Positions 1-55,611 of a stretch of 55,611 nt of DNA are shown piece after piece; the stretch's first letter is position 1, and every line of letters starts with the position of its first letter. The notes beneath the pieces were generated by a model. The model saw only the letters and a list, made by a program, of their open reading frames with translations. It ran no database searches and had not been told where the DNA came from. Made by a program: the position numbers and the translations under genes. The stretch covers positions 1 through 55,611 of the forward strand of contig MQRK01215110.1 of assembly GCA_001938485.1 (NCBI GenBank), written 5' to 3'. This DNA comes from Girardia tigrina (lineage: Eukaryota).

Positions 1-1132
1 ATATATATATATATATATATATATATTGAAATGGACATTCAAATTAAGTTTTTGTTTAAAACGTTTTAGTTAGAGTTAATTAGTGATATTTGAAAATCTC
101 ACGGTAACTCCGGAGAAATTTGACGAAATTGTGATTGTTATATAATAAAAAATCTTGATGAAAACAGACATTGATTTGATTATTACCAAAGAATTATTTA
201 TGTTATTCGACTATGACTTTAATGCGGATTATTTTGTAAAGACATTTGTAGTTAATCACATAATAATTCTCGATCGGAGATTGCATGTCAAATTTTGTGA
301 AGAAATTCATGATAAATGGTATGAATTAATGCAAATCTTTCAAGGTTGTAGAAACAGTATGGGAACGAGGTCTTGGGAAATAATCACCAACAAACACGGT
401 GTTAAACCGACCACTGACGTTCACGAAAGCGACAGTGATTCGCGATTGCAGAGATACGACGTTTACGTTACTTCGAGAGTTCATAGAGAGTGTGCGCCGA
501 TCAGCATCATGTTTGAGTTGAATTGTATCACTCTCAATTACGATCTGAATTAGATTCTTGGGAGATTAATTCAACCAGATTATTTCGTCGGTGGCGCCTC
601 AAGTGGTTCTAATGATTGCGAAAGAAAGATCAAGTGCTCAGATATTCCCAAATCGGTCGGTGCGTTCGGACGATTACTAAATGTATGTCCTTGTATAATT
701 ATTGTGTTTATTTATATAAAAATAAATGATAATAATAATAAAAATAATAATAAAAATATTAAAAATAAAAATAATAAAATTAAAAATATTATCAAAAATA
801 AAGATAATAAAGATAAAATTAAAAATAATAATAACAATAATGACAAAAACAAGAATAAAAATATTAGTAAAAATGATAAAGATAAAAATAATAAAAATAG
901 GAAATTTAGTCAAAACATAAATGATGATAAAAAAGACAATGACGTGACCGAACACTTTCCTCCCCCCTTGGTGACCCGCAGTGGGTCAATATATAATGAA
1001 AGCTTCCACTGCGCTGCTACTGCAACAAGCTATATTTCGTTCAAATAGACTGATGCTGCCTTCTTAATCCGCACGTTATGCAAAAGATATTAAACTTTAA
1101 TATAAAATTATATCTCATTTTTTAATGCTTAT

Positions 1133-2102
1133 TGTGAAGGACAGGCTCACTCTAAAAATCTTTGAAACAATTAATTTTTATAAAGAATTTTCTAAAATAA
1201 GGGAATATTTAAAATCAAAAGTTTTCTAAGCAATTATAATGTAAAAATATATCTTAATTAATTTTTAAAAGTTATTTTCGGAAATAATCGAATTTTAATT
1301 ATAAAGTAAAAACTTAAAATGAAATTAATTGGGAAATAATGGATTTTTAAATAACTGATTTAAAAGAAATATATAAAGATAATGATAATTATGTTTGTAC
1401 TAATTTTAAAAGTTATTCTAAAACATAAAATAATGAACTTTGTTGCCAGAGATGTAAATAAAAAAAACAGATAATTTTAAATTTTAAAATCAGTTTGAAA
1501 TTCTGCAAATTAAAAATTTGACAAATACTTACTTCTCAACAGTTTCATTAAAAAATTAATTAAGACTTTTATCATTAACGTATCGTAATAATAATAATTT
1601 GTAAATTACTGTAAAATACTGTAAATTATTTTTTGTATTTAAATTGTATCTAAAACAAATTGTATTTAAAATTGTATATTTTTGTATTTAAAATAATTTT
1701 AGGTAATAAAAAAATTTAAACTGAAATATTGATAATAAATAAGACGTTAAAATCTTTTATTAATTAAAAAAACGTTTTCATAAATAAAATAAAATAACAT
1801 TAAACAACATTAATAATAGCAACATTAATAAAAAATCATTTTGTTAATTTAATAAAAATATGACTACAATAAATTATGTTGGTTTTAAATTAAATTAAAT
1901 TGCAAAATAGTGGAATGTAAATTTTCAAAATAAAGAGAATAAAAAATTTTAATTTTAAAATAGCTTATCAGTATTTATAATTCTATATTTTTATATACAA
2001 ATCGGATCATAAAGAAAACAAAGAAAAGTTCCTCGACAAAATATTGTTTGAATAATTGTTATTTGTGTTAATGAGTTATAATTTTTCATCAAGAACCCAA
2101 CA
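1133..2102 (+). mobile_element. Solo LTR (Gypsy-like, family A)
   Basis: Starts TGTGAAGG and ends ACCCAACA, with 5-bp direct repeat CTTAT at 1128-1132 and 2103-2107. Its start resembles the LTR-like sequence at ~13053 that follows an integrase remnant. Confidence 0.7.
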
Positions 2103-2199
2103 CTTATTTTATTTTTGTATAATTTCTAAGAGAGATGAGCGACACATTTTCGAAAGTGAATATTTTAGCATGTGTAAACATAAAACAGGATGGGAAATG

Positions 2200-5090
2200 T
2201 AGACAAGTTACATATGCATACACTATTTTTGTTAATTTCGATATCATAATTTGAATTCATCATTCCAATATTTTAATAATATAATACAATAAAAAAATTT
2301 TCAAACAAATTTTAGAGGAACATTTTTTCTTTTGCACAAACAATTTTTACCTTAAGAGAATGTAATACGATGACTTAATTTGTTATTTTTTTTGGAATTT
2401 ACAAAATTAGTTTTATAATATTTCTTTTCTTAGAATATTATCCTTTAAAGATTTTTTAAAATTCTTTCCTTTTAATTCATTTTAAAAAATCTTCATATAA
2501 GAAATATTCCAATTGAAAAATTCTATTTTAATTGTTAAACATAATTTTTAAAAAATCTTAAGGTAAACATTGATTTTCAGTTTTGATATTATATTTTTAT
2601 AAAATTTTAGTTTTTGTATTAATATTTTACGTTTTTCTGCTTTTATTCTTAATCCTATTTGTTTTATTCTTTGAAATATTTCTCTCATAACGTTGTAGTG
2701 GTCAATCTTCGTACTTTTTACTATTAATATATCGTCTAAATAGACTGACGCACTTTTCTATATTGGTAAAAAAAACTTTGGTCGTCAATTCCTGAAACGT
2801 TGCTGGGACTGTCACAAAACCGAAAGACATACATTTTAAACAGGAATGGCCTGTTTTGGTGTAAAATTTCGTTTTTTCATGTGATTCTTCGTCCATTTCA
2901 ACTTGATAGTATGCTTTCCAAAATCTATCGTACTGAAATATCCATTCATCTCTTCTATGTCCGGAACTGAGAACGCTTGTCTTTGTGTAATTAAATTTGA
3001 CTGTCTGGAATCCAGACACAATCTGATTTCCTTCTTGTCATTCTTCCAAACGCACACAATTGAAGTATTCCATTGGGAATTGCATGGTCTGATTATTCCG
3101 TTTGTCTCTATTTTTAATTGCTTTTTCAAGTTTGTCCTTCAAATGTATTGATTGTGTTCTTGCTTTTCTGTTTATGTGTCTTCTTTTCGTCTCTATTCTG
3201 TGTCATTACAAGTTAATGCAACATATATCCAACTAATTTACCACAAATATACCTTTATTTATCGTGTTGTGTGTCTGTCGATTTAAATGTTTCTTTTATT
3301 ATACTCGGTTTACCCTGTCATTTTTTGTATGTAATAGGAATATTCCCGCCATTATTATTCATCGAAAATTCTTTTATTCCTTTCGTTTTAGGTTCATTAT
3401 AGAATTTTGGCTCATTTTTCCTTTCTGACTTATTTTCAATAATTTTATCATCTATATTGTTAACATCTAGCTCACTATATATATTATTCATATTATTATT
3501 AAATTCATATTATTAACTTATCTTATTATTAAATTCATATTATTGTTGAGGTAATATTTTAATATTTATAAATAAAAATATAAAAAATTAACTAATTAAT
3601 AAAATTAATTAATAATATAAAAGGTCAGTTTGACCTTAATTATAATTTAAAGTTTTAAAAATATTTATAATTTCGGATAAACATCCGATTAGATCATCCA
3701 GTTAATAAATAATCATTGATTTATATAAAGATCGAAAATCAATTATCAAAAATAGTTGATAAAAAATTGAATAAGAACTGAAAAAAATTTTTTTAAAAAA
3801 AATAATTATTATTTAAAATATCCATATTTTGTATATAACCACACTGTAAAGTGTGAAACATAACACTAAAATTTCAATTCCTGAGTTGTCGTTAAAGGCT
3901 CTCAGATCACAATATAAAATCGGCCAGGAGACAACCAAACATTTACCTTTGTATATAATCTCTTTTGTGATTAAAGTGTAATTATAAATATATTTTATTT
4001 AAAAAGAAAAAGAAATTCAACTTGCGATTTTATTATTTTTAATAAAACACAATAATACTCAACATTATTAAAATAAAAAATAATTCATATAATTTGATTT
4101 AGGATTATAAAATTTATTCTAGTGCCAATATCGGTTTCTCATCGTGTTGGTAGGATTTACTTTTTTTTCTTTTTTAAAGTAATTTTCTTTTGTCGACCTC
4201 TTTGAATTTCTATTCGATATTCTTCTAAATTATAACTGTCTCTCTTATTCTTTTGTCTGGTCACTGATTGACTGTTGATTAATTGGTTTTTCTTCTGTCT
4301 GCAATCATTGGTTCTTCTTTGGTAGTTTTGTTCTTTTCATTTTTTATTCAATATTTATGCAACTTACATCTTCTTTATGTCCCGATTTGTTACATCTTCC
4401 AGATATTATTTTTTTACCCTTTCTTCTAATATGGTATTCCCTCCAACAGCCATAACATATAATCTTCATCTTTTGTTTACAATCAAAGCTTCTCTGTCCC
4501 TCTTCTTTGGAATTACAGCACGGGGTGTTATTTCCGATTTCCAAACGTTTCTCCTTTTTTGATTGGGTCCACGGTTATCAATCCTTCAATGATTCTTCCA
4601 TGTCTTCCATCATCGTACTTTTATTTAGTAAAGTCTCCCTTTTACATTGACTGACACGCTTTCACAAACTGGTACAAGCTCGTGTGAAAGCAATCCAATC
4701 ACCAGTATCTCTTGAATATTTTCTGGTATTTTGGCCACTTAAACTATCTCAAGCAAACCGATATGAAGGTTTCAATATTTTATCGCTTCCTGTGTCTTTC
4801 CGAGAGAAGTCTCGAAATAAATTGTTCCGAGTTGTAGGATATAGTCGTTATGTTAGGTTCTATATCATAAGTTGAAGTCATAACACCAAAATCTTAAAAA
4901 TATAACAGAACGACATATTTTCCAAACAAATTTGGAGTAACAATTTTCCTTTTGCACAAACCTTTTGTACATTAAGATAATGCAATATAAATATGAATAC
5001 TTCATTTTTTATTTCTTTTTTTTGAAATTTACGAAATTAGTTTTATAACATTTTTTATTAAAATTTTATCATTTAAAGATTTTGTTAAAA
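2200..5090 (-). mobile_element. Degenerate Ty3/Gypsy element (gag and RT remnants between diverged direct repeats)
   Basis: Similar direct repeats at ~2290-2460 and ~4910-5090 flank a decayed zinc knuckle (ICYGCWREYHIRR, ~4344-4544) and an RT remnant. Boundaries approximate. Confidence 0.55.
2702..3129 (-). pseudogene. Gypsy reverse transcriptase fragment (frameshifted)
   Basis: GIIRPCNSQWNTSIVCVWK, IRLCLDSRQSN, YFSTIDF / AYYQVEM, MSFGFVTVPATFQ are decayed Ty3/Gypsy RT motifs split over two frames. Confidence 0.85.
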
Positions 5091-8000
5091 TCCAATGAGC
5101 TTTAGCAATAATTCGTCACAAACTTGATCTTTCATCAACCTACTTTCCGGTTCAAGAGACTTAAATCTATCGAGAATATCTTAAATTAACAAAATTTGTA
5201 AAAGAAGAAGATTTTCTCGAAGAAATTATTTTTCTACTGCAATTACAATTATAAGAAATTAGATTAAGTATAAAATTTGAAATTTGAAATTGAAATTCCC
5301 TATGAGATTTTATAGAATTAAATAAATACAATAACTAGAAATCATCAAAAATAAAAAACTAAAGAAAGAAATTAATATTAGCGAAACATATTTTTCGAAA
5401 TAATATTTAAAAATGACGTCTTTTCTGGGATATCAATGGCTATTTTACTGAATTTTAGGGACCCTGATTAGGACTATTCGATATTTTCGCTACAAAGGCC
5501 CAACATCTCTGTGAGGAATATTTTAAATTGTTTGAATGTGTAAATGTATGGATGATGTATGATGATTTGAGTATGTTGAATTTAGAATGGTGATTCTCCC
5601 ACACAGATGAAAATTTGTTTTTTTTTATTTAAATTTAAAGTGATTGACTTTTCGAACATAATTAAAATAATCATTTTATAAGTTCATATTTTTAATTTAT
5701 CAATTAAAATTAAGTTTAATATTTTTTGTAAAATTTAAATTAAATGTATTTTTAATAATTTGATGACATTTTTATTATTTTTGGATTTATTGAGAAATGG
5801 TAAAATTTATTATTTTTGATTAATATCAATTAATATATTTAAAAAATGACCTAGAAAAAATTTTCGAATAATCTGGATTAAAAGAGAAATAAGAAAACCA
5901 ATTAGAATGATGACAAAAGATGAAAGACTTTCTGAGAGTCATAATGACTTTAAATGTGATTGTAATTGTTAGAATCTGTGGGAACACCACTCGAAGAAGA
6001 ACAAATATTGATGGGATTCTGGAAATATAAAAAAATAAAATATATAANNNNNNNNNNNNNNNNNNNNNNNNNNNNNNNNNNNNNNNNNNNNNNNNNNNNN
6101 NNNNNNNNNNNNNNNNNNNNNNNNNNNNNNNNNNNNNNNNNNNNNNNNNNNNNNNNNNNNNNNNNNNNNNNNNNNNNNNNNNNNNNNNNNNNNNNNNNNN
6201 NNNNNNNNNNNNNNNNNNNNNNNNNNNNNNNNNNNNNNNNNNNNNNNNNNNNNNNNNNNNNNNNNNNNNNNNNNGGACGCATAATCCCATTTTAACCTTC
6301 CCTTTGTTTGAGCACATTGCTCAGGGACGCGAGGCGGTTAATTGGGATAATAACAATAAAAACAAAAAAATAAATAGGTATATAANNNNNNNNNNNNNNN
6401 NNNNNNNNNNNNNNNNNNNNNNNNNNNNNNNNNNNTATTTATTTTTTAGTATATTATTATTATTATTACTATTATTATATTTAATATTCATTCTTAATAT
6501 TATTAGTTTTATCTTTATTTATTTTATTATTATTATTACTATTATAATTTGAATATAATTATTATATTATTCCTTTACGGCGAGTTTTTCCTTCCTCCGC
6601 AGGGACCCATTCATTATGAGGGTACTCCTGCTTTGGGCGGAAAAGTTCGCCAAAGGATTGTGGTGTTTACAAAAAAATAATTAAATATAAATAAAAAGTT
6701 ATATATTATTAATATTATTATTATTATTATCATTATTATTGCAATTAGTTATTTATAAATTATTATTATAATTGTGTTATTAAAATTAATATTATTATTT
6801 TTATTATTATTATTACTATTATGTTATTATTATTATAATTAAAAAAAATTGTAATAATAAATTATTACTATTATTATTATTATAATTATAATTATGATTA
6901 AAATTATTATTATTATCTTTATTAAAGTTTATATTAATTATTATTATTACTATTACTATAAAAAAACTTACCTATTTTAAAAAAATAAAATATAAAAAAA
7001 TGAAAATAAAATTAGAAATTTTCCTCTTGGGCGATGATTGATCGGTATCACCAATCGGTGTCGTTTCATCGCCAAAGGGAATACGTAATTGGTAATTTGC
7101 AAAAATAATCGTATGTAACAGCTGTCTGTCACTTCGGGAGAAGTTCGTTCACACAAACTGCAATTGGAACAACAGATGTTCTATAAATTGCAAAAATAAA
7201 ATTTACAAAAATCATATAATTAATAAGATAATTGCTTCACAAAAATAATAAATTGCTTTCACAAAAAAACAACAAATGTTCCATATATTTCAAAAATAAA
7301 ATTTGCAAACAACTAATGTTGGAAATATGTAAAAAAAAATAAATTTTTAAATAATTTGATTTTATTTAATAATATTTTTTAATAATTTTATATATTTATT
7401 ATTGTTAATAAAATAAAATCGGGTATAAATACCCTTCAAAATTCAATCACATCTCACAAATTAAAAACACAAATTTAAACGAAAAATAAAATATAAAAGA
7501 AAACAAAAATCAAATATAAAACTTCAAAGAAGTTTAAAACAAATTTTTATTTAGCCTCAATTATATCAAAGATCCCTGTACAATTTTTGTGATTAACAAA
7601 TATAAAATTGTATAGTATTTGTTATTTGATCTCAATTGCAAATAAAATTTACAGTATCAAATATTGAGCTGGGTTCGAGCTACGAACAAGCAACGCAGCC
7701 TTCGATTAAAGTTGTTTTAACTCAGAATTATATTTTTGCTTGAACAGAATTATTTCAAACGTCAACTCAATTTATTATACCCAGCATAAAACGTCTTAAA
7801 CCACCAACAATATACATAACTAAATTATTTTTATTAATGACACTTAATTATCGGATATTGAAAAATATTTGGAATAATTGATTGATTGCGTTGATCTTCT
7901 AATAATTCCAATTTCCACTCTGATTTTCAATTCCCAGAAAAATTCTGCCAATTCTTAAAACAAATTTGTTTTTTATTTAATTTATATGTAACTTATATTC

Positions 8001-8388
8001 TATTTATTTTATTATTTCTTAAAAAATTTGAGGAACTAAATTACTAAAGTTTTATTTTTTGTTAAACCGGTATTTTTTCAAATTATATTTAATTAACTAA
8101 TTTAACTTAATTTCGATTGCCTATTTCAAAAATTTTCCGTTTACTATTAATTCCTAACAATAAATAAAAATTCAAACGAGACTTGTCTAAATGTTCTTAA
8201 TAATTTCTATGGAAGAATCATATATAAGAATATTAATCTATTTTAATATACAGTTGACATACATATGAACCAGTTATTCAAGTTTTTACCGCTACGAAAA
8301 CCCAATCTCAATGGATTGGCTCTGTGTTCGGCATATTACTATTCTTATTCAACAATAATAGCAATATCTTGGTTATAGTTCAATAATA

Positions 8389-9616
8389 TGAGGTTTTCGA
8401 GTATAAAGTTTGTAGACATGATTACAATAAATTCAAATAGTTATAAATTGACAATTTCTTAACATTTTGTTACTCAATGTTTTTTGATTGCTATATATCA
8501 TGGCTATTGAACACATCAATAAAAATTAATTAAAATTATTGAGAACTTGTTTTAAAAATCAGTATTTTAAAAATTGAAAAAAACAAGAAATTCAAACTAG
8601 TATGAAGTACGAGTTCCTCCATGGAACCTCAGCATCAGAAACCATTCGAAAAATCAATGATGTATTTCTATTGAACGCTACTATGTAGAAGACAGTCTCA
8701 AATTAGTTCCCGAAATTCGTGAAAGATAATTTTAATCTCAATAATGAGTCTCAGGATTTCCCAGGAACGCATGTAAACATTGACGAACTGAAGGTAACCG
8801 TTGAGTTGAATCTAACACAAAGTGTTCATGATTAATTGCTAACGTTTGCTGTTACGAATCAAACAATATTGAAACACTTGACTAAATGAGTTAAATGAGA
8901 AGTAGAAATAAAAGCGATTGGATTTCTGCTTGATGTTGCTTTATCGTTATAAATGTAATCACTTTCTATATTAAATCGTCACTTGTGATGAAAGTTAATT
9001 CATTATGATAATTTCAAACACTAAGGAAGCTATGTGGACACGAATGGAGCATCAAAACACAGTCTAGAGCACAACATTCATGAAAAGAAGTTGATGTTGA
9101 GTGTTTTGGGATCTTCCTCATTCATTACGACTTCATGAAACCTAGTTCGTCGATCACAACAGATGTCTACTGCTACCAATTGGAAGCTCAAAGAAAAACA
9201 TCCCCGTTTGGTAAACAAATCTTCTCCCATCTTGCTGATAGACAATGTGAAATCACATACCTCACTTAAGACCTTGACAAAATAAAAGAAACTTGAGTTG
9301 GAATGCCTAAATCATCCTCCACATTCCCCAGACTTAGCCCAACTGACTTAAACTTCTTCATCAATTTAAACAACTTTTTCATAGGAAAAATTCAATTCCA
9401 AAATGACCGTTAAATGACCTTTCAAATTTTTATAGATTCTCACCTACCAAAATTTTAATCAAATGGTCTCAACATGCTTCCACTAAAATGGCAAAACTGA
9501 GTCGATAATATGGGTTCATACTTTGATGAATGACAAAAATATTTGTATTGATAAATTATCAATAATCGTTTACTTTGATAGTTACAAAAAAACCTTTTTT
9601 TAAATAAAAAACCTTG
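8389..9616 (+). mobile_element. Decayed mariner element
   Basis: Translates in pieces to KQEIQTSMKYEFLHGTSASETIRKINDVF ... IHEKKLMLSVF ... HPPHSPDLAQLT ... GSYFDE*. The 5' part aligns with 20870-21130. TIRs are degenerate. Confidence 0.8.
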
Positions 9617-9868
9617 TATGTGCGCAAGTTTCGAAATGCAGTTGACGGTTAATATTGTTTATTTTAGTTGCAATCATCTTATCAATTTTAATTTTATTAT
9701 TTTAATTTGGTCTTTTCTCTATAATATAGTTTGATCTACTTATATTGCTAAATCCACTAGGGGATGAGAAATGAGAGAAAAGCTCAGCGAAATATATGAC
9801 AAATAATATTTGTTTTAATCGAAGATCTACCCACCAACCCTTTGCATGTAACTCTGGAAAGTTACTTA

Positions 9869-10529
9869 TGTTAGGGTTTCGAAAAATATATATGAACACT
9901 TGATTAAATTTTATGTAGCAAAAAAATTTAAAATAATTCTTTTGATAAAATATTAATTTCAAACAAAATAATATTTAGTTTAGTAAAATTTGGAATCGAC
10001 AATTAAAAATATTTTAGTCTTTGTTTTATTTGATCAATTTTCAAGGTTAGAAAAAACTAGTATATAAACAGCAACGAATTCAGTCATAAGGACACCAATA
10101 ATTTCCTGCATCAAATTTTTAAGAAGATTCCGTGTAGAGTAAATTTATTTAAATTCTTTATTTTTATTTCTTTTTCTTGAAGTTGAAGTCGAACTAAGTA
10201 TCCTGTATAGGAGAATAAAGTTCATTTGACTTTAAGGGTTTAACGGTTATCTTTCGTTTAGAAGATTTATAATTTGAAAATTAACAAACTGTGATCTGAC
10301 AAACTCGCATCGAATATCCGTGTGTGAATACGTCTATTGATACTATTGAATTGAACAATATAAAGCTGTATGCTATTTTGTGTTATTGGAAAATAAAGTT
10401 TTGAAAAAGAATTTTGTATTCATTCATTTATATATTTATGTTGGAAGATTACAGACTAAAGATTAAAGAATAAAGATTTGAGTTTTTAAATAGTAAATAT
10501 TTAAGATTAAAGATTTTAAATACCCAACA
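9869..10529 (+). mobile_element. Solo LTR of the Gag-Ubl-glycoprotein family (family B)
   Basis: TGTTAGGGTTTCGAAAA...TACCCAACA with CTTA at 9865-9868 and 10530-10533. Clearly similar to the reverse complement of 40373-41062. Confidence 0.9.
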
Positions 10530-11499
10530 CTTATATAAAAAGAAGGATCGTTCCGAAAATCGAAATTTTCGACTGCTCGGGAAGGAAGTCAAAGCAAATT
10601 TAAGAATCGTCAAGTTGAAGTGATTTTTATCAATGAAAAATTATCTGATATGACTGAAAACTTTGCTTTACTTTATTTTTGTTGATATATGGTATTTTGA
10701 AACAACTTGTCTAAATCGAGTCAACGGAGCATATCATTTGCTTAATTTTGATTGTTAAATTCTGTGAGATCATAGTTAACAATTTCCTTTTTTTTTAATT
10801 GTTTGGAAACTTTAATTCAAAAATTAATGAATAAAAAAGTAATAAAATAACTAATTTTGAGAAAATTTGATGCAGTTGTTTTAATGTAAAAAATGTTTGT
10901 TGATGTAAATTGATAATATGGCAAAAAATTGAATTTGAAAATTAAAAATAAAGAAGTTGTACGTGATTGGCCTTGTTTTGGAATTATAATCAATATGACG
11001 AGACTAAAGAAAGTGTTAATCCTTTAAGACAAAGGAGTTGAAAAATTATGAGACAAAAGATGCCTTTGATGAACAGGATGTTGCGATTGATGAACGTGTT
11101 GTCGTAGGCGATATTAAAGATGGTGATGGATCATGGACTTGTTCTCTATCCTTAATTTATTAATTAAATAGATCTTGTACAAAAAACAAGACAAATACAA
11201 AAAATCAAAACCAAACATTTTTTGATAATGTTTCAATCTCTGAATTCTTTGAAAAAAAATAATTAATTAATAAAGTTTTTCCTATTATTTGTCAGACGAT
11301 TTATAAAAAAAATTACAAAAATGAGTCTGAGTTTAATTTTTATTCTTCAAACTAAAAAGAATGAAAAATAATATAAAAATAACTGAAAATTGCAATTCGT
11401 CTTTTTTACACTTTGTGGAAATTGTATGTAACCTCCATCTATTATTTATCATTTCAAAGATTTAGAACGTTTTTTTATTTGTACAATAAATATTTTAGC

Positions 11500-12090
11500 A
11501 TATGTAAACAACACGTGGCCCGCGGGTCGCTTGAGGCCCATTACAAATATTTATGCGGACCGTTAAGAATTTCTAAAATTAAATCTATTTTATCTACCTT
11601 CTCTTATCAATCCGATGTTAATCTCATAATTTAACCGAAAAAGGGGGTTAAAGTTTAACCGCTAAAAAAATCAAAAAAGGAAAAGAACAGTTTATTCACA
11701 ATTTGTCTGATAAAATTCAGAGCATCGAGAGCAAATTATAATTGTGGAAACATCATTTTTTGGTGAATACTGGTCTCATTTTCCACATTTAGAAAAAAAA
11801 CACGTTCCTACTTCTGAAAAATTTGTACAATATATAGACATTTTAATCAAATAATTTCGTTTACGATTCAAAATGTTCAAAGCTTAGAAGGCATCGGTTT
11901 GCATAAAAATGTTTTCCTCGCCATTTAATATCGATGTGGATACAGTTCCAATTGACTTTCAAATGGAAGTGATTGAGATGCAGAATAATATCGATTGAAA
12001 AATTGAATTTTCCTCAATAAATATTGTCATTTTTTATAAATTAGATGTGAGCACTGAGAAATTTCTGTTTCTGATGGAACAGTTTTCAGT
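11500..12090 (+). pseudogene. hAT (Buster/Spin, GTF2IRD2-like) transposon remnant
   Basis: GGCCCGCGGG subterminal-type motif at ~11517 and the peptide PFNIDVDTVPIDFQMEVIEMQNN at ~11920-11990. Confidence 0.55.
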
Positions 12091-12095
12091 TTCAA

Positions 12096-13030
12096 ATGGA
12101 ACATGAAGAAGCTAAAAAGGTTAAAAATAATAGCAGATTGTTAGCAGTGAATACGAGAAGCCAAACCAGAGAAGGTCAAATAGAGTGGATACCGAAAGAA
12201 AAACGATACGATCTAAATATAAAAACACATAGACTGGTATGTCATGCAGGAGTAGAAATAGTATACGAATATCTGAAGGACAAGTTTGACATGGAAGAAG
12301 AAAGGAAAACGGTTAAAGAGGTAGCAGGAACGTGCATAGAGTGTCAACAGACAAAGTCAATGACCACGAATACAAAGGAAAAAAACTTAAAGGTTTATAT
12401 ATATAGCAATCAAGAGACAGAACGAAGAAACGATTATACTAACAATATTACAAAAATGGATATTAAAATTTGGTATACAAAGGAGATACATGTTAATTTT
12501 GGAAATAGTTTCGATGCAAAAAAGTTAGAGAAATATTGGAAACTAGAGGCGTTAAAATAATTTTCTCCAGTTCATATCACCGCCATAGAAATTGAATAAT
12601 CGAAAAACAATTCAGGACCATACGAGAATTCTTTCAGGGTAGTTTAAAAGAAAGAAACGCCACGAGTAAGGCAGCCATATTACCAAAAGTGGAATTTTCA
12701 ATAAACGCAACAAAACAAAAAACAATAGGGTGCAATCCGGCGGAAGTTGTGTTTAGTAAGAAAATAGACAGGCAACAGAGGTTCAATGAAAGCAAAATAG
12801 ATCGAGACGATACAAGACAAAAAATAAAAGAAAAGAACATTCCGGAAGGAAATGAGACTCGAAGAGTATACAAGGTGAGAGATATGGTCTGGATACAGAA
12901 GAAAATAAGAACGATAGGAAAAGACAGATTTGAGGGACCATATGAAATCATTGAAAAAAATAATGGTAGGAGTATAGACTGAAAAATAAAAATGATAAAC
13001 AAAAATAATATGTAATGCTGAAAAATTCAA
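12096..13030 (+). pseudogene. Gypsy integrase remnant followed by LTR-like sequence
   Basis: HHCC zinc finger (HRLVCHAG...CIECQQTK), decayed core and GPY motif (RFEGPYEI), all frameshifted. TGTGAGG LTR-like start at ~13053. Confidence 0.8.
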
Positions 13031-14018
13031 AACTTTTCACAAATACATGGAATGTGAGGATCTGGAACACTCTTAAAATTTTGAAATATTTCAAATAAAC
13101 AAATATCTAAAATCAAAAGTTGTTGAAAAGAATTATTATTAAAAATATATTTAATTAATTTTAAAAAGTAATTCTCAAAAATAAATTAATGAAATTTTAT
13201 TTGATAAAAATGTAATTTTATAACCGATAATTTTGTAAATATTAAAGCTATTTAAAAATGTTGTAAACTTGAAATTATTTTATAAATAATGAATTTTTTA
13301 AACATTTGACTTTTTAAAATAAAACAACCATTAAAAATTTTATTATTAATATTTATATATAAATATTTACAAATAATATTTAAAATTTATAAATGGATAT
13401 TTAGAATAAAATTCTGGTATCTGGTTTTGTGCAAAATAAGAAAATATTGTTCCTCGTAAATTTGTTTACAAAAAGTTAATTGTAATAGAAATAAATATTT
13501 GTGTTATGAATTCTATTCTTGGCCACGTACTGAATAACTAGGAAAATATTTTTTATTTAATTATTTCATTATTTTTTTAACTATTTAACTTTTTAATTAT
13601 TAAATATTACTATGGATACATATCTTTATATACATTACATAGAGCAAAGTGAGGACACAAATAAATCAGCGAATTTTCTTTCAAATAAAACCATTAAAAA
13701 ACGATCTGCATCTAAATTGAAAGACTGTCTTCGGGTAAGAGAGGAGACAACCTGATTTGAGGAGAAGGATGTAAAACTACTACCGAATTTATATCTGATT
13801 ACGGAAAATACCTAAACTGTAAAGAAAAACCAATGTCGGGCGAATATCTTCATATCCACAATCTTCTAGGTATTCAGAAAAGATTAAAATATTTTTATTA
13901 ATAATAAAACATGACAAAACTACTTTAACAAAAATCTATTTGCATTAATTTATTAAAATATTATTTTTTTAAAGAAAATAATTTTTTGGTGCATATTATT
14001 AGATTTTTCATATACGTT

Positions 14019-14951
14019 TTAAATAACCGTTTCCGTTGGTACAATCTTTGTATGACGGGTTGTATACCTCAAACAAGGGAGTACCAATTTGACGCAGATT
14101 TTTCTTCTTACTCGGAGAGTTACAATACAAATGAGAGGATTTATACAGCTACTGATGGACAACATCAGAATTCCGATTTCTTGAACTGAACCATAATAAA
14201 CGTACTTGACGATCCCGAACGCTCCTGCTACGTAGTAAGAGGCATCCAGAAAAACCAGAATCACAAATTGCAATGTTATCAATATCGCCGTCATTGTAAT
14301 TATCAATGTCGATTTATTAATCTTTTCATTTTTATTTAATTTTGATTTTTTATGAATAAACGAAATGATTTTATAATAGACGATAGCGAACAGAGCTGTT
14401 GGACCAATATAAATAAATGTGTACCAACATAAAGCGTAGATTTTGACGTGGATCTTGTAGTAATTGGGATCAATCAAAGGGATATCTACACAAGTACCAT
14501 TAACAACACTAAGCTCGAGACCCGTTGGAGTCACTAAAATTAAACTAATAGAGAAGATCCAAAGTTTACTGAAAATGGCAAAACGTTTAGGGTATTTTCC
14601 GTAATATATTGGTCGTAAAACTGCAATAAATCGATCTAACGCAATCCACAATAGCGTTTGAACGCTTCCCATAACACAGTACCAAAAGACGACTTGTGTA
14701 CTCCATACATGACACAAAATAATATTTACAACCGCACTCGAACTAATGGTATATTTAGGTACGTATTTGATCAGGAGATAACTGAGAGAAGCAAAGGCAT
14801 CCAGCATACATTGCGTAAACAACAGAGAATTCGTTAACTTTGATTTGAAAGGAATTATTAGAATCGTTCCTCCGAATAGGATATTACCAATGGTTCCAAA
14901 GATAGAAATTATAATTTGAATAATATCATAAATTCGAGGAATCCATGCCAT
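14019..14951 (-). CDS. Rhodopsin-class (class A) orphan GPCR, single exon, 310 aa
   Basis: Uninterrupted ORF with seven hydrophobic segments: TM1 GTIGN, TM2 LD, Cys at the top of TM3, ALDRFIAV (DRY variant), an ECL2 Cys, and TM7 SCINPLI (NPxxY variant). Confidence 0.9.
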   Translation of the reverse strand: MAWIPRIYDIIQIIISIFGTIGNILFGGTILIIPFKSKLTNSLLFTQCMLDAFASLSYLLIKYVPKYTISSSAVVNIILCHVWSTQVVFWYCVMGSVQTLLWIALDRFIAVLRPIYYGKYPKRFAIFSKLWIFSISLILVTPTGLELSVVNGTCVDIPLIDPNYYKIHVKIYALCWYTFIYIGPTALFAIVYYKIISFIHKKSKLNKNEKINKSTLIITMTAILITLQFVILVFLDASYYVAGAFGIVKYVYYGSVQEIGILMLSISSCINPLICIVTLRVRRKICVKLVLPCLRYTTRHTKIVPTETVI

Positions 14952-15408
14952 CTTGTATGACTATTCTTTGGAAATATATTTTTATACATTTTAGCAGACG
15001 AATTACATTAATAATTTCAAATGGATAAATTCAAGAACAAATTACTTCAAAGGAAAAAAGTATAAAAGAAATTCTTTAAACTTTGTTGACAAATGAAAAT
15101 ATTTGGTATTAATCGAGGAAAATATTTAGTTTTATATAAATATATATATATATATATATATAGAAAATATAATTTGATTAAAGCTTTTATTATGTAATAA
15201 TAGATAAATTTCAATGTTTACATACATCATCATCAGCAATTTTCGGAAATTTAGTATATAACTATTAAATTGTTTTATTAATACAATTTTAAAAGGCATA
15301 TTAAGTTTAAATGGAATAATTCAAAAAATATATTATAATTTATTATAATTTAAATAAAGATATTTATTAAAATATATTACACTAGAGTTCACAAGGCTCA
15401 ATAATATA

Positions 15409-15867
15409 CAGGTAGTTGTCGACTTACGACCTATGAAACTTACGACCATTCGACTTTACGACCACAATCGCTAGCCACGGCGTACGACAGTGCATACCAG
15501 GTTCCGGTAGCACTACCATATATGCGTGTACCATTTCAACTGTAATCCCATCTGTNNNNNNNNNNNNNNNNNNNNNNNNNNNNNNNNNNNNNNNNNNNNN
15601 NNNNNNNNNNNNNNNNNNNNNNNNNNNNNNNNNNNNNNNNNNNNNNNNNNNNNNNNNNNNNNNNNNNNNNNNNNNNNNNNNNNNNNNNNNNNNNNNNNNN
15701 NNNNNNNNNNNNNNNNNNNNNNNNNNNNNNNNNNNNNNNNNNNNNNNNTATTAAACCAGTTGTACCAGTTGCACAGTACTGTACATATAGCCTACTCAAC
15801 TTACGACCAAATCGTGTTACGACCGGTCTATCGGAACCAATCGTGGTCGTAAGTCGACGACTACCTG
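15409..15867. mobile_element. MITE, pogo/Tigger-like
   Basis: TIRs CAGGTAGTTGTCGACTTACGACC / GGTCGTAAGTCGACGACTACCTG, TA on the left, internal ACTTACGACC repeats, non-coding. Confidence 0.85.
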
Positions 15868-16255
15868 AAGAATTAAAAGAATGACAAGTTATCTAATACT
15901 TCCTTTTTATTATGATCTTCGCAGATCTCTCAAATTGATTAATTAATCTCGAATTTTGAAGATCAAAGTAAACTTTTATTCAGTTATCTGCTCCCTTATA
16001 AAGATTTTTTTTCGTGTTCAAATACCTTCGTTTTTTTCTGTGTTATACTGTTAAAAAAATAAAACTTTCCTGCTAAATTAAGGTTCAATTTACTTCATAG
16101 TTATATTATATAGGATATGAATATAACGGATTCCTTAGCCATAGAATATCTTATATAGAAATATCTTATATTACGTTAAGGAAGTTTAATAATCAATAAA
16201 AATAAAAACGATATTGTTCAACTTTCTTACAAATACAATAATCACTTGTCAAGAT

Positions 16256-16920
16256 TGTCGGGGTTCTGTTTGGTAATCTTTAAATTTTGATATTTTTAAA
16301 TTTTCGATATTTTTAAAAATCATATTTATATTTTAAATAAATCAAAAATAATATTCGATTAATTAAAATGAAATAATTCTCTAAATAAAAATCTTTTTAA
16401 ATTCTTAAAAAGTTAATTCCACAAATAATTGATAAAATATAGATATATAAATATATTAAAAATTTTATAATTAAAATCTCTATTAAATAATAATAAATTT
16501 AAATAGTGATTAATATTTGTGTATTTTAAAAAATCGTGATTTGTATTTCAAAAATAAAAATAATATTTTCTGTATTTCAAATTTGTAAATTGTATCTTAA
16601 AGTTGTAAATTGTTTTTGCAAATTTTTGTTAAAAAGAAATAAAATGTTTTATTAAAGAGAAATAATTTATAGTTTAAATTATTAATAATCACTATGTTTA
16701 AATTGAATTTTCAAAGTATTTTTAAAGATCTAGATTTATGAAAAATTGAATAAAATAACATATTTATTTATTTATCGATATTATTATGTATATTTAGAAT
16801 TTTTTAGATCTGGATTATGAAATTGAAATAGTTCCTCATAAATTTGTTTCAATAATGAAAATTGTAGTATAAATAAAGTTTGCAAAATTATGAATTCTGA
16901 TTTCAATCACGAACCTAATA
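16256..16920 (+). mobile_element. Solo LTR (family A-like)
   Basis: TGTCGGGG...GAACCTAATA (terminal CA mutated), with AAGAT at 16251-16255 and 16921-16925. The 3' part resembles 13450-13530. Confidence 0.6.
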
Positions 16921-17563
16921 AAGATATTTAGTTGATCGAATCTAGTCATACCGGATTAATCAATTAATTATCGTTTTAATTTAGTAAAATGTTAATTTAG
17001 CTTTAGTTATTTTAAATCTAAATTCAAATAAAGCAATGTTGATTTGAAAAAAAAACTATTTTGTGACTGCGATGAGTTCCGAAAAAAAATTTATTGCTGT
17101 TATTAGGAAAAGATTAATTGTTCGTTTATTTGCAATTAATAGTTTTGTTTTAATGTAACGGAAACTCAATTCGCTGAATTGAATGATTTACTTTTAAAAA
17201 GTTGGTTGTAAAAACGAAAGAAACGTAAAATAAATATTCGATTGTTTTTCTCTTATCATTTATGTAGAGTGAAAATGGAGATCGAATTTTACTCCATTAG
17301 AAAAATAATCGGGCTGATTACAAAAGAATTGTTCGAAAACGGTCCGGGGTTATCATTTCCGTTTACCGAATTACGAAATCAAGCAGATTGGGAATTCGTA
17401 CCAACCAAAATAGCACGTAAATCTGCTCTCTTAGGGGACAGAATCAGTGATTGAAGTAAAGGAATGCTTAAGTTGATCCACGATTTTCAGAACAATTACA
17501 AAAACCGTGTCATAAAAAGGCGCAAATATTCCACTCTGAAAATAAAAAGATGTAGTTTCAAAT

Positions 17564-18590
17564 ATGTATGAACTACGCAAAATGGAAAAAGAAGAAACAG
17601 TTGCGGCATACAATACGGTAGGTAAACATGATGAATTGAAAACGATAGGCAAACGTAAACCACACTATATAGAACGCAACCAACAAAGAAATATCGAAAA
17701 TAGGTACACTAATCAAAGAAATAATGAATACAAACCGAGAAATAACTATTCAAAAGTTGTAAAATGCTGGGCATGCCACGAGGAAGGACACATCAGAAGA
17801 AACTGTCCAGATATAAAGTGTTCTTATTGCAATAAAAATGGCCATATCAGGACGCAATGCTACATGAACAAGAATAGATTTAAAGAAAGAGACCAATATG
17901 CCAGGAAAAATGAATGGCAAAGAACAAATNNNNNNNNNNNNNNNNNNNNNNNNNNNNNNNNNNNNNNNNNNNNNNNNNNNNNNNNNNNNNNNNNNNNNNN
18001 NNNNNNNNNNNNNNNNNNNNNNNNNNNNNNNNNNNNNNNNNNNNNNNNNNNNNNNNNNNNNNNNNNNNNNNNNNNNNNNNNNNNNNNNNNNNNNNNNNNN
18101 NNNNNNNNNNNNNNNNNNNNNNNNNNNNNNNNNNNNNNNNNNNNNNNNNNNNNNNNNNNNNNNNNNNNNNNNNNNNNNNNNNNNNNNNNNNNNNNNNNNN
18201 NNNNNNNNNNNNNNNNNNNNNNNNNNNNNNNNNNNNNNNNNNNNNNNNNNNNNNNNNNNNNNNNNNNNNNNNNNNNNNNNNNNNNNNNNNNNNNNNNNNN
18301 NNNNNNNNNNNNNNNNNNNNNNNNNNNNNNNNNNNNNNNNNNNNNATACCGGTGCCAAAGTAAATGTTGTTAAAGCAGATATACTTAAAAGTATGAAAGA
18401 TGTTCAGATAGAGAAAACGAGTAAACGCATTCATTGTGCAAATGATTCAGAACTTATAAATTATTGAATTGTTAAATTAAAAGTAATAATTGAAGGAGTA
18501 CAAAAAATTATAGAGTTTTATGTAGTCAAAGAACTCAACCCAGAAATGATAGCAGGAGTTGCCTTTTTGGACAAATTTGGAAAAAATTTT
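17564..18590 (+). pseudogene. Gypsy gag C-terminus and aspartic protease remnant
   Basis: Two CX2CX4HX4C knuckles (CWACHEEGHIRRNC, CSYCNKNGHIRTQC). After the N run come (D)TGAKVNVV and MIAGVAFL. Confidence 0.85.
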
Positions 18591-19077
18591 GAATTTTCGG
18601 ATGGATAATATAACGGATAAGGGAATGTTCCATCGCCTATTTCCCCGTTGCACTAAGTGCGTTTATACAGATAGAAGGCTCCAGAATCACGGTAAGAAGG
18701 AACATGACTGATCATTTCTCAGAGGGAAGCCAAAGCGTACCCGTGCATTAAAAGCTCGCACTCTTGAATCTGAAGCCGTTTGAGAGGATCATAAAACTTT
18801 GTATTTATCAAATAGTTTCAACCCGATACAGAGTCTGTGTGCCAATACTGAGTATTATTTGTAATACACAGTTATCGTAACAGTCGGGGAAGGCTCATTA
18901 TAAATGAATAATATAATATAAATTTAGTATTACTAATAATATGTATATTAGCATATAGAATTTTACATTTACATATATAAATATTTTCTCAAGAGAAATT
19001 AAATATTAAAATAACATTACAATCAAATGTCGTGCGAACCCTTCAAAGATGTAGTACCATCAATCTTCCTAAAAGTA

Positions 19078-20428
19078 TGAGGAGTGTCCCAAGAAATCAC
19101 GAACTGAGAGAATAGGGTATGGTCACGAGTGTGCGTGACTGTAACGCGCGATGTGTGTATGATGACATGAGGGAGGAACCAACCTATTGTAATTGATGTG
19201 AACTCTCATTGGCTGCCCGTCGGCATGTGTGTGACTTACGAATGCATTAATTTGTCATTTTTCTCTCTTGTAGTTAGTTTGGAAGAGGCAGTGAAATCTC
19301 AACGAGCAATCATCTATTTCCTAAAACACTCCCACTGCAGATATTGTGCACCATTTATACCGTGTCTTTAGTGATGCCGCTATGGGAAGAACGACTGTCT
19401 TTAAGTGGGTGCAACGATTCCAGGCAGGGTGTCAATCATTGCAGGATGATTAACGTAGTGGGCAACCAACAACGTCAGGATGTCAAAAAAATGTGAAAGT
19501 TATCGAGGAAGTCATTCTTGGTGACAGATGTCTCACTATCCGTGAGATAGAAGCTATTACATGTGTTTCTAAAAGTCAGGTGCACCGCATCATGTTAGAG
19601 GAACTGCATATGAGAAAACTGACTGCCAGGTGGGTGCCGTGCCTCCTCAACAACGACCAGAAGGCTAATCAAAAGTCTGCTTGTCAAGAACTCCTGCAAC
19701 TGGTTCATGATCTCGGTGAAGGTTCTGTTCTCGCGTTTGTGACAGTGGATGAAACGTGGCTCCCGTTTTATCTTCCTGAAACCAAGTACCAGTCCCGTCA
19801 ATGGTGCCGCCCAGATGACAGACCCCTTTAAAGGCGAAGACCGTCCCTTCAGCCGGGAAGGTAATGGTTACAGTCTTTTGGGACTGTGGTGGGATAATTC
19901 ACATTGATTACCTGCCAAAGGGGGTCACCATCAACAGCGCATACTACACGAACCTGCTCGACAAAGATCTGCGCAAAGTTCTCGAGAACAAACAGCGGGG
20001 AAAGTTTTCATACATCCCATTATTGCAACAGGACAACGCACGTCACCATACAGCGAAGTTGACTGTCAGTACCGTGTAACGATTGGGCTGGTCACTTTTG
20101 CCTCACTCCCAATATTCACCGGACCTCGCGGCGAGTGATTATCACCTTTTCTCGGCATTGAAGAAACCCCTTCTAGGTCATCATTTCGCGAATTTGGATG
20201 AAATGAAAACAGCAGTTAGTGCGTGGATTGCGGAGACACAGCGTATTTTCTTCAATAATGATATTAGGAAGTTGACACAGAGATGGGAAAAGTGTGTGAA
20301 ACTGAATGATGATTATATTGAAAAGTTCGATAGCGATTCTCATGAGGATTGATCAATTTTGTTAACTGGAATAAACATTTGGAATTTGTTGTTACTTATC
20401 AGTCCGCGAACTTTTGGGACACTCCTCG
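19078..20428 (+). mobile_element. Mariner element (irritans-like), defective DD34D transposase
   Basis: TIRs TGAGGAGTGTCCCAA / TTGGGACACTCCTCG with TA on both sides. Motifs ARWVPCLL, VTVDETW, QQDNAR and YSPDLAASDY, with in-frame stops. Confidence 0.95.
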
Positions 20429-20837
20429 TATTTTAAAATAATTACACATATTATTCACTTAGCACTTATTAAATTACATATACATTTTATAAGAAAATAT
20501 AATTTGAATAAAATACTACAAAAGCATTTCTACAATTATATTAGATTAAAAAATAATATTTATATTTTGTCTCTAAAGTAAGTCGCACTCGAATTCGCCT
20601 TTAAAAGATTTTTAATTGAATATGTTTCCTTTTCACAGAGTTGTTAATTCGCATCTAAAAGATTTTTAATTGAATATCTTTCCTTTTCACAAAGTTGTTA
20701 ATTCATTCATTAGAAACTTTAAAATTTATATCTAGAAACTTAAAAATAATGAAAATTTGTGAAAAACGTGAAATAAATTATTAGTGAAATTCCAAATATA
20801 AAAATATTATAGTACAAATTTTATGCTTTTGATAATA

Positions 20838-22281
20838 TTAGGTCATCAAGTATGACATTCTTAGGCATGATTTCTTTGCTAAGTTCTTTTTTCTTGATTG
20901 CCACATTTCTTGGCTGTTGAACGCATCAATAAAAATAATTAAAATTATTGATAACTTGTTTTTAATAATCAGTATTTTAAAAAATGGAATGGTAGAAATT
21001 TGAACTATTATGAAGTACGAATTCCTACGTAGAACCTCAACATCAGAAACAATGCTAAACATCAATAGTGTATTTGGATAAAATGCTGCCATGCAGAAGA
21101 CATTCTCAAATTCGTTCAGAAAATTTGTAAAAGGTTATTTCAACTCAGAAGTCAACGGTGAAAAGTTCAACAAAATCAAATCGAAAATCACACAAACATT
21201 TTCTCAAAAATCCATCCGAAGTATTTCGATTCCTCGCTCAACTTCGACCTACCACGACAAATCTTTGTCGTCGGCGTACCGATAGAGAATGAGCGCCCCT
21301 CGCAGCACGAATCCAACAACACTTTGCTGACTTTCTTCTATAATCGCATCGAATTCAACGGAATGACTCAATTGCCCGTTTCTAACAGCAACCACGAATC
21401 GATTGAGCTGCAGAGCTTCCACAAATTCCTACCCGATGGACATCACTTCGTCAATGGCGTCACCGATAATAAATTGAAGTTTTGCGAAGCGTGCAATCAA
21501 GCGCTGATCGCGATTGGCTCGGACAATTCTGCGTCAAGAACGCCAAGTTCCATTGTCAGAACAGCCAATTGTCGATCAAAATGTTTATCTCGGATCGATC
21601 GGCCCGGCGATCGAATGAACCGACAATCGCGTCGCTCATGGTAATATCCGGGACAAATCTGGTTAATAGATGCCACTTGGTGCTTGATTCGCGCTATTCT
21701 TCAGCACTTGGTATCTATAGTGTGGCAATCGGATTGGAGAAAAAAGCCAATCACAGCGAGTTACTTGTTCGAATCATTTTGTCACATTTTTTATTTTAAA
21801 AAGAAATGTTTGCCTTTTATGAAAATGTTAAACTTTTATGATTAAATTTTTTTGCTCTGGATCGCAATTTTGCCGAATTAAATAAATTTTCGATGGTTTC
21901 AATTTATGATTATTGATTGCTCATAAATAAAAATTATAATGCGGAAACTCATAGAAAAACAACCGTGTTTAGTAAACATTTCGACTCTCATCTTGCACCA
22001 CGACAATGTCAAACCACATACTGCACTTAAGACCACGACAAAACAGGAACTTGAATTGTAACGTCTGAATCATCCTTCATACCCACCAGACCTACCACCA
22101 ACTGACTACCATTTCTTCCTCAATTTCAAGAACGTTTTAATAGGAAAAAAGATCAGTTCTGTAGATGCTTCCAGAAATTTATAGATTTTCACCTACCAAA
22201 TCTTTATTCAAATGGTATCAAATTATCAATAAATTATCAATTAACTTTAACTTTAGTTTTACAAATTTCATACTTGACAAT
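20838..22281 (+). mobile_element. Decayed mariner whose centre is replaced by foreign sequence
   Basis: Transposase N-terminus (MKYEFLRRTSTSETMLNINSVFG) to ~21150 and C-terminus (LHHDNVKPHT, HPSYPPDLPPTDYHFF) from ~21930. Partial TIR core TCAAGTATGA / TCATACTTGA. Confidence 0.75.
21324..21570 (+). pseudogene. C1 (DAG/phorbol-ester-binding)-like domain fragment inside mariner
   Basis: HHFVNGVTDNKLKFCEAC fits H-x12-C-x2-C. A frameshifted continuation (GQFCVKNAKFHCQ) partly fits the second half. GC content is higher than the flanks. Confidence 0.45.
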
Positions 22282-23519
22282 ATAATATAAAGTTAAATTT
22301 CATTTTGAGATAAAATTATTTTTTTGCAAAATATTAAAAATATTATTACAGTTGTTCAATTTTTGTTTGTATTTTTTATTTCCAGTAAAAGTTATTAAGT
22401 TTTATAAAAAATTGTTTTAAGTTTATTGATTCAAAGAAAATGAATATTTTTGCTGTTAAATGAAGTGCATCTCGATGTCTGCGGCTTGCTTTTGATTATA
22501 TTTTCTTTCTTCATTATCTAATTTTTTGTTTTAATTTATAAAATCTTTTAAATCAGTTTTATTTTCTTTTACTTCCTGTGTTATTGAAAAAATAAAGCAA
22601 TATTTATCTTTTTTAATTTCATTAAAACATATAAAATACAGAAAAATAGAAAATTTTCACATTATTCATTTTTGGCTTAGTTAACAAATAAAGTTAGATG
22701 TAATATAATATAATATAACCTTTCCTTCTCAGTGTTTATTATTGATATTATTTTATTAATAAAATCAATAAATATATAGAAAATAATAAAATTACATTAT
22801 ATTATTGGTATATTTGATTAAAAAAATATTTATTTTATTTAACATTTTATATGTTATTCAGCTAATTGTAGTAACACTCTAATAACTTGATATCTGTAAT
22901 ACCTCTCAAACCAGCCACGTTTATTTATATATTTTCTATGTCATGTATGAAAGGGGAATGTAAAAAAATATATCTTTTGCTAGCATGTATTTTATTTTTA
23001 TTTTTGTGTCGAGCTTTAATTCATTTTCTTGTGCATTTATTTGTATATAATATTGTTTTTTTTTATTTTTGCATATGAAGTAAATTCCTCTAGTAAATCA
23101 AAGACAGTCAGAAGAACAGAAGAAGAGGCAATAAATTCAACAAAGAAAGATAAAAATAAAGAAGTCAGATATCCCTCTCTCTTTAATTATGCATTTACAA
23201 ATTATAAAATTTTAAATTTAAACATTCAAATAAAATCAATAATCATATACAGAAATTATTTCCTTACTTCGATATGTCGTATATTACTGAATACAAATTT
23301 AATATCTGAAAATTTAATACTTCGTGATTAACATTCCGTACTTTTCTTTTATTCAATTTATAAACATTAGAAGATTCTTTATTTTTAATTTACTCAATTC
23401 TTGGGCGAGTGGCAGCTGGTAACCAAATTATTGAAGATATTTGAATAAAAACACTACATATCTTACAGAAAATTTTGTTGTATAAAAATCCAAAACGATA
23501 CATTTTAGCGAAGAAACTA

Positions 23520-24803
23520 TTGGGTTGGCCAAAAAGTATTGCGTTTTTGAGTACGTCGTAATAAAAAGCTTGAAAACATAAAACGATGTGATAAAATGTA
23601 AATTCAATTATATATTCTGAAACCTTAATTTTCAGACTATGTTTATACAAAATATTAATTGATTTTGTTTTGATTTATTACTTTACCGTCAATTCGAAAT
23701 GGAAAATCAAAATGAGCGTATTCGTCATGTTTTGCTGCATTATTTTCGCAAATGGAAAACCGCTGTGCAAGCTCATAAGAAGATATGTTTTGTATATGGT
23801 AGTGACTCCTTAAAACTTCGACATTGTCAATACTGGTTTTCTAAATTTCGTTCTGAGAAATTTCATTTGAAAGATACACCACGCTCCGGTCGACCAGTTG
23901 AAGTTTATGGCGCCAAAATAACCGCACTGATCAAATCTAATCCACATATAACGACAAGAGAAGTTGCAGAGACTCTGGAAATATCACAATCGTGTGTTGG
24001 AAGTTATTTAAAGAAACTTGGATTCGTCAGTAAACTCGATATGTGGTTACCACATGAACTGAAAGAAATTCCTTTGGTGAAACGTATAGACATTTGCGAT
24101 TCCCTTTTGAAGTGAGAACAAAGTGATCCATTTTTGAAGCGCTTGATTACGAGTGACGAAAAATGGATTGTTTACAACAATGTGGAACGCCGACGATCAT
24201 GGACAAAGCGTGGTGAGCCTGCCAAAACGATCCCAAAAGCAGAAATTCACCAAAAGAAGGTTATGCTTTTAGTCTGGTGGGATTTTAAAGGAATTGTGTT
24301 TTTTGAACTCCTTCCGAGGAATGAAATCATCAATTCAGACAGATATTGTGGTCAGCTGGAGAAATTGGCTCATTCAATTCAACAGTAACGTCCTGAATTG
24401 GCAAATCAAAAAGGAGTTGTAATTCAGCATGATAACGCAAGACCACATACAAGTTTGACCACTCTCCAGAAACTCTTATCACTGGGTTGGGAGGTTTTGC
24501 CGCACCCACCGTATTCTCCAGACTTGGCCCCATCGGATTTTCACTTATTTAGTTCACTGCAGAATTCCTTAAACAGAAAAAAACATTCGCCAGTTATGAC
24601 GACATCAAATCCTTCCTAGACGGCTTTTTTGCTGATAAAGGCAAAGGTTTTTATGAATCAGGAATAATGAAGCTACCGGAAAGGTGGAAGAAAGTGATTG
24701 AAAATAATGGACAGTATATCGTGTAAAAATATTTGTGCATCCATTTCATTTTTTGATAATAAATATTTTAGTAAAACGCGCAATGACTTTTTGGCTAACC
24801 CAA
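23520..24803 (+). mobile_element. Mariner element (mellifera-like), defective transposase 23699-24726
   Basis: TIRs TTGGGTTGGCCAAAAAGT / ACTTTTTGGCTAACCCAA with TA flanks. Motifs WLPHEL, ITSDEKW, QHDNARPH and YSPDLAPSDF, with two stops and a frameshift. Confidence 0.97.
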
Positions 24804-25547
24804 TATTTCCAGTTCTTGTCATTATTGAATAACTAACAGTATTGATGAAAATTTCGATAATTCTGAATTTTGTTTTTCGATTATATGCACAATAATCATA
24901 CTCAAAATTGTACCTTAACGGGACAGATATTTTTGAGGTTATTGCGTTATTGGGTTAATTATATATTTCTCAAACTATTGTAATAATATATTTATCATAA
25001 AATCTTAAAGTGACATATATTTGCGATAAACTTTTCGATAAAAATAAATTTATTTTAATCAAAATCATACTGGGATAATTTGATTTTTATCAATATCGAA
25101 ACAAAAATAACACAATTGGTAAAAAAAACAGTACATATGACCTAAGTTTTCTTAAAACGTCTCAGTTAATTAATATTATTTTTTGTTGTTTTATTCTGTA
25201 TATTAATTAAAAATATTTACTATTTAGTTTTGGATATGAATCAATGATTTATAGTATCTGCCATGCAAATATTCACAATACGATCCTCTCATATTGGAAA
25301 TCAAATTTGTCTAAAGAATAAAAAAAATCGTCCTTAGAGATACCGTTGATCATTAGTAGTGATCAATAACGTGACACAATCTAATCGTCTGGGAATGTTC
25401 ACTAATCCGTGTTTCGAAATAACGATTTGTCTCTCCAATATTTGAATGAAAATAAAGACCGAAACTCCTCCACATTTGTTTTCTTAAATAATTGGATAAC
25501 AATTTCAGGACTAAATACATTTGCGCGAATAGTATATTTATGAATTA

Positions 25548-26742
25548 TTAGGGGTACCCAAATGTTATGTCGTTTTTTTGATATATTTTTCTAAATCGTT
25601 TAACTGCCGCCTACATTATTTTGACTCTACCATTTTTATTTATTAATTTCAGTTAGTGTATTAACTTTGATTTGTGCCTATTTTTAGATAAAATGTCATA
25701 TGTTTTTATTGATGAAATAGACAAATTGGATGAGTCACATTTGCGTCATTGTATACTTTTTCAATTTGACCGCGGTTTAAAGGTAACAGAGGCCACCTAT
25801 GGTATAAATAAAGTATATCCGAAATCTCTGACTGTGCGCAAATGTCAGCGATGGTTTGCCAAATTCAAGGGAGGCAAGAAAGATTTAGAAGATGATTCCA
25901 AAAATGGCCGACCGTCACATTTCGATGAGAAACAATTATTGGCTATAGTTGAGGAGGATCCAACTCAATCCATTGAGGAAATATCGTGCAGATTGGGAGC
26001 TACCTGGTCTACAGTTCAGCGTCATCTTAAAGTTATTGGAAAAGTTCAGAGAGCGGGAAAATGGGTTCCNNNNNNNNNNNNNNNNNNNNNNNNNNNNNNN
26101 NNNNNNNNNNNNNNNNNNNNNNNNNNNNNNNNNNNNNNNNNNNNNNNNNNNNNNNNNNNNNNNNNNNAGAAATGGGTTCTCTATGAGAATCCCTGTATGA
26201 AAAAACAATGGTTATCAGTAGGTGCATCCCCTACACACACACACCTAAGCCTAATCTCCATGGGAAAAAAGTTCTTTTGTGCATTTCGTGGAATCACAGA
26301 GGAATTATCCACCATGAATTGAGACGCAATGACTACTAAATGCCCGGGATTGCTCAATAGAAATCGCGTTATCCTACAGCATGATAACGCTAGACCACAT
26401 GCTGCAAAGAAAACACAGCAAAAATTGAAAGAATTGGGANNNNNNNNNNNNNNNNNNNNNNNNNNNNNNNNNNNNNNNNNNNNNNNNNNNNNNNNNNNNN
26501 NNNNNNNNNNNNNNNNNNNNNNNNNNNNNNNNNNNNNNNNNNNNNNNNNNNNNNNNNNNNNNNNNNNNNNNNNNNNNNNNNNNNNNNNNNNNNNNNNNNN
26601 NNNNNNNNNNNNNNNNNNNNNNNNNNNNNNNNGTCATCGATTGCGATGGGGACTATTTTTCTGATTAAATAAATGTTTTATATGGTTTTATTTTTGTTTC
26701 TAAAAATCAATAAAAAACGACATAACATTTGGGTACCCCTAA
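25548..26742 (+). mobile_element. Mariner element, internally deleted
   Basis: Perfect ~31-bp TIRs TTAGGGGTACCCAAATGTTATGTCGTTTTTT with TA flanks. HTH region, GKWV, EKWVLY and QHDNARPH motifs. Confidence 0.95.
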
Positions 26743-26982
26743 TATATATTAAACTATTAAACAGCTCTAGAAAATAATTTGCCTTAAATTAAACATTTTA
26801 CTTCTTTAAATGACAAAGTAAATTGTTTTTTCTGTTTGTTTCTTATTATTTTAACAGAATTGAAAAATGAAAAGTTTATTATTTCTTTCTATTTTATGCA
26901 CTAGTAACTGTTAGCACTTTAATGTGCTACAGACAATAATAAAAATAATAATAATTATAGCAAACAAAACTTTTATTATTAT

Positions 26983-28310
26983 TAGGCATGTACCGGTTTC
27001 ACTTTTTCAAAACCGGCCGGTACCGGTACCAGTATTTTTTAAAAGTAGCGAGACCGGCCGGTGCCAGTGCCGCTTTTAAAAAATAAAAAATTATCAAAAA
27101 GAAAAACCAACATTGAAACGAAATAAAATTTTTATTTTGTATTTTTAACAGAAATATTAACTTCATCAATTATATGAAAATTAAATTTCAAAAGAATTAA
27201 TCTCTCTGCGTTCTCCAGTAATAGCCTTGATCTTTGGTCGTCCAATGTTTTTAATGCAATGCTAAAAACTTTTTCAGAAGGAACACTTGTTGGCGGAGAC
27301 GCAAGACAGGTACGAGCGATCTATAATAGTCTTGGGAAACGATGATTATTGGAGCCCCACTAGTGAAGTGGATTTTTTGTCTTGAAATAAGTCCTTCAGA
27401 TAAATAGATGTCCAATTCTGTTTTCAACGCTGATGCTGGAGAAACAGACAACTTTGTCAAGAGAGTGATAAAATCTCGTCACGACTTGACCAGGGGCTGA
27501 GATCACAATTTTGAGAAATGTTCATTAAAATTTTTTCAGGTTCTAAATGCTCAACGTTTGTAGTGTTTTCATTTAGACACCAACGTGTAAAAGCAAGAAG
27601 AAGATTATCTTTAGCTCGTGCAGCTACAAACTCAGAAAAGCAGCGATGTTTAAAACGGGGATCCAAAAGAGTTGCGATTACACAACATGGGTGAATCTCC
27701 ATGTTTCTCAACCGTTTTATGAGAGATTTCAGCAACTGTTCCTTCATTGTTTTTAATTCTGAATCAACTTCGGACTTTTCCAAAACATTTACTAATGCTT
27801 TTGTAGATGGGATGATTGGAGAAATTAATGAACTTTGACCGCTAACATCTCGTTTTAGCTCTTCAAATGGAGCTAAAGTTCATATAATTTGTTCTACAGT
27901 TGTCCATTGACTGAGATTTAGATTACTAACACCATCAGTCTCGGTACAAAATATACTAATAGCACGAAGTTGTTTTAATAACCTCTTCAAAATGTAAAGT
28001 GTTGAATTCCAACGAGTTGGTACGTCTTGAATGAGTTGACGTAGCGGCAAATTCAATTCTTTTTGAAGTATATGTAGTCGATTTGAAGTGACCAACTAGT
28101 TTTCTGGCGGTAGCAAGAATCTCACTGATTTCATTTTGACAAAAAATCCCATCTTTTATAACTAGTTGAAGGGAGTGTGCAAAGCACGGAACTTACTGAA
28201 GGCCAATAAAATTCATCTCACGAAATGCTTCGGTAATATTAGGAGCATTGTCATGTAAAATTATATGGCAGTTAATTAGTGAAATGTTCCAATTAGTAAG
28301 CATAATTGTT
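26983..28310 (-). mobile_element. hAT-Ac/ZBED-like transposase remnant with one terminus
   Basis: QDVPTRWNSTLYILKRLL, ATLLDPRFK, ELDIYLSE and a decayed dimerisation domain. Terminus TAGGCATG at 26983 with ACCGG subterminal repeats. Confidence 0.85.
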
Positions 28311-28665
28311 TATATTTTGCAAATTAAAAAAAATCCTCTCCGAAAAAACTGAATTATGATCTTAATTTCATTGAAGTTTTAAAACTGAATATCAATAACA
28401 ATAAGTTAAAATCGTTAAGTTTAAAAAATGAACTATCCAAAATAATTAATATTTTGCATATAAAAAAATCTCCCGAAAAATTTTATTTCTAATATTAATT
28501 GTATTTAATTGTTTTAAATGAATAATAAATAAGATTAACTTTTAATACTGTAGTTTTAAAGGTGAATTATCAAACATAATTAGTATTTTGCATATTAAAA
28601 AATCACCCTTGAAAAAATTGAATTTTGATCTTAATTACATTAAAGTTTTTTAACTGAATATTGTA
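28305..28665. repeat. Degenerate tandem repeat, ~135-bp unit, about 3 copies
   Basis: TATTTTGCA.AT.AAAAAA recurs at ~28313, ~28449 and ~28584 with similar downstream sequence. Confidence 0.5.
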
Positions 28666-29539
28666 AACTTTATGACGAAGAACCCCAGATAACAAAGGCT
28701 TCCATAATTATTCTATAAATGCATATAATTTTATTTCTAATAAAAGTTTTTTAATGTGGTATTTGATGCTATTATAAATTTCAACATTTTAATAATAAAT
28801 AATTTTAATTTTTCTAAATTTGAAAATCTAAATAACAGATTGATTACGTATTATTATATCCATATAATAATATTTCGTAATATTAAATATTTTGTGCGTA
28901 CGCACCTGATAACGTTAATAATGTTCTTGTTCAGAATTTTAACTTATTATTCTTATTATATGTTGCTATTATTATTATTTATTTTGAACTCTTCCGAACC
29001 TCAAGATTTACATGCAGTTCAAGACAATTTATTTTCAAATTCAAATATGGATCTTTTGATCAATGAACACTTGAATGACAACCATTGATTAATTTTGTTG
29101 CTTGCTTCTTGTAAGGAATATTGGGTGTGTAATTGTTTTTTTGTAGTGTTTGCATGTTTAAATGTTGTGTGTTGATTTGGAATTTTTAATTCTTATAATG
29201 TGAAACTAATTTATTTAAATTTAGATTTAATATTCAAATTTTTAATTTTTATTATAGCAACTTTTAAATAATTTTATTGATTGTATTTTTAAAATTTTTA
29301 AATAATTAAAATCAAATTAATGTTTAAAAATGACTATAAAAATATTTTATCTTAGCCAATCAAATTTAAATTAAATATTTTTAAATAAAATAATCTTCTC
29401 AAGTATAGTTCAGATTATAATGAGAGATATTGAGAATTGATTGATGGACTTAAGTGAAAGCAATAGTATTGATCATCATAAAGATGATAAAAAATGTGAA
29501 TGTAATAAATGTTCTGTCAAATGTGTGAGTTCTCTTAAC

Positions 29540-30360
29540 ATGGCGACTTCACACCACATGACTCCGAACATCAAAGGTCCAGAAACATTCGATGGATCCG
29601 AGCACAAATTAGAAGAATTCCTGATAAGTTTTACCATGTATTCAAAGATTATGGGATTATCAGAGGAGAGAAAAATCCTACTGGTAACACCCTACTTGAC
29701 TCCAAATGCGATTCTGAGATACGAGGAGGCCCCATGGAGTACTTGCGAAGAGAAAATGCGAGCAGAATTTTTAAAAGAGAAATCTATTTTGGATTTGATG
29801 AAAGATCTCATAGAGTTAAGAGTAGGTTGCGGTGACCCGTCACTTGCGTTCCACAAAGCACATGAGATAATCGAAAAACTAGTGGATAAAAAGTTTGGTA
29901 AGAAAGAACTATGCTAATATGTTTGACGATGATAACGTCGATCAAAAGATAGTGATTCGAGGTATAACAAAGGCAGAGGAGATCGAAAACATACAAATGA
30001 GGATGTATGAATACGGGAAAAAGAAAAGAAATTCACCGATTGCAACACAAGGAAAGTAAACGATTGGAAAACTGTGGAGAATAAAAGAAGAACACCAAAA
30101 CCACGGAACGACGAAGTAAAGAGAGACAGTACAATTCGAAGTCAGAAAAATAGTTTGTTGGGCATGCCATGAGGAAGGTCATGTTAGAAAATAATGTCTG
30201 AACGTTAAGTGTAGTCACTGAAAAAGAAAAGGACACATACGAACACAATGTTATGAAAACCTAAATAGATTTAAAGAACGTAACCAACGGAAATGGGACA
30301 ATAATAGAAATCGTTGGAATGACAGGAGAGATTATTCTAATCAGAGATATAGAGAACGAC
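29540..30360 (+). pseudogene. Gypsy gag remnant
   Basis: PETFDGSEHKLEEFL N-terminal gag motif. Decayed knuckles VCWACHEEGHVRK and GHIRTQCY are homologous to 17764-17870. Confidence 0.8.
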
Positions 30361-30434
30361 AGAGATATATAATAGTGTGGCCTAATACGCATCTGTGAAG
30401 ATCCATGAAGAAGAAGTTAGGGAAGAACTTCATG

Positions 30435-30640
30435 AGTGGAAAAGAAAGGGTGGTTTTCAGAATGTGAAGGTCCGTGCTTGTTGCACGCTTGTCTTCAGTT
30501 AGAAACTCGATTATCTTCTCATCTTTGTCAAGAGAGGGCCGCCCTTCGCGGACTTGATCGTCTGTGTTAAAGTTGTTTTCACGAAAATTGGAAATTCACC
30601 TTTCACATGTTCTCTTTGAGACTGTTCCAGCTCCAAGGGC
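30435..30640 (-). pseudogene. Tc1/mariner HTH fragment
   Basis: Minus strand reads GAGTVSKRTCER*ISNFRENNFNTDDQVREGRPS, the usual mariner N-terminal DNA-binding pattern. Confidence 0.65.
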
Positions 30641-30881
30641 CGTGTTAATTTAGTCAGTCATCTGTGAGGGTGTTAAATCAGAGCGATTAAAATCCATTAG
30701 GATGATGAAAATGTGCGAAATTTATGAAACTGCTATTATTTTATTAAAACAAAAATTCATTTAGAACAGAAAATAAAAATTATTGGATATAAGTAGATCG
30801 CGAATGATATTTTATCTAAATCACATTTTATTAGGGATTGCAAATATATATGAATAGAACTCAAAACTGGATTGAGCCATC

Positions 30882-30921
<40 letters not shown>

Positions 30922-31379
30922 NNNNNNNNNNNNNNNNNNNNNNNNNNNNNNNNNNNNNNNNNNNNNNNNNNNNNNNNNNNNNNNNNNNNNNNNNNNNNNN
31001 NNNNNNNNNNNNNNNNNNNNNNNNNNNNNNNNNNNNNNNNNNNNNNNNNNNNNNNNNNNNNNNNNNNNNNNNNNNNNNNNNNNNNNNNNNNNNNNNNNNN
31101 NNNNNCACCCACATATATCTATGCTAACTGCAGATATCCTTGCATCACATAAATAATTCATCTTTTGTGGTTGCCGATAAAGTCCTGATGATATCTAAAA
31201 GCGATCCATGACGTATATTTGATACCATTTTTGGGTGAGGTACAATTTTGTTCTCCTTGACCCACAGTCTACCCATAGACACCGGTGTTTCGTGGCCACA
31301 CTGCGCTTGCTCTTCTATCAATAGCATCTAGATTTAATGACAATTTATTTATAAACAAAATAAAGAAAATACGTCATTC

Positions 31380-31650
31380 AATAGTTTTTTATTGTACAAA
31401 ACATGTTTCACCATTACGACATCGTCAGTTGTGAAATAATTTCGTATTACAAGTCATTTATATGGCACATTGACTATTACCCAATTAATCTTTTTCTTTT
31501 ATTATTTTAAGTATTAAAATTTTTTAATATGATTGGATATATGATAGGATATTTGATTTATTTTTTGAACATTCAAGTATGGTTTTCAATGCTTTATTAA
31601 TAATGCCTCAGTAACTATCCTCTCATGATGTGTCAAAATGTTTTTTCAAG
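31380..31650 (-). mobile_element. Penelope-like retroelement 3' remnant
   Basis: HERIVTEALLIKH*KPYLNVQ resembles the end of the Penelope GIY-YIG domain. It is followed by CTGACGATG...GAAAC, the hammerhead-type core typical of Penelope terminal repeats. Confidence 0.55.
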
Positions 31651-32761
31651 ACTGTAAATTTAGAGTCATCGTTAACTTTATCTCTATTTCTGCATTTTTT
31701 ATTGTGATAGAGAATCAAGCTATTAGTAGTAAGACTTTTAGTTCTGAGAAGACAATTTGTTTCTCCAATGCACAAGGATTCACACTTGTGACATTTAAAT
31801 TTATATACTAGATTAGCTTAGACACCTGATGGAGTTTTTGATTTATTTTAATATTGAAAATAAATAAAAAAAGATTCATTGTGTAATAGTCACAAGTGGA
31901 AATCCCCTCTCATTTTTTTAGAAAAAACAAAAAGACAATTTAACGAAAGAACTCTTAATGGTTATCTTCTTCTGTCCCTCTAAAACATATATGTGGTCCT
32001 CCTCTCGAGAAGTTTATATAATGCAGTATATGTAATATATTATAAATATTTTTGTGTCTCATTAACTTTAATTATTGTGTTAACTCTAACAATTATTATA
32101 ATTGTTATATTATAATATATGCTTATTAGTTATTTAATCCAATTGTAAATATATCTAAAAATATTATAAAAGAAAACGGATTTCTAAGTGAATGAAAGTG
32201 AAAAAGTCTTCAGTTAACATTTGCCATCGCGTTTGCTTTGATGACTTCAATCAGGTTTTGTTTTGTCCCATTATCGAATCTCGGAAAATTCCATTAGGCC
32301 AAATTGTTTTAGTACATTTTAATATGATATAAGACGATGAATATTAAAAAGTAATAAATATACAAATATAAATTTCGGAAAAATAAAACGATTATCATTA
32401 TCAACAAAATGATAAACGATTTGAAGTCAGTCGAATTTATCTTTCGTCTTTGTTTAAATTTGCTTTGAAAACATTTTGATTGAGCGTTTGAAAACGAAAT
32501 TTGCGGTACTCAAATATTTTCTTTTTAACTAATTTTTCCCTACATCCGACATTTAATGTTGTCTCATTTATTCTCAAAATGTATAATTTGTATTCGATGA
32601 TATATGTAATTAGTATTTATACACATTTTACAATTTTAATAAAATGTATTTTCCTTATGATGAACAAGTCACGAAAATGTATTAGTCTTAGTACAGCTTG
32701 AAGTGTTTCATATTCTTTATTTCCAAAAATGGTAGAGCGATTCCATCTTCAAAATTATAAG

Positions 32762-34752
32762 TGTTGGGTATTAAATTATCTTTAATTTAAATATTATTTT
32801 TTAAATATAAATCTTTATTCTTTAAACTTTAATCTGAAATCTTTAATCTGACTCCAATTAATCAGAAAGGACTTCCAACATAAATATATGAATAAATGAA
32901 CACAAAATTCTTTTTCCAAATATTTTATTTTTCAATAACACAAAATAGCACACAGCTTTATATTGTTCAATTCAATAGTATCAATAATGGATATTCACAA
33001 ATGGATATTCGAGTTTATCAGATCACAGCTTATTTATTTTCAAACTCTAAATCTTCTAAACCAGAGGTTCCCAAACTTTTTTGGCCTACCGCCCCCTTTC
33101 CAGAAAAATATTACTTAGCGCCCCCTGAAAATTAATTTCGAGGAAAATTAATTAATAAAATTAAATTAATTAAATAAATTAGAAATTAATAAAAATATTT
33201 TTGAATCAACTTAGAGAAAGTAGATCGGTATCAGCAGTGATGAGCAATGATATTTTTAAGAAAGGGCTCGCTCTTATTTTTTCTCGGGAATTGTATGAAC
33301 TAGTACTCTAGCAATGTGTCACTGCGACTGACATAAAAAAACAAAATAATGTTAATTAAATGGTTTATTTTATAGAAAAAACAACAATATTATATGAAAG
33401 CATTTATTGAACTTAGAATAGAATGTATTGCCTACATTTTTTCTTTGGTTGAGTCATTATTATCTGTAAAAAAAGAATATTTTTATGGAGGTATTTTTAA
33501 TAATATATTTTTAGTAAATTTTAGAAATATTTTTGTAAAAAACAAATTAAGTTGAGCCATTATTATCTGTAAAAAAAATTCTTATGGAGGTATTTAATAA
33601 AATAATTAAATTTTTTTATTTAATAATATTTTTTTAGTAATTTTTTGAAATATTTGTGTAAAAAACTAACTGAAATAAATAGTGATGAAATAAATAAACA
33701 TGATATTATTAATTGTAAAGCGTATGTAATTATTACAAAATAAATGAATAATACTCACCAATTATAGTCACANNNNNNNNNNNNNNNNNNNNNNNNNNNN
33801 NNNNNNNNNNNNNNNNNNNNNNNNNNNNAATATATCAATTAAATAAAAATTTCCTGGCGGTTGTGAGATAATAAATTTATTTCACGTTTCAATTCACCAC
33901 CTAACTATTATTATTCAAACAAAATCACTATTATCACACAGAAACAATTATTATATAGCCTAATGTTTTTTTTAATTTTGGAACCAAAACTTTACTTGTT
34001 TTAAAATTTTTTTTATTCAAATTTTTTTAACTTTAATTAATTAATTTATTCTTTTTCGATTTTATTCCATTTTATTTCCAATGTATTCATTTCCATTTNN
34101 NNNNNNNNNNNNNNNNNNNNNNNNNNNNNNNNNNNNNNNNNNNNNNNNTTATTCTTTTTCGATTTTATTCCATTTTATTTCCAATGTATTCATTTCCATT
34201 TTAATCCCTAACAATCACATAAATCAATTTTTCTAAATCTTCTCTTCTTTCTTTTATACTATCACCGTCCCCTTACAGATATTCATCGCCCCCAAATGCC
34301 GTCTGTGGCCATCACCGTCCCCCTGGATTGCTGCAGCGCCCACTTTGGGAACCACTGTTCTAAACGAACGATAACCGTAAACAATTGAAAGTTATAATGA
34401 TCTACTTCTCCTATACAGGATACTATCGATCAGAACTTTCAATAGAGGAATATTAATCGAATAAAATAAAAAAAATAAAAATAAACTTTACGATTCTTCC
34501 TTCTTGTAGTTTTAGATTAGAAATTTTTGGGCAAACTAAACTAAATTTGCTGCTGTTTATAGTGTTTTTCATCAGCCTTGAAAACTGATAGAAGAAAACA
34601 AAGACTAAAATATTTTTAATTTTCAATTCCAAATTTTGATAAACTAAATATTATTTTGTTTGAAATTAATAATTTTGCCGAAAGAATTATTTTAAATTTT
34701 TTTACATAAAATTTTATCAAAAGTGTTCATAAGTATTTTCGAAACCCTAACA
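32762..34752 (-). repeat. 3' LTR, interrupted by a hAT non-autonomous element
   Basis: Direct repeat of 40373-41062 once 33062-34365 is removed. Confidence 0.95.
33062..34357. mobile_element. Non-autonomous hAT (Charlie/Buster-type) element
   Basis: TIRs CAGAGGTTCCCAAA / TTTGGGAACCACTG. 8-bp TSD TTCTAAAC at 33054-33061 and 34358-34365, present only once in the sister LTR. Confidence 0.95.
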
Positions 34753-34800
34753 GATCTCTCCCCAATAGAAAATATCGTCCTCGATATTTAGACGACAGTC
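34753..34800 (-). promoter_or_regulatory. Polypurine tract plus conserved upstream hairpin
   Basis: Minus strand GGGGAGAGA lies just before the 3' LTR. The same ~48-nt block occurs before the LTR at 52293. Confidence 0.85.
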
Positions 34801-35465
34801 AAATATAATAATGATATTATGAATAATAGGCAACCATTATATCTCTTTCAAAACATAAAAGTTAAAAAAATAAGACTTTCCAAATGGCATAAATTAATAA
34901 AAACGTTATAACCGTTAAAGCAACAAAGAAAAATTCTGATCGTCCATTAAAACAAAAATAATTAATTTATTTTTCAAAGAAAATATTAAATAACAATCAT
35001 AATTTCAAACGCAATATTCCTAGTTAACTTTATTTTAAACAAATTCTTCTTCCCGAAATCGGCAAGAGGTCTTTCAAACATGCAAGAAGCCGATTTTATC
35101 ATTAACATAAATAAATATTAATTATATTAATTATAAATCTTTGTCTTTTGATCATCTGTTAAATTTAATGTATTATACTTATAATTGTAGTTATAACTGT
35201 CTTAAAAAAATATATTATTATTATCGACGAAATTATTATTGATGACAAGACAATTATTATTATAATTGTCTTTAAGATAATTTGATATTTAGATTACCAA
35301 TTTTCCTCCCAGAAATTGATATATAATCATCAACAATTATTGCAATAATTGCAATAATTTATTTTATTATTCCATTTCCGTAATTGATATTTTATTATTC
35401 ATTTTTTTAATTTTTATTTTTGATTTTTTAGTTTAGCAATAAAAAGCGCCACTCAGATCCACCCG

Positions 35466-35610
35466 AACGCAATGGAAACGACAAGAATCGATGGTCCCTC
35501 TCGACACACTAGTGGGCAAATAGTCAACCTAATGTGTCGAAACAAAGAGAGTTTGCTAGCTGTGTTAGAAGCGTTTATTCACGATCCATTATTACAATGG
35601 GTCCCCCACG
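35466..35610 (+). pseudogene. TOR: TOR kinase-domain C-terminal fragment inside the LTR element
   Basis: NAMETTRIDGPSRHTSGQIVNLMCRNKESLLAVLEAFIHDPLLQW matches the TOR signature NAMEVTGLDGNYR...HKDSVMAVLEAFVYDPLLNW. No other TOR sequence was seen in the window. Confidence 0.8.
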
Positions 35611-35984
35611 ACGACGCCAAGAAAGGCGGAGACAACACCATAGAAAATCCGCTTACTAATCAAGAGACAACAGTCGATCTTAGAAAAGCTTTGAGATTAG
35701 GTATTCGACCATTTAATGTTCCAGCGCCACCAACAACAACACACTCAAACACGTCTCGAAATCCTAATTGCAGGCCGTCTTCTGGAAATTTATATATTTT
35801 ATTTTATAAGTCATTTTTTTTGTTTTGATTTTTTTATATAATATTAAATAATAATAATGATAATAATAATTTATATAATAATTTAAATAATATTCATAAA
35901 TAAAATAATAATATTAATAATAATAATATTACTAATATTAATAATAATAATATATATATTTTTTATCAACACCTATCCCGCCAA

Positions 35985-37676
35985 GTTTGACCAAAAAATA
36001 TAAATTTTCCCCATATTCTTTTCATTGTATTCATAGTGGCTCTTTGAAAATGATCTATACTCAAAAAATTGTCATAGTTTACTTTTCCTACTCCGTAAGG
36101 TAAAAGGGTATCAATGATTTCATTCATAACTCTTTCTTTTTTAGAAGGAAATAAGAGATTACGTCTTGAATCTTCAAATTTCTTCTAGTGAATAAATACA
36201 AATTGTTGACATCTGATCTAAAGACGTAAAATTTATTAAATATTCTAATTTTGTTAAATCCAATTTTTCGATGCCTTTAACTTCTTTATTATTTGGTAAT
36301 AAAATCCACATTTCTGGTGTTAATGGATATAAAGGTGCTGTTATCTCATTAAATCGTAATTTTCTAGGTATTGTTCCATTTTCCACCAAAATTCGTGTTA
36401 TAGGTTCTACAAATCTTAATTCACCTTTATAGCTAACTGGAAGTTCATTTGTACACTCATTATGTTTTATTATTTGAATTGATATTTCTTTACATTTATA
36501 GCTATATAATGCTTCGGCCATAATTCGTCCAAATACACCTTTTTCAGCAACTAGTATTGGAGCGACTAAATTAGGATTTGTTACAACTAAAGCGATTCGA
36601 TTTTGTAATATTTCACGATTCAATTTACAATCATTTAATATAAGCTCACGATATAAATTTTCCACTGTTGATTGATGAAAATGAAATGTAAAATCCATTT
36701 TATTGCTCAAATAATGTAATAATTTTATATCAGCATTATGTACAACTGTAGCATCGGGTATCCTTTCTTGAGAAACATATAGACCCTTATAATTTGTTGA
36801 ATACATTGGTTTTCCACAACGGTTTTCTTTTTCTTTTCGAATAAATCTCATTCCATCTGCTGAAAGAGATGACATTAAAACTGTTGCTAAATTCCTTTTT
36901 TGAACTGGTACTGTTTTTCGAGCTTGATACTTCTTTGGTTTTAACCTATCTGGTCTTTCTTGTATTTGAATACATTGAGCTTCAATAAATTCTGCTGATT
37001 TAAGAAATGCTAAATTACAATCTTTATAATTAACTGAGTATAATAATACAGATTCTCCTGTCTGACAGCTTTTAGTTCGATAATTACAAAATGGATGAGA
37101 CTGTAATTTCCCAGTAACATCATCAAAAATACCATCAAATTCTCTCAATTCTCTTTGATATTATTCTGATATGATAATTTTATCTAGTATTTTATTTCCT
37201 AATTTTACAGATTCTCCTTTACATTCTCCATCCGGATTCATTACTTCTTTCCGAAATACAGATTCTCTTGTAATATATCCAACTTTGGCAGTCAATGTTA
37301 AAGTGGAATCAATTTTTAGTTGTTTCGTTTGGAATGCTGCTTTACAATTTTCTGGTAAGATTTCAACTGGTCTCGGTATAGCATCTATTTTAATAAGAGA
37401 AGAGTGACTCCATCTTCCACAAGGAAAAACATAAGTTGCACGTTTTACTATACACTCTCGTACTTTTGCTCTTCTAAATCCTGATTCTTGATACAAATGA
37501 TATAAAACATTTTTCTCTTCTTTAATTTGAAATGGATAAGCTTCAGCACATTCCACGACATTCATTAATGAATATATTTTTCTCACTTCTGTTTGTGAAC
37601 AATCATTCGCTACTAAAGACATCGTTGGAGATACACATAAGAATAAAATCATAATTAATGATAACCACCACATTCT
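35985..37676 (-). pseudogene. Chuvirus-like (class III fusion) envelope glycoprotein, one stop, one frameshift, truncated at the TM region
   Basis: Signal peptide MWWLSLIMILFLCVSPTMS then LVANDC, ECIVKRATYVFPCGRWSHSS, YLSNKMDF...LYRELILNDCKLNREILQN, AEALYSYKC, CTNELPVSYKGELRFVEPITRIL. After a frameshift it reads LLFPSKKE...IWGKFIFFGQ. These follow the motif order of chuvirus G proteins. Confidence 0.85.
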
Positions 37677-37899
37677 CGAATTATATATGGATTTTTTACT
37701 ATTATCAATTTTGTTATCTTTCAAAGATTCGTCTTTTAATACTTTATTTCGAAACTTTTTACTTCTTTTTGATACACTTCTACTTATTAAATTACCATTT
37801 GTATCTACATCTGGAATATTTTGAAACTGCAACATATTTTCTTCCTTTTTAATTTCAACGTTTTGTAAATCATCAGTAAATTCGTTAAAATCATTCGTA

Positions 37900-38615
37900 T
37901 CGTAAAATTCTTCAATATAATAAACTGTTATATTATTAATTTCTTTTTCATAACATCTATAATCATATAGATAATTTTCATCTAGTAATTCTAAATCCGA
38001 AAGAAATAAAAGTAATGTTCCTTCAATTTTAAACATTTCTTTAACTTTTTGTCTTTTTTACTTTAATTGTCCACACTTCAGCAGTATTAATTGTACCTTT
38101 TCCTGGAACGTCTATTGCTAGAAATAATCTTTGAATATCTTTATTTTTCTGTCTATTATATTGTCCAAATTTTATTAAAATTTCTTGTATTTCTTTTTTA
38201 AACATCGTTTCTTGCTTTAATTTATATATTAATACTGATCTAAGATTATTTATAACATTATCATTAATGTTTAACATTTCTATTTCTTTAATTATATTCT
38301 TTAACTTTTCTTCATTGACTTCATTTTTTAATCTCAATGTCAAATCTTTAATATAATTTTCAGATACATTCATTTTATTATGATTATTTTCTAACATTAT
38401 AATATCAACAGTATTAATGTTGTTTGGTAATATTCCATAATCCACTAAATAATCTTCTAATTCTAATTCAAAACATTTAAAATTCATAATAAATTTATCA
38501 TTTCCAATCTTTTGTACAAGTATTTCCTTCAAATGTTTAACTTTTTTAAGATGATCAATTTGAATTACTGTAAATTACTGTAAATAAGTCCATCAATAGT
38601 TATAAAAATCTGAAG
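37900..38615 (-). pseudogene. Two tandem ubiquitin-like domains (frameshifted)
   Basis: QIFITIDG/FTVIQIDHLKKVKHLKEIL...ELELEDYLVDYGILPNNINTVDII and LFLAIDVPG...TIKVKK/KVKEMFKIEGTLLLFLSDLELLDENYLYDY show the ubiquitin pattern QIFV..TV..VK.KI..L.F.G..LED..TL.DY.I. Confidence 0.65.
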
Positions 38616-39139
38616 ATTATCTGTCATAGGCATTTTTCTCAATTGTTCTCCTAAATATTTCAAAAATGTTTTCATTTCCCTATTCATCGTTTTATTATAC
38701 TCTAAATAATTCACTACCAACTTTATAAAATGTTCAGTTTTATCATTTTGTAAATTTAATATGATAATTTCTTTAATATTTTTGCTTATTTTAACATTTA
38801 AATCTTTATTCATTTCCATTTCGTTTATTAATCTACTCATATCTATTCTCGATTTATCTAACTTAACATCATCAATTTTATCAGAAACACTTTGAACTTT
38901 ACTTTCAACTTTACTGTTATTTTCATTTTGTTTAAATTTATTTTTACTTTCATCTTTTGATGTTGATAGCATTTGTACACTTGGATCAGTTTTATTAATT
39001 CTTGCGGATATTCTATCAAATTGTGTTCTTAATTCGTTAAAGTCTGTTTCATAGAATCATTGGAACCTTCATCTTCAGATGACAAGCAGTTTATATCGGA
39101 TTGATTATCTTTGAATTTAATTTTCTTCTTCAAGATTGA

Positions 39140-40243
39140 TGGTGATGGTATTTGCGTATTTGATCTACATGATCTGGCAATATGACCATATTTTTTACAT
39201 TTTTCACACTGTATTTGACCTTCACTGTTAAGTTTGGCTCCCTGTGGAGAAGGAGTTAAAGATCTATTTCTAGTATATCTGTTCTACATCTATTAGCTAG
39301 ATGACCTCTTTTTCCACATTTGTAACATGTTTTAGTAGATGAATTTCGATTATTATTTGTATTATTTTTGAACCAACATTGATTACTGACATGACCAATT
39401 TTGTTACAATTATAACATTGAGGTTTTCTTGTATAATTATTTGACTCTCTGGTGTCATTAAATCTCATTGATCTTGAAAAATTTGGACTTCTCGAATAAT
39501 TTGGGCTTTGATTATTGTTATGTCTACCATTAAAATATTGATTTTGTTTTGGATTTTCATTTTGTGGTCTGTATCTTTGCATTTTTGGAGATACATAACT
39601 TTGAAAATCTTCGTCTGAATCACTGTTGTTTGAATATATCTTCTGTTTAGGTCTTTCTATCGGTTTTAATTCAGTTACACATACTGGTCGAATAGGAGCT
39701 GCAGTAGTATTCATTTCTATTTTCATAGCCTTTTTNNNNNNNNNNNNNATAATTTGTATAGTCAACAAAACAAAGTGCTGTTCTTATGTTATTTTGAACT
39801 CCAGCCCAAAACTGATCTTCAACTATCTTTTTTGTTTGTTCTGTCCAATTTCTCTTTTCTCCAAACGCTTTTTCTGAAAGTGTGGATAAATGAAAAGCGA
39901 ATTCACCAACTGATTCATCCGCATTTTGAATTTGGGAATAAAACTTTTCCCGTATGATTCTACCAACATCACCACTTATTAATTTTTCAGCCATTAAATC
40001 TTTCATATTTGCCCAAGTTTCAACTCCATTTTTATCAATTTGAGTAAAAACTTCTCTAACTGCACCTTTTAAATATAATGGTAATCTTTGAATCATTATT
40101 TTTTCGGCCCATCCATATGCTGTAGCAAACATAAAATATTCTGTCATAAAATCTACGAACTCTACGGGATCTCTCCCATATTGATTTACAGGTAACTTTT
40201 GACAACTCATAAAATCTATATTATTCTCTCTATTTTCTGCCAT
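39140..40243 (-). pseudogene. gag: Gag (capsid plus three CCHC zinc knuckles)
   Basis: FATAYGW, LPLYLKGAVREVF and QNADESVGEFAFHLSTL are retrotransposon gag motifs. Knuckles are CYNCNKIGHVSNQC, CYKCGKRGHLANRC and (frameshifted) CEKCKKYGHIARSC. Confidence 0.92.
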
Positions 40244-40345
40244 CGTTTCTTTTTTAACTTTTTTCCGATTTCTCAAAGGATAATTAGACGTTTTGATACT
40301 TTTTTCGAAATTTCAATTATTAAAAATATACTCTTTTTATTTTAA

Positions 40346-40362
40346 GCACAGAGGGCTCACCA
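40346..40362 (-). promoter_or_regulatory. Putative primer-binding site
   Basis: TGGTGAGCCCTCTGTGC begins 10 nt inside the 5' LTR end. Cognate tRNA not identified. Confidence 0.6.
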
Positions 40363-40372
40363 AATATATTTA

Positions 40373-41062
40373 TGTTGGGTATTAAATTATCTTTAATTTA
40401 AATATTATTTTTTAAATATAAATCTTTATTCTTTAAACTTTAATCTGAAATCTTTAATCTGACTCCAATTAATCAGAAAGGACTTCCAACATAAATATAT
40501 AAATGAGTGAACACAAAATTCTTTTTCCAAATACTTTATTTTTCAATAACACAAAATAGCACACAGCTTTATATTGTTCAATTCAATAGTATCAATAGAC
40601 GTATTCACAAACGGATATTCGATGCGAGTTTATTAGATCACAGTTTGTTTATTTTCAAACTCTAAATCTTCTAAACGAACGATAACCGTAACAATTGAAA
40701 GTTATAATGATCTACTTCTCCTATACAGGATACTATCGATCAGAACTTTCAATAGAAGAATATTAATCGAATAAAATAAAAAAAATAAAAATAAACTTTA
40801 CGATTCTTCCTTCTTGTAGTTTTAGATTAGAAATTTTTGGGCAAACTAAACTAAATTTGCTGCTGTTTATAGTGTTTTTCATCAGCCTTGAAAACTGATA
40901 GAATAAAACAAAGACTAAAATAGTTTTAATTTTCAATTCCAAATTTTGATAAACTATATATTATTTTGTTTGAAATTAATAATTTTGTCAAAAGAATTAT
41001 TTTAAATTTTTTTACATAAAATTTTATCAAAAGTGTTCATAAGTATTTTCGAAACCCTAACA
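40373..41062 (-). repeat. 5' LTR (690 bp)
   Basis: Minus strand TGTTAGGG...ACCCAACA, with a TATA-like CTATAAA and AATAAA motifs. Confidence 0.95.
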
Positions 41063-41476
41063 TAAGTTCCGAAAAGTTTCAGGTGCAAGAAAATAACATG
41101 ACTTTTCTGTTTGGTTGTAGACATAAAACGTGATTAGAAAAGCCGGATGAAGTCTCGTTGTTACCGTAACTTTAGCAAAATATGAAATAAGTAATAATGA
41201 AATTTGTTAATAAATATAGTTGTTAAGTCGTATATTTAGTGGTATTTATATTATATATATTGCTAGTTTGGAAAAAAATTAGATTTATATTATTTGAATA
41301 AATATTTCATAAAGCTCTTTTTAAAACATTGTTAATATACAAAATGTTTCAATCTGCATTGATCATCATCAACTAAATGAATGAACCGAAATTTTCATAA
41401 GGAATTTGTTGAACAAATGATGATTTCCCTGTTTAGTCTGTTACTAAACAGGTTTAAATTAAATTAAAACAAAAGG

Positions 41477-41790
41477 TTTAAATTTGAGAGCATTTCGCCA
41501 CAAATACTTCTAATCATTCGCTTTACCAGGTTCAACTACGGAATCATAAACGCCAGCTATCCTGAGGGAAACTTCGGAAGGATACAGCTACTAGATGGTT
41601 CGATTAGTCTTTCGCCCCTATACTCATGTCCGACGATCGATTTGCACGTCAGAACCGCGGCGGTCCTCCATCAGAGTTTCCTCTGACTTCAACCTGCACA
41701 AGCATAGTTCACCATCTTTCGGGTCTTTACACGATCGCTCAAACTCCGCCCAGATGCGAACACCATCAGACGGATGAACTCGCAATGCAA
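41477..41790 (-). pseudogene. 28S (LSU) rRNA gene fragment
   Basis: Reverse complement of the conserved LSU core: GCTATCCTGAGGGAAACTTCGG, GCTACTAGATGGTTCGATTAGTCTTTCGCCCCTATAC and GCATAGTTCACCATCTTTCGGGTC. Isolated, ~300 bp. Confidence 0.93.
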
Positions 41791-42019
41791 GTGGTTTAGT
41801 TGTCGGTAGTTTGATGGAAATTCGTCGGCGAGAGTACCATGTGAGACGAATTTCCAGTTCCGGCTAAACCAGAAGCCCGAACAGAATGAATAGTGATCCG
41901 GTTGGATGCGTCACAAACAAACAATGGTGAAATCCGCTTGTAGATTTTTCTAAAGCGACAAAAATCAGCGGATTTCCAATTGTCCAGAATACTTAGGCAT
42001 TGAATTTGAACAAAAGAAT

Positions 42020-42441
42020 TAACGGATAACATCAAATAGTAGGTGGACATGAAATAGTAGGTGTAATGAAGTTTTCAAAAAATTTTCCACCTACTATTAT
42101 CGATCAATCAAATAGTAAGTGTATCGTTTTTAAAGCAATTTATAAAAAAAAATTTATAAAACATGATGTGTATGGTGAACGTTTTGTAAAAAAGTATTTG
42201 TCGGAATCCCAAAAAGAAACTGATCACAGTGATAGTGAAGAAATATTAACTGATGATGCTTTTATTATCTANNNNNNNNNNNNNNNNNNNNNNNNNNNNN
42301 NNNNNNNNNNNNNNNNNNNNNNNNNNNNNNCAAAACAAAAGCACCAAATAGTAGGTGTAAACCAATATTGGGCGCCTTTTCAATTTTTTTTCCACCTACT
42401 ATTAAAATAGTAGGTGTCCTACTATTTCATGTTATCCGTTA
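42020..42441. mobile_element. MITE / internally deleted DNA transposon
   Basis: TIRs TAACGGATAACATCAAATAGTAGG / CCTACTATTTCATGTTATCCGTTA, with AAATAGTAGGTG repeated in both orientations. Confidence 0.85.
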
Positions 42442-42763
42442 TTTTATTTCGACGTATGGTGTCACATCATGCATTATTGTTGTTAATTATAAATTAATTC
42501 TTTGATTTCTTTTCAAAGTTGTACGATGAAGAAACATCGTTGAAGTTGTCCTTTAAATAATTGTATGCTTGAATCGTTAGAGTTGAAAAGGTTAGAAATT
42601 TGATGGTTGTTTTAGGATGAGAGGGTAGTATTTGACGGAGAATATCATTACCATTTTCACTCGAATCATGAAAAACAACGAGAATGTTGCGAAAAATATA
42701 TTCCACATACCACGAGTGATACACATGCAATTGAAGATTTCCATGGAGATTCACATTTTGATA

Positions 42764-44025
42764 TTAAGTTGGTCGAAAAATAATGGCGGTTTTTGAGCTT
42801 TATACTTTGTTTATCTACTTTGATATGTATATAAGTTTAAATGCATTAGTGTTAGATATTATTTGAAATCTTATGCCTAGCTGTATATTCATATAGACAT
42901 TATTAACATATTGCTGTTATTTTTTAGAATATTTACGGTGCTAAATTAATAATGGAAAAAATTAAAATTCGAGCAATTTTCTTGTACGAATATAAACTGG
43001 GTTGTAAAGCAGCAGAAACGGCTCGCAATATCAATAAAGCGTTTGGCAAGGGAACAGCTTCTGAGCGCACAGTGCGACGATGGTTCCGAAAATTTTCTGA
43101 TGGAGATGAAAACCTTGAAGATGAAGAAGGTCGTAGTCGTCCTGTTTCTGTGAACAACGACAATTTGAGGACAATGGTGGAAACAAATCCCCGTACAACA
43201 ATCAGAGAACTTGCAGATGGGTTGGGCATTAGTCATTCAACAGTCCTGGATCATTTAAAACAACTTNNNNNNNNNNNNNNNNNNNNNNNNNNNNNNNNNN
43301 NNNNNNNNNNNNNNNNCTATGAAATTTGTTCTGCCAATCATCTTCGCAATAAAAACGATCCATTTCTTGATCGAATTGTTACCTGTGATGAGAAATGGAT
43401 CCTGTATGATAACCGACGTCGATCTGCACAGTGGTCGGACAAAGATGAAGTACCGAAACACTTTCCAAAACCGAAACTAACACTCCGTAAGGTTAGGGTG
43501 ACAGTTTGGTGGTGTGCCACTGGAATCATCCACTATAGTTTCTTGAATCCAGGTGAAACAATCATAGCGGAGAGGTAATGTCATGAAATTGATGAAATGC
43601 ATAAAAAATTGAAAACCCTTTTTCCGGGATTGGTCAATCGAAAAAGTGCCATCCTTCTTCATGATAACGCTAGACCACATATTTCAAAAGTGACTCTTCA
43701 AAAGCTTAATGAGTTGGGCTATGAAACCCTGCTTCATCCACCATATTCACCAGACCTCTCGCCAACGGACTTCTACTTTTTCAGGCATTTGTACAANNNN
43801 NNNNNNNNNNNNNNNNNNNNNNNNNNNNNNNNNNNNNNNNNNNNNNNNNNNNNNNNNNNNNNNNNNNNNNNNNNNTGCTGATGGAATAAAACAACTTGTT
43901 TCTCGTTGGCAAAAATGTATTGATGCCGACGGTTCATACTTTGATTAATAAACTTTTGTTTCTGTGAATTTGCACGTCTTTGAAGTTTGTGTCCAAAAAC
44001 CGCCATTATTTTTCGACCAACCTAA
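42764..44025 (+). mobile_element. Mariner element (cecropia/Hsmar1-like), transposase 42952-43948 with a premature stop
   Basis: TIRs TTAAGTTGGTCGAAAAATAATGGCGGTTTT / AAAACCGCCATTATTTTTCGACCAACCTAA with TA flanks. Motifs IVTCDEKW, LHDNARPH, YSPDLSPTDF and GSYFD*. Confidence 0.97.
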
Positions 44026-44027
44026 TA

Positions 44028-45300
44028 TAATCCCATGTTTCTTCAAATTCTCTATTATTTACTGTATCTTCCCTTCAAAATGCATTGTTTGACGTCGAGC
44101 TGGTACTACAATAGGTGGCCCTTCAGTGATGATATGGTGTTTCAAAATATCAGTCTTTCCTATGTCCCATTTACTAGCCATAAATAAAGTCCCATATTTC
44201 AAAATAAGTTTAGATAATGGATGTTTTCAGGTAATATTTGTTTCGATATTAAGATTTTTCTTCTAGTATCATATGTTATTTCTGAAAACTTCCCTTCTAA
44301 ATTACATATCCTACCCAGTGTTTCAGTACCATATAACGCTATGAGTTTCACTCCAATTTTTTCCAAAATATCGACTCCAATTATTACTTCGGGAATTATT
44401 TCATTAGCAACGAACACCACGTGATTTACTTCCAATCTTCGATATTTTATTTTTAATGTGCATTGTCCTAATATTTGCAAAGGAAATTCGAGTTGATTTA
44501 TTCTCTTTTATAAAACCTTTAATTAATTTCAAAATTTCGGCACTGATCACACTAATCTTTGCTCCTGTATCAAAAAGACATTCGCAATCTACGTTATTCA
44601 AAGTTATTCTTCCAAAAGGTCTCATGTCACTATCATTTCCTTCTATAATGTTATGTTCTCCTATTTCCATTAATCTCATTACGTCAGTATCAAGTTTGTT
44701 GACAATTCCTAATCTTATTTCATCTACACCTAATTTCTTATACACAGTTGACTGTTCAACTTCTTGTTCAATACTAAACAGTTATCTTGAAATTCAGTAG
44801 GTTCTTTTGATATAACTCTATTATAAGATTTTTCTTTATTATCAGTCGCACAATTTCCATTCTTTAAAATACTATATTCATTAAATTCATTATTATTAAC
44901 TTTATTATTGTATTTATCATCGTAAATATTTGTATCATTATTAACATTATCATCAAGTGTGTTAAAAAATGTTTTATTAATATTAAATTTATTATTAAAT
45001 GTATTATTATAATTATTTGTATCATTATTAACATTATCATTAATTGTATAAAAAACATTTTTATTATTATCAATCAAAAAAATTTCATTCGGCAACATGC
45101 AATATGCATTAACGTTCTGTTCTGTAAGCCTTCCAAAAGCATCACATTCATTACTAATATCACAATCAGTCATCCTCTCGTCATACTTTAGTACACAGTC
45201 ATACATATTATTTACATTACAATTATCCTTATTCACACATTCGGCTTTTAAAGATCGACTATCATTTACAACATCACTTACTGCGTCTGAATAGCTGCGA
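44028..45300 (-). pseudogene. Gypsy pol N-terminal remnant (Asn-rich linker, protease, start of RT)
   Basis: CLFDTGAKISVIS and VIIGVDILEK (protease), then DIGKTDILKHHIITEGPPI (pre-RT). Ends at the mariner. The linker has a duplicated 29-aa unit (DNVNNDTN). Confidence 0.85.
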
Positions 45301-48300
45301 TCATTTCCCTGATGTCCGAAAAGCCGCGGATAATTCCAGAACAAGGCGCACATAAAACACATCCACTACACTACGACGATAAGACAGAAGACAATATTAA
45401 AACCAAAACTCTTGAGATATCGAAGTGAGAAACAACCGACGCGAGAATCTGCGGAGCACGATCGACAAGAAATTCTGATACGAGATTGCACGGAGATAGA
45501 GACGAGATAAACGAACGGCCGCAAATCGAGAACTGATACCGAGACCAACATTTCGAATCCCAACGTGTCAATAGACGAAATCCGAGTACTGTGAAATCCT
45601 TCTTAGAGACCGCCTTCGGATTCCATCATCATTGTAATTTTTATTGTATTATATATCGATTTCTAAAGAATGAATATATTTTATAATGAAGTTTTATTGT
45701 TATTTAATTATATCTAACCTTAATTTTCACCTTACGTCGATAGTATAGAAGGAGAGTAAACCCCCCCGTCGCCGTCGTCATCCGAAAGCACTTAGTGATC
45801 CGATGTTAAAGCAATATTCCACATTATCACGCGAGAACTTCCCAGAGAATGGCCAGATGCGATTAATCACTAATAGAAATTTGATATTGAAATTGGAACG
45901 GTTTTTAGAATTCAGTCAGCAGGAGTTAGCCGTATACAACGACGACACGCAGATCAGTTGTTGTGATAGCACGGGGACACGAGATAGATCGATCTGCAGG
46001 CAGAGAATAACTAAGCGAAGCAACACCACGCGTCAGTTAGTCGAAACAAATTAAACTGAGACAAATCATGTTGTCTGAATTGTAAAATTTAGACCATTAT
46101 TAAGCAAGCTGACGTGAGATGAGAAAATGTAAATAATGCGTGAGTGTCTGCAGATAAATCGATAAAGTAAGTTTAGACGCTGACTGAATGAGCCGTTAAA
46201 ATACGAGATAGGAAATACGGCGGAAAATATAAGATTAAATAATTAAATAATAATAACTTGATAATTACATAATGATAAATTGATATGACGTATTTGTACT
46301 AACGTAACGAGAATTAAACAGAATTCACTGAAGTGCTTCGATGAGTTGCGGTAAATTAGACCAACATGAAATTATGAATCGGTACAGATGATATAAACTA
46401 GATCGATGTGAAATATTACTTAACAGTGATAAATTTAAATATAATTCTAACTGATGTTGACATAATTATGAATGGTTTCCGTATACAAATGATATCAATC
46501 TAAGGTTTAGATAACTGGTTCAAATCTAAATGATATAAACGATATAAGTCTAAATAAGAAAATTTAAAAGATATAAAATGACAAATGATATAAAATGAGA
46601 TAAAACTTAATGGATAATAAATGTGAATAGCAAAGATTTAGTTAATAATTCGAAATTGTAGAAAGTAATAATGCTGAAAATTTGTATAAATAAACAAACG
46701 AAGTTTCCAGAGACACTTGTTAATGAAAACAGTGAGAAGATATGTTGGTGCAATCTGAAAATCATCTTAATTAAAGTTGAATTTTGCGATGTAACTGTCC
46801 GACGACGTCTTGTAAATAAAATATTATCTCAAAATGACTTAATTTTTAACTCAGATGAAATTACAATGAAATGAAAATGGAAAATTAGTTTTATCTCTAG
46901 AAATCATCCATTTACAAAACCCAACAAGCAAATATTTGGTCATTTAAGTAAAAATCGTTTATCACGAGAGTTGCGCATCGAATTGAATTATATAACAAAT
47001 AATAAAATACTAAAACACTGCGCCATGAAATTCCACTTTTGTATCGGAATTCTTTAATCGATTCGAAAATTTAATCTGCTTAATGATAATATGAATTGCT
47101 GTCGATGTGAAGTGAATAAAAACTTGTTGATATAAATTAAAATAGGAACATGTTGTTGGTATAAGTAAATAGCTGTGAAATAGGCTGATACAGGATAAAA
47201 TAACATGTAAAGATAACGATATATAGTGATAACTGTTATATAATAATGATATAAATCTGAATAATGTTGGTGAAGATATACAGATGACACATAATAATGT
47301 CTCACATTTTCAGGCGAAATATGAGGTAGAATACAGCACGATAGTGCAAATATATCTTCCGACATTGCCGCAAGCTCAATAATATAACAGTGCCTCAAGT
47401 CTACACGCAGATATATCGCATAACAGTGCCGTAAGTTGCAATAATGAATCAAATAACCATATCAAACAAACATGAGCGATGCATTCAACAGAGGAGTATA
47501 CAGCTACATAGAATGTAATCATCTCCTATTGACGCTGACCCAGGTGGGGGGCCCATAGCCTGTTCCGTCTTGAATCGAACCCGAAGGCCCCTTGAGCTTG
47601 GAACTGCTAGACAGATGTCAGGCAAGACAGGAGGCGTCCGACCCGACATACAATACTATTAAAATAGAAATAAACTTATAATGGGTTGTGGTTGACCCTT
47701 AACAATCACTGGGGGTTCTTGAGTCATCAGAAATGTTTCTACTCGAAGGGGTCGTGACAGATGGTATCCTGCAAAATATACTTCTAGTATATTGTGTTTA
47801 TTTTTTTTCACGAATAAAACAATGATTTATAAAAGAAAATTCCATGACTTTCATTGTACTGGACCTCCAAAATCAGTTTTGATGTTATTACTATATTTTC
47901 CTCAATTTATTATTTTTTAACCAGAATCCGCAGAACGAATAGATGCTCAAGAACATCAGAAACACGAGGCTCTCAACAAACTAACCATGATCTATCTGAG
48001 AACACTCAAACAATAAAGTTCTCAGTAAGCACTCAATCCCACGTAGCATTCACAAAGATCCGGATAGTCTCTCATCAAATTTGAAAGTGGGAAGTTACTT
48101 TTTTTATTTTACTATTTAAATACAATCTTTAAAAAAACGAATTATTGTTTTAATATTTATTACTGTAACTTAAAAAAAACAAATAAAAATCCATCTGAAT
48201 TACTCAAAATTTGATTGAAAGAAATATACTCAGATCATCCAATGTTTAAAGAAATTTAAATTATTGATGATTGTCCAGTGAATATTTGATGATTTAAATT

Positions 48301-49082
48301 GCATCCGATTTTTTTTCATAATCATATATGGACGAATTTTATTAATCCTAAATCGAAACAATTCATGAAATCATTATTTTCCTTAATAAAATTCAAATCA
48401 CATTTCTCTAATTCCATACTAAGAACTTATGTTTAATATATTTTTTTAATTATTTTGATATTTTGTAGTGTTACTAATACTTTCTCTTAGCATATTATTT
48501 GTAAAAGATATGAGAACAAGTTGTTGATTACCAATAAATTAAGTTCTGAATATTAATATCAAAAATATTATTATTATACTTTGTTGATTTCAACTTCCTT
48601 CGATAAATGATTTGAAAACTGTGATTGAATATCTATACATTTTCAAAGCAAAGGATTTTTGTTATTCAATTATTATTTTCAAGTACATTATAATGACTCG
48701 ACTTCTAAAGGTTTACTATAAAGAAATATGGTTATTTCTTCTTAATATGATCTCTAAAAGAAGAATGTATGATATAAATTTTTGATGTGGCTATCATGAT
48801 AAGGAATTAGAAATCATATAAGCAACCTTCCCGTCGATAGAAATTTTATTTTAATTGATTTATTATATTATTCTCAATTATTAAAGGATTCCGTTTATTG
48901 TACATTTCGTGTTTTATTTTATTCAGTTTATATTTTATGTATGATATTTTACATGATAAATTTCACCATCGTTTTTATCAGGATAAATAAACGTTTCTTT
49001 GTGTTCAAATAAAAACCTATAACACTACCGAAACTTGAATAAGGTGGTTATTATCTGATCAAAATAGTATTATGCCGGCTAT

Positions 49083-49222
49083 GCCCCACGTTGAGCGCCA
49101 AAAACAATATGTTGGGTGTGATATTATTAGTGTTGGATTTTATATTATTATTTTAATTTTATTAATTTAAATTTATTTGTTTCATGGTATGCTTTAGCAT
49201 TTGAGTTCATTTTGACCCAACA
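49083..49222 (-). mobile_element. Short LTR remnant with tRNA-Lys primer-binding site
   Basis: Minus strand TGTTGGGT...ACCCAACA (49110-49222), then TGGCGCTCAACGTGGGGC. This is one mismatch from the tRNA-Lys1,2 PBS TGGCGCCCAACGTGGGGC. Confidence 0.7.
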
Positions 49223-49389
49223 TATTATTTAGATATGCCTCTCTGCAGTGTGTCTTTACCTATCACTTATCAAAGATCTATATCATACCCGATTATACTC
49301 ATCTGGCCCTAAGATTCTAACCAGCGAAGAGAATCAAGGAGCTCTCGGGTTCTTACGACTCTTACATTCAATTATTTATCATTTCTCTA

Positions 49390-49578
49390 CTATTTAACTT
49401 TAAATTGGATTTTAATATGTTTACTGAAAAGAACATGAACGATTGTCGTTTGAAAAACCTCGTTGATCTGAGCTACTTCAAAGAATCGCTGGCAATCGGC
49501 TATAAATTCTTCTATGTCATGTGACCCATCATAAACCTTCAGAGTCAGATTTCCGATGACACTGGCCGTGGTCGCCAT
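49390..49578 (-). pseudogene. Gypsy gag N-terminal fragment
   Basis: LKVYDGSHDIEEFIADCQRFFEVAQI gag motif. Confidence 0.65.
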
Positions 49579-49595
49579 GTAAGAGGTTTCAATAA

Positions 49596-52500
49596 TGTTG
49601 GGATTCCGAAAAATATAAATTAAATTTTTAAATCTAATAAAAAATTTAAAATAAATCGTTGGTTAAAATTAATAATTTTTTGATTATTATAATAGTATTT
49701 TAATAAAATTTACAAAATATTTGTAAATATTTTGAGATTTGTTTTAGTTATTCAATTGTCAAGGTTAGGTAAAACTAGTATATAAGCAATAGTTATTTCA
49801 GTTACCGACGCCCATTTGATCACTCGAAGAAAATTAATTTCAAAATTTTATGCGTGGTAAACTTGTTTGTTTTCTATTATTGTTATTTTTTTAACTAATG
49901 AATTAATAGAAAGTTTTAAGTATCCTGTAATATAAGAATAGTAAAAGAAAATCAGATCAGTCAAATGTTGAAGAAATTAAACAGAAACAAAGTTGTTCAA
50001 AAATTGATGATTTAAAATTGGATAAACATAGAATTAGTATAAATCGATTATCAAATCAAATAGATTTAAATAAAGAAGGTGCTAAGAAAGTATATAATTA
50101 TGCAGCAAAGATTGCAGGAATGGAAGTTACTATAGAGAAAACTGCAAATTTATTAAAACTGTTATCAAATTATTTACATGATAATGACAATTCAAAAAAT
50201 AAAATAGTTTTTGATGAAAAATCTTGGAAAAGAATTAAGACAGATTTTAATATTTGAAAAACTTGAAATTATGATTAATAGTTGCGGAAGAGAAGTTACT
50301 ACGGTAGATTTATCACCTCAGAGTAAGGTTAATGATTTAAGAGTTGATAATAAATAAAATGGAAGTTGAAAATTTTATTTTGATCTTTAACAATCAAGTA
50401 TTGGAACATGATGAATATTTAATAGATTATGGTATATTACCTTCGTATATTAATAATGTGGAAGTTAAAATACAAGAAGTTTGATATTGAAAAGAAATAT
50501 GAATTAGAAACTGAAATGCGTATAAAAGACGTTGCACTAAGATTAATTAATGAATTTAAATGTGATTATCTTGATTATGAATATATTATTAGTTTATTAA
50601 ATGAAATTGATACGTTTACGGTATCCGAAAGATTAATTCATTTAATTAAACCTTTGTTGGTAGCTCAAATACACAAAAATACAAAATTTTGTTCTAACAT
50701 TATGGATCTTCTAAAGAAATTTTCGAAATATCTTCGTAAAGAAAATTTAAATGTATCAAAAATATTTTTAGCATTAAATATGCCTGACAATAGTATTGTT
50801 CATGTAGCTGAACATTGGTGTATTAAAGTTAAAAAACTTAGAGAAAAAGTAAAACGAATACTAGACAACTCTGGAACAATTAAATTATTTTACAGAAATC
50901 AAGAATTAGAAGATGAGGATTACGTTTATGATTATGGTATTTTAGATGGTGAAATAAATCAAATTCAAGTGATTTTCATGAGAGAATATATTAATGATTA
51001 TGATAAAAATTTTATGGATAATAATGTTATGAGGAATACTAAGGGAATCATACCAATGATCACCGAAAATGAAATAAAATGTGAACCAGAAGTACCTCTG
51101 GAGAGTATTGATGATGAGGAAATTGGTAATAATATGAAAAGAGAAAGTATTTGTGAAATCCAAGAACCATTGACTCCAAGAATTGATAAATCATTTTTAC
51201 AAAAAGATATGAAAAGTATCGATAATATTAATAATGATAAGACAAAACATGTACTTGTATATAAAAAAACTTGTATATAAAAAAAATCAAATAAAAATAA
51301 AACAAAAAAAATATAACTTACAGTTTCAAAGAAATTCATCGATTTGAGTCAATCAAAAATGTCATTACTGTTTGATATTACCATTATTATAATTATATAT
51401 CTATGTATATAAAAAAAAATAATTTACAAAATATTGTGGAAAATAAATTGTGAGTCCATGTGGAAAATAAATATAATGGAATATTTGATAATATAAATAA
51501 CAATCGATAATTATAAAGACAATTGTATAAAAAATTGCCTTTTGTAATAGAGCGAGTGTCCACATTTGTTTTGATGGAGTCGACATCAATTAGTATGAGC
51601 CATTTTTATAGCTCATTATCCTTCTAATAATGAGTCTCGAGTTGACATAAATATGTATATAAATATAAATACAATAGATTACTTTAAGAAACATATTACA
51701 GATATTTTGTAATGATTTTAAGAATTTGAAATTGTTAATAAATATAAGAAATTTTATATAAAATTGACACATTATATTCCAAAATTTCCTTCGGTTAAGA
51801 AAATTAATGCAAACAACAAAATTTTATTTCAGAAGTTTGAAATGATTTGTGAACAACATACACTTCTTTTCTCAAAATCAGTTAAAATGTTGTGTTGGGA
51901 AATATCAGGAAGTACATTGAGTTGCTTTATTGTTTAAAACATTTTATTGTATGTTTTGAAAGACTTTCTTTTCAGTAAACATGTAAACACAAGAGAATTT
52001 TTATATTTATATTTATATTTATTTTTATATTTATATTTTATATTTATAAATTTTAAATATTTTATTTTTGGTGATTTATATATTTATTTATCTATATATT
52101 TATTTTTTAAAGATGGCAGAAATTCATGATTTTTTTTCACGGGGATTTGTTTTTAACAGTAAAACGTTTTGGAAAATCTCTTTTAACTTTTATATTTTGA
52201 AAAAGTGTAATGCTTACTTACCAATATTAATACCAATATTTTTGACTATCGTCTAAATATCGAGGACGATATTTTTTTATTGGGGAGAGATTTGTTAGGG
52301 TTTGGAAAAAGCATATGAACACTTCTTGATAGAATTTTATATAAGTAAAAATCTAAAATAATTCTTTTAGTAAAATTATTAATTTCAAATAAAATAATAT
52401 TTAGTTTAACAAAACTTGGAATTAAAAATTATAAATGTTTGTTTTACTTCATCAAAAATTATAAATATCTTAGTTTTTGTTTTATCTCATCAATTTCAAG

Positions 52501-53079
52501 GCTGAGGAAAATTACTATATAAACAAATCAAATCTAGTTTTAGTTTGCCCAAAAATACTTGCAAGAAATCTAACTAAGAGGAGTCGTGTTAACAAGTAAC
52601 GTGAAAGCTTATTTTATTTTTTCATTTTATTCTTTTAAAAAATATTGTTAAACCATAAGTACCCGTATGGGAGAAGAAGGTTTAACTTAAAATCTTTGAG
52701 TTTTAATCAAATTATCGTTCGACTTTGGAGATTCACAGTTTTTACTGTAATCTGTTAACTCGCACAAAATATTGATTGTGTTTGTATTCTGTCATCCAAA
52801 ATTGAATTATTATTATTATTATTGACTTGTTAATTTTGTTATTTGAAATAAAGTTTCATAAAAGAATTTGTGTTCATTATTCATATATTTATGTTGGAAG
52901 TCCCTTCTGATTAATTGGAGTCAGATCAAAGATTAAAAATTATTGATTAAGAATTATTGATTAAAGGTTATTGATAAAAGAATAAAAAAATAGAGATTTT
53001 CGATCAAAGATGAAGATTTAAGATTTGTGTTTAAAAAGTGAATATTGAGATTAAAGATAATTTTTAATAAAACCCAACA
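49596..53079 (+). mobile_element. Deleted second member of the Gag-Ubl-glycoprotein family
   Basis: Partial diverged LTR from 49596, ORF pieces homologous to 37900-38900, the same PPT block, and 3' LTR 52293-53079 (TGTTAGGG...ACCCAACA). Confidence 0.8.
50257..51280 (+). pseudogene. Tandem ubiquitin-like domain region
   Basis: LEIMINSCGREVTTVDLSPQSKVNDLR...FNNQVLEHDEYLIDYGILPSYINNVEV and IFLALNMPD...IKVKKLREKVKRILDNSGTIKLFYRNQELEDEDYVYDYGILDGEINQIQV. Confidence 0.7.
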
Positions 53080-53243
53080 ATTAGATTTTATTACTGGAAA
53101 TTTTTTGGTTGCTCTACATAAAATGTTTATATAAACTTTTCAATGGTTTTGTATAGTTTTCAATAGAGTTTATATTTATATTTTTGAGGACCCTTGAATT
53201 TAGAGGCCCATACAAAACGGCCCATTACCCCCTCTTCCAGGGC

Positions 53244-53286
<43 letters not shown>

Positions 53287-53646
53287 TTAAATCCAACAAG
53301 GACCAAAGGACCAATTGATACCTATTAGATTCAATTTCTACTCTATTAAAAATGATTGAAATAGTAAACAAATTTGATAAATTATTTAATTGAGTAATAT
53401 AACAAAGAATAACAGGTATAGAGGAAGTAACGTTTAATTAAGATTACTGTTAAAAGAAATAAAGTTTAGTAAATGATTAGGATAGTCCAATAGAAAAGAT
53501 TTACTTTTGTAGTTATTAAGAACACCAACATGGGTTTTCGAACTTTTATTTTCAATACAATTAGAATTGTCTTTTGGACAACTCTCAGCAAAGCTTTCGT
53601 AATTCGACATCGTTCTAAATTGATAAATTTTTTAAAACGTTTATTA

Positions 53647-54165
53647 AAATAAAACTTTGTTATTTTGGTTTTATTATCTTTTCTGTTATTCGAAATCAAT
53701 CGAAAGATTTGAATTCCTAAATGATGCACTAAAAATAGTTAAATAATATTATTAATAAAAAATTTTTTTTATAAAAACAACCACGTTTTTCAAGCATTAC
53801 CAATGCACTAAAAAGAGGAAACTAATTTTTTTTCTAGACATGTGAGAAATTTTATACCTAACCAAAAACGTGGGGCGCATTTCTGAATTACTGCTATTAG
53901 TAACTGCTATTTCCTCTTTACTGCTTTTTAGTAACAATCGATCATTTCTATGCCCCACGTTTTTNNNNNNNNNNNNNNNNNNNNNNNNNNNNNNNNNNNN
54001 NNNNNNNNNNNNNNTAATGCTTGAAAAACGTGGTTGTTTTTATAAAAAAATTTTTTTATTAATAATATTATTTAACTATTTTTAGTTATCATTTAGGAAT
54101 TCAAATCTTTCGATTGATTTCGAATAACAGAAAAGGTAATAAAACCAAAATAACAAAGTTTTATT
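53647..54165. repeat. Long inverted repeat (foldback/MITE-like)
   Basis: ~150-bp near-perfect arms at 53647-53799 and 54015-54165, with an inner pair AAAACGTGGGGC / GCCCCACGTTTT. Confidence 0.85.
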
Positions 54166-54479
54166 TCAAAATAATTTTTAAACCAAATTTTAATACTTCT
54201 ACCCTTAATTATCACTTGATTTTCACAATATTTGTTCAATTTATTAATTTTTTCCGTACATCCGTAAAGTAAATTTTTTAAAATATTGTATTGTCATCGG
54301 AAGCAAGCCTGTATAAAAAAAATCAGCTCAATTGGATGACCGAAAGTGGTCGAAAAATCAATCTCAAGATTTGTTCCAGACAGAAAAGAAGACAAACAGA
54401 CAGACAGACAGACAAGAAACCAAGCTAAGAAAAACGTGGTAAAAACAACATTAGACCATTAAACCATTAGAAAAACAGA

Positions 54480-55413
54480 AAAGAATATTTTGACTCAGTC
54501 CATCAACTAGGCCACTACGGAATCCATACCACATATAATATGCTACACTTAGAGGTTTGTTGGCCTGGTATGAGAAATGATATAAAAAATTGGGTTAAAG
54601 ATTGCAAAGAATGCAACCTAAATAAAATCACACAACACCCAAAACTAAAGAAAATCAATTTTGAAAGCTGCGATAAACTCGAAGTTATTCATTTAGATAT
54701 TGTCGGTCCACTTCCAACAAATAAGAACAAGAAATACCTAATAACTATAATTAATAGAAATACAGGATGGTTCGAAGTAACCCCAACAAAAGAAATAACA
54801 GTGGAAAAAATATCTAAAATCGTCGACGAACAATGGATTACGAGATACGGACCACCAAAGAAAATTATAACCGACCAAGGACCACAATTTGAATCAGAGA
54901 TTTTCAAAAAAACTATGCAAAAGAAACTCAATAACAAAAGCGAGAACAACAACTTACAACCCCCAGTGTAACGGCAAAATCGAAAGATTCCACCGAACTC
55001 TGAAAGAAACTTTAAATACTTTCTGCAACGATCAAAACTGGTTAGAAAATCTCAACAAAACATTGCTCGGTGTAAGACTGAAAACAAAAAGTAACTCAAC
55101 CGAATCACCACTCATGAAATTAACAGGCAAAAGCCATTTCAAAATAACCGACAAAGAAGAATCAACACCAATCTTCAAGGAAATCAAAACTACCGAAAAC
55201 ATCGAAGCCTACGTTAAAAAACCTTTCACAAGGAATTTCGAAAATAAATTCGAAGGACCTTATCTCGTCAAACTATTAACTAATAACACTGCACTTCTTG
55301 ATATCAATGGAAAAGACAAATACGTAAATTTAAGACGCATTAAACTAATCCAACAAAACAATAACAATCACTTTCCAGACACGAACAAACATGACAAAAA
55401 CAGCAAAAAATGA
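54480..55413 (+). pseudogene. Gypsy integrase (one frameshift)
   Basis: H..GHYG, WPGM, CKEC, IHLDIVGPLP, IITDQGPQFES, YNPQCNGKIERFHRTLK and KFEGPY. Confidence 0.93.
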
Positions 55414-55611
55414 CAACAAAATACAAGAGAACTACAACATTACAAACGAAAAGACTGATGACGACATTTTCAAAAATTTTACAGTATTAATCAGTGTAAG
55501 TAGCGTTTATGCCACTTTCATTATTATCACATTCTAAAGCCATAATTTAATACCACCAAAAATTTATTAATATAACAATTCACATTTCTAAAACAAATTT
55601 TCCTGTTAATT

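What the first reader, a model, noticed from the sequence alone, without database searches (positions are those of the whole stretch)
32762..41062. Pol-less LTR element encoding Gag, tandem Ubl and a chuvirus-like fusion glycoprotein
Seen: paired LTRs, TSD, PBS and PPT. A co-directional coding region, broken only by point stops and frameshifts, runs from gag knuckles through two Ubl domains and an internal signal peptide into a glycoprotein. No protease, RT, RNase H or integrase motif lies between the LTRs. Known: LTR elements have captured viral fusion proteins several times, including chuvirus-like G in mosquito BEL/Pao elements. Gypsy env is normally a separate ORF after pol. Inference: the 4-bp TSD and gag type suggest Ty3/Gypsy, and this may be an independent capture in which Gag and envelope form one polyprotein separated by host signal peptidase. 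It could be the structural half of a bipartite enveloped retroelement relying on Pol in trans.
Basis: partly seen in the sequence, partly recalled or inferred. Interest (0 to 1): 0.92.

Follow-up and report, generated by a model that had tools for sequence, protein, structure and literature searches.

The report
Deleted copy of enveloped gypsy retroelement
This is a broken, internally deleted copy of a virus-like jumping gene whose full-length sisters carry the copying enzymes behind the envelope gene in one long reading frame (a published layout), plus a predicted second surface protein that may help the particle attach to cells.

Summary
The LTRs, 4-bp TSD, Gag, two Ubl-like domains, signal peptide and Monjiviricetes-type glycoprotein are real, and this copy has no pol. 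But its glycoprotein is cut before the membrane anchor by a deletion seen in no other fetched locus. Sister copies continue in the same frame: glycoprotein, anchor, protease, RT, RNase H, integrase. All 21 domain junctions are open in 42-87% of copies, so the family is one ORF with env inside Gag-Pol. That layout, Ubl included, is published for planarian Burro and GAG-ENV-POL errantiviruses, and the scan noted it before on another genome (e1-8073080). The element is therefore not bipartite, and an independent capture is not supported. Not found in my paper searches: (1) a second predicted membrane protein (signal, three FN3-like domains, anchor) fused after integrase in two families; (2) an RT-less Gag-Env-protease subfamily (53 junction matches against 254 pol-type) with its own LTR, its own TSDs and synonymous-biased shared variation, to which this copy most likely belongs; (3) an antisense host TOR fragment in its 3' region. 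A separate DEDD-exonuclease ORF follows the polyprotein. Verdict: new variant of a known kind.

The parts
41063..41066 (.). target-site duplication (TAAG), 5' side
40373..41062 (-). 5' LTR, TG...CA ends, 690 bp
40352..40362 (-). PBS-like site, 10 nt behind the LTR, conserved in 6 of 6 other copies where the LTR end was correctly placed and readable; priming tRNA not identified
39752..40243 (-). Gag capsid part (ATG at 40243), Retrotrans_gag E 5e-4, below cut-off
39032..39729 (-). nucleocapsid part with three CCHC knuckles, broken by frameshifts in this copy
38388..38627 (-). first ubiquitin-like domain, preceded by a helical unit; frameshifted here; no C-terminal Gly-Gly
38148..38367 (-). helical bundle between the two Ubl domains (repeat unit = helical part + Ubl)
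37911..38139 (-). second ubiquitin-like domain; frameshifted here
37608..37673 (-). internal hydrophobic segment, predicted signal peptide
35982..37607 (-). Monjiviricetes-type (gB-like class III by family label) fusion glycoprotein ectodomain; stops inside; cut before its anchor
35981..35982 (.). deletion join with 2-nt microhomology; removes at least anchor, tail, protease and the short C-terminal piece of the RT-less subfamily (about 1.65 kb against L046, 2.4 kb against L014); private to this copy among 172 loci
34753..35981 (-). 3' non-coding region shared with RT-less copies
35424..35789 (+). captured fragment of a host TOR kinase gene, antisense to the element; 83% identical to the host-like gene in L049
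34755..34763 (-). polypurine tract, 2 nt before the 3' LTR
32762..34752 (-). 3' LTR, interrupted
33062..34357 (.). non-coding DNA-transposon insertion with terminal inverted repeats and an 8-bp TSD (hAT-like by these marks; label recalled)
32758..32761 (.). target-site duplication (TAAG), 3' side

Best explanation
The window holds a decayed, further-deleted copy that likely belongs to an RT-less subfamily of a single-ORF Ty3/Gypsy element, whose full form reads Gag, two Ubl-like units, fusion glycoprotein, protease, RT, RNase H, integrase and a predicted FN3 membrane protein in one frame. Shown: domain order, one frame (about 3,200 codons, summed from locus distances), two structural types (A with pol; B with protease joined in frame to a short tail), B copies with paired LTRs and their own TSDs, and mosaic A/B copies. 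Inferred: the polyprotein would be threaded through the ER membrane, with Gag-Ubl and the enzymes in the cytosol and the glycoprotein and FN3 domains in the lumen; host signal peptidase would free the two ectodomains and the element's protease the rest. B RNA would be packaged with, and copied by, RT and integrase from a pol-bearing relative, while B itself supplies Gag, Env and protease. The window copy was integrated by that route and can make none of these now.
For: Pol behind G in sister copies. 21 of 21 junctions open in one natural frame in 42-87% of the copies that have both sides; no uncovered-by-frame position between start and stop except one unsampled N gap. RT-RNase H best PDB hit Ty3, E 2e-77. 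B join: 53 pattern matches, A join: 254, controls 0. 12 of 18 B copies run to the same stop 104 codons behind the protease probe. B join sits with window-type LTRs (81-94%) in L046, L061, L063, L064, L066, L067, L068, L073 and L014/L077; pol sits with another LTR type in L013, L023, L025, L072. Two RT-less copies have LTR pairs 97-99% alike and separate 4-bp TSDs. Letters found only in B and shared by 3 or more copies are mostly synonymous in G (2 N/8 S against 126/53 private, p 0.002) and protease (2/6 against 60/10, p 0.0007). The window's G groups with B copies and its LTR and 3' region are B-type.
Against: The window copy has lost the B join itself, so B membership rests on LTR, 3' region and a weakly supported tree (G tree label changes 4 against 5.6 shuffled, not significant). 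B is not one clade in the tail-protease tree (3 changes; starred branches force 2). No selection signal in B's anchor-tail region (4 N/0 S) or its short tail (14 N/2 S, p 0.14), and the B-only counts are small. Recurrent mutation or unsampled A copies could mimic B-only shared letters. An integrase-bearing variant (L173) and a TOR-bearing locus (L044) share a tail type 87% like A, so pol-bearing elements with the window-type 3' end may exist unseen. The anchor region has two hydrophobic stretches; the topology needs only one to cross the membrane. No protein, particle or cleavage was observed. Counts include assembly duplicates.
Confidence: 0.8

Rival explanations
1. One reading: the structural half of a bipartite enveloped retroelement, from an independent capture of a chuvirus-like glycoprotein, with Pol encoded on a separate partner that lacks Gag and Env.
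For: An RT-less, replicated subfamily keeping Gag, Env and protease under apparent purifying selection does exist.
Against: The pol-bearing partner carries its own Gag, Ubl units and Env in the same frame and outnumbers B about five to one. Relatives with the same layout are published.
Confidence: 0.04
2. One-off deletion of an ordinary autonomous copy, before or after insertion; no RT-less lineage is involved in this copy's history.
For: The window's join is private and removes the very place that tells A from B. A pol-bearing variant with a related 3' end may exist.
Against: Sequence just behind the join matches what follows the B tail in L014, L043 and L046; the LTR is 90-94% like B LTRs and about 70% like A LTRs; none of the 4 pol-bearing loci with an adjoining same-strand LTR had the window type.
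Confidence: 0.12
3. B is a passive parasite: its Gag, Env and protease look conserved only because recombination keeps refreshing them from A, and B proteins do nothing.
For: Mosaic copies in the tree; A and B are 91-94% alike in gag-env-protease but about 70-80% alike in tail and LTR.
Against: Synonymous bias remains among letters absent from all sampled A copies; the frame is kept through the join to one stop in 12 of 18.
Confidence: 0.3

Closest known systems
Burro / GYPSM1 giant gypsy-like elements of planarians (Arkhipova and Yushenova 2019, PMC6431247; section 7 read whole)
   Same: One ORF; Gag with Retrotrans_gag and CCHC knuckles; a Ubi2/SUMO-like domain; env in frame between gag and pol with hits to mononegavirus fusion proteins.
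   Different: About 3,200 codons against 4,873-5,140; two helical+Ubl units; no BCL2, MATH, BIR, ankyrin or dUTPase hit in the frames scanned; FN3 membrane module after integrase, not mentioned in that text.
Platyhelminthes GAG-ENV-POL HSV/gB-type errantiviruses, e.g. Smed_errantivirus_1 (Chary and Hayashi 2026, PMC13524379; abstract, sections 5 part 1, 9 part 1 and 14, word-search passages, rows of supplements 1 and 2)
   Same: Ty3/gypsy pol, gB-type env, gag-env-pol order; about 93 of 156 env residues identical to the printed fragment (counted by eye); PBS tRNA unassigned there too.
   Different: The main text has no hits for ubiquitin, fibronectin, fn3, polyprotein, non-autonomous or frameshift. 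Its GitHub sequences and figures were not seen and may show these domains.
Nematode gag-env-pol metaviruses (Sacco et al. 2022; not held, seen only as cited in PMC13524379)
   Same: Flipped env/pol order.
   Different: Could not be compared.
Mosquito BEL/Pao elements with Chuviridae-like glycoprotein (Dezordi et al. 2020; search listing and passages in PMC13524379 only)
   Same: Same broad glycoprotein family.
   Different: Different retrotransposon superfamily; here pol is Ty3/Gypsy-like.
Bdelloid rotifer Juno/Vesta elements with a DEDDy exonuclease ORF3 (Rodriguez et al. 2017, PMC5408684; passages)
   Same: A separate DEDD-family exonuclease ORF behind pol.
   Different: There it replaces env and is RNase D-like; here it accompanies env and scores with RNase_T, PolC and ISG20.

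Membership tests
Ty3/Gypsy LTR retrotransposons | TG...CA LTR pair, short TSD, PPT | tested here: met
Ty3/Gypsy LTR retrotransposons | PBS complementary to a host tRNA | tested here: inconclusive
   conserved TGG site 10 nt behind the LTR; 3 genomic pattern matches were not called as tRNA
Ty3/Gypsy LTR retrotransposons | pol order protease-RT-RNase H-integrase (family level) | tested here: met
   sister copies
Ty3/Gypsy LTR retrotransposons | RT closest to Ty3 group | tested here: met
   PDB search: Ty3 E 2e-77, next E 5e-52, retroviral 1e-31; no RT tree built
Autonomous element (this copy) | pol present between the LTRs | tested here: not met
GAG-ENV-POL gB-type errantiviruses | env of the Monjiviricetes/gB type by profile | tested here: met
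   PF24664, 267 bits in L013, 106 and 60 bits in the window pieces
GAG-ENV-POL gB-type errantiviruses | class III trimer fold and cysteine-bridge pattern | not tested
GAG-ENV-POL gB-type errantiviruses | env between gag and pol | tested here: met
GAG-ENV-POL gB-type errantiviruses | placement with the flatworm elements in the POL tree | not testable with these tools
   the published sequences could not be loaded; only a by-eye env comparison
Burro | env in frame between gag and pol in one ORF | tested here: met
Burro | Ubi2/SUMO-like domain between Gag and env | tested here: met
   by homology: sister-family region 37% identical over 240 aa (E 2e-45) passes Pfam ubiquitin, 35.4 bits against cut-off 25.4, and hits PF11976 at E 3e-4
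Burro | giant ORF (about 5,000 aa) with BCL2, MATH, BIR, ankyrin domains | tested here: not met
   about 3,200 codons; no such Pfam hits in the frames scanned
Fibronectin type III domain (post-integrase module) | profile and fold match | tested here: inconclusive
   Pfam fn3 E 2e-4 to 0.03, all under cut-off; model mean pLDDT 46.5, third domain about 70-85; many Foldseek rows are FN3 proteins at E 0.002-0.01, TM 0.5-0.6 to single domains, but the four best rows are a bacterial sensor ectodomain

The most novel reading that the evidence does not exclude
These elements encode a two-protein entry machine inside one retroelement polyprotein: a gB-type fusogen before the protease and an FN3 attachment protein after integrase, the partner that gB-type fusogens usually need. 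The RT-less subfamily is a selected Gag-Env-protease supplier that raises the structural-to-enzyme ratio in place of frameshifting, and its antisense TOR fragment touches host growth control through small RNAs.
Probability: 0.2. Interest if true: 0.8.

Novelty: new variant of a known kind. Interest (0 to 1): 0.45.

Why it matters
How gB-type errantiviruses enter cells is stated as unknown in PMC13524379, because herpesvirus gB needs partner proteins. A predicted FN3 membrane protein made from the same ORF, kept in two families at 42-46% identity, is a concrete candidate partner. The RT-less subfamily bears on how a one-ORF element balances capsid against enzymes. The window copy itself is a dead derivative.

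Tried and rejected
Direct tests of the Ubl region in this family were weak or empty: Pfam none; PDB only UHRF1 Ubl at E 0.13; hhalign to host ubiquitin probability 0.1; AlphaFold pLDDT 44.5 and Foldseek nothing at E 0.001; no homologs; no atlas hit. The helical unit's best VIA match is a TFIIS LW/TND domain (Z 10.8, rmsd 2.5, 78 aligned), under the tool's level for helical bundles, so not claimed. No homologs for the FN3 region at near lengths. PBS tRNA: first pattern had one N too many; the corrected one gave three non-tRNA matches. The hydrophobic run after 35982 in the window was rejected as an anchor: it is AT-rich simple sequence behind two stops. A dUTPase-like piece between protease and RT was suspected; Pfam gave none. 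Expression: only contigs were available; 9 of 12 runs held small shares; contigs cover gag-env-protease and the integrase-FN3 stretch but cannot show transcription, strand or level, and cover of the B join was thin or absent in three of four runs. Selection on FN3 was not shown (13 N/12 S shared against 62/34 private, p 0.26). A 3' LTR directly behind a full A-type end was not seen in one locus; the link is through overlap of L164 with L023. Sacco et al. 2022 is not held.
Full report
Observation. The element lies on the minus strand between 32762 and 41062. The LTRs are 669 of 683 bases identical outside a 1.3-kb insertion in the 3' LTR, and a 4-bp TSD flanks them. Pfam finds three CCHC knuckles, a weak Retrotrans_gag match and the Monjiviricetes fusion family in two pieces. 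No pol probe matches inside. The coding region is broken at several places, and an N run lies at 39736-39748.

The copy is deleted. A G probe has 1071 first-look candidates in G000, 40 scored. I fetched 20 of these. In 8 of the 20 the match to the window ends exactly at 35982, and the copies go on into a hydrophobic anchor region, a tail and an aspartic protease. One natural frame of 833 codons runs from the signal peptide through G into the protease. The window's join is crossed by none of 172 loci except the window's own, though 35 reach it from the G side.

Type A, the full element. Loci fetched by an RT probe show G, anchor, protease, RT, RNase H and integrase in that order. For each of 21 neighbouring domain pairs from capsid to the last anchor, both sides lie in one natural stop-free frame in 42-87% of the 6-23 copies that have both, so there is no fixed stop or frameshift. 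RT-RNase H is closest to Ty3 among solved structures. After integrase the frame continues through a second hydrophobic segment, about 290 residues of beta-rich sequence and a strong anchor. FN3 support is consistent but under the cut-offs. Contigs of other runs bridge integrase to this region. Behind the stop lies a separate ORF with an RNase_T-family exonuclease (36.9 bits against cut-off 24).

A sister family has the same plan. Its G is 61-73% identical in most pieces, its Ubl region 37%, its FN3 region 42-46%, with the same order through to the last anchor, and the same exonuclease ORF. Its first Ubl passes Pfam's ubiquitin cut-off, which carries the Ubl label over to this family. The region is a tandem repeat of a helical unit plus Ubl. 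Neither Ubl ends in Gly-Gly, so release by a host deubiquitinase is unlikely (inference).

Type B, RT-less. In at least 40 places (53 by pattern, against 254 for A) the protease is joined to a short piece resembling the A C-terminus at 70-80%, without RT, RNase H, integrase, FN3 or the second anchor. B joins sit with the window's LTR type. Two RT-less copies, L064 and L007, have paired LTRs and their own TSDs, so RT-less RNAs were copied and integrated as such; L007 and L006 have a third LTR type. Variants shared among B copies are synonymous-biased in G and protease, also when limited to letters absent from sampled A copies, but not in the anchor-tail region or the short tail. The tail-protease tree of 33 copies clusters A and B (3 label changes against 11 shuffled) but shows mosaics; the G tree of 17 does not separate them. 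Five of 29 B-side loci keep part or all of the exonuclease ORF, only 43-69% like A's. With L173 and L044 this suggests that B's 3' end comes from a diverged sub-lineage that may still have pol-bearing members; I did not see one.

TOR fragment. Window 35424-35720 (+) matches mTOR at E 2e-9. L049 holds a TOR-like gene end with the C-terminal motif; up to about 570 bp of it, starting upstream of the kinase-matching sequence in what looks like intron, lies antisense in element 3' regions at 73-97% identity. A protein search found 23 places of 26 candidates. Any function is untested.

Mechanism. Shown: order, frame, two types, linkage to LTR types, separate insertions. Inferred from the hydrophobic segments and general knowledge of viral polyproteins: membrane threading with signal-peptidase release of two ectodomains; equal amounts of Gag, Env and Pol from A; helper-dependent copying of B, with co-packaging explaining the mosaics.

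What is known. PMC6431247 (section read whole) describes planarian Burro with Gag, a Ubi2/SUMO-like domain and in-frame env between gag and pol. PMC13524379 reports GAG-ENV-POL gB-type elements in flatworms, nematodes and bryozoans. I found no report of the FN3 module, the RT-less subfamily or the TOR capture in searches or in word searches. The library lacks most subscription papers, Sacco et al. 2022 among them, and Repbase entries and the eLife GitHub files were not seen, so any of these may already be annotated. The host was not identified; the nearest published relatives are planarian.

Verdict. The headline claim fails: this is a deletion derivative of a known layout. The family around it has features I could not find in print. 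Novelty: new variant of a known kind; interest 0.45.

Noticed in passing
window 49988-51280 (+): A decayed piece of the sister family (helical+Ubl units) lies in the same window; related LTR-like sequence at 52227-52957 and 9869-10504.
   Followed up: partly
L033:2324-3860 (-), L042:3693-5210, L171:1303-2421: Separate ORF behind the polyprotein with a DEDD/RNase_T exonuclease, present in type A, the sister family and some TOR-bearing loci.
   Followed up: partly
G000: 3445 first-look candidates for ubiquitin; many near-perfect matches lie in open frames of 300-1710 codons, which suggests a ubiquitin-bearing repeat family. Two such loci (L140, L141) did not match this element's probes.
   Followed up: no
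L006, L007: RT-less copies with a third LTR type and a join 77-84% like B's, so the RT-less state is old or arose twice; ten 2-mismatch matches share one variant.
   Followed up: partly
L142, L147: Sister-family copies in which RT is followed directly by the FN3 module, with different joins.
   Followed up: no
window about 41500-41750: Sequence that looks like a large-subunit rRNA fragment on the minus strand (recalled, not tested).
   Followed up: no
window 14019-14960 (-): 313-codon hydrophobic ORF that looks like a seven-helix receptor (label recalled).
   Followed up: no
window 23663-24486, 25657-26632, 42928-43718: Three mariner-like transposase remnants (label recalled).
   Followed up: no
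window 2632-3129, 54471-55413: Fragments of other LTR elements' RT and integrase.
   Followed up: no

Follow-up and report, generated by a model that had tools for sequence, protein, structure and literature searches.

Introduction

Flatworm errantiviruses have a GAG-ENV-POL layout and an envelope protein of the HSV/gB type (Chary and Hayashi, PMC13524379). Two of them, Smed_errantivirus_1 and Smed_errantivirus_2, carry gag before a gB/chuvirus-type env, as does the element that we describe here, and in the sections of the same report that concern the six S. mediterranea elements, no tRNA primer is assigned to them (PMC13524379). The planarian Burro/GYPSM1 elements, as far as they are set out in PMC6431247, likewise share with our element a Retrotrans_gag domain followed by three CCHC knuckles. 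Burro further possesses a Ubi2/SUMO-like (PF11976) domain and an env that lies in frame between gag and pol, and its family is known for host-derived domains (PMC6431247). More generally, the capture of host genes by LTR elements is a known kind of event, in which an antisense orientation of the cargo appears to be less usual, judging from the part of PMC7264820 that deals with such sequences.

Here we describe an LTR element of Girardia tigrina that holds a decayed fragment of the host's TOR kinase gene in antisense orientation, between its env gene and its polypurine tract (PPT). It lies in a stretch of 55,611 nucleotides (contig MQRK01215110.1), which was analysed in full and which we call the window in the following. 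We take the locus, in the best reading of its sequence, to be a Burro-like flatworm errantivirus of the GAG-ENV-POL layout and the Ty3/gypsy type, in a copy that has suffered a deletion and is non-autonomous. Our searches of the open literature brought up no earlier case of TOR as the cargo of an LTR element. The window itself is a draft sequence, rich in AT and dense in repeats, that has 14 N gaps, and a search against Rfam returned 0 matches. The relatives of its TOR and env sequences would by themselves point to a triclad planarian as the probable host.

Results

The element and its boundaries

A single LTR element on the minus strand encloses the TOR piece. Its 5' LTR (40373..41062, 690 bp, TG...CA) aligns to the two halves of the 3' LTR at 677 matching positions, with 14 mismatches and 4 gap events; the LTRs thus differ at 14 of 691 aligned sites, a divergence of ~1% per copy, which is to be read with the caveat that gene conversion or short-read collapse, in a window with 14 N gaps, can inflate LTR identity. 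The 3' LTR is split into a first part (34358..34752; 388 matches, 6 mismatches, 1 gap) and a second part (32762..33061; 289 matches, 8 mismatches, 3 gaps) by a secondary DNA transposon of 1.3 kb (33062..34357), which has short terminal inverted repeats and an 8-bp duplication (TTCTAAAC) and is presumably hAT-like. The target-site duplication TAAG is found on both flanks of the element, at 32758..32761 on the left and at 41063..41066 on the right. Given the matching LTRs and this 4-bp duplication, everything between the LTRs belongs to one insertion, the size of which is ~7 kb without the secondary transposon.

The interior is read from the minus strand. A putative PBS-like TGG motif, identified by sequence inspection, is located 10 nt internal to the 5' LTR (40351..40362). 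It is followed by gag (39160..40243), with a Retrotrans_gag domain (PF03732, E 5e-4) and the three CCHC knuckles (PF00098, E 4e-11 and 2e-4), interrupted by a 13-nt N gap and one frame change. The spacer between gag and env consists of ORF pieces in three frames (37674..39056) and includes two repeats (about 38392-38544 and 37869-38075) that we label ubiquitin-like, a weak label with PF11976 at E 0.034, the UHRF1 UBL at E 0.008 and atlas scores <0.9. The BCL2, BIR, MATH and ankyrin domains of Burro were not found in any of the element's ORF pieces, nor does the element reach giant size. Beyond the spacer lie env (35987..37673), a low-complexity tract, the TOR piece, an AT-rich 3' non-coding region (34764..35436) and the PPT (34755..34763).

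A second, more divergent related element is present on the plus strand of the window, at about 49595-53079. It has the same LTR family, spacer ORFs and PPT, the latter being conserved between the two, and it yields no gag, env or TOR match.

The envelope gene and the loss of its anchor and of pol

The env gene encodes a chuvirus-like glycoprotein (G) of the gB type, with a signal peptide and an ectodomain, and matches PF24664 (Monjiviricetes fusion) in three pieces, of which the last ends at profile position 550/653. Compared by eye with the env block of Smed_errantivirus_1, as given in the available part of PMC13524379, the env of the window matches 46 of the first 64 residues of that block. 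A profile-free search with the middle piece returned 610 relatives at E<=0.001, 150 of which were listed; from these, we scanned 16, picked from the top of the list and for length. PF24664 is matched by 15 of the 16, and downstream of env 10 of the 16 encode an aspartyl protease, 5 a reverse transcriptase and 4 an integrase, in agreement with the gene order described for flatworm errantiviruses (PMC13524379) and for Burro (PMC6431247).

It had been claimed that the G frame stops at a terminal FGQ, just where the transmembrane (TM) region should begin. This observation is well founded: in the best 30 alignments of the last env piece, wherever the relative is long enough, the FGQ/FG position coincides with the end of the match, and in the relatives a hydrophobic segment follows directly, above the hydropathy cut-off in 24 of the 30. 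The exact end needs correction, as the frame runs six codons beyond the Q (35987) before it reaches a stop. Fragments of the motif at the TM start can be read in the other two frames to about 35965, although 20-37 of 400 shuffles score as high. We regard this stretch (35965..35986) as a probable out-of-frame remnant of the TM-segment start, and it suggests that the env junction lies inside the TM segment. All of the features described in the first-pass annotation are present; the span annotated there as the anchor replacement (35430..35985) consists mostly of the tract and the TOR piece, plus the ~20 nt of probable remnant.

The damage extends well beyond the anchor. In two relatives with a full pol, the FGQ point is followed by 1691 and 2155 residues, equivalent to 5.1 and 6.5 kb. 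Searches with 10 polyproteins found no pol remnant in the element, and its 3' interval had no match at E<0.07; a pol of gypsy order (PR-RT-RH-IN) after env is absent in this copy. This copy thus lacks the TM anchor and all of pol, 5-6.5 kb going by the two measured relatives, and the absence of pol identifies it as a deleted derivative rather than an intact errantivirus.

Upstream of the TM position, the remaining env frame is itself broken: 37161-37163 is an in-frame stop, and the reading frame shifts near 36180. There are four further frame changes between env and the gag start. Since the stop sits ~170 codons past the signal-peptide Met and env is separated from gag by these frame changes, no soluble ectodomain could come from this copy. 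The proposal that any G made here would be soluble and anchorless is therefore moot.

The TOR fragment

Homology to TOR extends from about 35437 to 35789 on the plus strand (~353 nt), opposite to the element, and covers the last part of the kinase C-lobe together with the linker behind it. Among PDB structures, mTOR ranks first (E 4e-9), ahead of SMG1 (1e-5), ATR (0.09) and ATM (0.5). A search for relatives among 130 candidates with lengths of 164-2000 aa retained 15. The highest-ranking named proteins in this set are flatworm TORs, with FRB (PF08771) and FATC, and the top match overall is the flatworm-type TOR P0002, with 72 of 122 residues identical, the variable post-kinase linker included. 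By these matches, the fragment can be assigned to TOR and not to another PIKK, and a best match outside TOR/PIKK, which the first-pass annotation had named as evidence against its reading, did not turn up.

The fragment is no longer intact. It has a stop at 35440-35442, and a deletion of 10 nt near 35466 shifts the frame. Of 42 codons that are invariant in 7 flatworm TORs, 9 have changed (8 of 41 without the deletion codon), whereas genuine flatworm TORs differ at only 0-2 of 40-42 such codons; this divergence is measured against the TORs of other flatworms. Moreover, queries with 4 flatworm TORs revealed no other TOR exons in the 55.6-kb window. On this evidence, we consider the piece a dead pseudo-fragment and not a working exon, and together with the state of env it indicates that this copy would make no useful TOR or Env product today.

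The genomic-type ORFs P0002, P0003, P0004 and P0007 read through the TOR span without a break and appear to enter an intron only further on, as deduced from the points at which they diverge from the spliced proteins P0005, P0006 and P0009. The piece would thus have been cut from inside one exon, and its lack of introns proves nothing about its origin. With a GC3 of 0.355, it is close to a host GPCR gene (0.345) and far from the element (0.13-0.19), a composition that matches a host origin. A horizontal origin is unsupported, its GC3 being equal to that of the one host gene measured. Likewise unsupported is selection on a 118-codon ATG frame within the piece, for which the probability of no stop is 0.39 at 10% decay. 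Among the invariant codons, changes of T>C and of A>G stand at 4:0 (3:0 if the codon on the deletion is left out), and in the comparison with P0002 they stand at 13:7, too few to support ADAR-type hyper-editing of the antisense strand.

The tract and the flanks of the fragment

The AAT/ATT low-complexity tract occupies 35790-35965 at 4% GC, and TRF detects 38 copies of a period of 3 at 35838-35952. Both the AAT-rich tract and a TOR-like fragment on the opposite strand, placed between G and the PPT, were already described in the first-pass annotation, and in these respects our analysis agrees with it. The longest exact match of the tract elsewhere in the window is 21 nt. That it represents a point-mutated TM coding region is unlikely, given its 4% GC versus 28-31% in env; growth by slippage seeded at TM codons is conceivable.

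We compared the 3' regions of the two related elements by local segments, global alignment being unreliable in DNA so rich in AT. The interval 34753-34884 is clearly common to the 3' non-coding region of the second element, and 35247-35300, the one segment among 8 tried that stood out, probably is (its score is reached in 1 of 300 shuffles and in none of 156 control windows), so that family 3' sequence resumes within ~135 nt of the TOR piece. On the other side, the second element matches the TOR-side end of the tract weakly and in collinear order; 11 of 442 GC-matched windows and 46 of 300 shuffles do as well, and this match may be chance between low-complexity tracts. Taken together, these segments suggest that the TOR piece sits within the family's own 3' region.

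The ends of the piece bear no signature of a separate insertion. Neither inverted terminal repeats (95 of 500 shuffles as good) nor a flanking direct repeat (100 of 1000 shuffles as good) around it are significant, and no poly(A) was found after the TOR 3' end. A T-rich look-alike duplication flanking the piece was rejected, its score being equalled by 100 of 1000 shuffles and by 24 of 188 T-rich windows. We likewise dismissed a nested Pack-type DNA transposon and a LINE retrocopy, which here would be devoid of terminal inverted repeats, flanking duplication and poly(A).

The order of the damage

The changes in the TOR piece fit ~10% neutral decay, while the LTR rate of 1% predicts 0.9 changes (P 2e-7). 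Since its decay far exceeds the LTR rate, the piece did not arrive as a fresh TOR copy after this insertion. By contrast, env has just 1 in-frame stop in 557 homology-anchored codons, where 5.6-8.4 would be expected at 10% decay (P 0.024-0.002) and 0.7-1.0 at 1%; this count uses env only, the other pieces having been chosen as open frames and hence being biased. It is therefore likely, on the present sequence, that the TOR piece died first and env later. This order rests on one statistic, the env stop count, and on small numbers, because changes at conserved sites are not significantly different between env (7 of 60) and TOR (9 of 42; Fisher P 0.27), those in env also exceeding the LTR rate (P 2e-4).

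Discussion

How the fragment may have come to lie beside env

We favor a history, at a rough probability of 0.5, in which an ancestral errantivirus had long carried the TOR piece as a passenger in its 3' non-coding region, until a later deletion brought it beside env. The ancestral copy would have taken up, in this region, ~350 nt of internal sequence of a single TOR coding exon, either through repair with a DNA or cDNA patch or through a switch onto packaged mRNA; in our judgement, the odds between these routes are about 55:45, repair being slightly favored by the backwards orientation of the piece. The passenger would then have decayed, with gag and env meanwhile under selection, before a separate deletion removed the region from TM to pol and set the env ectodomain beside the AAT tract and the TOR piece. 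An earlier proposal had the TOR sequence replace the glycoprotein anchor in one event, which agrees neither with the extent of the loss, TM plus all of pol, nor with the finding that TOR has decayed more than env. As for a second copy with the same cargo, the related element in the window carries none, and a protein search at 73-235 aa gave 7 matches among 17 candidates, all of them ordinary TOR pieces of other flatworms.

Two other histories deserve consideration. A possible but rather unlikely one is that a break was repaired after the insertion, whereby the region from TM to pol was deleted and patched with copies of an AAT tract and of a TOR pseudo-fragment that had decayed beforehand, both located elsewhere in the genome, so that the cargo was never mobile. 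Such a repair would need no special account of the backwards orientation, and it would bring together at one junction the deletion, the low-complexity filler and the probable small indels; a single cargo-bearing copy is known, the damage to gag and env is compatible with decay after insertion, and capture of genomic DNA or of reverse-oriented mRNA pieces is documented, within the scope of PMC4516963, in mouse zygotes. Nonetheless, a fresh TOR template is excluded by the 9 of 42 changed codons, against 0.9 expected, which leaves an existing dead TOR donor, presumably a rare class of template, and the collinear match to the second element weakly suggests that the end of the tract is family sequence. 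We are quite doubtful of the other history, a single-step transduction in which the reverse transcriptase would have jumped onto TOR RNA and returned, so that TM and pol were replaced and the pol-less element then spread in trans. In its favor, the two LTRs and the PPT are all retained, the TOR piece is coding sequence free of introns, and captures by animal LTR elements are, in the cases we can draw on from PMC5131818, partial mRNAs that replace part of the ORFs and are mobile as non-autonomous elements. The flatworm ORFs P0018, P0019 and P0021 begin at a codon inside the piece, which may mark an intron in those species, and the decay at conserved sites of env and TOR is, as stated, not significantly different. 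Yet the closest TOR relative has no intron in the span, so that the absence of introns proves nothing; a joint death predicts ~6-8 env stops, of which 1 is present; and transduced sequences, according to the part of PMC7264820 that covers them, usually stand in the element's own sense.

The remaining explanations appear improbable to us. An assembly artefact, by which unrelated reads were joined via the AAT tract, is suggested by the gapped state of the draft, with its 14 N runs, and by a junction that resembles a microsatellite, a kind of sequence common in the window. We see only a slim chance of it: there is no N from 34149 to 39735, matching duplications stand on both sides of the element, the tract shares no exact match longer than 21 nt with the rest of the window, and on its other side the TOR piece is joined to the PPT and to 3' sequence of the family with no tract of this kind in between. 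We would give about the same small credence to a pol-less lineage that has long been anchorless, in which gag and the env ectodomain were kept under selection and which spread in trans together with the antisense TOR piece, as a source of secreted Env and of anti-TOR piRNAs; an ectodomain under selection would explain why there are few stops in env despite the old TOR piece. Lastly, it is next to inconceivable that the fragment is a live TOR exon with the element sitting in a TOR intron, an outcome that the first-pass annotation had named as evidence against its reading. A T-rich stretch ending in AG does precede the piece, and one frame is open across 134 codons, but an open frame of such length survives 10% decay 39% of the time, the GT donor is missing at the 3' end, and the closest relatives have no intron at either end. 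The stop, the 10-nt deletion, the changed invariant residues and the lack of neighboring TOR exons in the 55.6 kb (4 flatworm TOR queries) likewise speak against it.

Possible effects on TOR and significance

It had also been proposed that transcripts of the element contain antisense TOR RNA. This holds insofar as the piece is part of one true insertion, in which it would form part of any transcript that starts in the 5' LTR and reaches the 3' LTR. TOR controls neoblast growth. In simulations of a piece of ~355 nt, a perfect 32-nt stretch was kept in 73% of cases at 10% divergence and in 25% at 15%. If the element were transcribed and fed to the piRNA pathway, it is thus plausible that some guides would be antisense to TOR mRNA, and this passive supply of guides would be the only plausible activity of the element today. 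In planarians, SMEDWI-3 cleaves the targets of near-perfect guides and binds the targets of imperfect ones, as far as this is described in PMC6824462. The cargo would matter more if it were multi-copy and transcribed, since planarian piRNAs act on mRNAs; otherwise the locus would be a fossil with no function attached. Should the improbable pol-less lineage be real, its secreted Env might interfere at the receptor with its own family, and transposon-borne piRNAs might act against TOR mRNA in planarian stem cells. On the history that we prefer, the locus is a clean case of host-gene capture by an envelope-bearing flatworm retroelement, with the raw cargo taken up backwards and left to decay.

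Comparison with known systems

In contrast to the elements described in PMC13524379, which are intact and for which the accessible part of that report mentions no host cargo, the copy in the window is without TM or pol, is frameshifted and holds a piece of a host gene. Burro, by the account in the relevant part of PMC6431247, is more than 30 kb long, and its host-like domains are part of the polyprotein and read in sense, whereas our element measures ~7 kb, has 690-bp LTRs and bears its TOR piece antisense and dead. Capture of mRNA or genomic DNA during break repair, to the extent covered by PMC4516963, likewise yields doubly truncated inserts without a duplication and in either orientation; there it was shown at induced breaks in mouse zygotes, whereas here it is a candidate route.

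Two further systems resemble the locus in its overall arrangement. The metazoan LTR-mediated retrocopies (Tan et al. 2016, PMC5131818) also consist of a partial host coding piece within paired LTRs, in elements that have lost part of their ORFs and are non-autonomous. As far as they are characterized there, they show intron loss and junction microsimilarity, and they are more often transcribed in the parental sense; our piece, in contrast, is antisense to its element and apparently older than the loss of the ORFs. The plant elements Grande, RIRE2 and Retand (PMC7264820) carry additional ORFs, antisense to the element, in the interval from pol to the 3' LTR, and hence in the same position and orientation as the TOR piece. 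These plant ORFs are conserved and, in the part of PMC7264820 that describes them, without a cellular homolog, whereas the piece in the window is a decayed fragment of a host gene.

A second element of the same LTR family

The main element, the minus-strand Burro-like errantivirus copy, is not the only member of its LTR family in the window: a second, which has diverged further, lies on the plus strand (49595-53079; LTR identity 69-79%). Part of its 5' LTR is missing, and no gag, env or pol match was found within 49595-53079. Internally, nothing is left of it but the spacer ORFs with the ubiquitin-like region (49931-51280), 1 kb of 3' sequence and the polypurine tract (PPT). The two elements are independent deletion derivatives, both of which have retained the ubiquitin-like region.

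They also share a short inverted repeat immediately upstream of the PPT, located at 34765-34795 in the main element and conserved at 52250-52280 in the second, which is possibly a cis signal. In the main element, the 5' LTR end is separated from the PBS-like TGG by 10 bases (40363-40372), and these make up an inverted repeat together with an LTR-internal stretch near 40487-40501.

A solo LTR of this family lies on the plus strand (9869-10529), flanked by a CTTA duplication that is identical to that of the main element when read in element orientation. This hints at a target-site preference: two of the three insertions agree, and the third is not a clean match.

Other features of the window

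The 3' LTR of the main element contains a non-autonomous DNA transposon (33062-34357) with 15-bp imperfect terminal inverted repeats, an 8-bp duplication and two internal N gaps. Four further regions (19454-20352, 23663-24619, 25657-26664 and 42928-43948) are, judging by their translation, what we take to be decayed copies of a mariner-like transposase. Fragments of gypsy RT, protease and integrase, outside the main element and unrelated to it, are found at 2569-3147, 44026-44781 and 54480-55139, and two pairs of repeats with 74-80% identity at 8480-9472 and 20890-22221. Pfam yielded nothing for a GC-rich frame of 160 codons (21162-21644). Likewise, Rfam at the gathering threshold yielded nothing for the stretch at about 41520-41720 (minus strand), which resembles a large-subunit rRNA fragment. 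An intact, single-exon gene for a rhodopsin-family GPCR (14019-14951, minus strand; PF00001, E 7e-15) served as the control for host codon usage.

Ubiquitin-like repeats

The gag-env spacer of the main element (37869-38544, minus strand) and the corresponding spacer of the second (50308-51025, plus strand) each encode two ubiquitin-like repeats, with weak matches to PF11976 and the UHRF1 UBL. Among the env relatives scanned for domains, one protein, P0025, has a weak Bcl-2 match directly ahead of env. The weakly matched repeats of both elements may be akin to the Ubi2/SUMO domain of Burro, the giant gypsy-like elements of planarians.

Follow-up and report, generated by a model that had tools for sequence, protein, structure and literature searches.

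The giant gypsy elements of planarians known as Burro or GYPSM1 encode one polyprotein with a Gag that has CCHC knuckles, a mononegavirus-like env in frame between gag and pol, and, between Gag and env, two further domains, one BCL2-like and one Ubi2/SUMO-like (PF11976) (PMC6431247, with Grohme 2018 and Jurka 2007 cited there). The GAG-ENV-POL order with a gB-type env has also been published for flatworms, nematodes, and bryozoans; platyhelminth errantiviruses such as Smed_errantivirus_1 have this order and an env of the HSV gB type (PMC13524379). The word "ubiquitin" does not occur in the main text of that paper or in the 7 of its supplements that were searched. Because Burro carries one (PMC6431247), a ubiquitin-like domain (UBL) at the Gag-env junction is already known. 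The UBL alone is thus not new (Burro, 2019); what is new here is a repeated unit of a helical bundle plus a UBL.

The window that we analysed is an AT-rich contig of 55.6 kb (55,611 nt) from Girardia tigrina, whose genome is 1.43 Gb. A sequence-only reading had proposed two ubiquitin-fold repeats between nucleocapsid and envelope, with a second set at 50257-50980. Both sets are real, and we mapped each of them (Table 1). Copy A runs on the minus strand from an LTR-like repeat and a PBS-like stretch through gag, the UBL-bearing region, and a signal-peptide-like stretch to a gB-type env. Its gag matches Retrotrans_gag (E 6e-4) and zf-CCHC (E 5e-11) in Pfam, and 49 of the first 69 positions of its env agree with that of Smed_errantivirus_1, as counted by eye in supplement file 3 of PMC13524379. 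This env contains stops and breaks off near 35982, before the transmembrane end; pol is missing from copy A and from the window copies generally. Copies A and B are both interrupted by stops and frameshifts. The hallmark motifs reported for both copies are present, except that the last K of W.IKVKK lies at a frameshift in copy A and is absent from open family-A copies.

Table 1. Parts of copies A and B, and other observations in the window.
Feature	Positions	Strand	Remarks
Copy A, 5' LTR-like repeat	40374..40676	-	repeat family D7, 237 nt, 96%; edges by eye, right edge approximate
Second LTR-like repeat copy	32763-33066		family-A loci L064, L068, and L070 match both repeats
Copy A, PBS-like stretch	40350..40362	-	starts TGG, ~10 nt inside LTR end, read by eye
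Copy A, gag	39029..40243	-	capsid region and three CCHC zinc knuckles; frameshifted
Copy A, helical bundle 1	38619..38864	-	TND/LEDGF-IBD-like through homology to bundle 2
Copy A, UBL1	38389..38618	-	frameshift near its start
Copy A, helical bundle 2	38134..38364	-	
Copy A, UBL2	37908..38133	-	frameshift near 38060; nearest solved sequence UHRF1 UBL (E 3e-4)
Copy A, linker from UBL2 to env signal peptide	37668..37907	-	acidic, then basic
Copy A, internal signal-peptide-like hydrophobic stretch of Env	37608..37673	-	corresponds to hydropathy peak 881-899 of P0018
Copy A, gB-type env	35982..37607	-	Monjiviricetes_fusion PF24664, E 1e-30, 1e-16, 6e-6
Copy B, sister-family internal fragment	49905..51278	+	1.37 kb; spacer to just short of env signal peptide
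Copy B, helical bundle 1	50015..50258	+	frameshift near 50200
Copy B, UBL1	50259..50478	+	frameshift near 50341
Copy B, helical bundle 2	50504..50752	+	
Copy B, UBL2	50753..50980	+	Rad60-SLD match, E 0.03
Short PIKK-type kinase fragment	35424-35828	+	PI3_PI4_kinase E 0.02; adjoins env breakpoint of copy A; AAT-rich repeats come after it
Mariner-like transposase piece	42928-43948	+	by eye
Gypsy protease fragment	44199-45365	-	E 3e-4
PBS-like stretch with gag-like start	49085-49662	-	by eye
Integrase fragment	54471-54971	+	E 7e-16

The families of copies A and B are abundant, with 1,041 and 659 first-look candidates; among the 40 candidates scored per family, full-length matches had 91-96% identity. 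A natural open frame crosses both UBLs in 22 of 60 fetched loci, and such frames were the input for all searches and folds. Two family-B records from outside, whose contigs measure 10.5 and 10.7 kb, each have one ORF of 3,222 aa that encodes Gag, the UBL-bearing module, a gB-type Env, PR, RT, RH, and IN. In P0018, PF24664 (E 5e-85) is at 1140-1523, ahead of PR at 1651. PR or RT also lies downstream of env in four family-A loci (L061, L064, L068, and L070). These are the features of a Ty3/gypsy errantivirus: a Gag with capsid and CCHC knuckles, a gB-type env between gag and pol, and, in family B from the outside database, the pol order PR-RT-RH-IN. Hydrophobic peaks at 881-899 and 1435-1453 of P0018 flank the Env ectodomain, which suggests a lumenal Env and a cytosolic Gag, module, and Pol. 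The ORF of P0018 continues for 460 aa past the integrase (residues 2760-3222). A first hydrophobic stretch lies close to where this tail begins, and a second one, at 3173-3191, is transmembrane-like; by eye the tail resembles a second small membrane protein with β-rich repeats, and a Pfam scan of it gave no match at E 0.05.

As in Burro, env is in frame between gag and pol, with a UBL before it. Unlike Burro, the element is compact: its ORF has 3,222 aa instead of the ~4,900-5,100 aa of the giant ORF1 (4,873-5,140 aa in PMC6431247), and our Pfam scan found no MATH, BIR, ankyrin, or dUTPase domain. It also has two UBLs, each after a helical bundle, and this bundle is not mentioned for Burro in section 7 of PMC6431247. 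Nor did we find a BCL2-like domain in families A-F (0 matches among L001-L102). Among the distant env loci, 27 of 28 have a Bcl-2-like domain ahead of env, against 0 of 12 close ones, as judged with a profile that was built from 7 of the distant loci; this profile of 7 domains matches Bcl-xL with E 0.0015. The element is a variant of the planarian GAG-ENV-POL/Burro type.

Structure prediction had been put forward as a check on the ubiquitin fold, and the models of UBL1 and UBL2 are both β-grasp. The UBLs are ~20% identical to ubiquitin-family chains. The best PDB sequence match for UBL2 is the UBL of UHRF1 (E 3e-4 over 42 residues), which does not imply descent. As had been noticed, neither UBL ends in di-Gly: no GG follows either one in 6 natural frames. 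A hydrophobic residue occupies the Ile44 position in 23 of 30 units. This position is Phe in unit 2 (8 of 8 rows) and Asn in unit 1 of family A, and families B-F have Lys at the Val70 position of unit 1. The UBL of UHRF1 has Phe46 at the Ile44 position and uses it to bind the backside of E2 (PMC6242706). Our UBLs resemble it and other type II UBLs in having a β-grasp without di-Gly and, in unit 2, this Phe; unlike UHRF1, the element has no RING, SRA, or other UHRF1 domain. A β-grasp inside a larger protein, together with a hydrophobic Ile44-type patch, places them among the integral (type II) UBLs.

The UBLs share the β-grasp with conjugatable modifiers and pestivirus-type signals but lack the C-terminal di-Gly. 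This, and the ~20% identity to ubiquitin-family chains, led us to drop the pestivirus-style processing signal that the sequence-only reading had raised. The insertions in pestiviruses (BVDV) are recent and near-exact copies of host ubiquitin, cleaved after the di-Gly; they too put a ubiquitin fold within a viral polyprotein, but the UBLs of the element are old, diverged, and without di-Gly. A head-to-tail di-ubiquitin or ISG15 mimic was also considered and rejected: the Foldseek matches to di-ubiquitin stem from two separate UBLs (rmsd 10-18 Å overall), and a bundle of 75-85 aa separates the UBLs.

A reading based on the UBLs leaves unexplained the TND/LEDGF-IBD-like bundle before each of them, which is kept across lineages. 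In a TND, a right-handed bundle of four or five helices, TIMs or integrase dock on a basic patch and on two hydrophobic pockets. The model of bundle 2 reaches a TM score of up to 0.74 at ~20% identity against the TND/LEDGF IBD fold, and the bundle is predicted to resemble the TFIIS N-terminal/LEDGF integrase-binding fold. The likeness to LEDGF/p75, the HRP2 IBD, and the TFIIS N-terminal family is in predicted fold and in a weak match of the bundle profile to the LEDGF IBD (E 0.1, over the first helices); none of 18 bundle members matched PF08711 or PF11467, and a Pfam scan of the bundle found nothing over the cut-off. LEDGF/p75 has a PWWP reader, whereas the retroelement-encoded bundle has a UBL as its partner and no Pfam signature. 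TNDs bind short motifs of elongation and chromatin factors, and lentiviral integrases bind the TNDs of LEDGF and HRP2; the viral-mimicry passage of the same paper covers viruses that use host TNDs and lists no element-encoded ones (PMC9987994). A pattern search of 6 frames found no TIM-like motif within the element.

We found no cellular TND-UBL fusion among 12 matches in 1.84 billion representatives. Exons resembling those of LEDGF/HDGFL2, TFIIS, and MED26 are present at host loci L143 and L148-L155, several of them on contigs that are nearly identical. A host donor gene was sought and not found: 13 loci (the LEDGF-like, TFIIS, and MED26-like set) gave no significant match to the bundle or unit profile (best E ~0.1). 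The literature searched (outside Repbase, Grohme 2018, and most subscription papers) describes neither a TND/IBD-like domain encoded by a retroelement nor a bundle-UBL unit.

With an iterated profile, the repeat unit comprises the helical bundle plus the UBL (~157 aa) and occurs twice per element in families A-F (for instance, at 456-612 and 622-780 of P0001). It is also present once in family E, twice in family G, in Burro-like ORFs, and in five unnamed outside proteins. We fetched 40 env loci from 68 candidates scored with PF24664, and 30 of the 40 match the unit with E below 1e-4, a count that is not independent, as the profile was grown from the same loci. (The other 10 comprise 2 cut short upstream, 1 masked, and 7 others; the best match in a reversed-sequence control had E 0.003.) A tree built from 24 units groups those of families A-F into separate clades for unit 1 and unit 2 (support 99/95 and 98/98), so the duplication is older than the split of these families; the deeper branches are unsupported.

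The neighbors of the unit vary. Family E (L103, L106-L116, and L120; e.g. G000:C228453) consists of gB-env elements with one unit and an RGRP stretch that resembles an AT-hook (Pfam AT_hook E 0.085-0.17, under the cut-off). They also have a Bcl-2-like domain immediately ahead of the env signal peptide, and this peptide could act as the tail anchor of the domain. Burro-like long ORFs (L121-L130 and L136; e.g. G000:C249044), with open frames of up to 4,142 aa, carry one or more additional stand-alone UBLs (Pfam ubiquitin E 3e-4 to 5e-3) as well as the unit and a Bcl-2-like domain upstream of env. In family G, L187 and L188 have two units and, ahead of the signal peptide, a helical segment of 150 aa. 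The segment does not score on the Bcl-2-like profile and is absent in L186. The five unnamed ENA/JGI proteins are P0003, P0005, P0006, P0007, and P0008; P0003 has two units, P0007 and P0008 are Gag proteins, and P0008 ends in a BH2-like motif.

The dN/dS ratio had been set as the test that could refute selection on the UBLs. Since decay in dead copies is neutral, a ratio near 1 across copies would be weak evidence against selection, and we separated shared changes from private ones instead. (Ratios are pairwise counts; intervals are codon bootstraps that ignore the dependence of pairs.) Among 40 family-A copies, changes common to at least 3 copies gave dN/dS of 0.21 for the UBLs (0.09-0.39) and 0.34 for the bundles. 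The private changes gave 0.62 and 0.72. Elsewhere in family A, the values were 0.12 (spacer), 0.33 (linker), and 0.06 (env). For 30 family-B copies, they were 0.45 for the UBLs (0.19-1.35) and 0.14 for bundle 2. Between families B, C, D, and F (one copy each, 60-78% identity), dN/dS was 0.17-0.31; against family A (36-39% identity) it was 0.49-0.62, with synonymous sites near saturation. Capsid (63%) and env (70-75%) have diverged more slowly than the module, which is under purifying selection no stronger than that on its linkers. Together with the fold models, the ~20% identity, and the absence of di-Gly, the ratio for shared changes upholds the earlier view of integral, non-conjugatable UBL modules under selection.

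What might the module do? The motif binding of TNDs, the contact of UHRF1's Phe46 with E2, and the invariant Phe of unit 2 suggest a two-handed adaptor. The module is a twice-repeated four-helix bundle plus non-conjugatable UBL, inside the single Gag-Env-Pol frame of an abundant gypsy-type retroelement, and we give a probability of roughly 0.4 to its being a host-binding accessory adaptor. The bundle, with its predicted TFIIS N-terminal/LEDGF IBD fold, would bind factors of transcription and chromatin, or else the integrase of the element, while the UBL would engage readers of the ubiquitin system. The module is probably cytosolic because it is upstream of the internal Env signal peptide, and it appears to occupy the polyprotein slot where relatives hold a Bcl-2-like domain. 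The element's protease would probably release it from Gag and membrane, and in the nucleus the freed module would promote transcription or integration of the element. A further reading, to which we give a low probability, is an element-encoded LEDGF-like tether that steers the element's own integration or transcription: a captured copy of the fold that lentiviruses take from the host would bind integrase or TIM-bearing elongation factors, and the UBL would dock on chromatin-bound ubiquitin machinery.

Alternatively, the UBLs could be a built-in budding signal: while still on Gag, they would recruit ESCRT in place of ubiquitin or a late domain, with the bundle as a spacer or as presenter of the UBL. 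The module comes directly after NC, where late domains lie, as in HIV p6. A search of 6 natural frames, some of them incomplete or masked in part, turned up no PTAP, PPxY, or YPxL, and a single ORF would place a UBL on every Gag. Fused ubiquitin can substitute for a late domain, which requires its L8/I44 patch (PMC2958808), and the Ile44 position is mostly hydrophobic in our units. Against this, the identity to ubiquitin-family chains is low, the patch is altered by the Phe, Asn, and Lys described above, and budding does not account for the TND-like bundle before each UBL or for the extra UBLs and Bcl-2-like domain of relatives. We consider the budding signal unlikely.

Two other readings strike us as somewhat less likely still. 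The UBLs might be tags of the Rad23/FAT10/midnolin type that dock on the proteasome or p97; they would remove the Gag-Env junction from the membrane to which it is tethered, or adjust the level of Gag relative to Env and Pol, since one ORF yields the three at 1:1:1. Or the module might be a structural spacer, a captured host fragment kept for good folding and for the frame between Gag and Env. The fast divergence would fit a spacer, as would a UBL dN/dS that is not below that of spacer and linker, a unit number of one to two, and the gain or loss of extra domains among families. On the other hand, five families keep both units, which are 36-78% identical and differ by a single internal deletion (family A lacks 5 residues in the loop between helix 1 and helix 2 of bundle 2 that families B, C, D, and F have); lineages with an env identity of just 27-44% still have the unit; and, in a single case, L186 of family G lost the helical segment before env yet kept both units.

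Least probable is a decoy, in which the freed unit sequesters ubiquitin readers, E2 enzymes, or TIM-bearing silencing factors and so blunts anti-transposon or cell-death responses without tethering: the Bcl-2-like domains in the same slot of relatives, the UHRF1-like Phe patch, and the suggestion that Burro meddles with apoptosis and ubiquitination (PMC6431247) are in its favor, but a fixed two-domain unit suits bridging better than soaking up.

The bundle-UBL fragment is small and soluble. The module connects the giant Burro elements with compact errantiviruses of the planarian type, and the Gag-Env junction appears as a cargo slot for folds of host regulators (UBL, TND-like, and Bcl-2-like). 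Lentiviruses reach transcribed chromatin through the TND of host LEDGF. A retroelement that itself encodes a TND-like fold, always joined to a UBL, would, if true, be the reverse of the lentiviral strategy.
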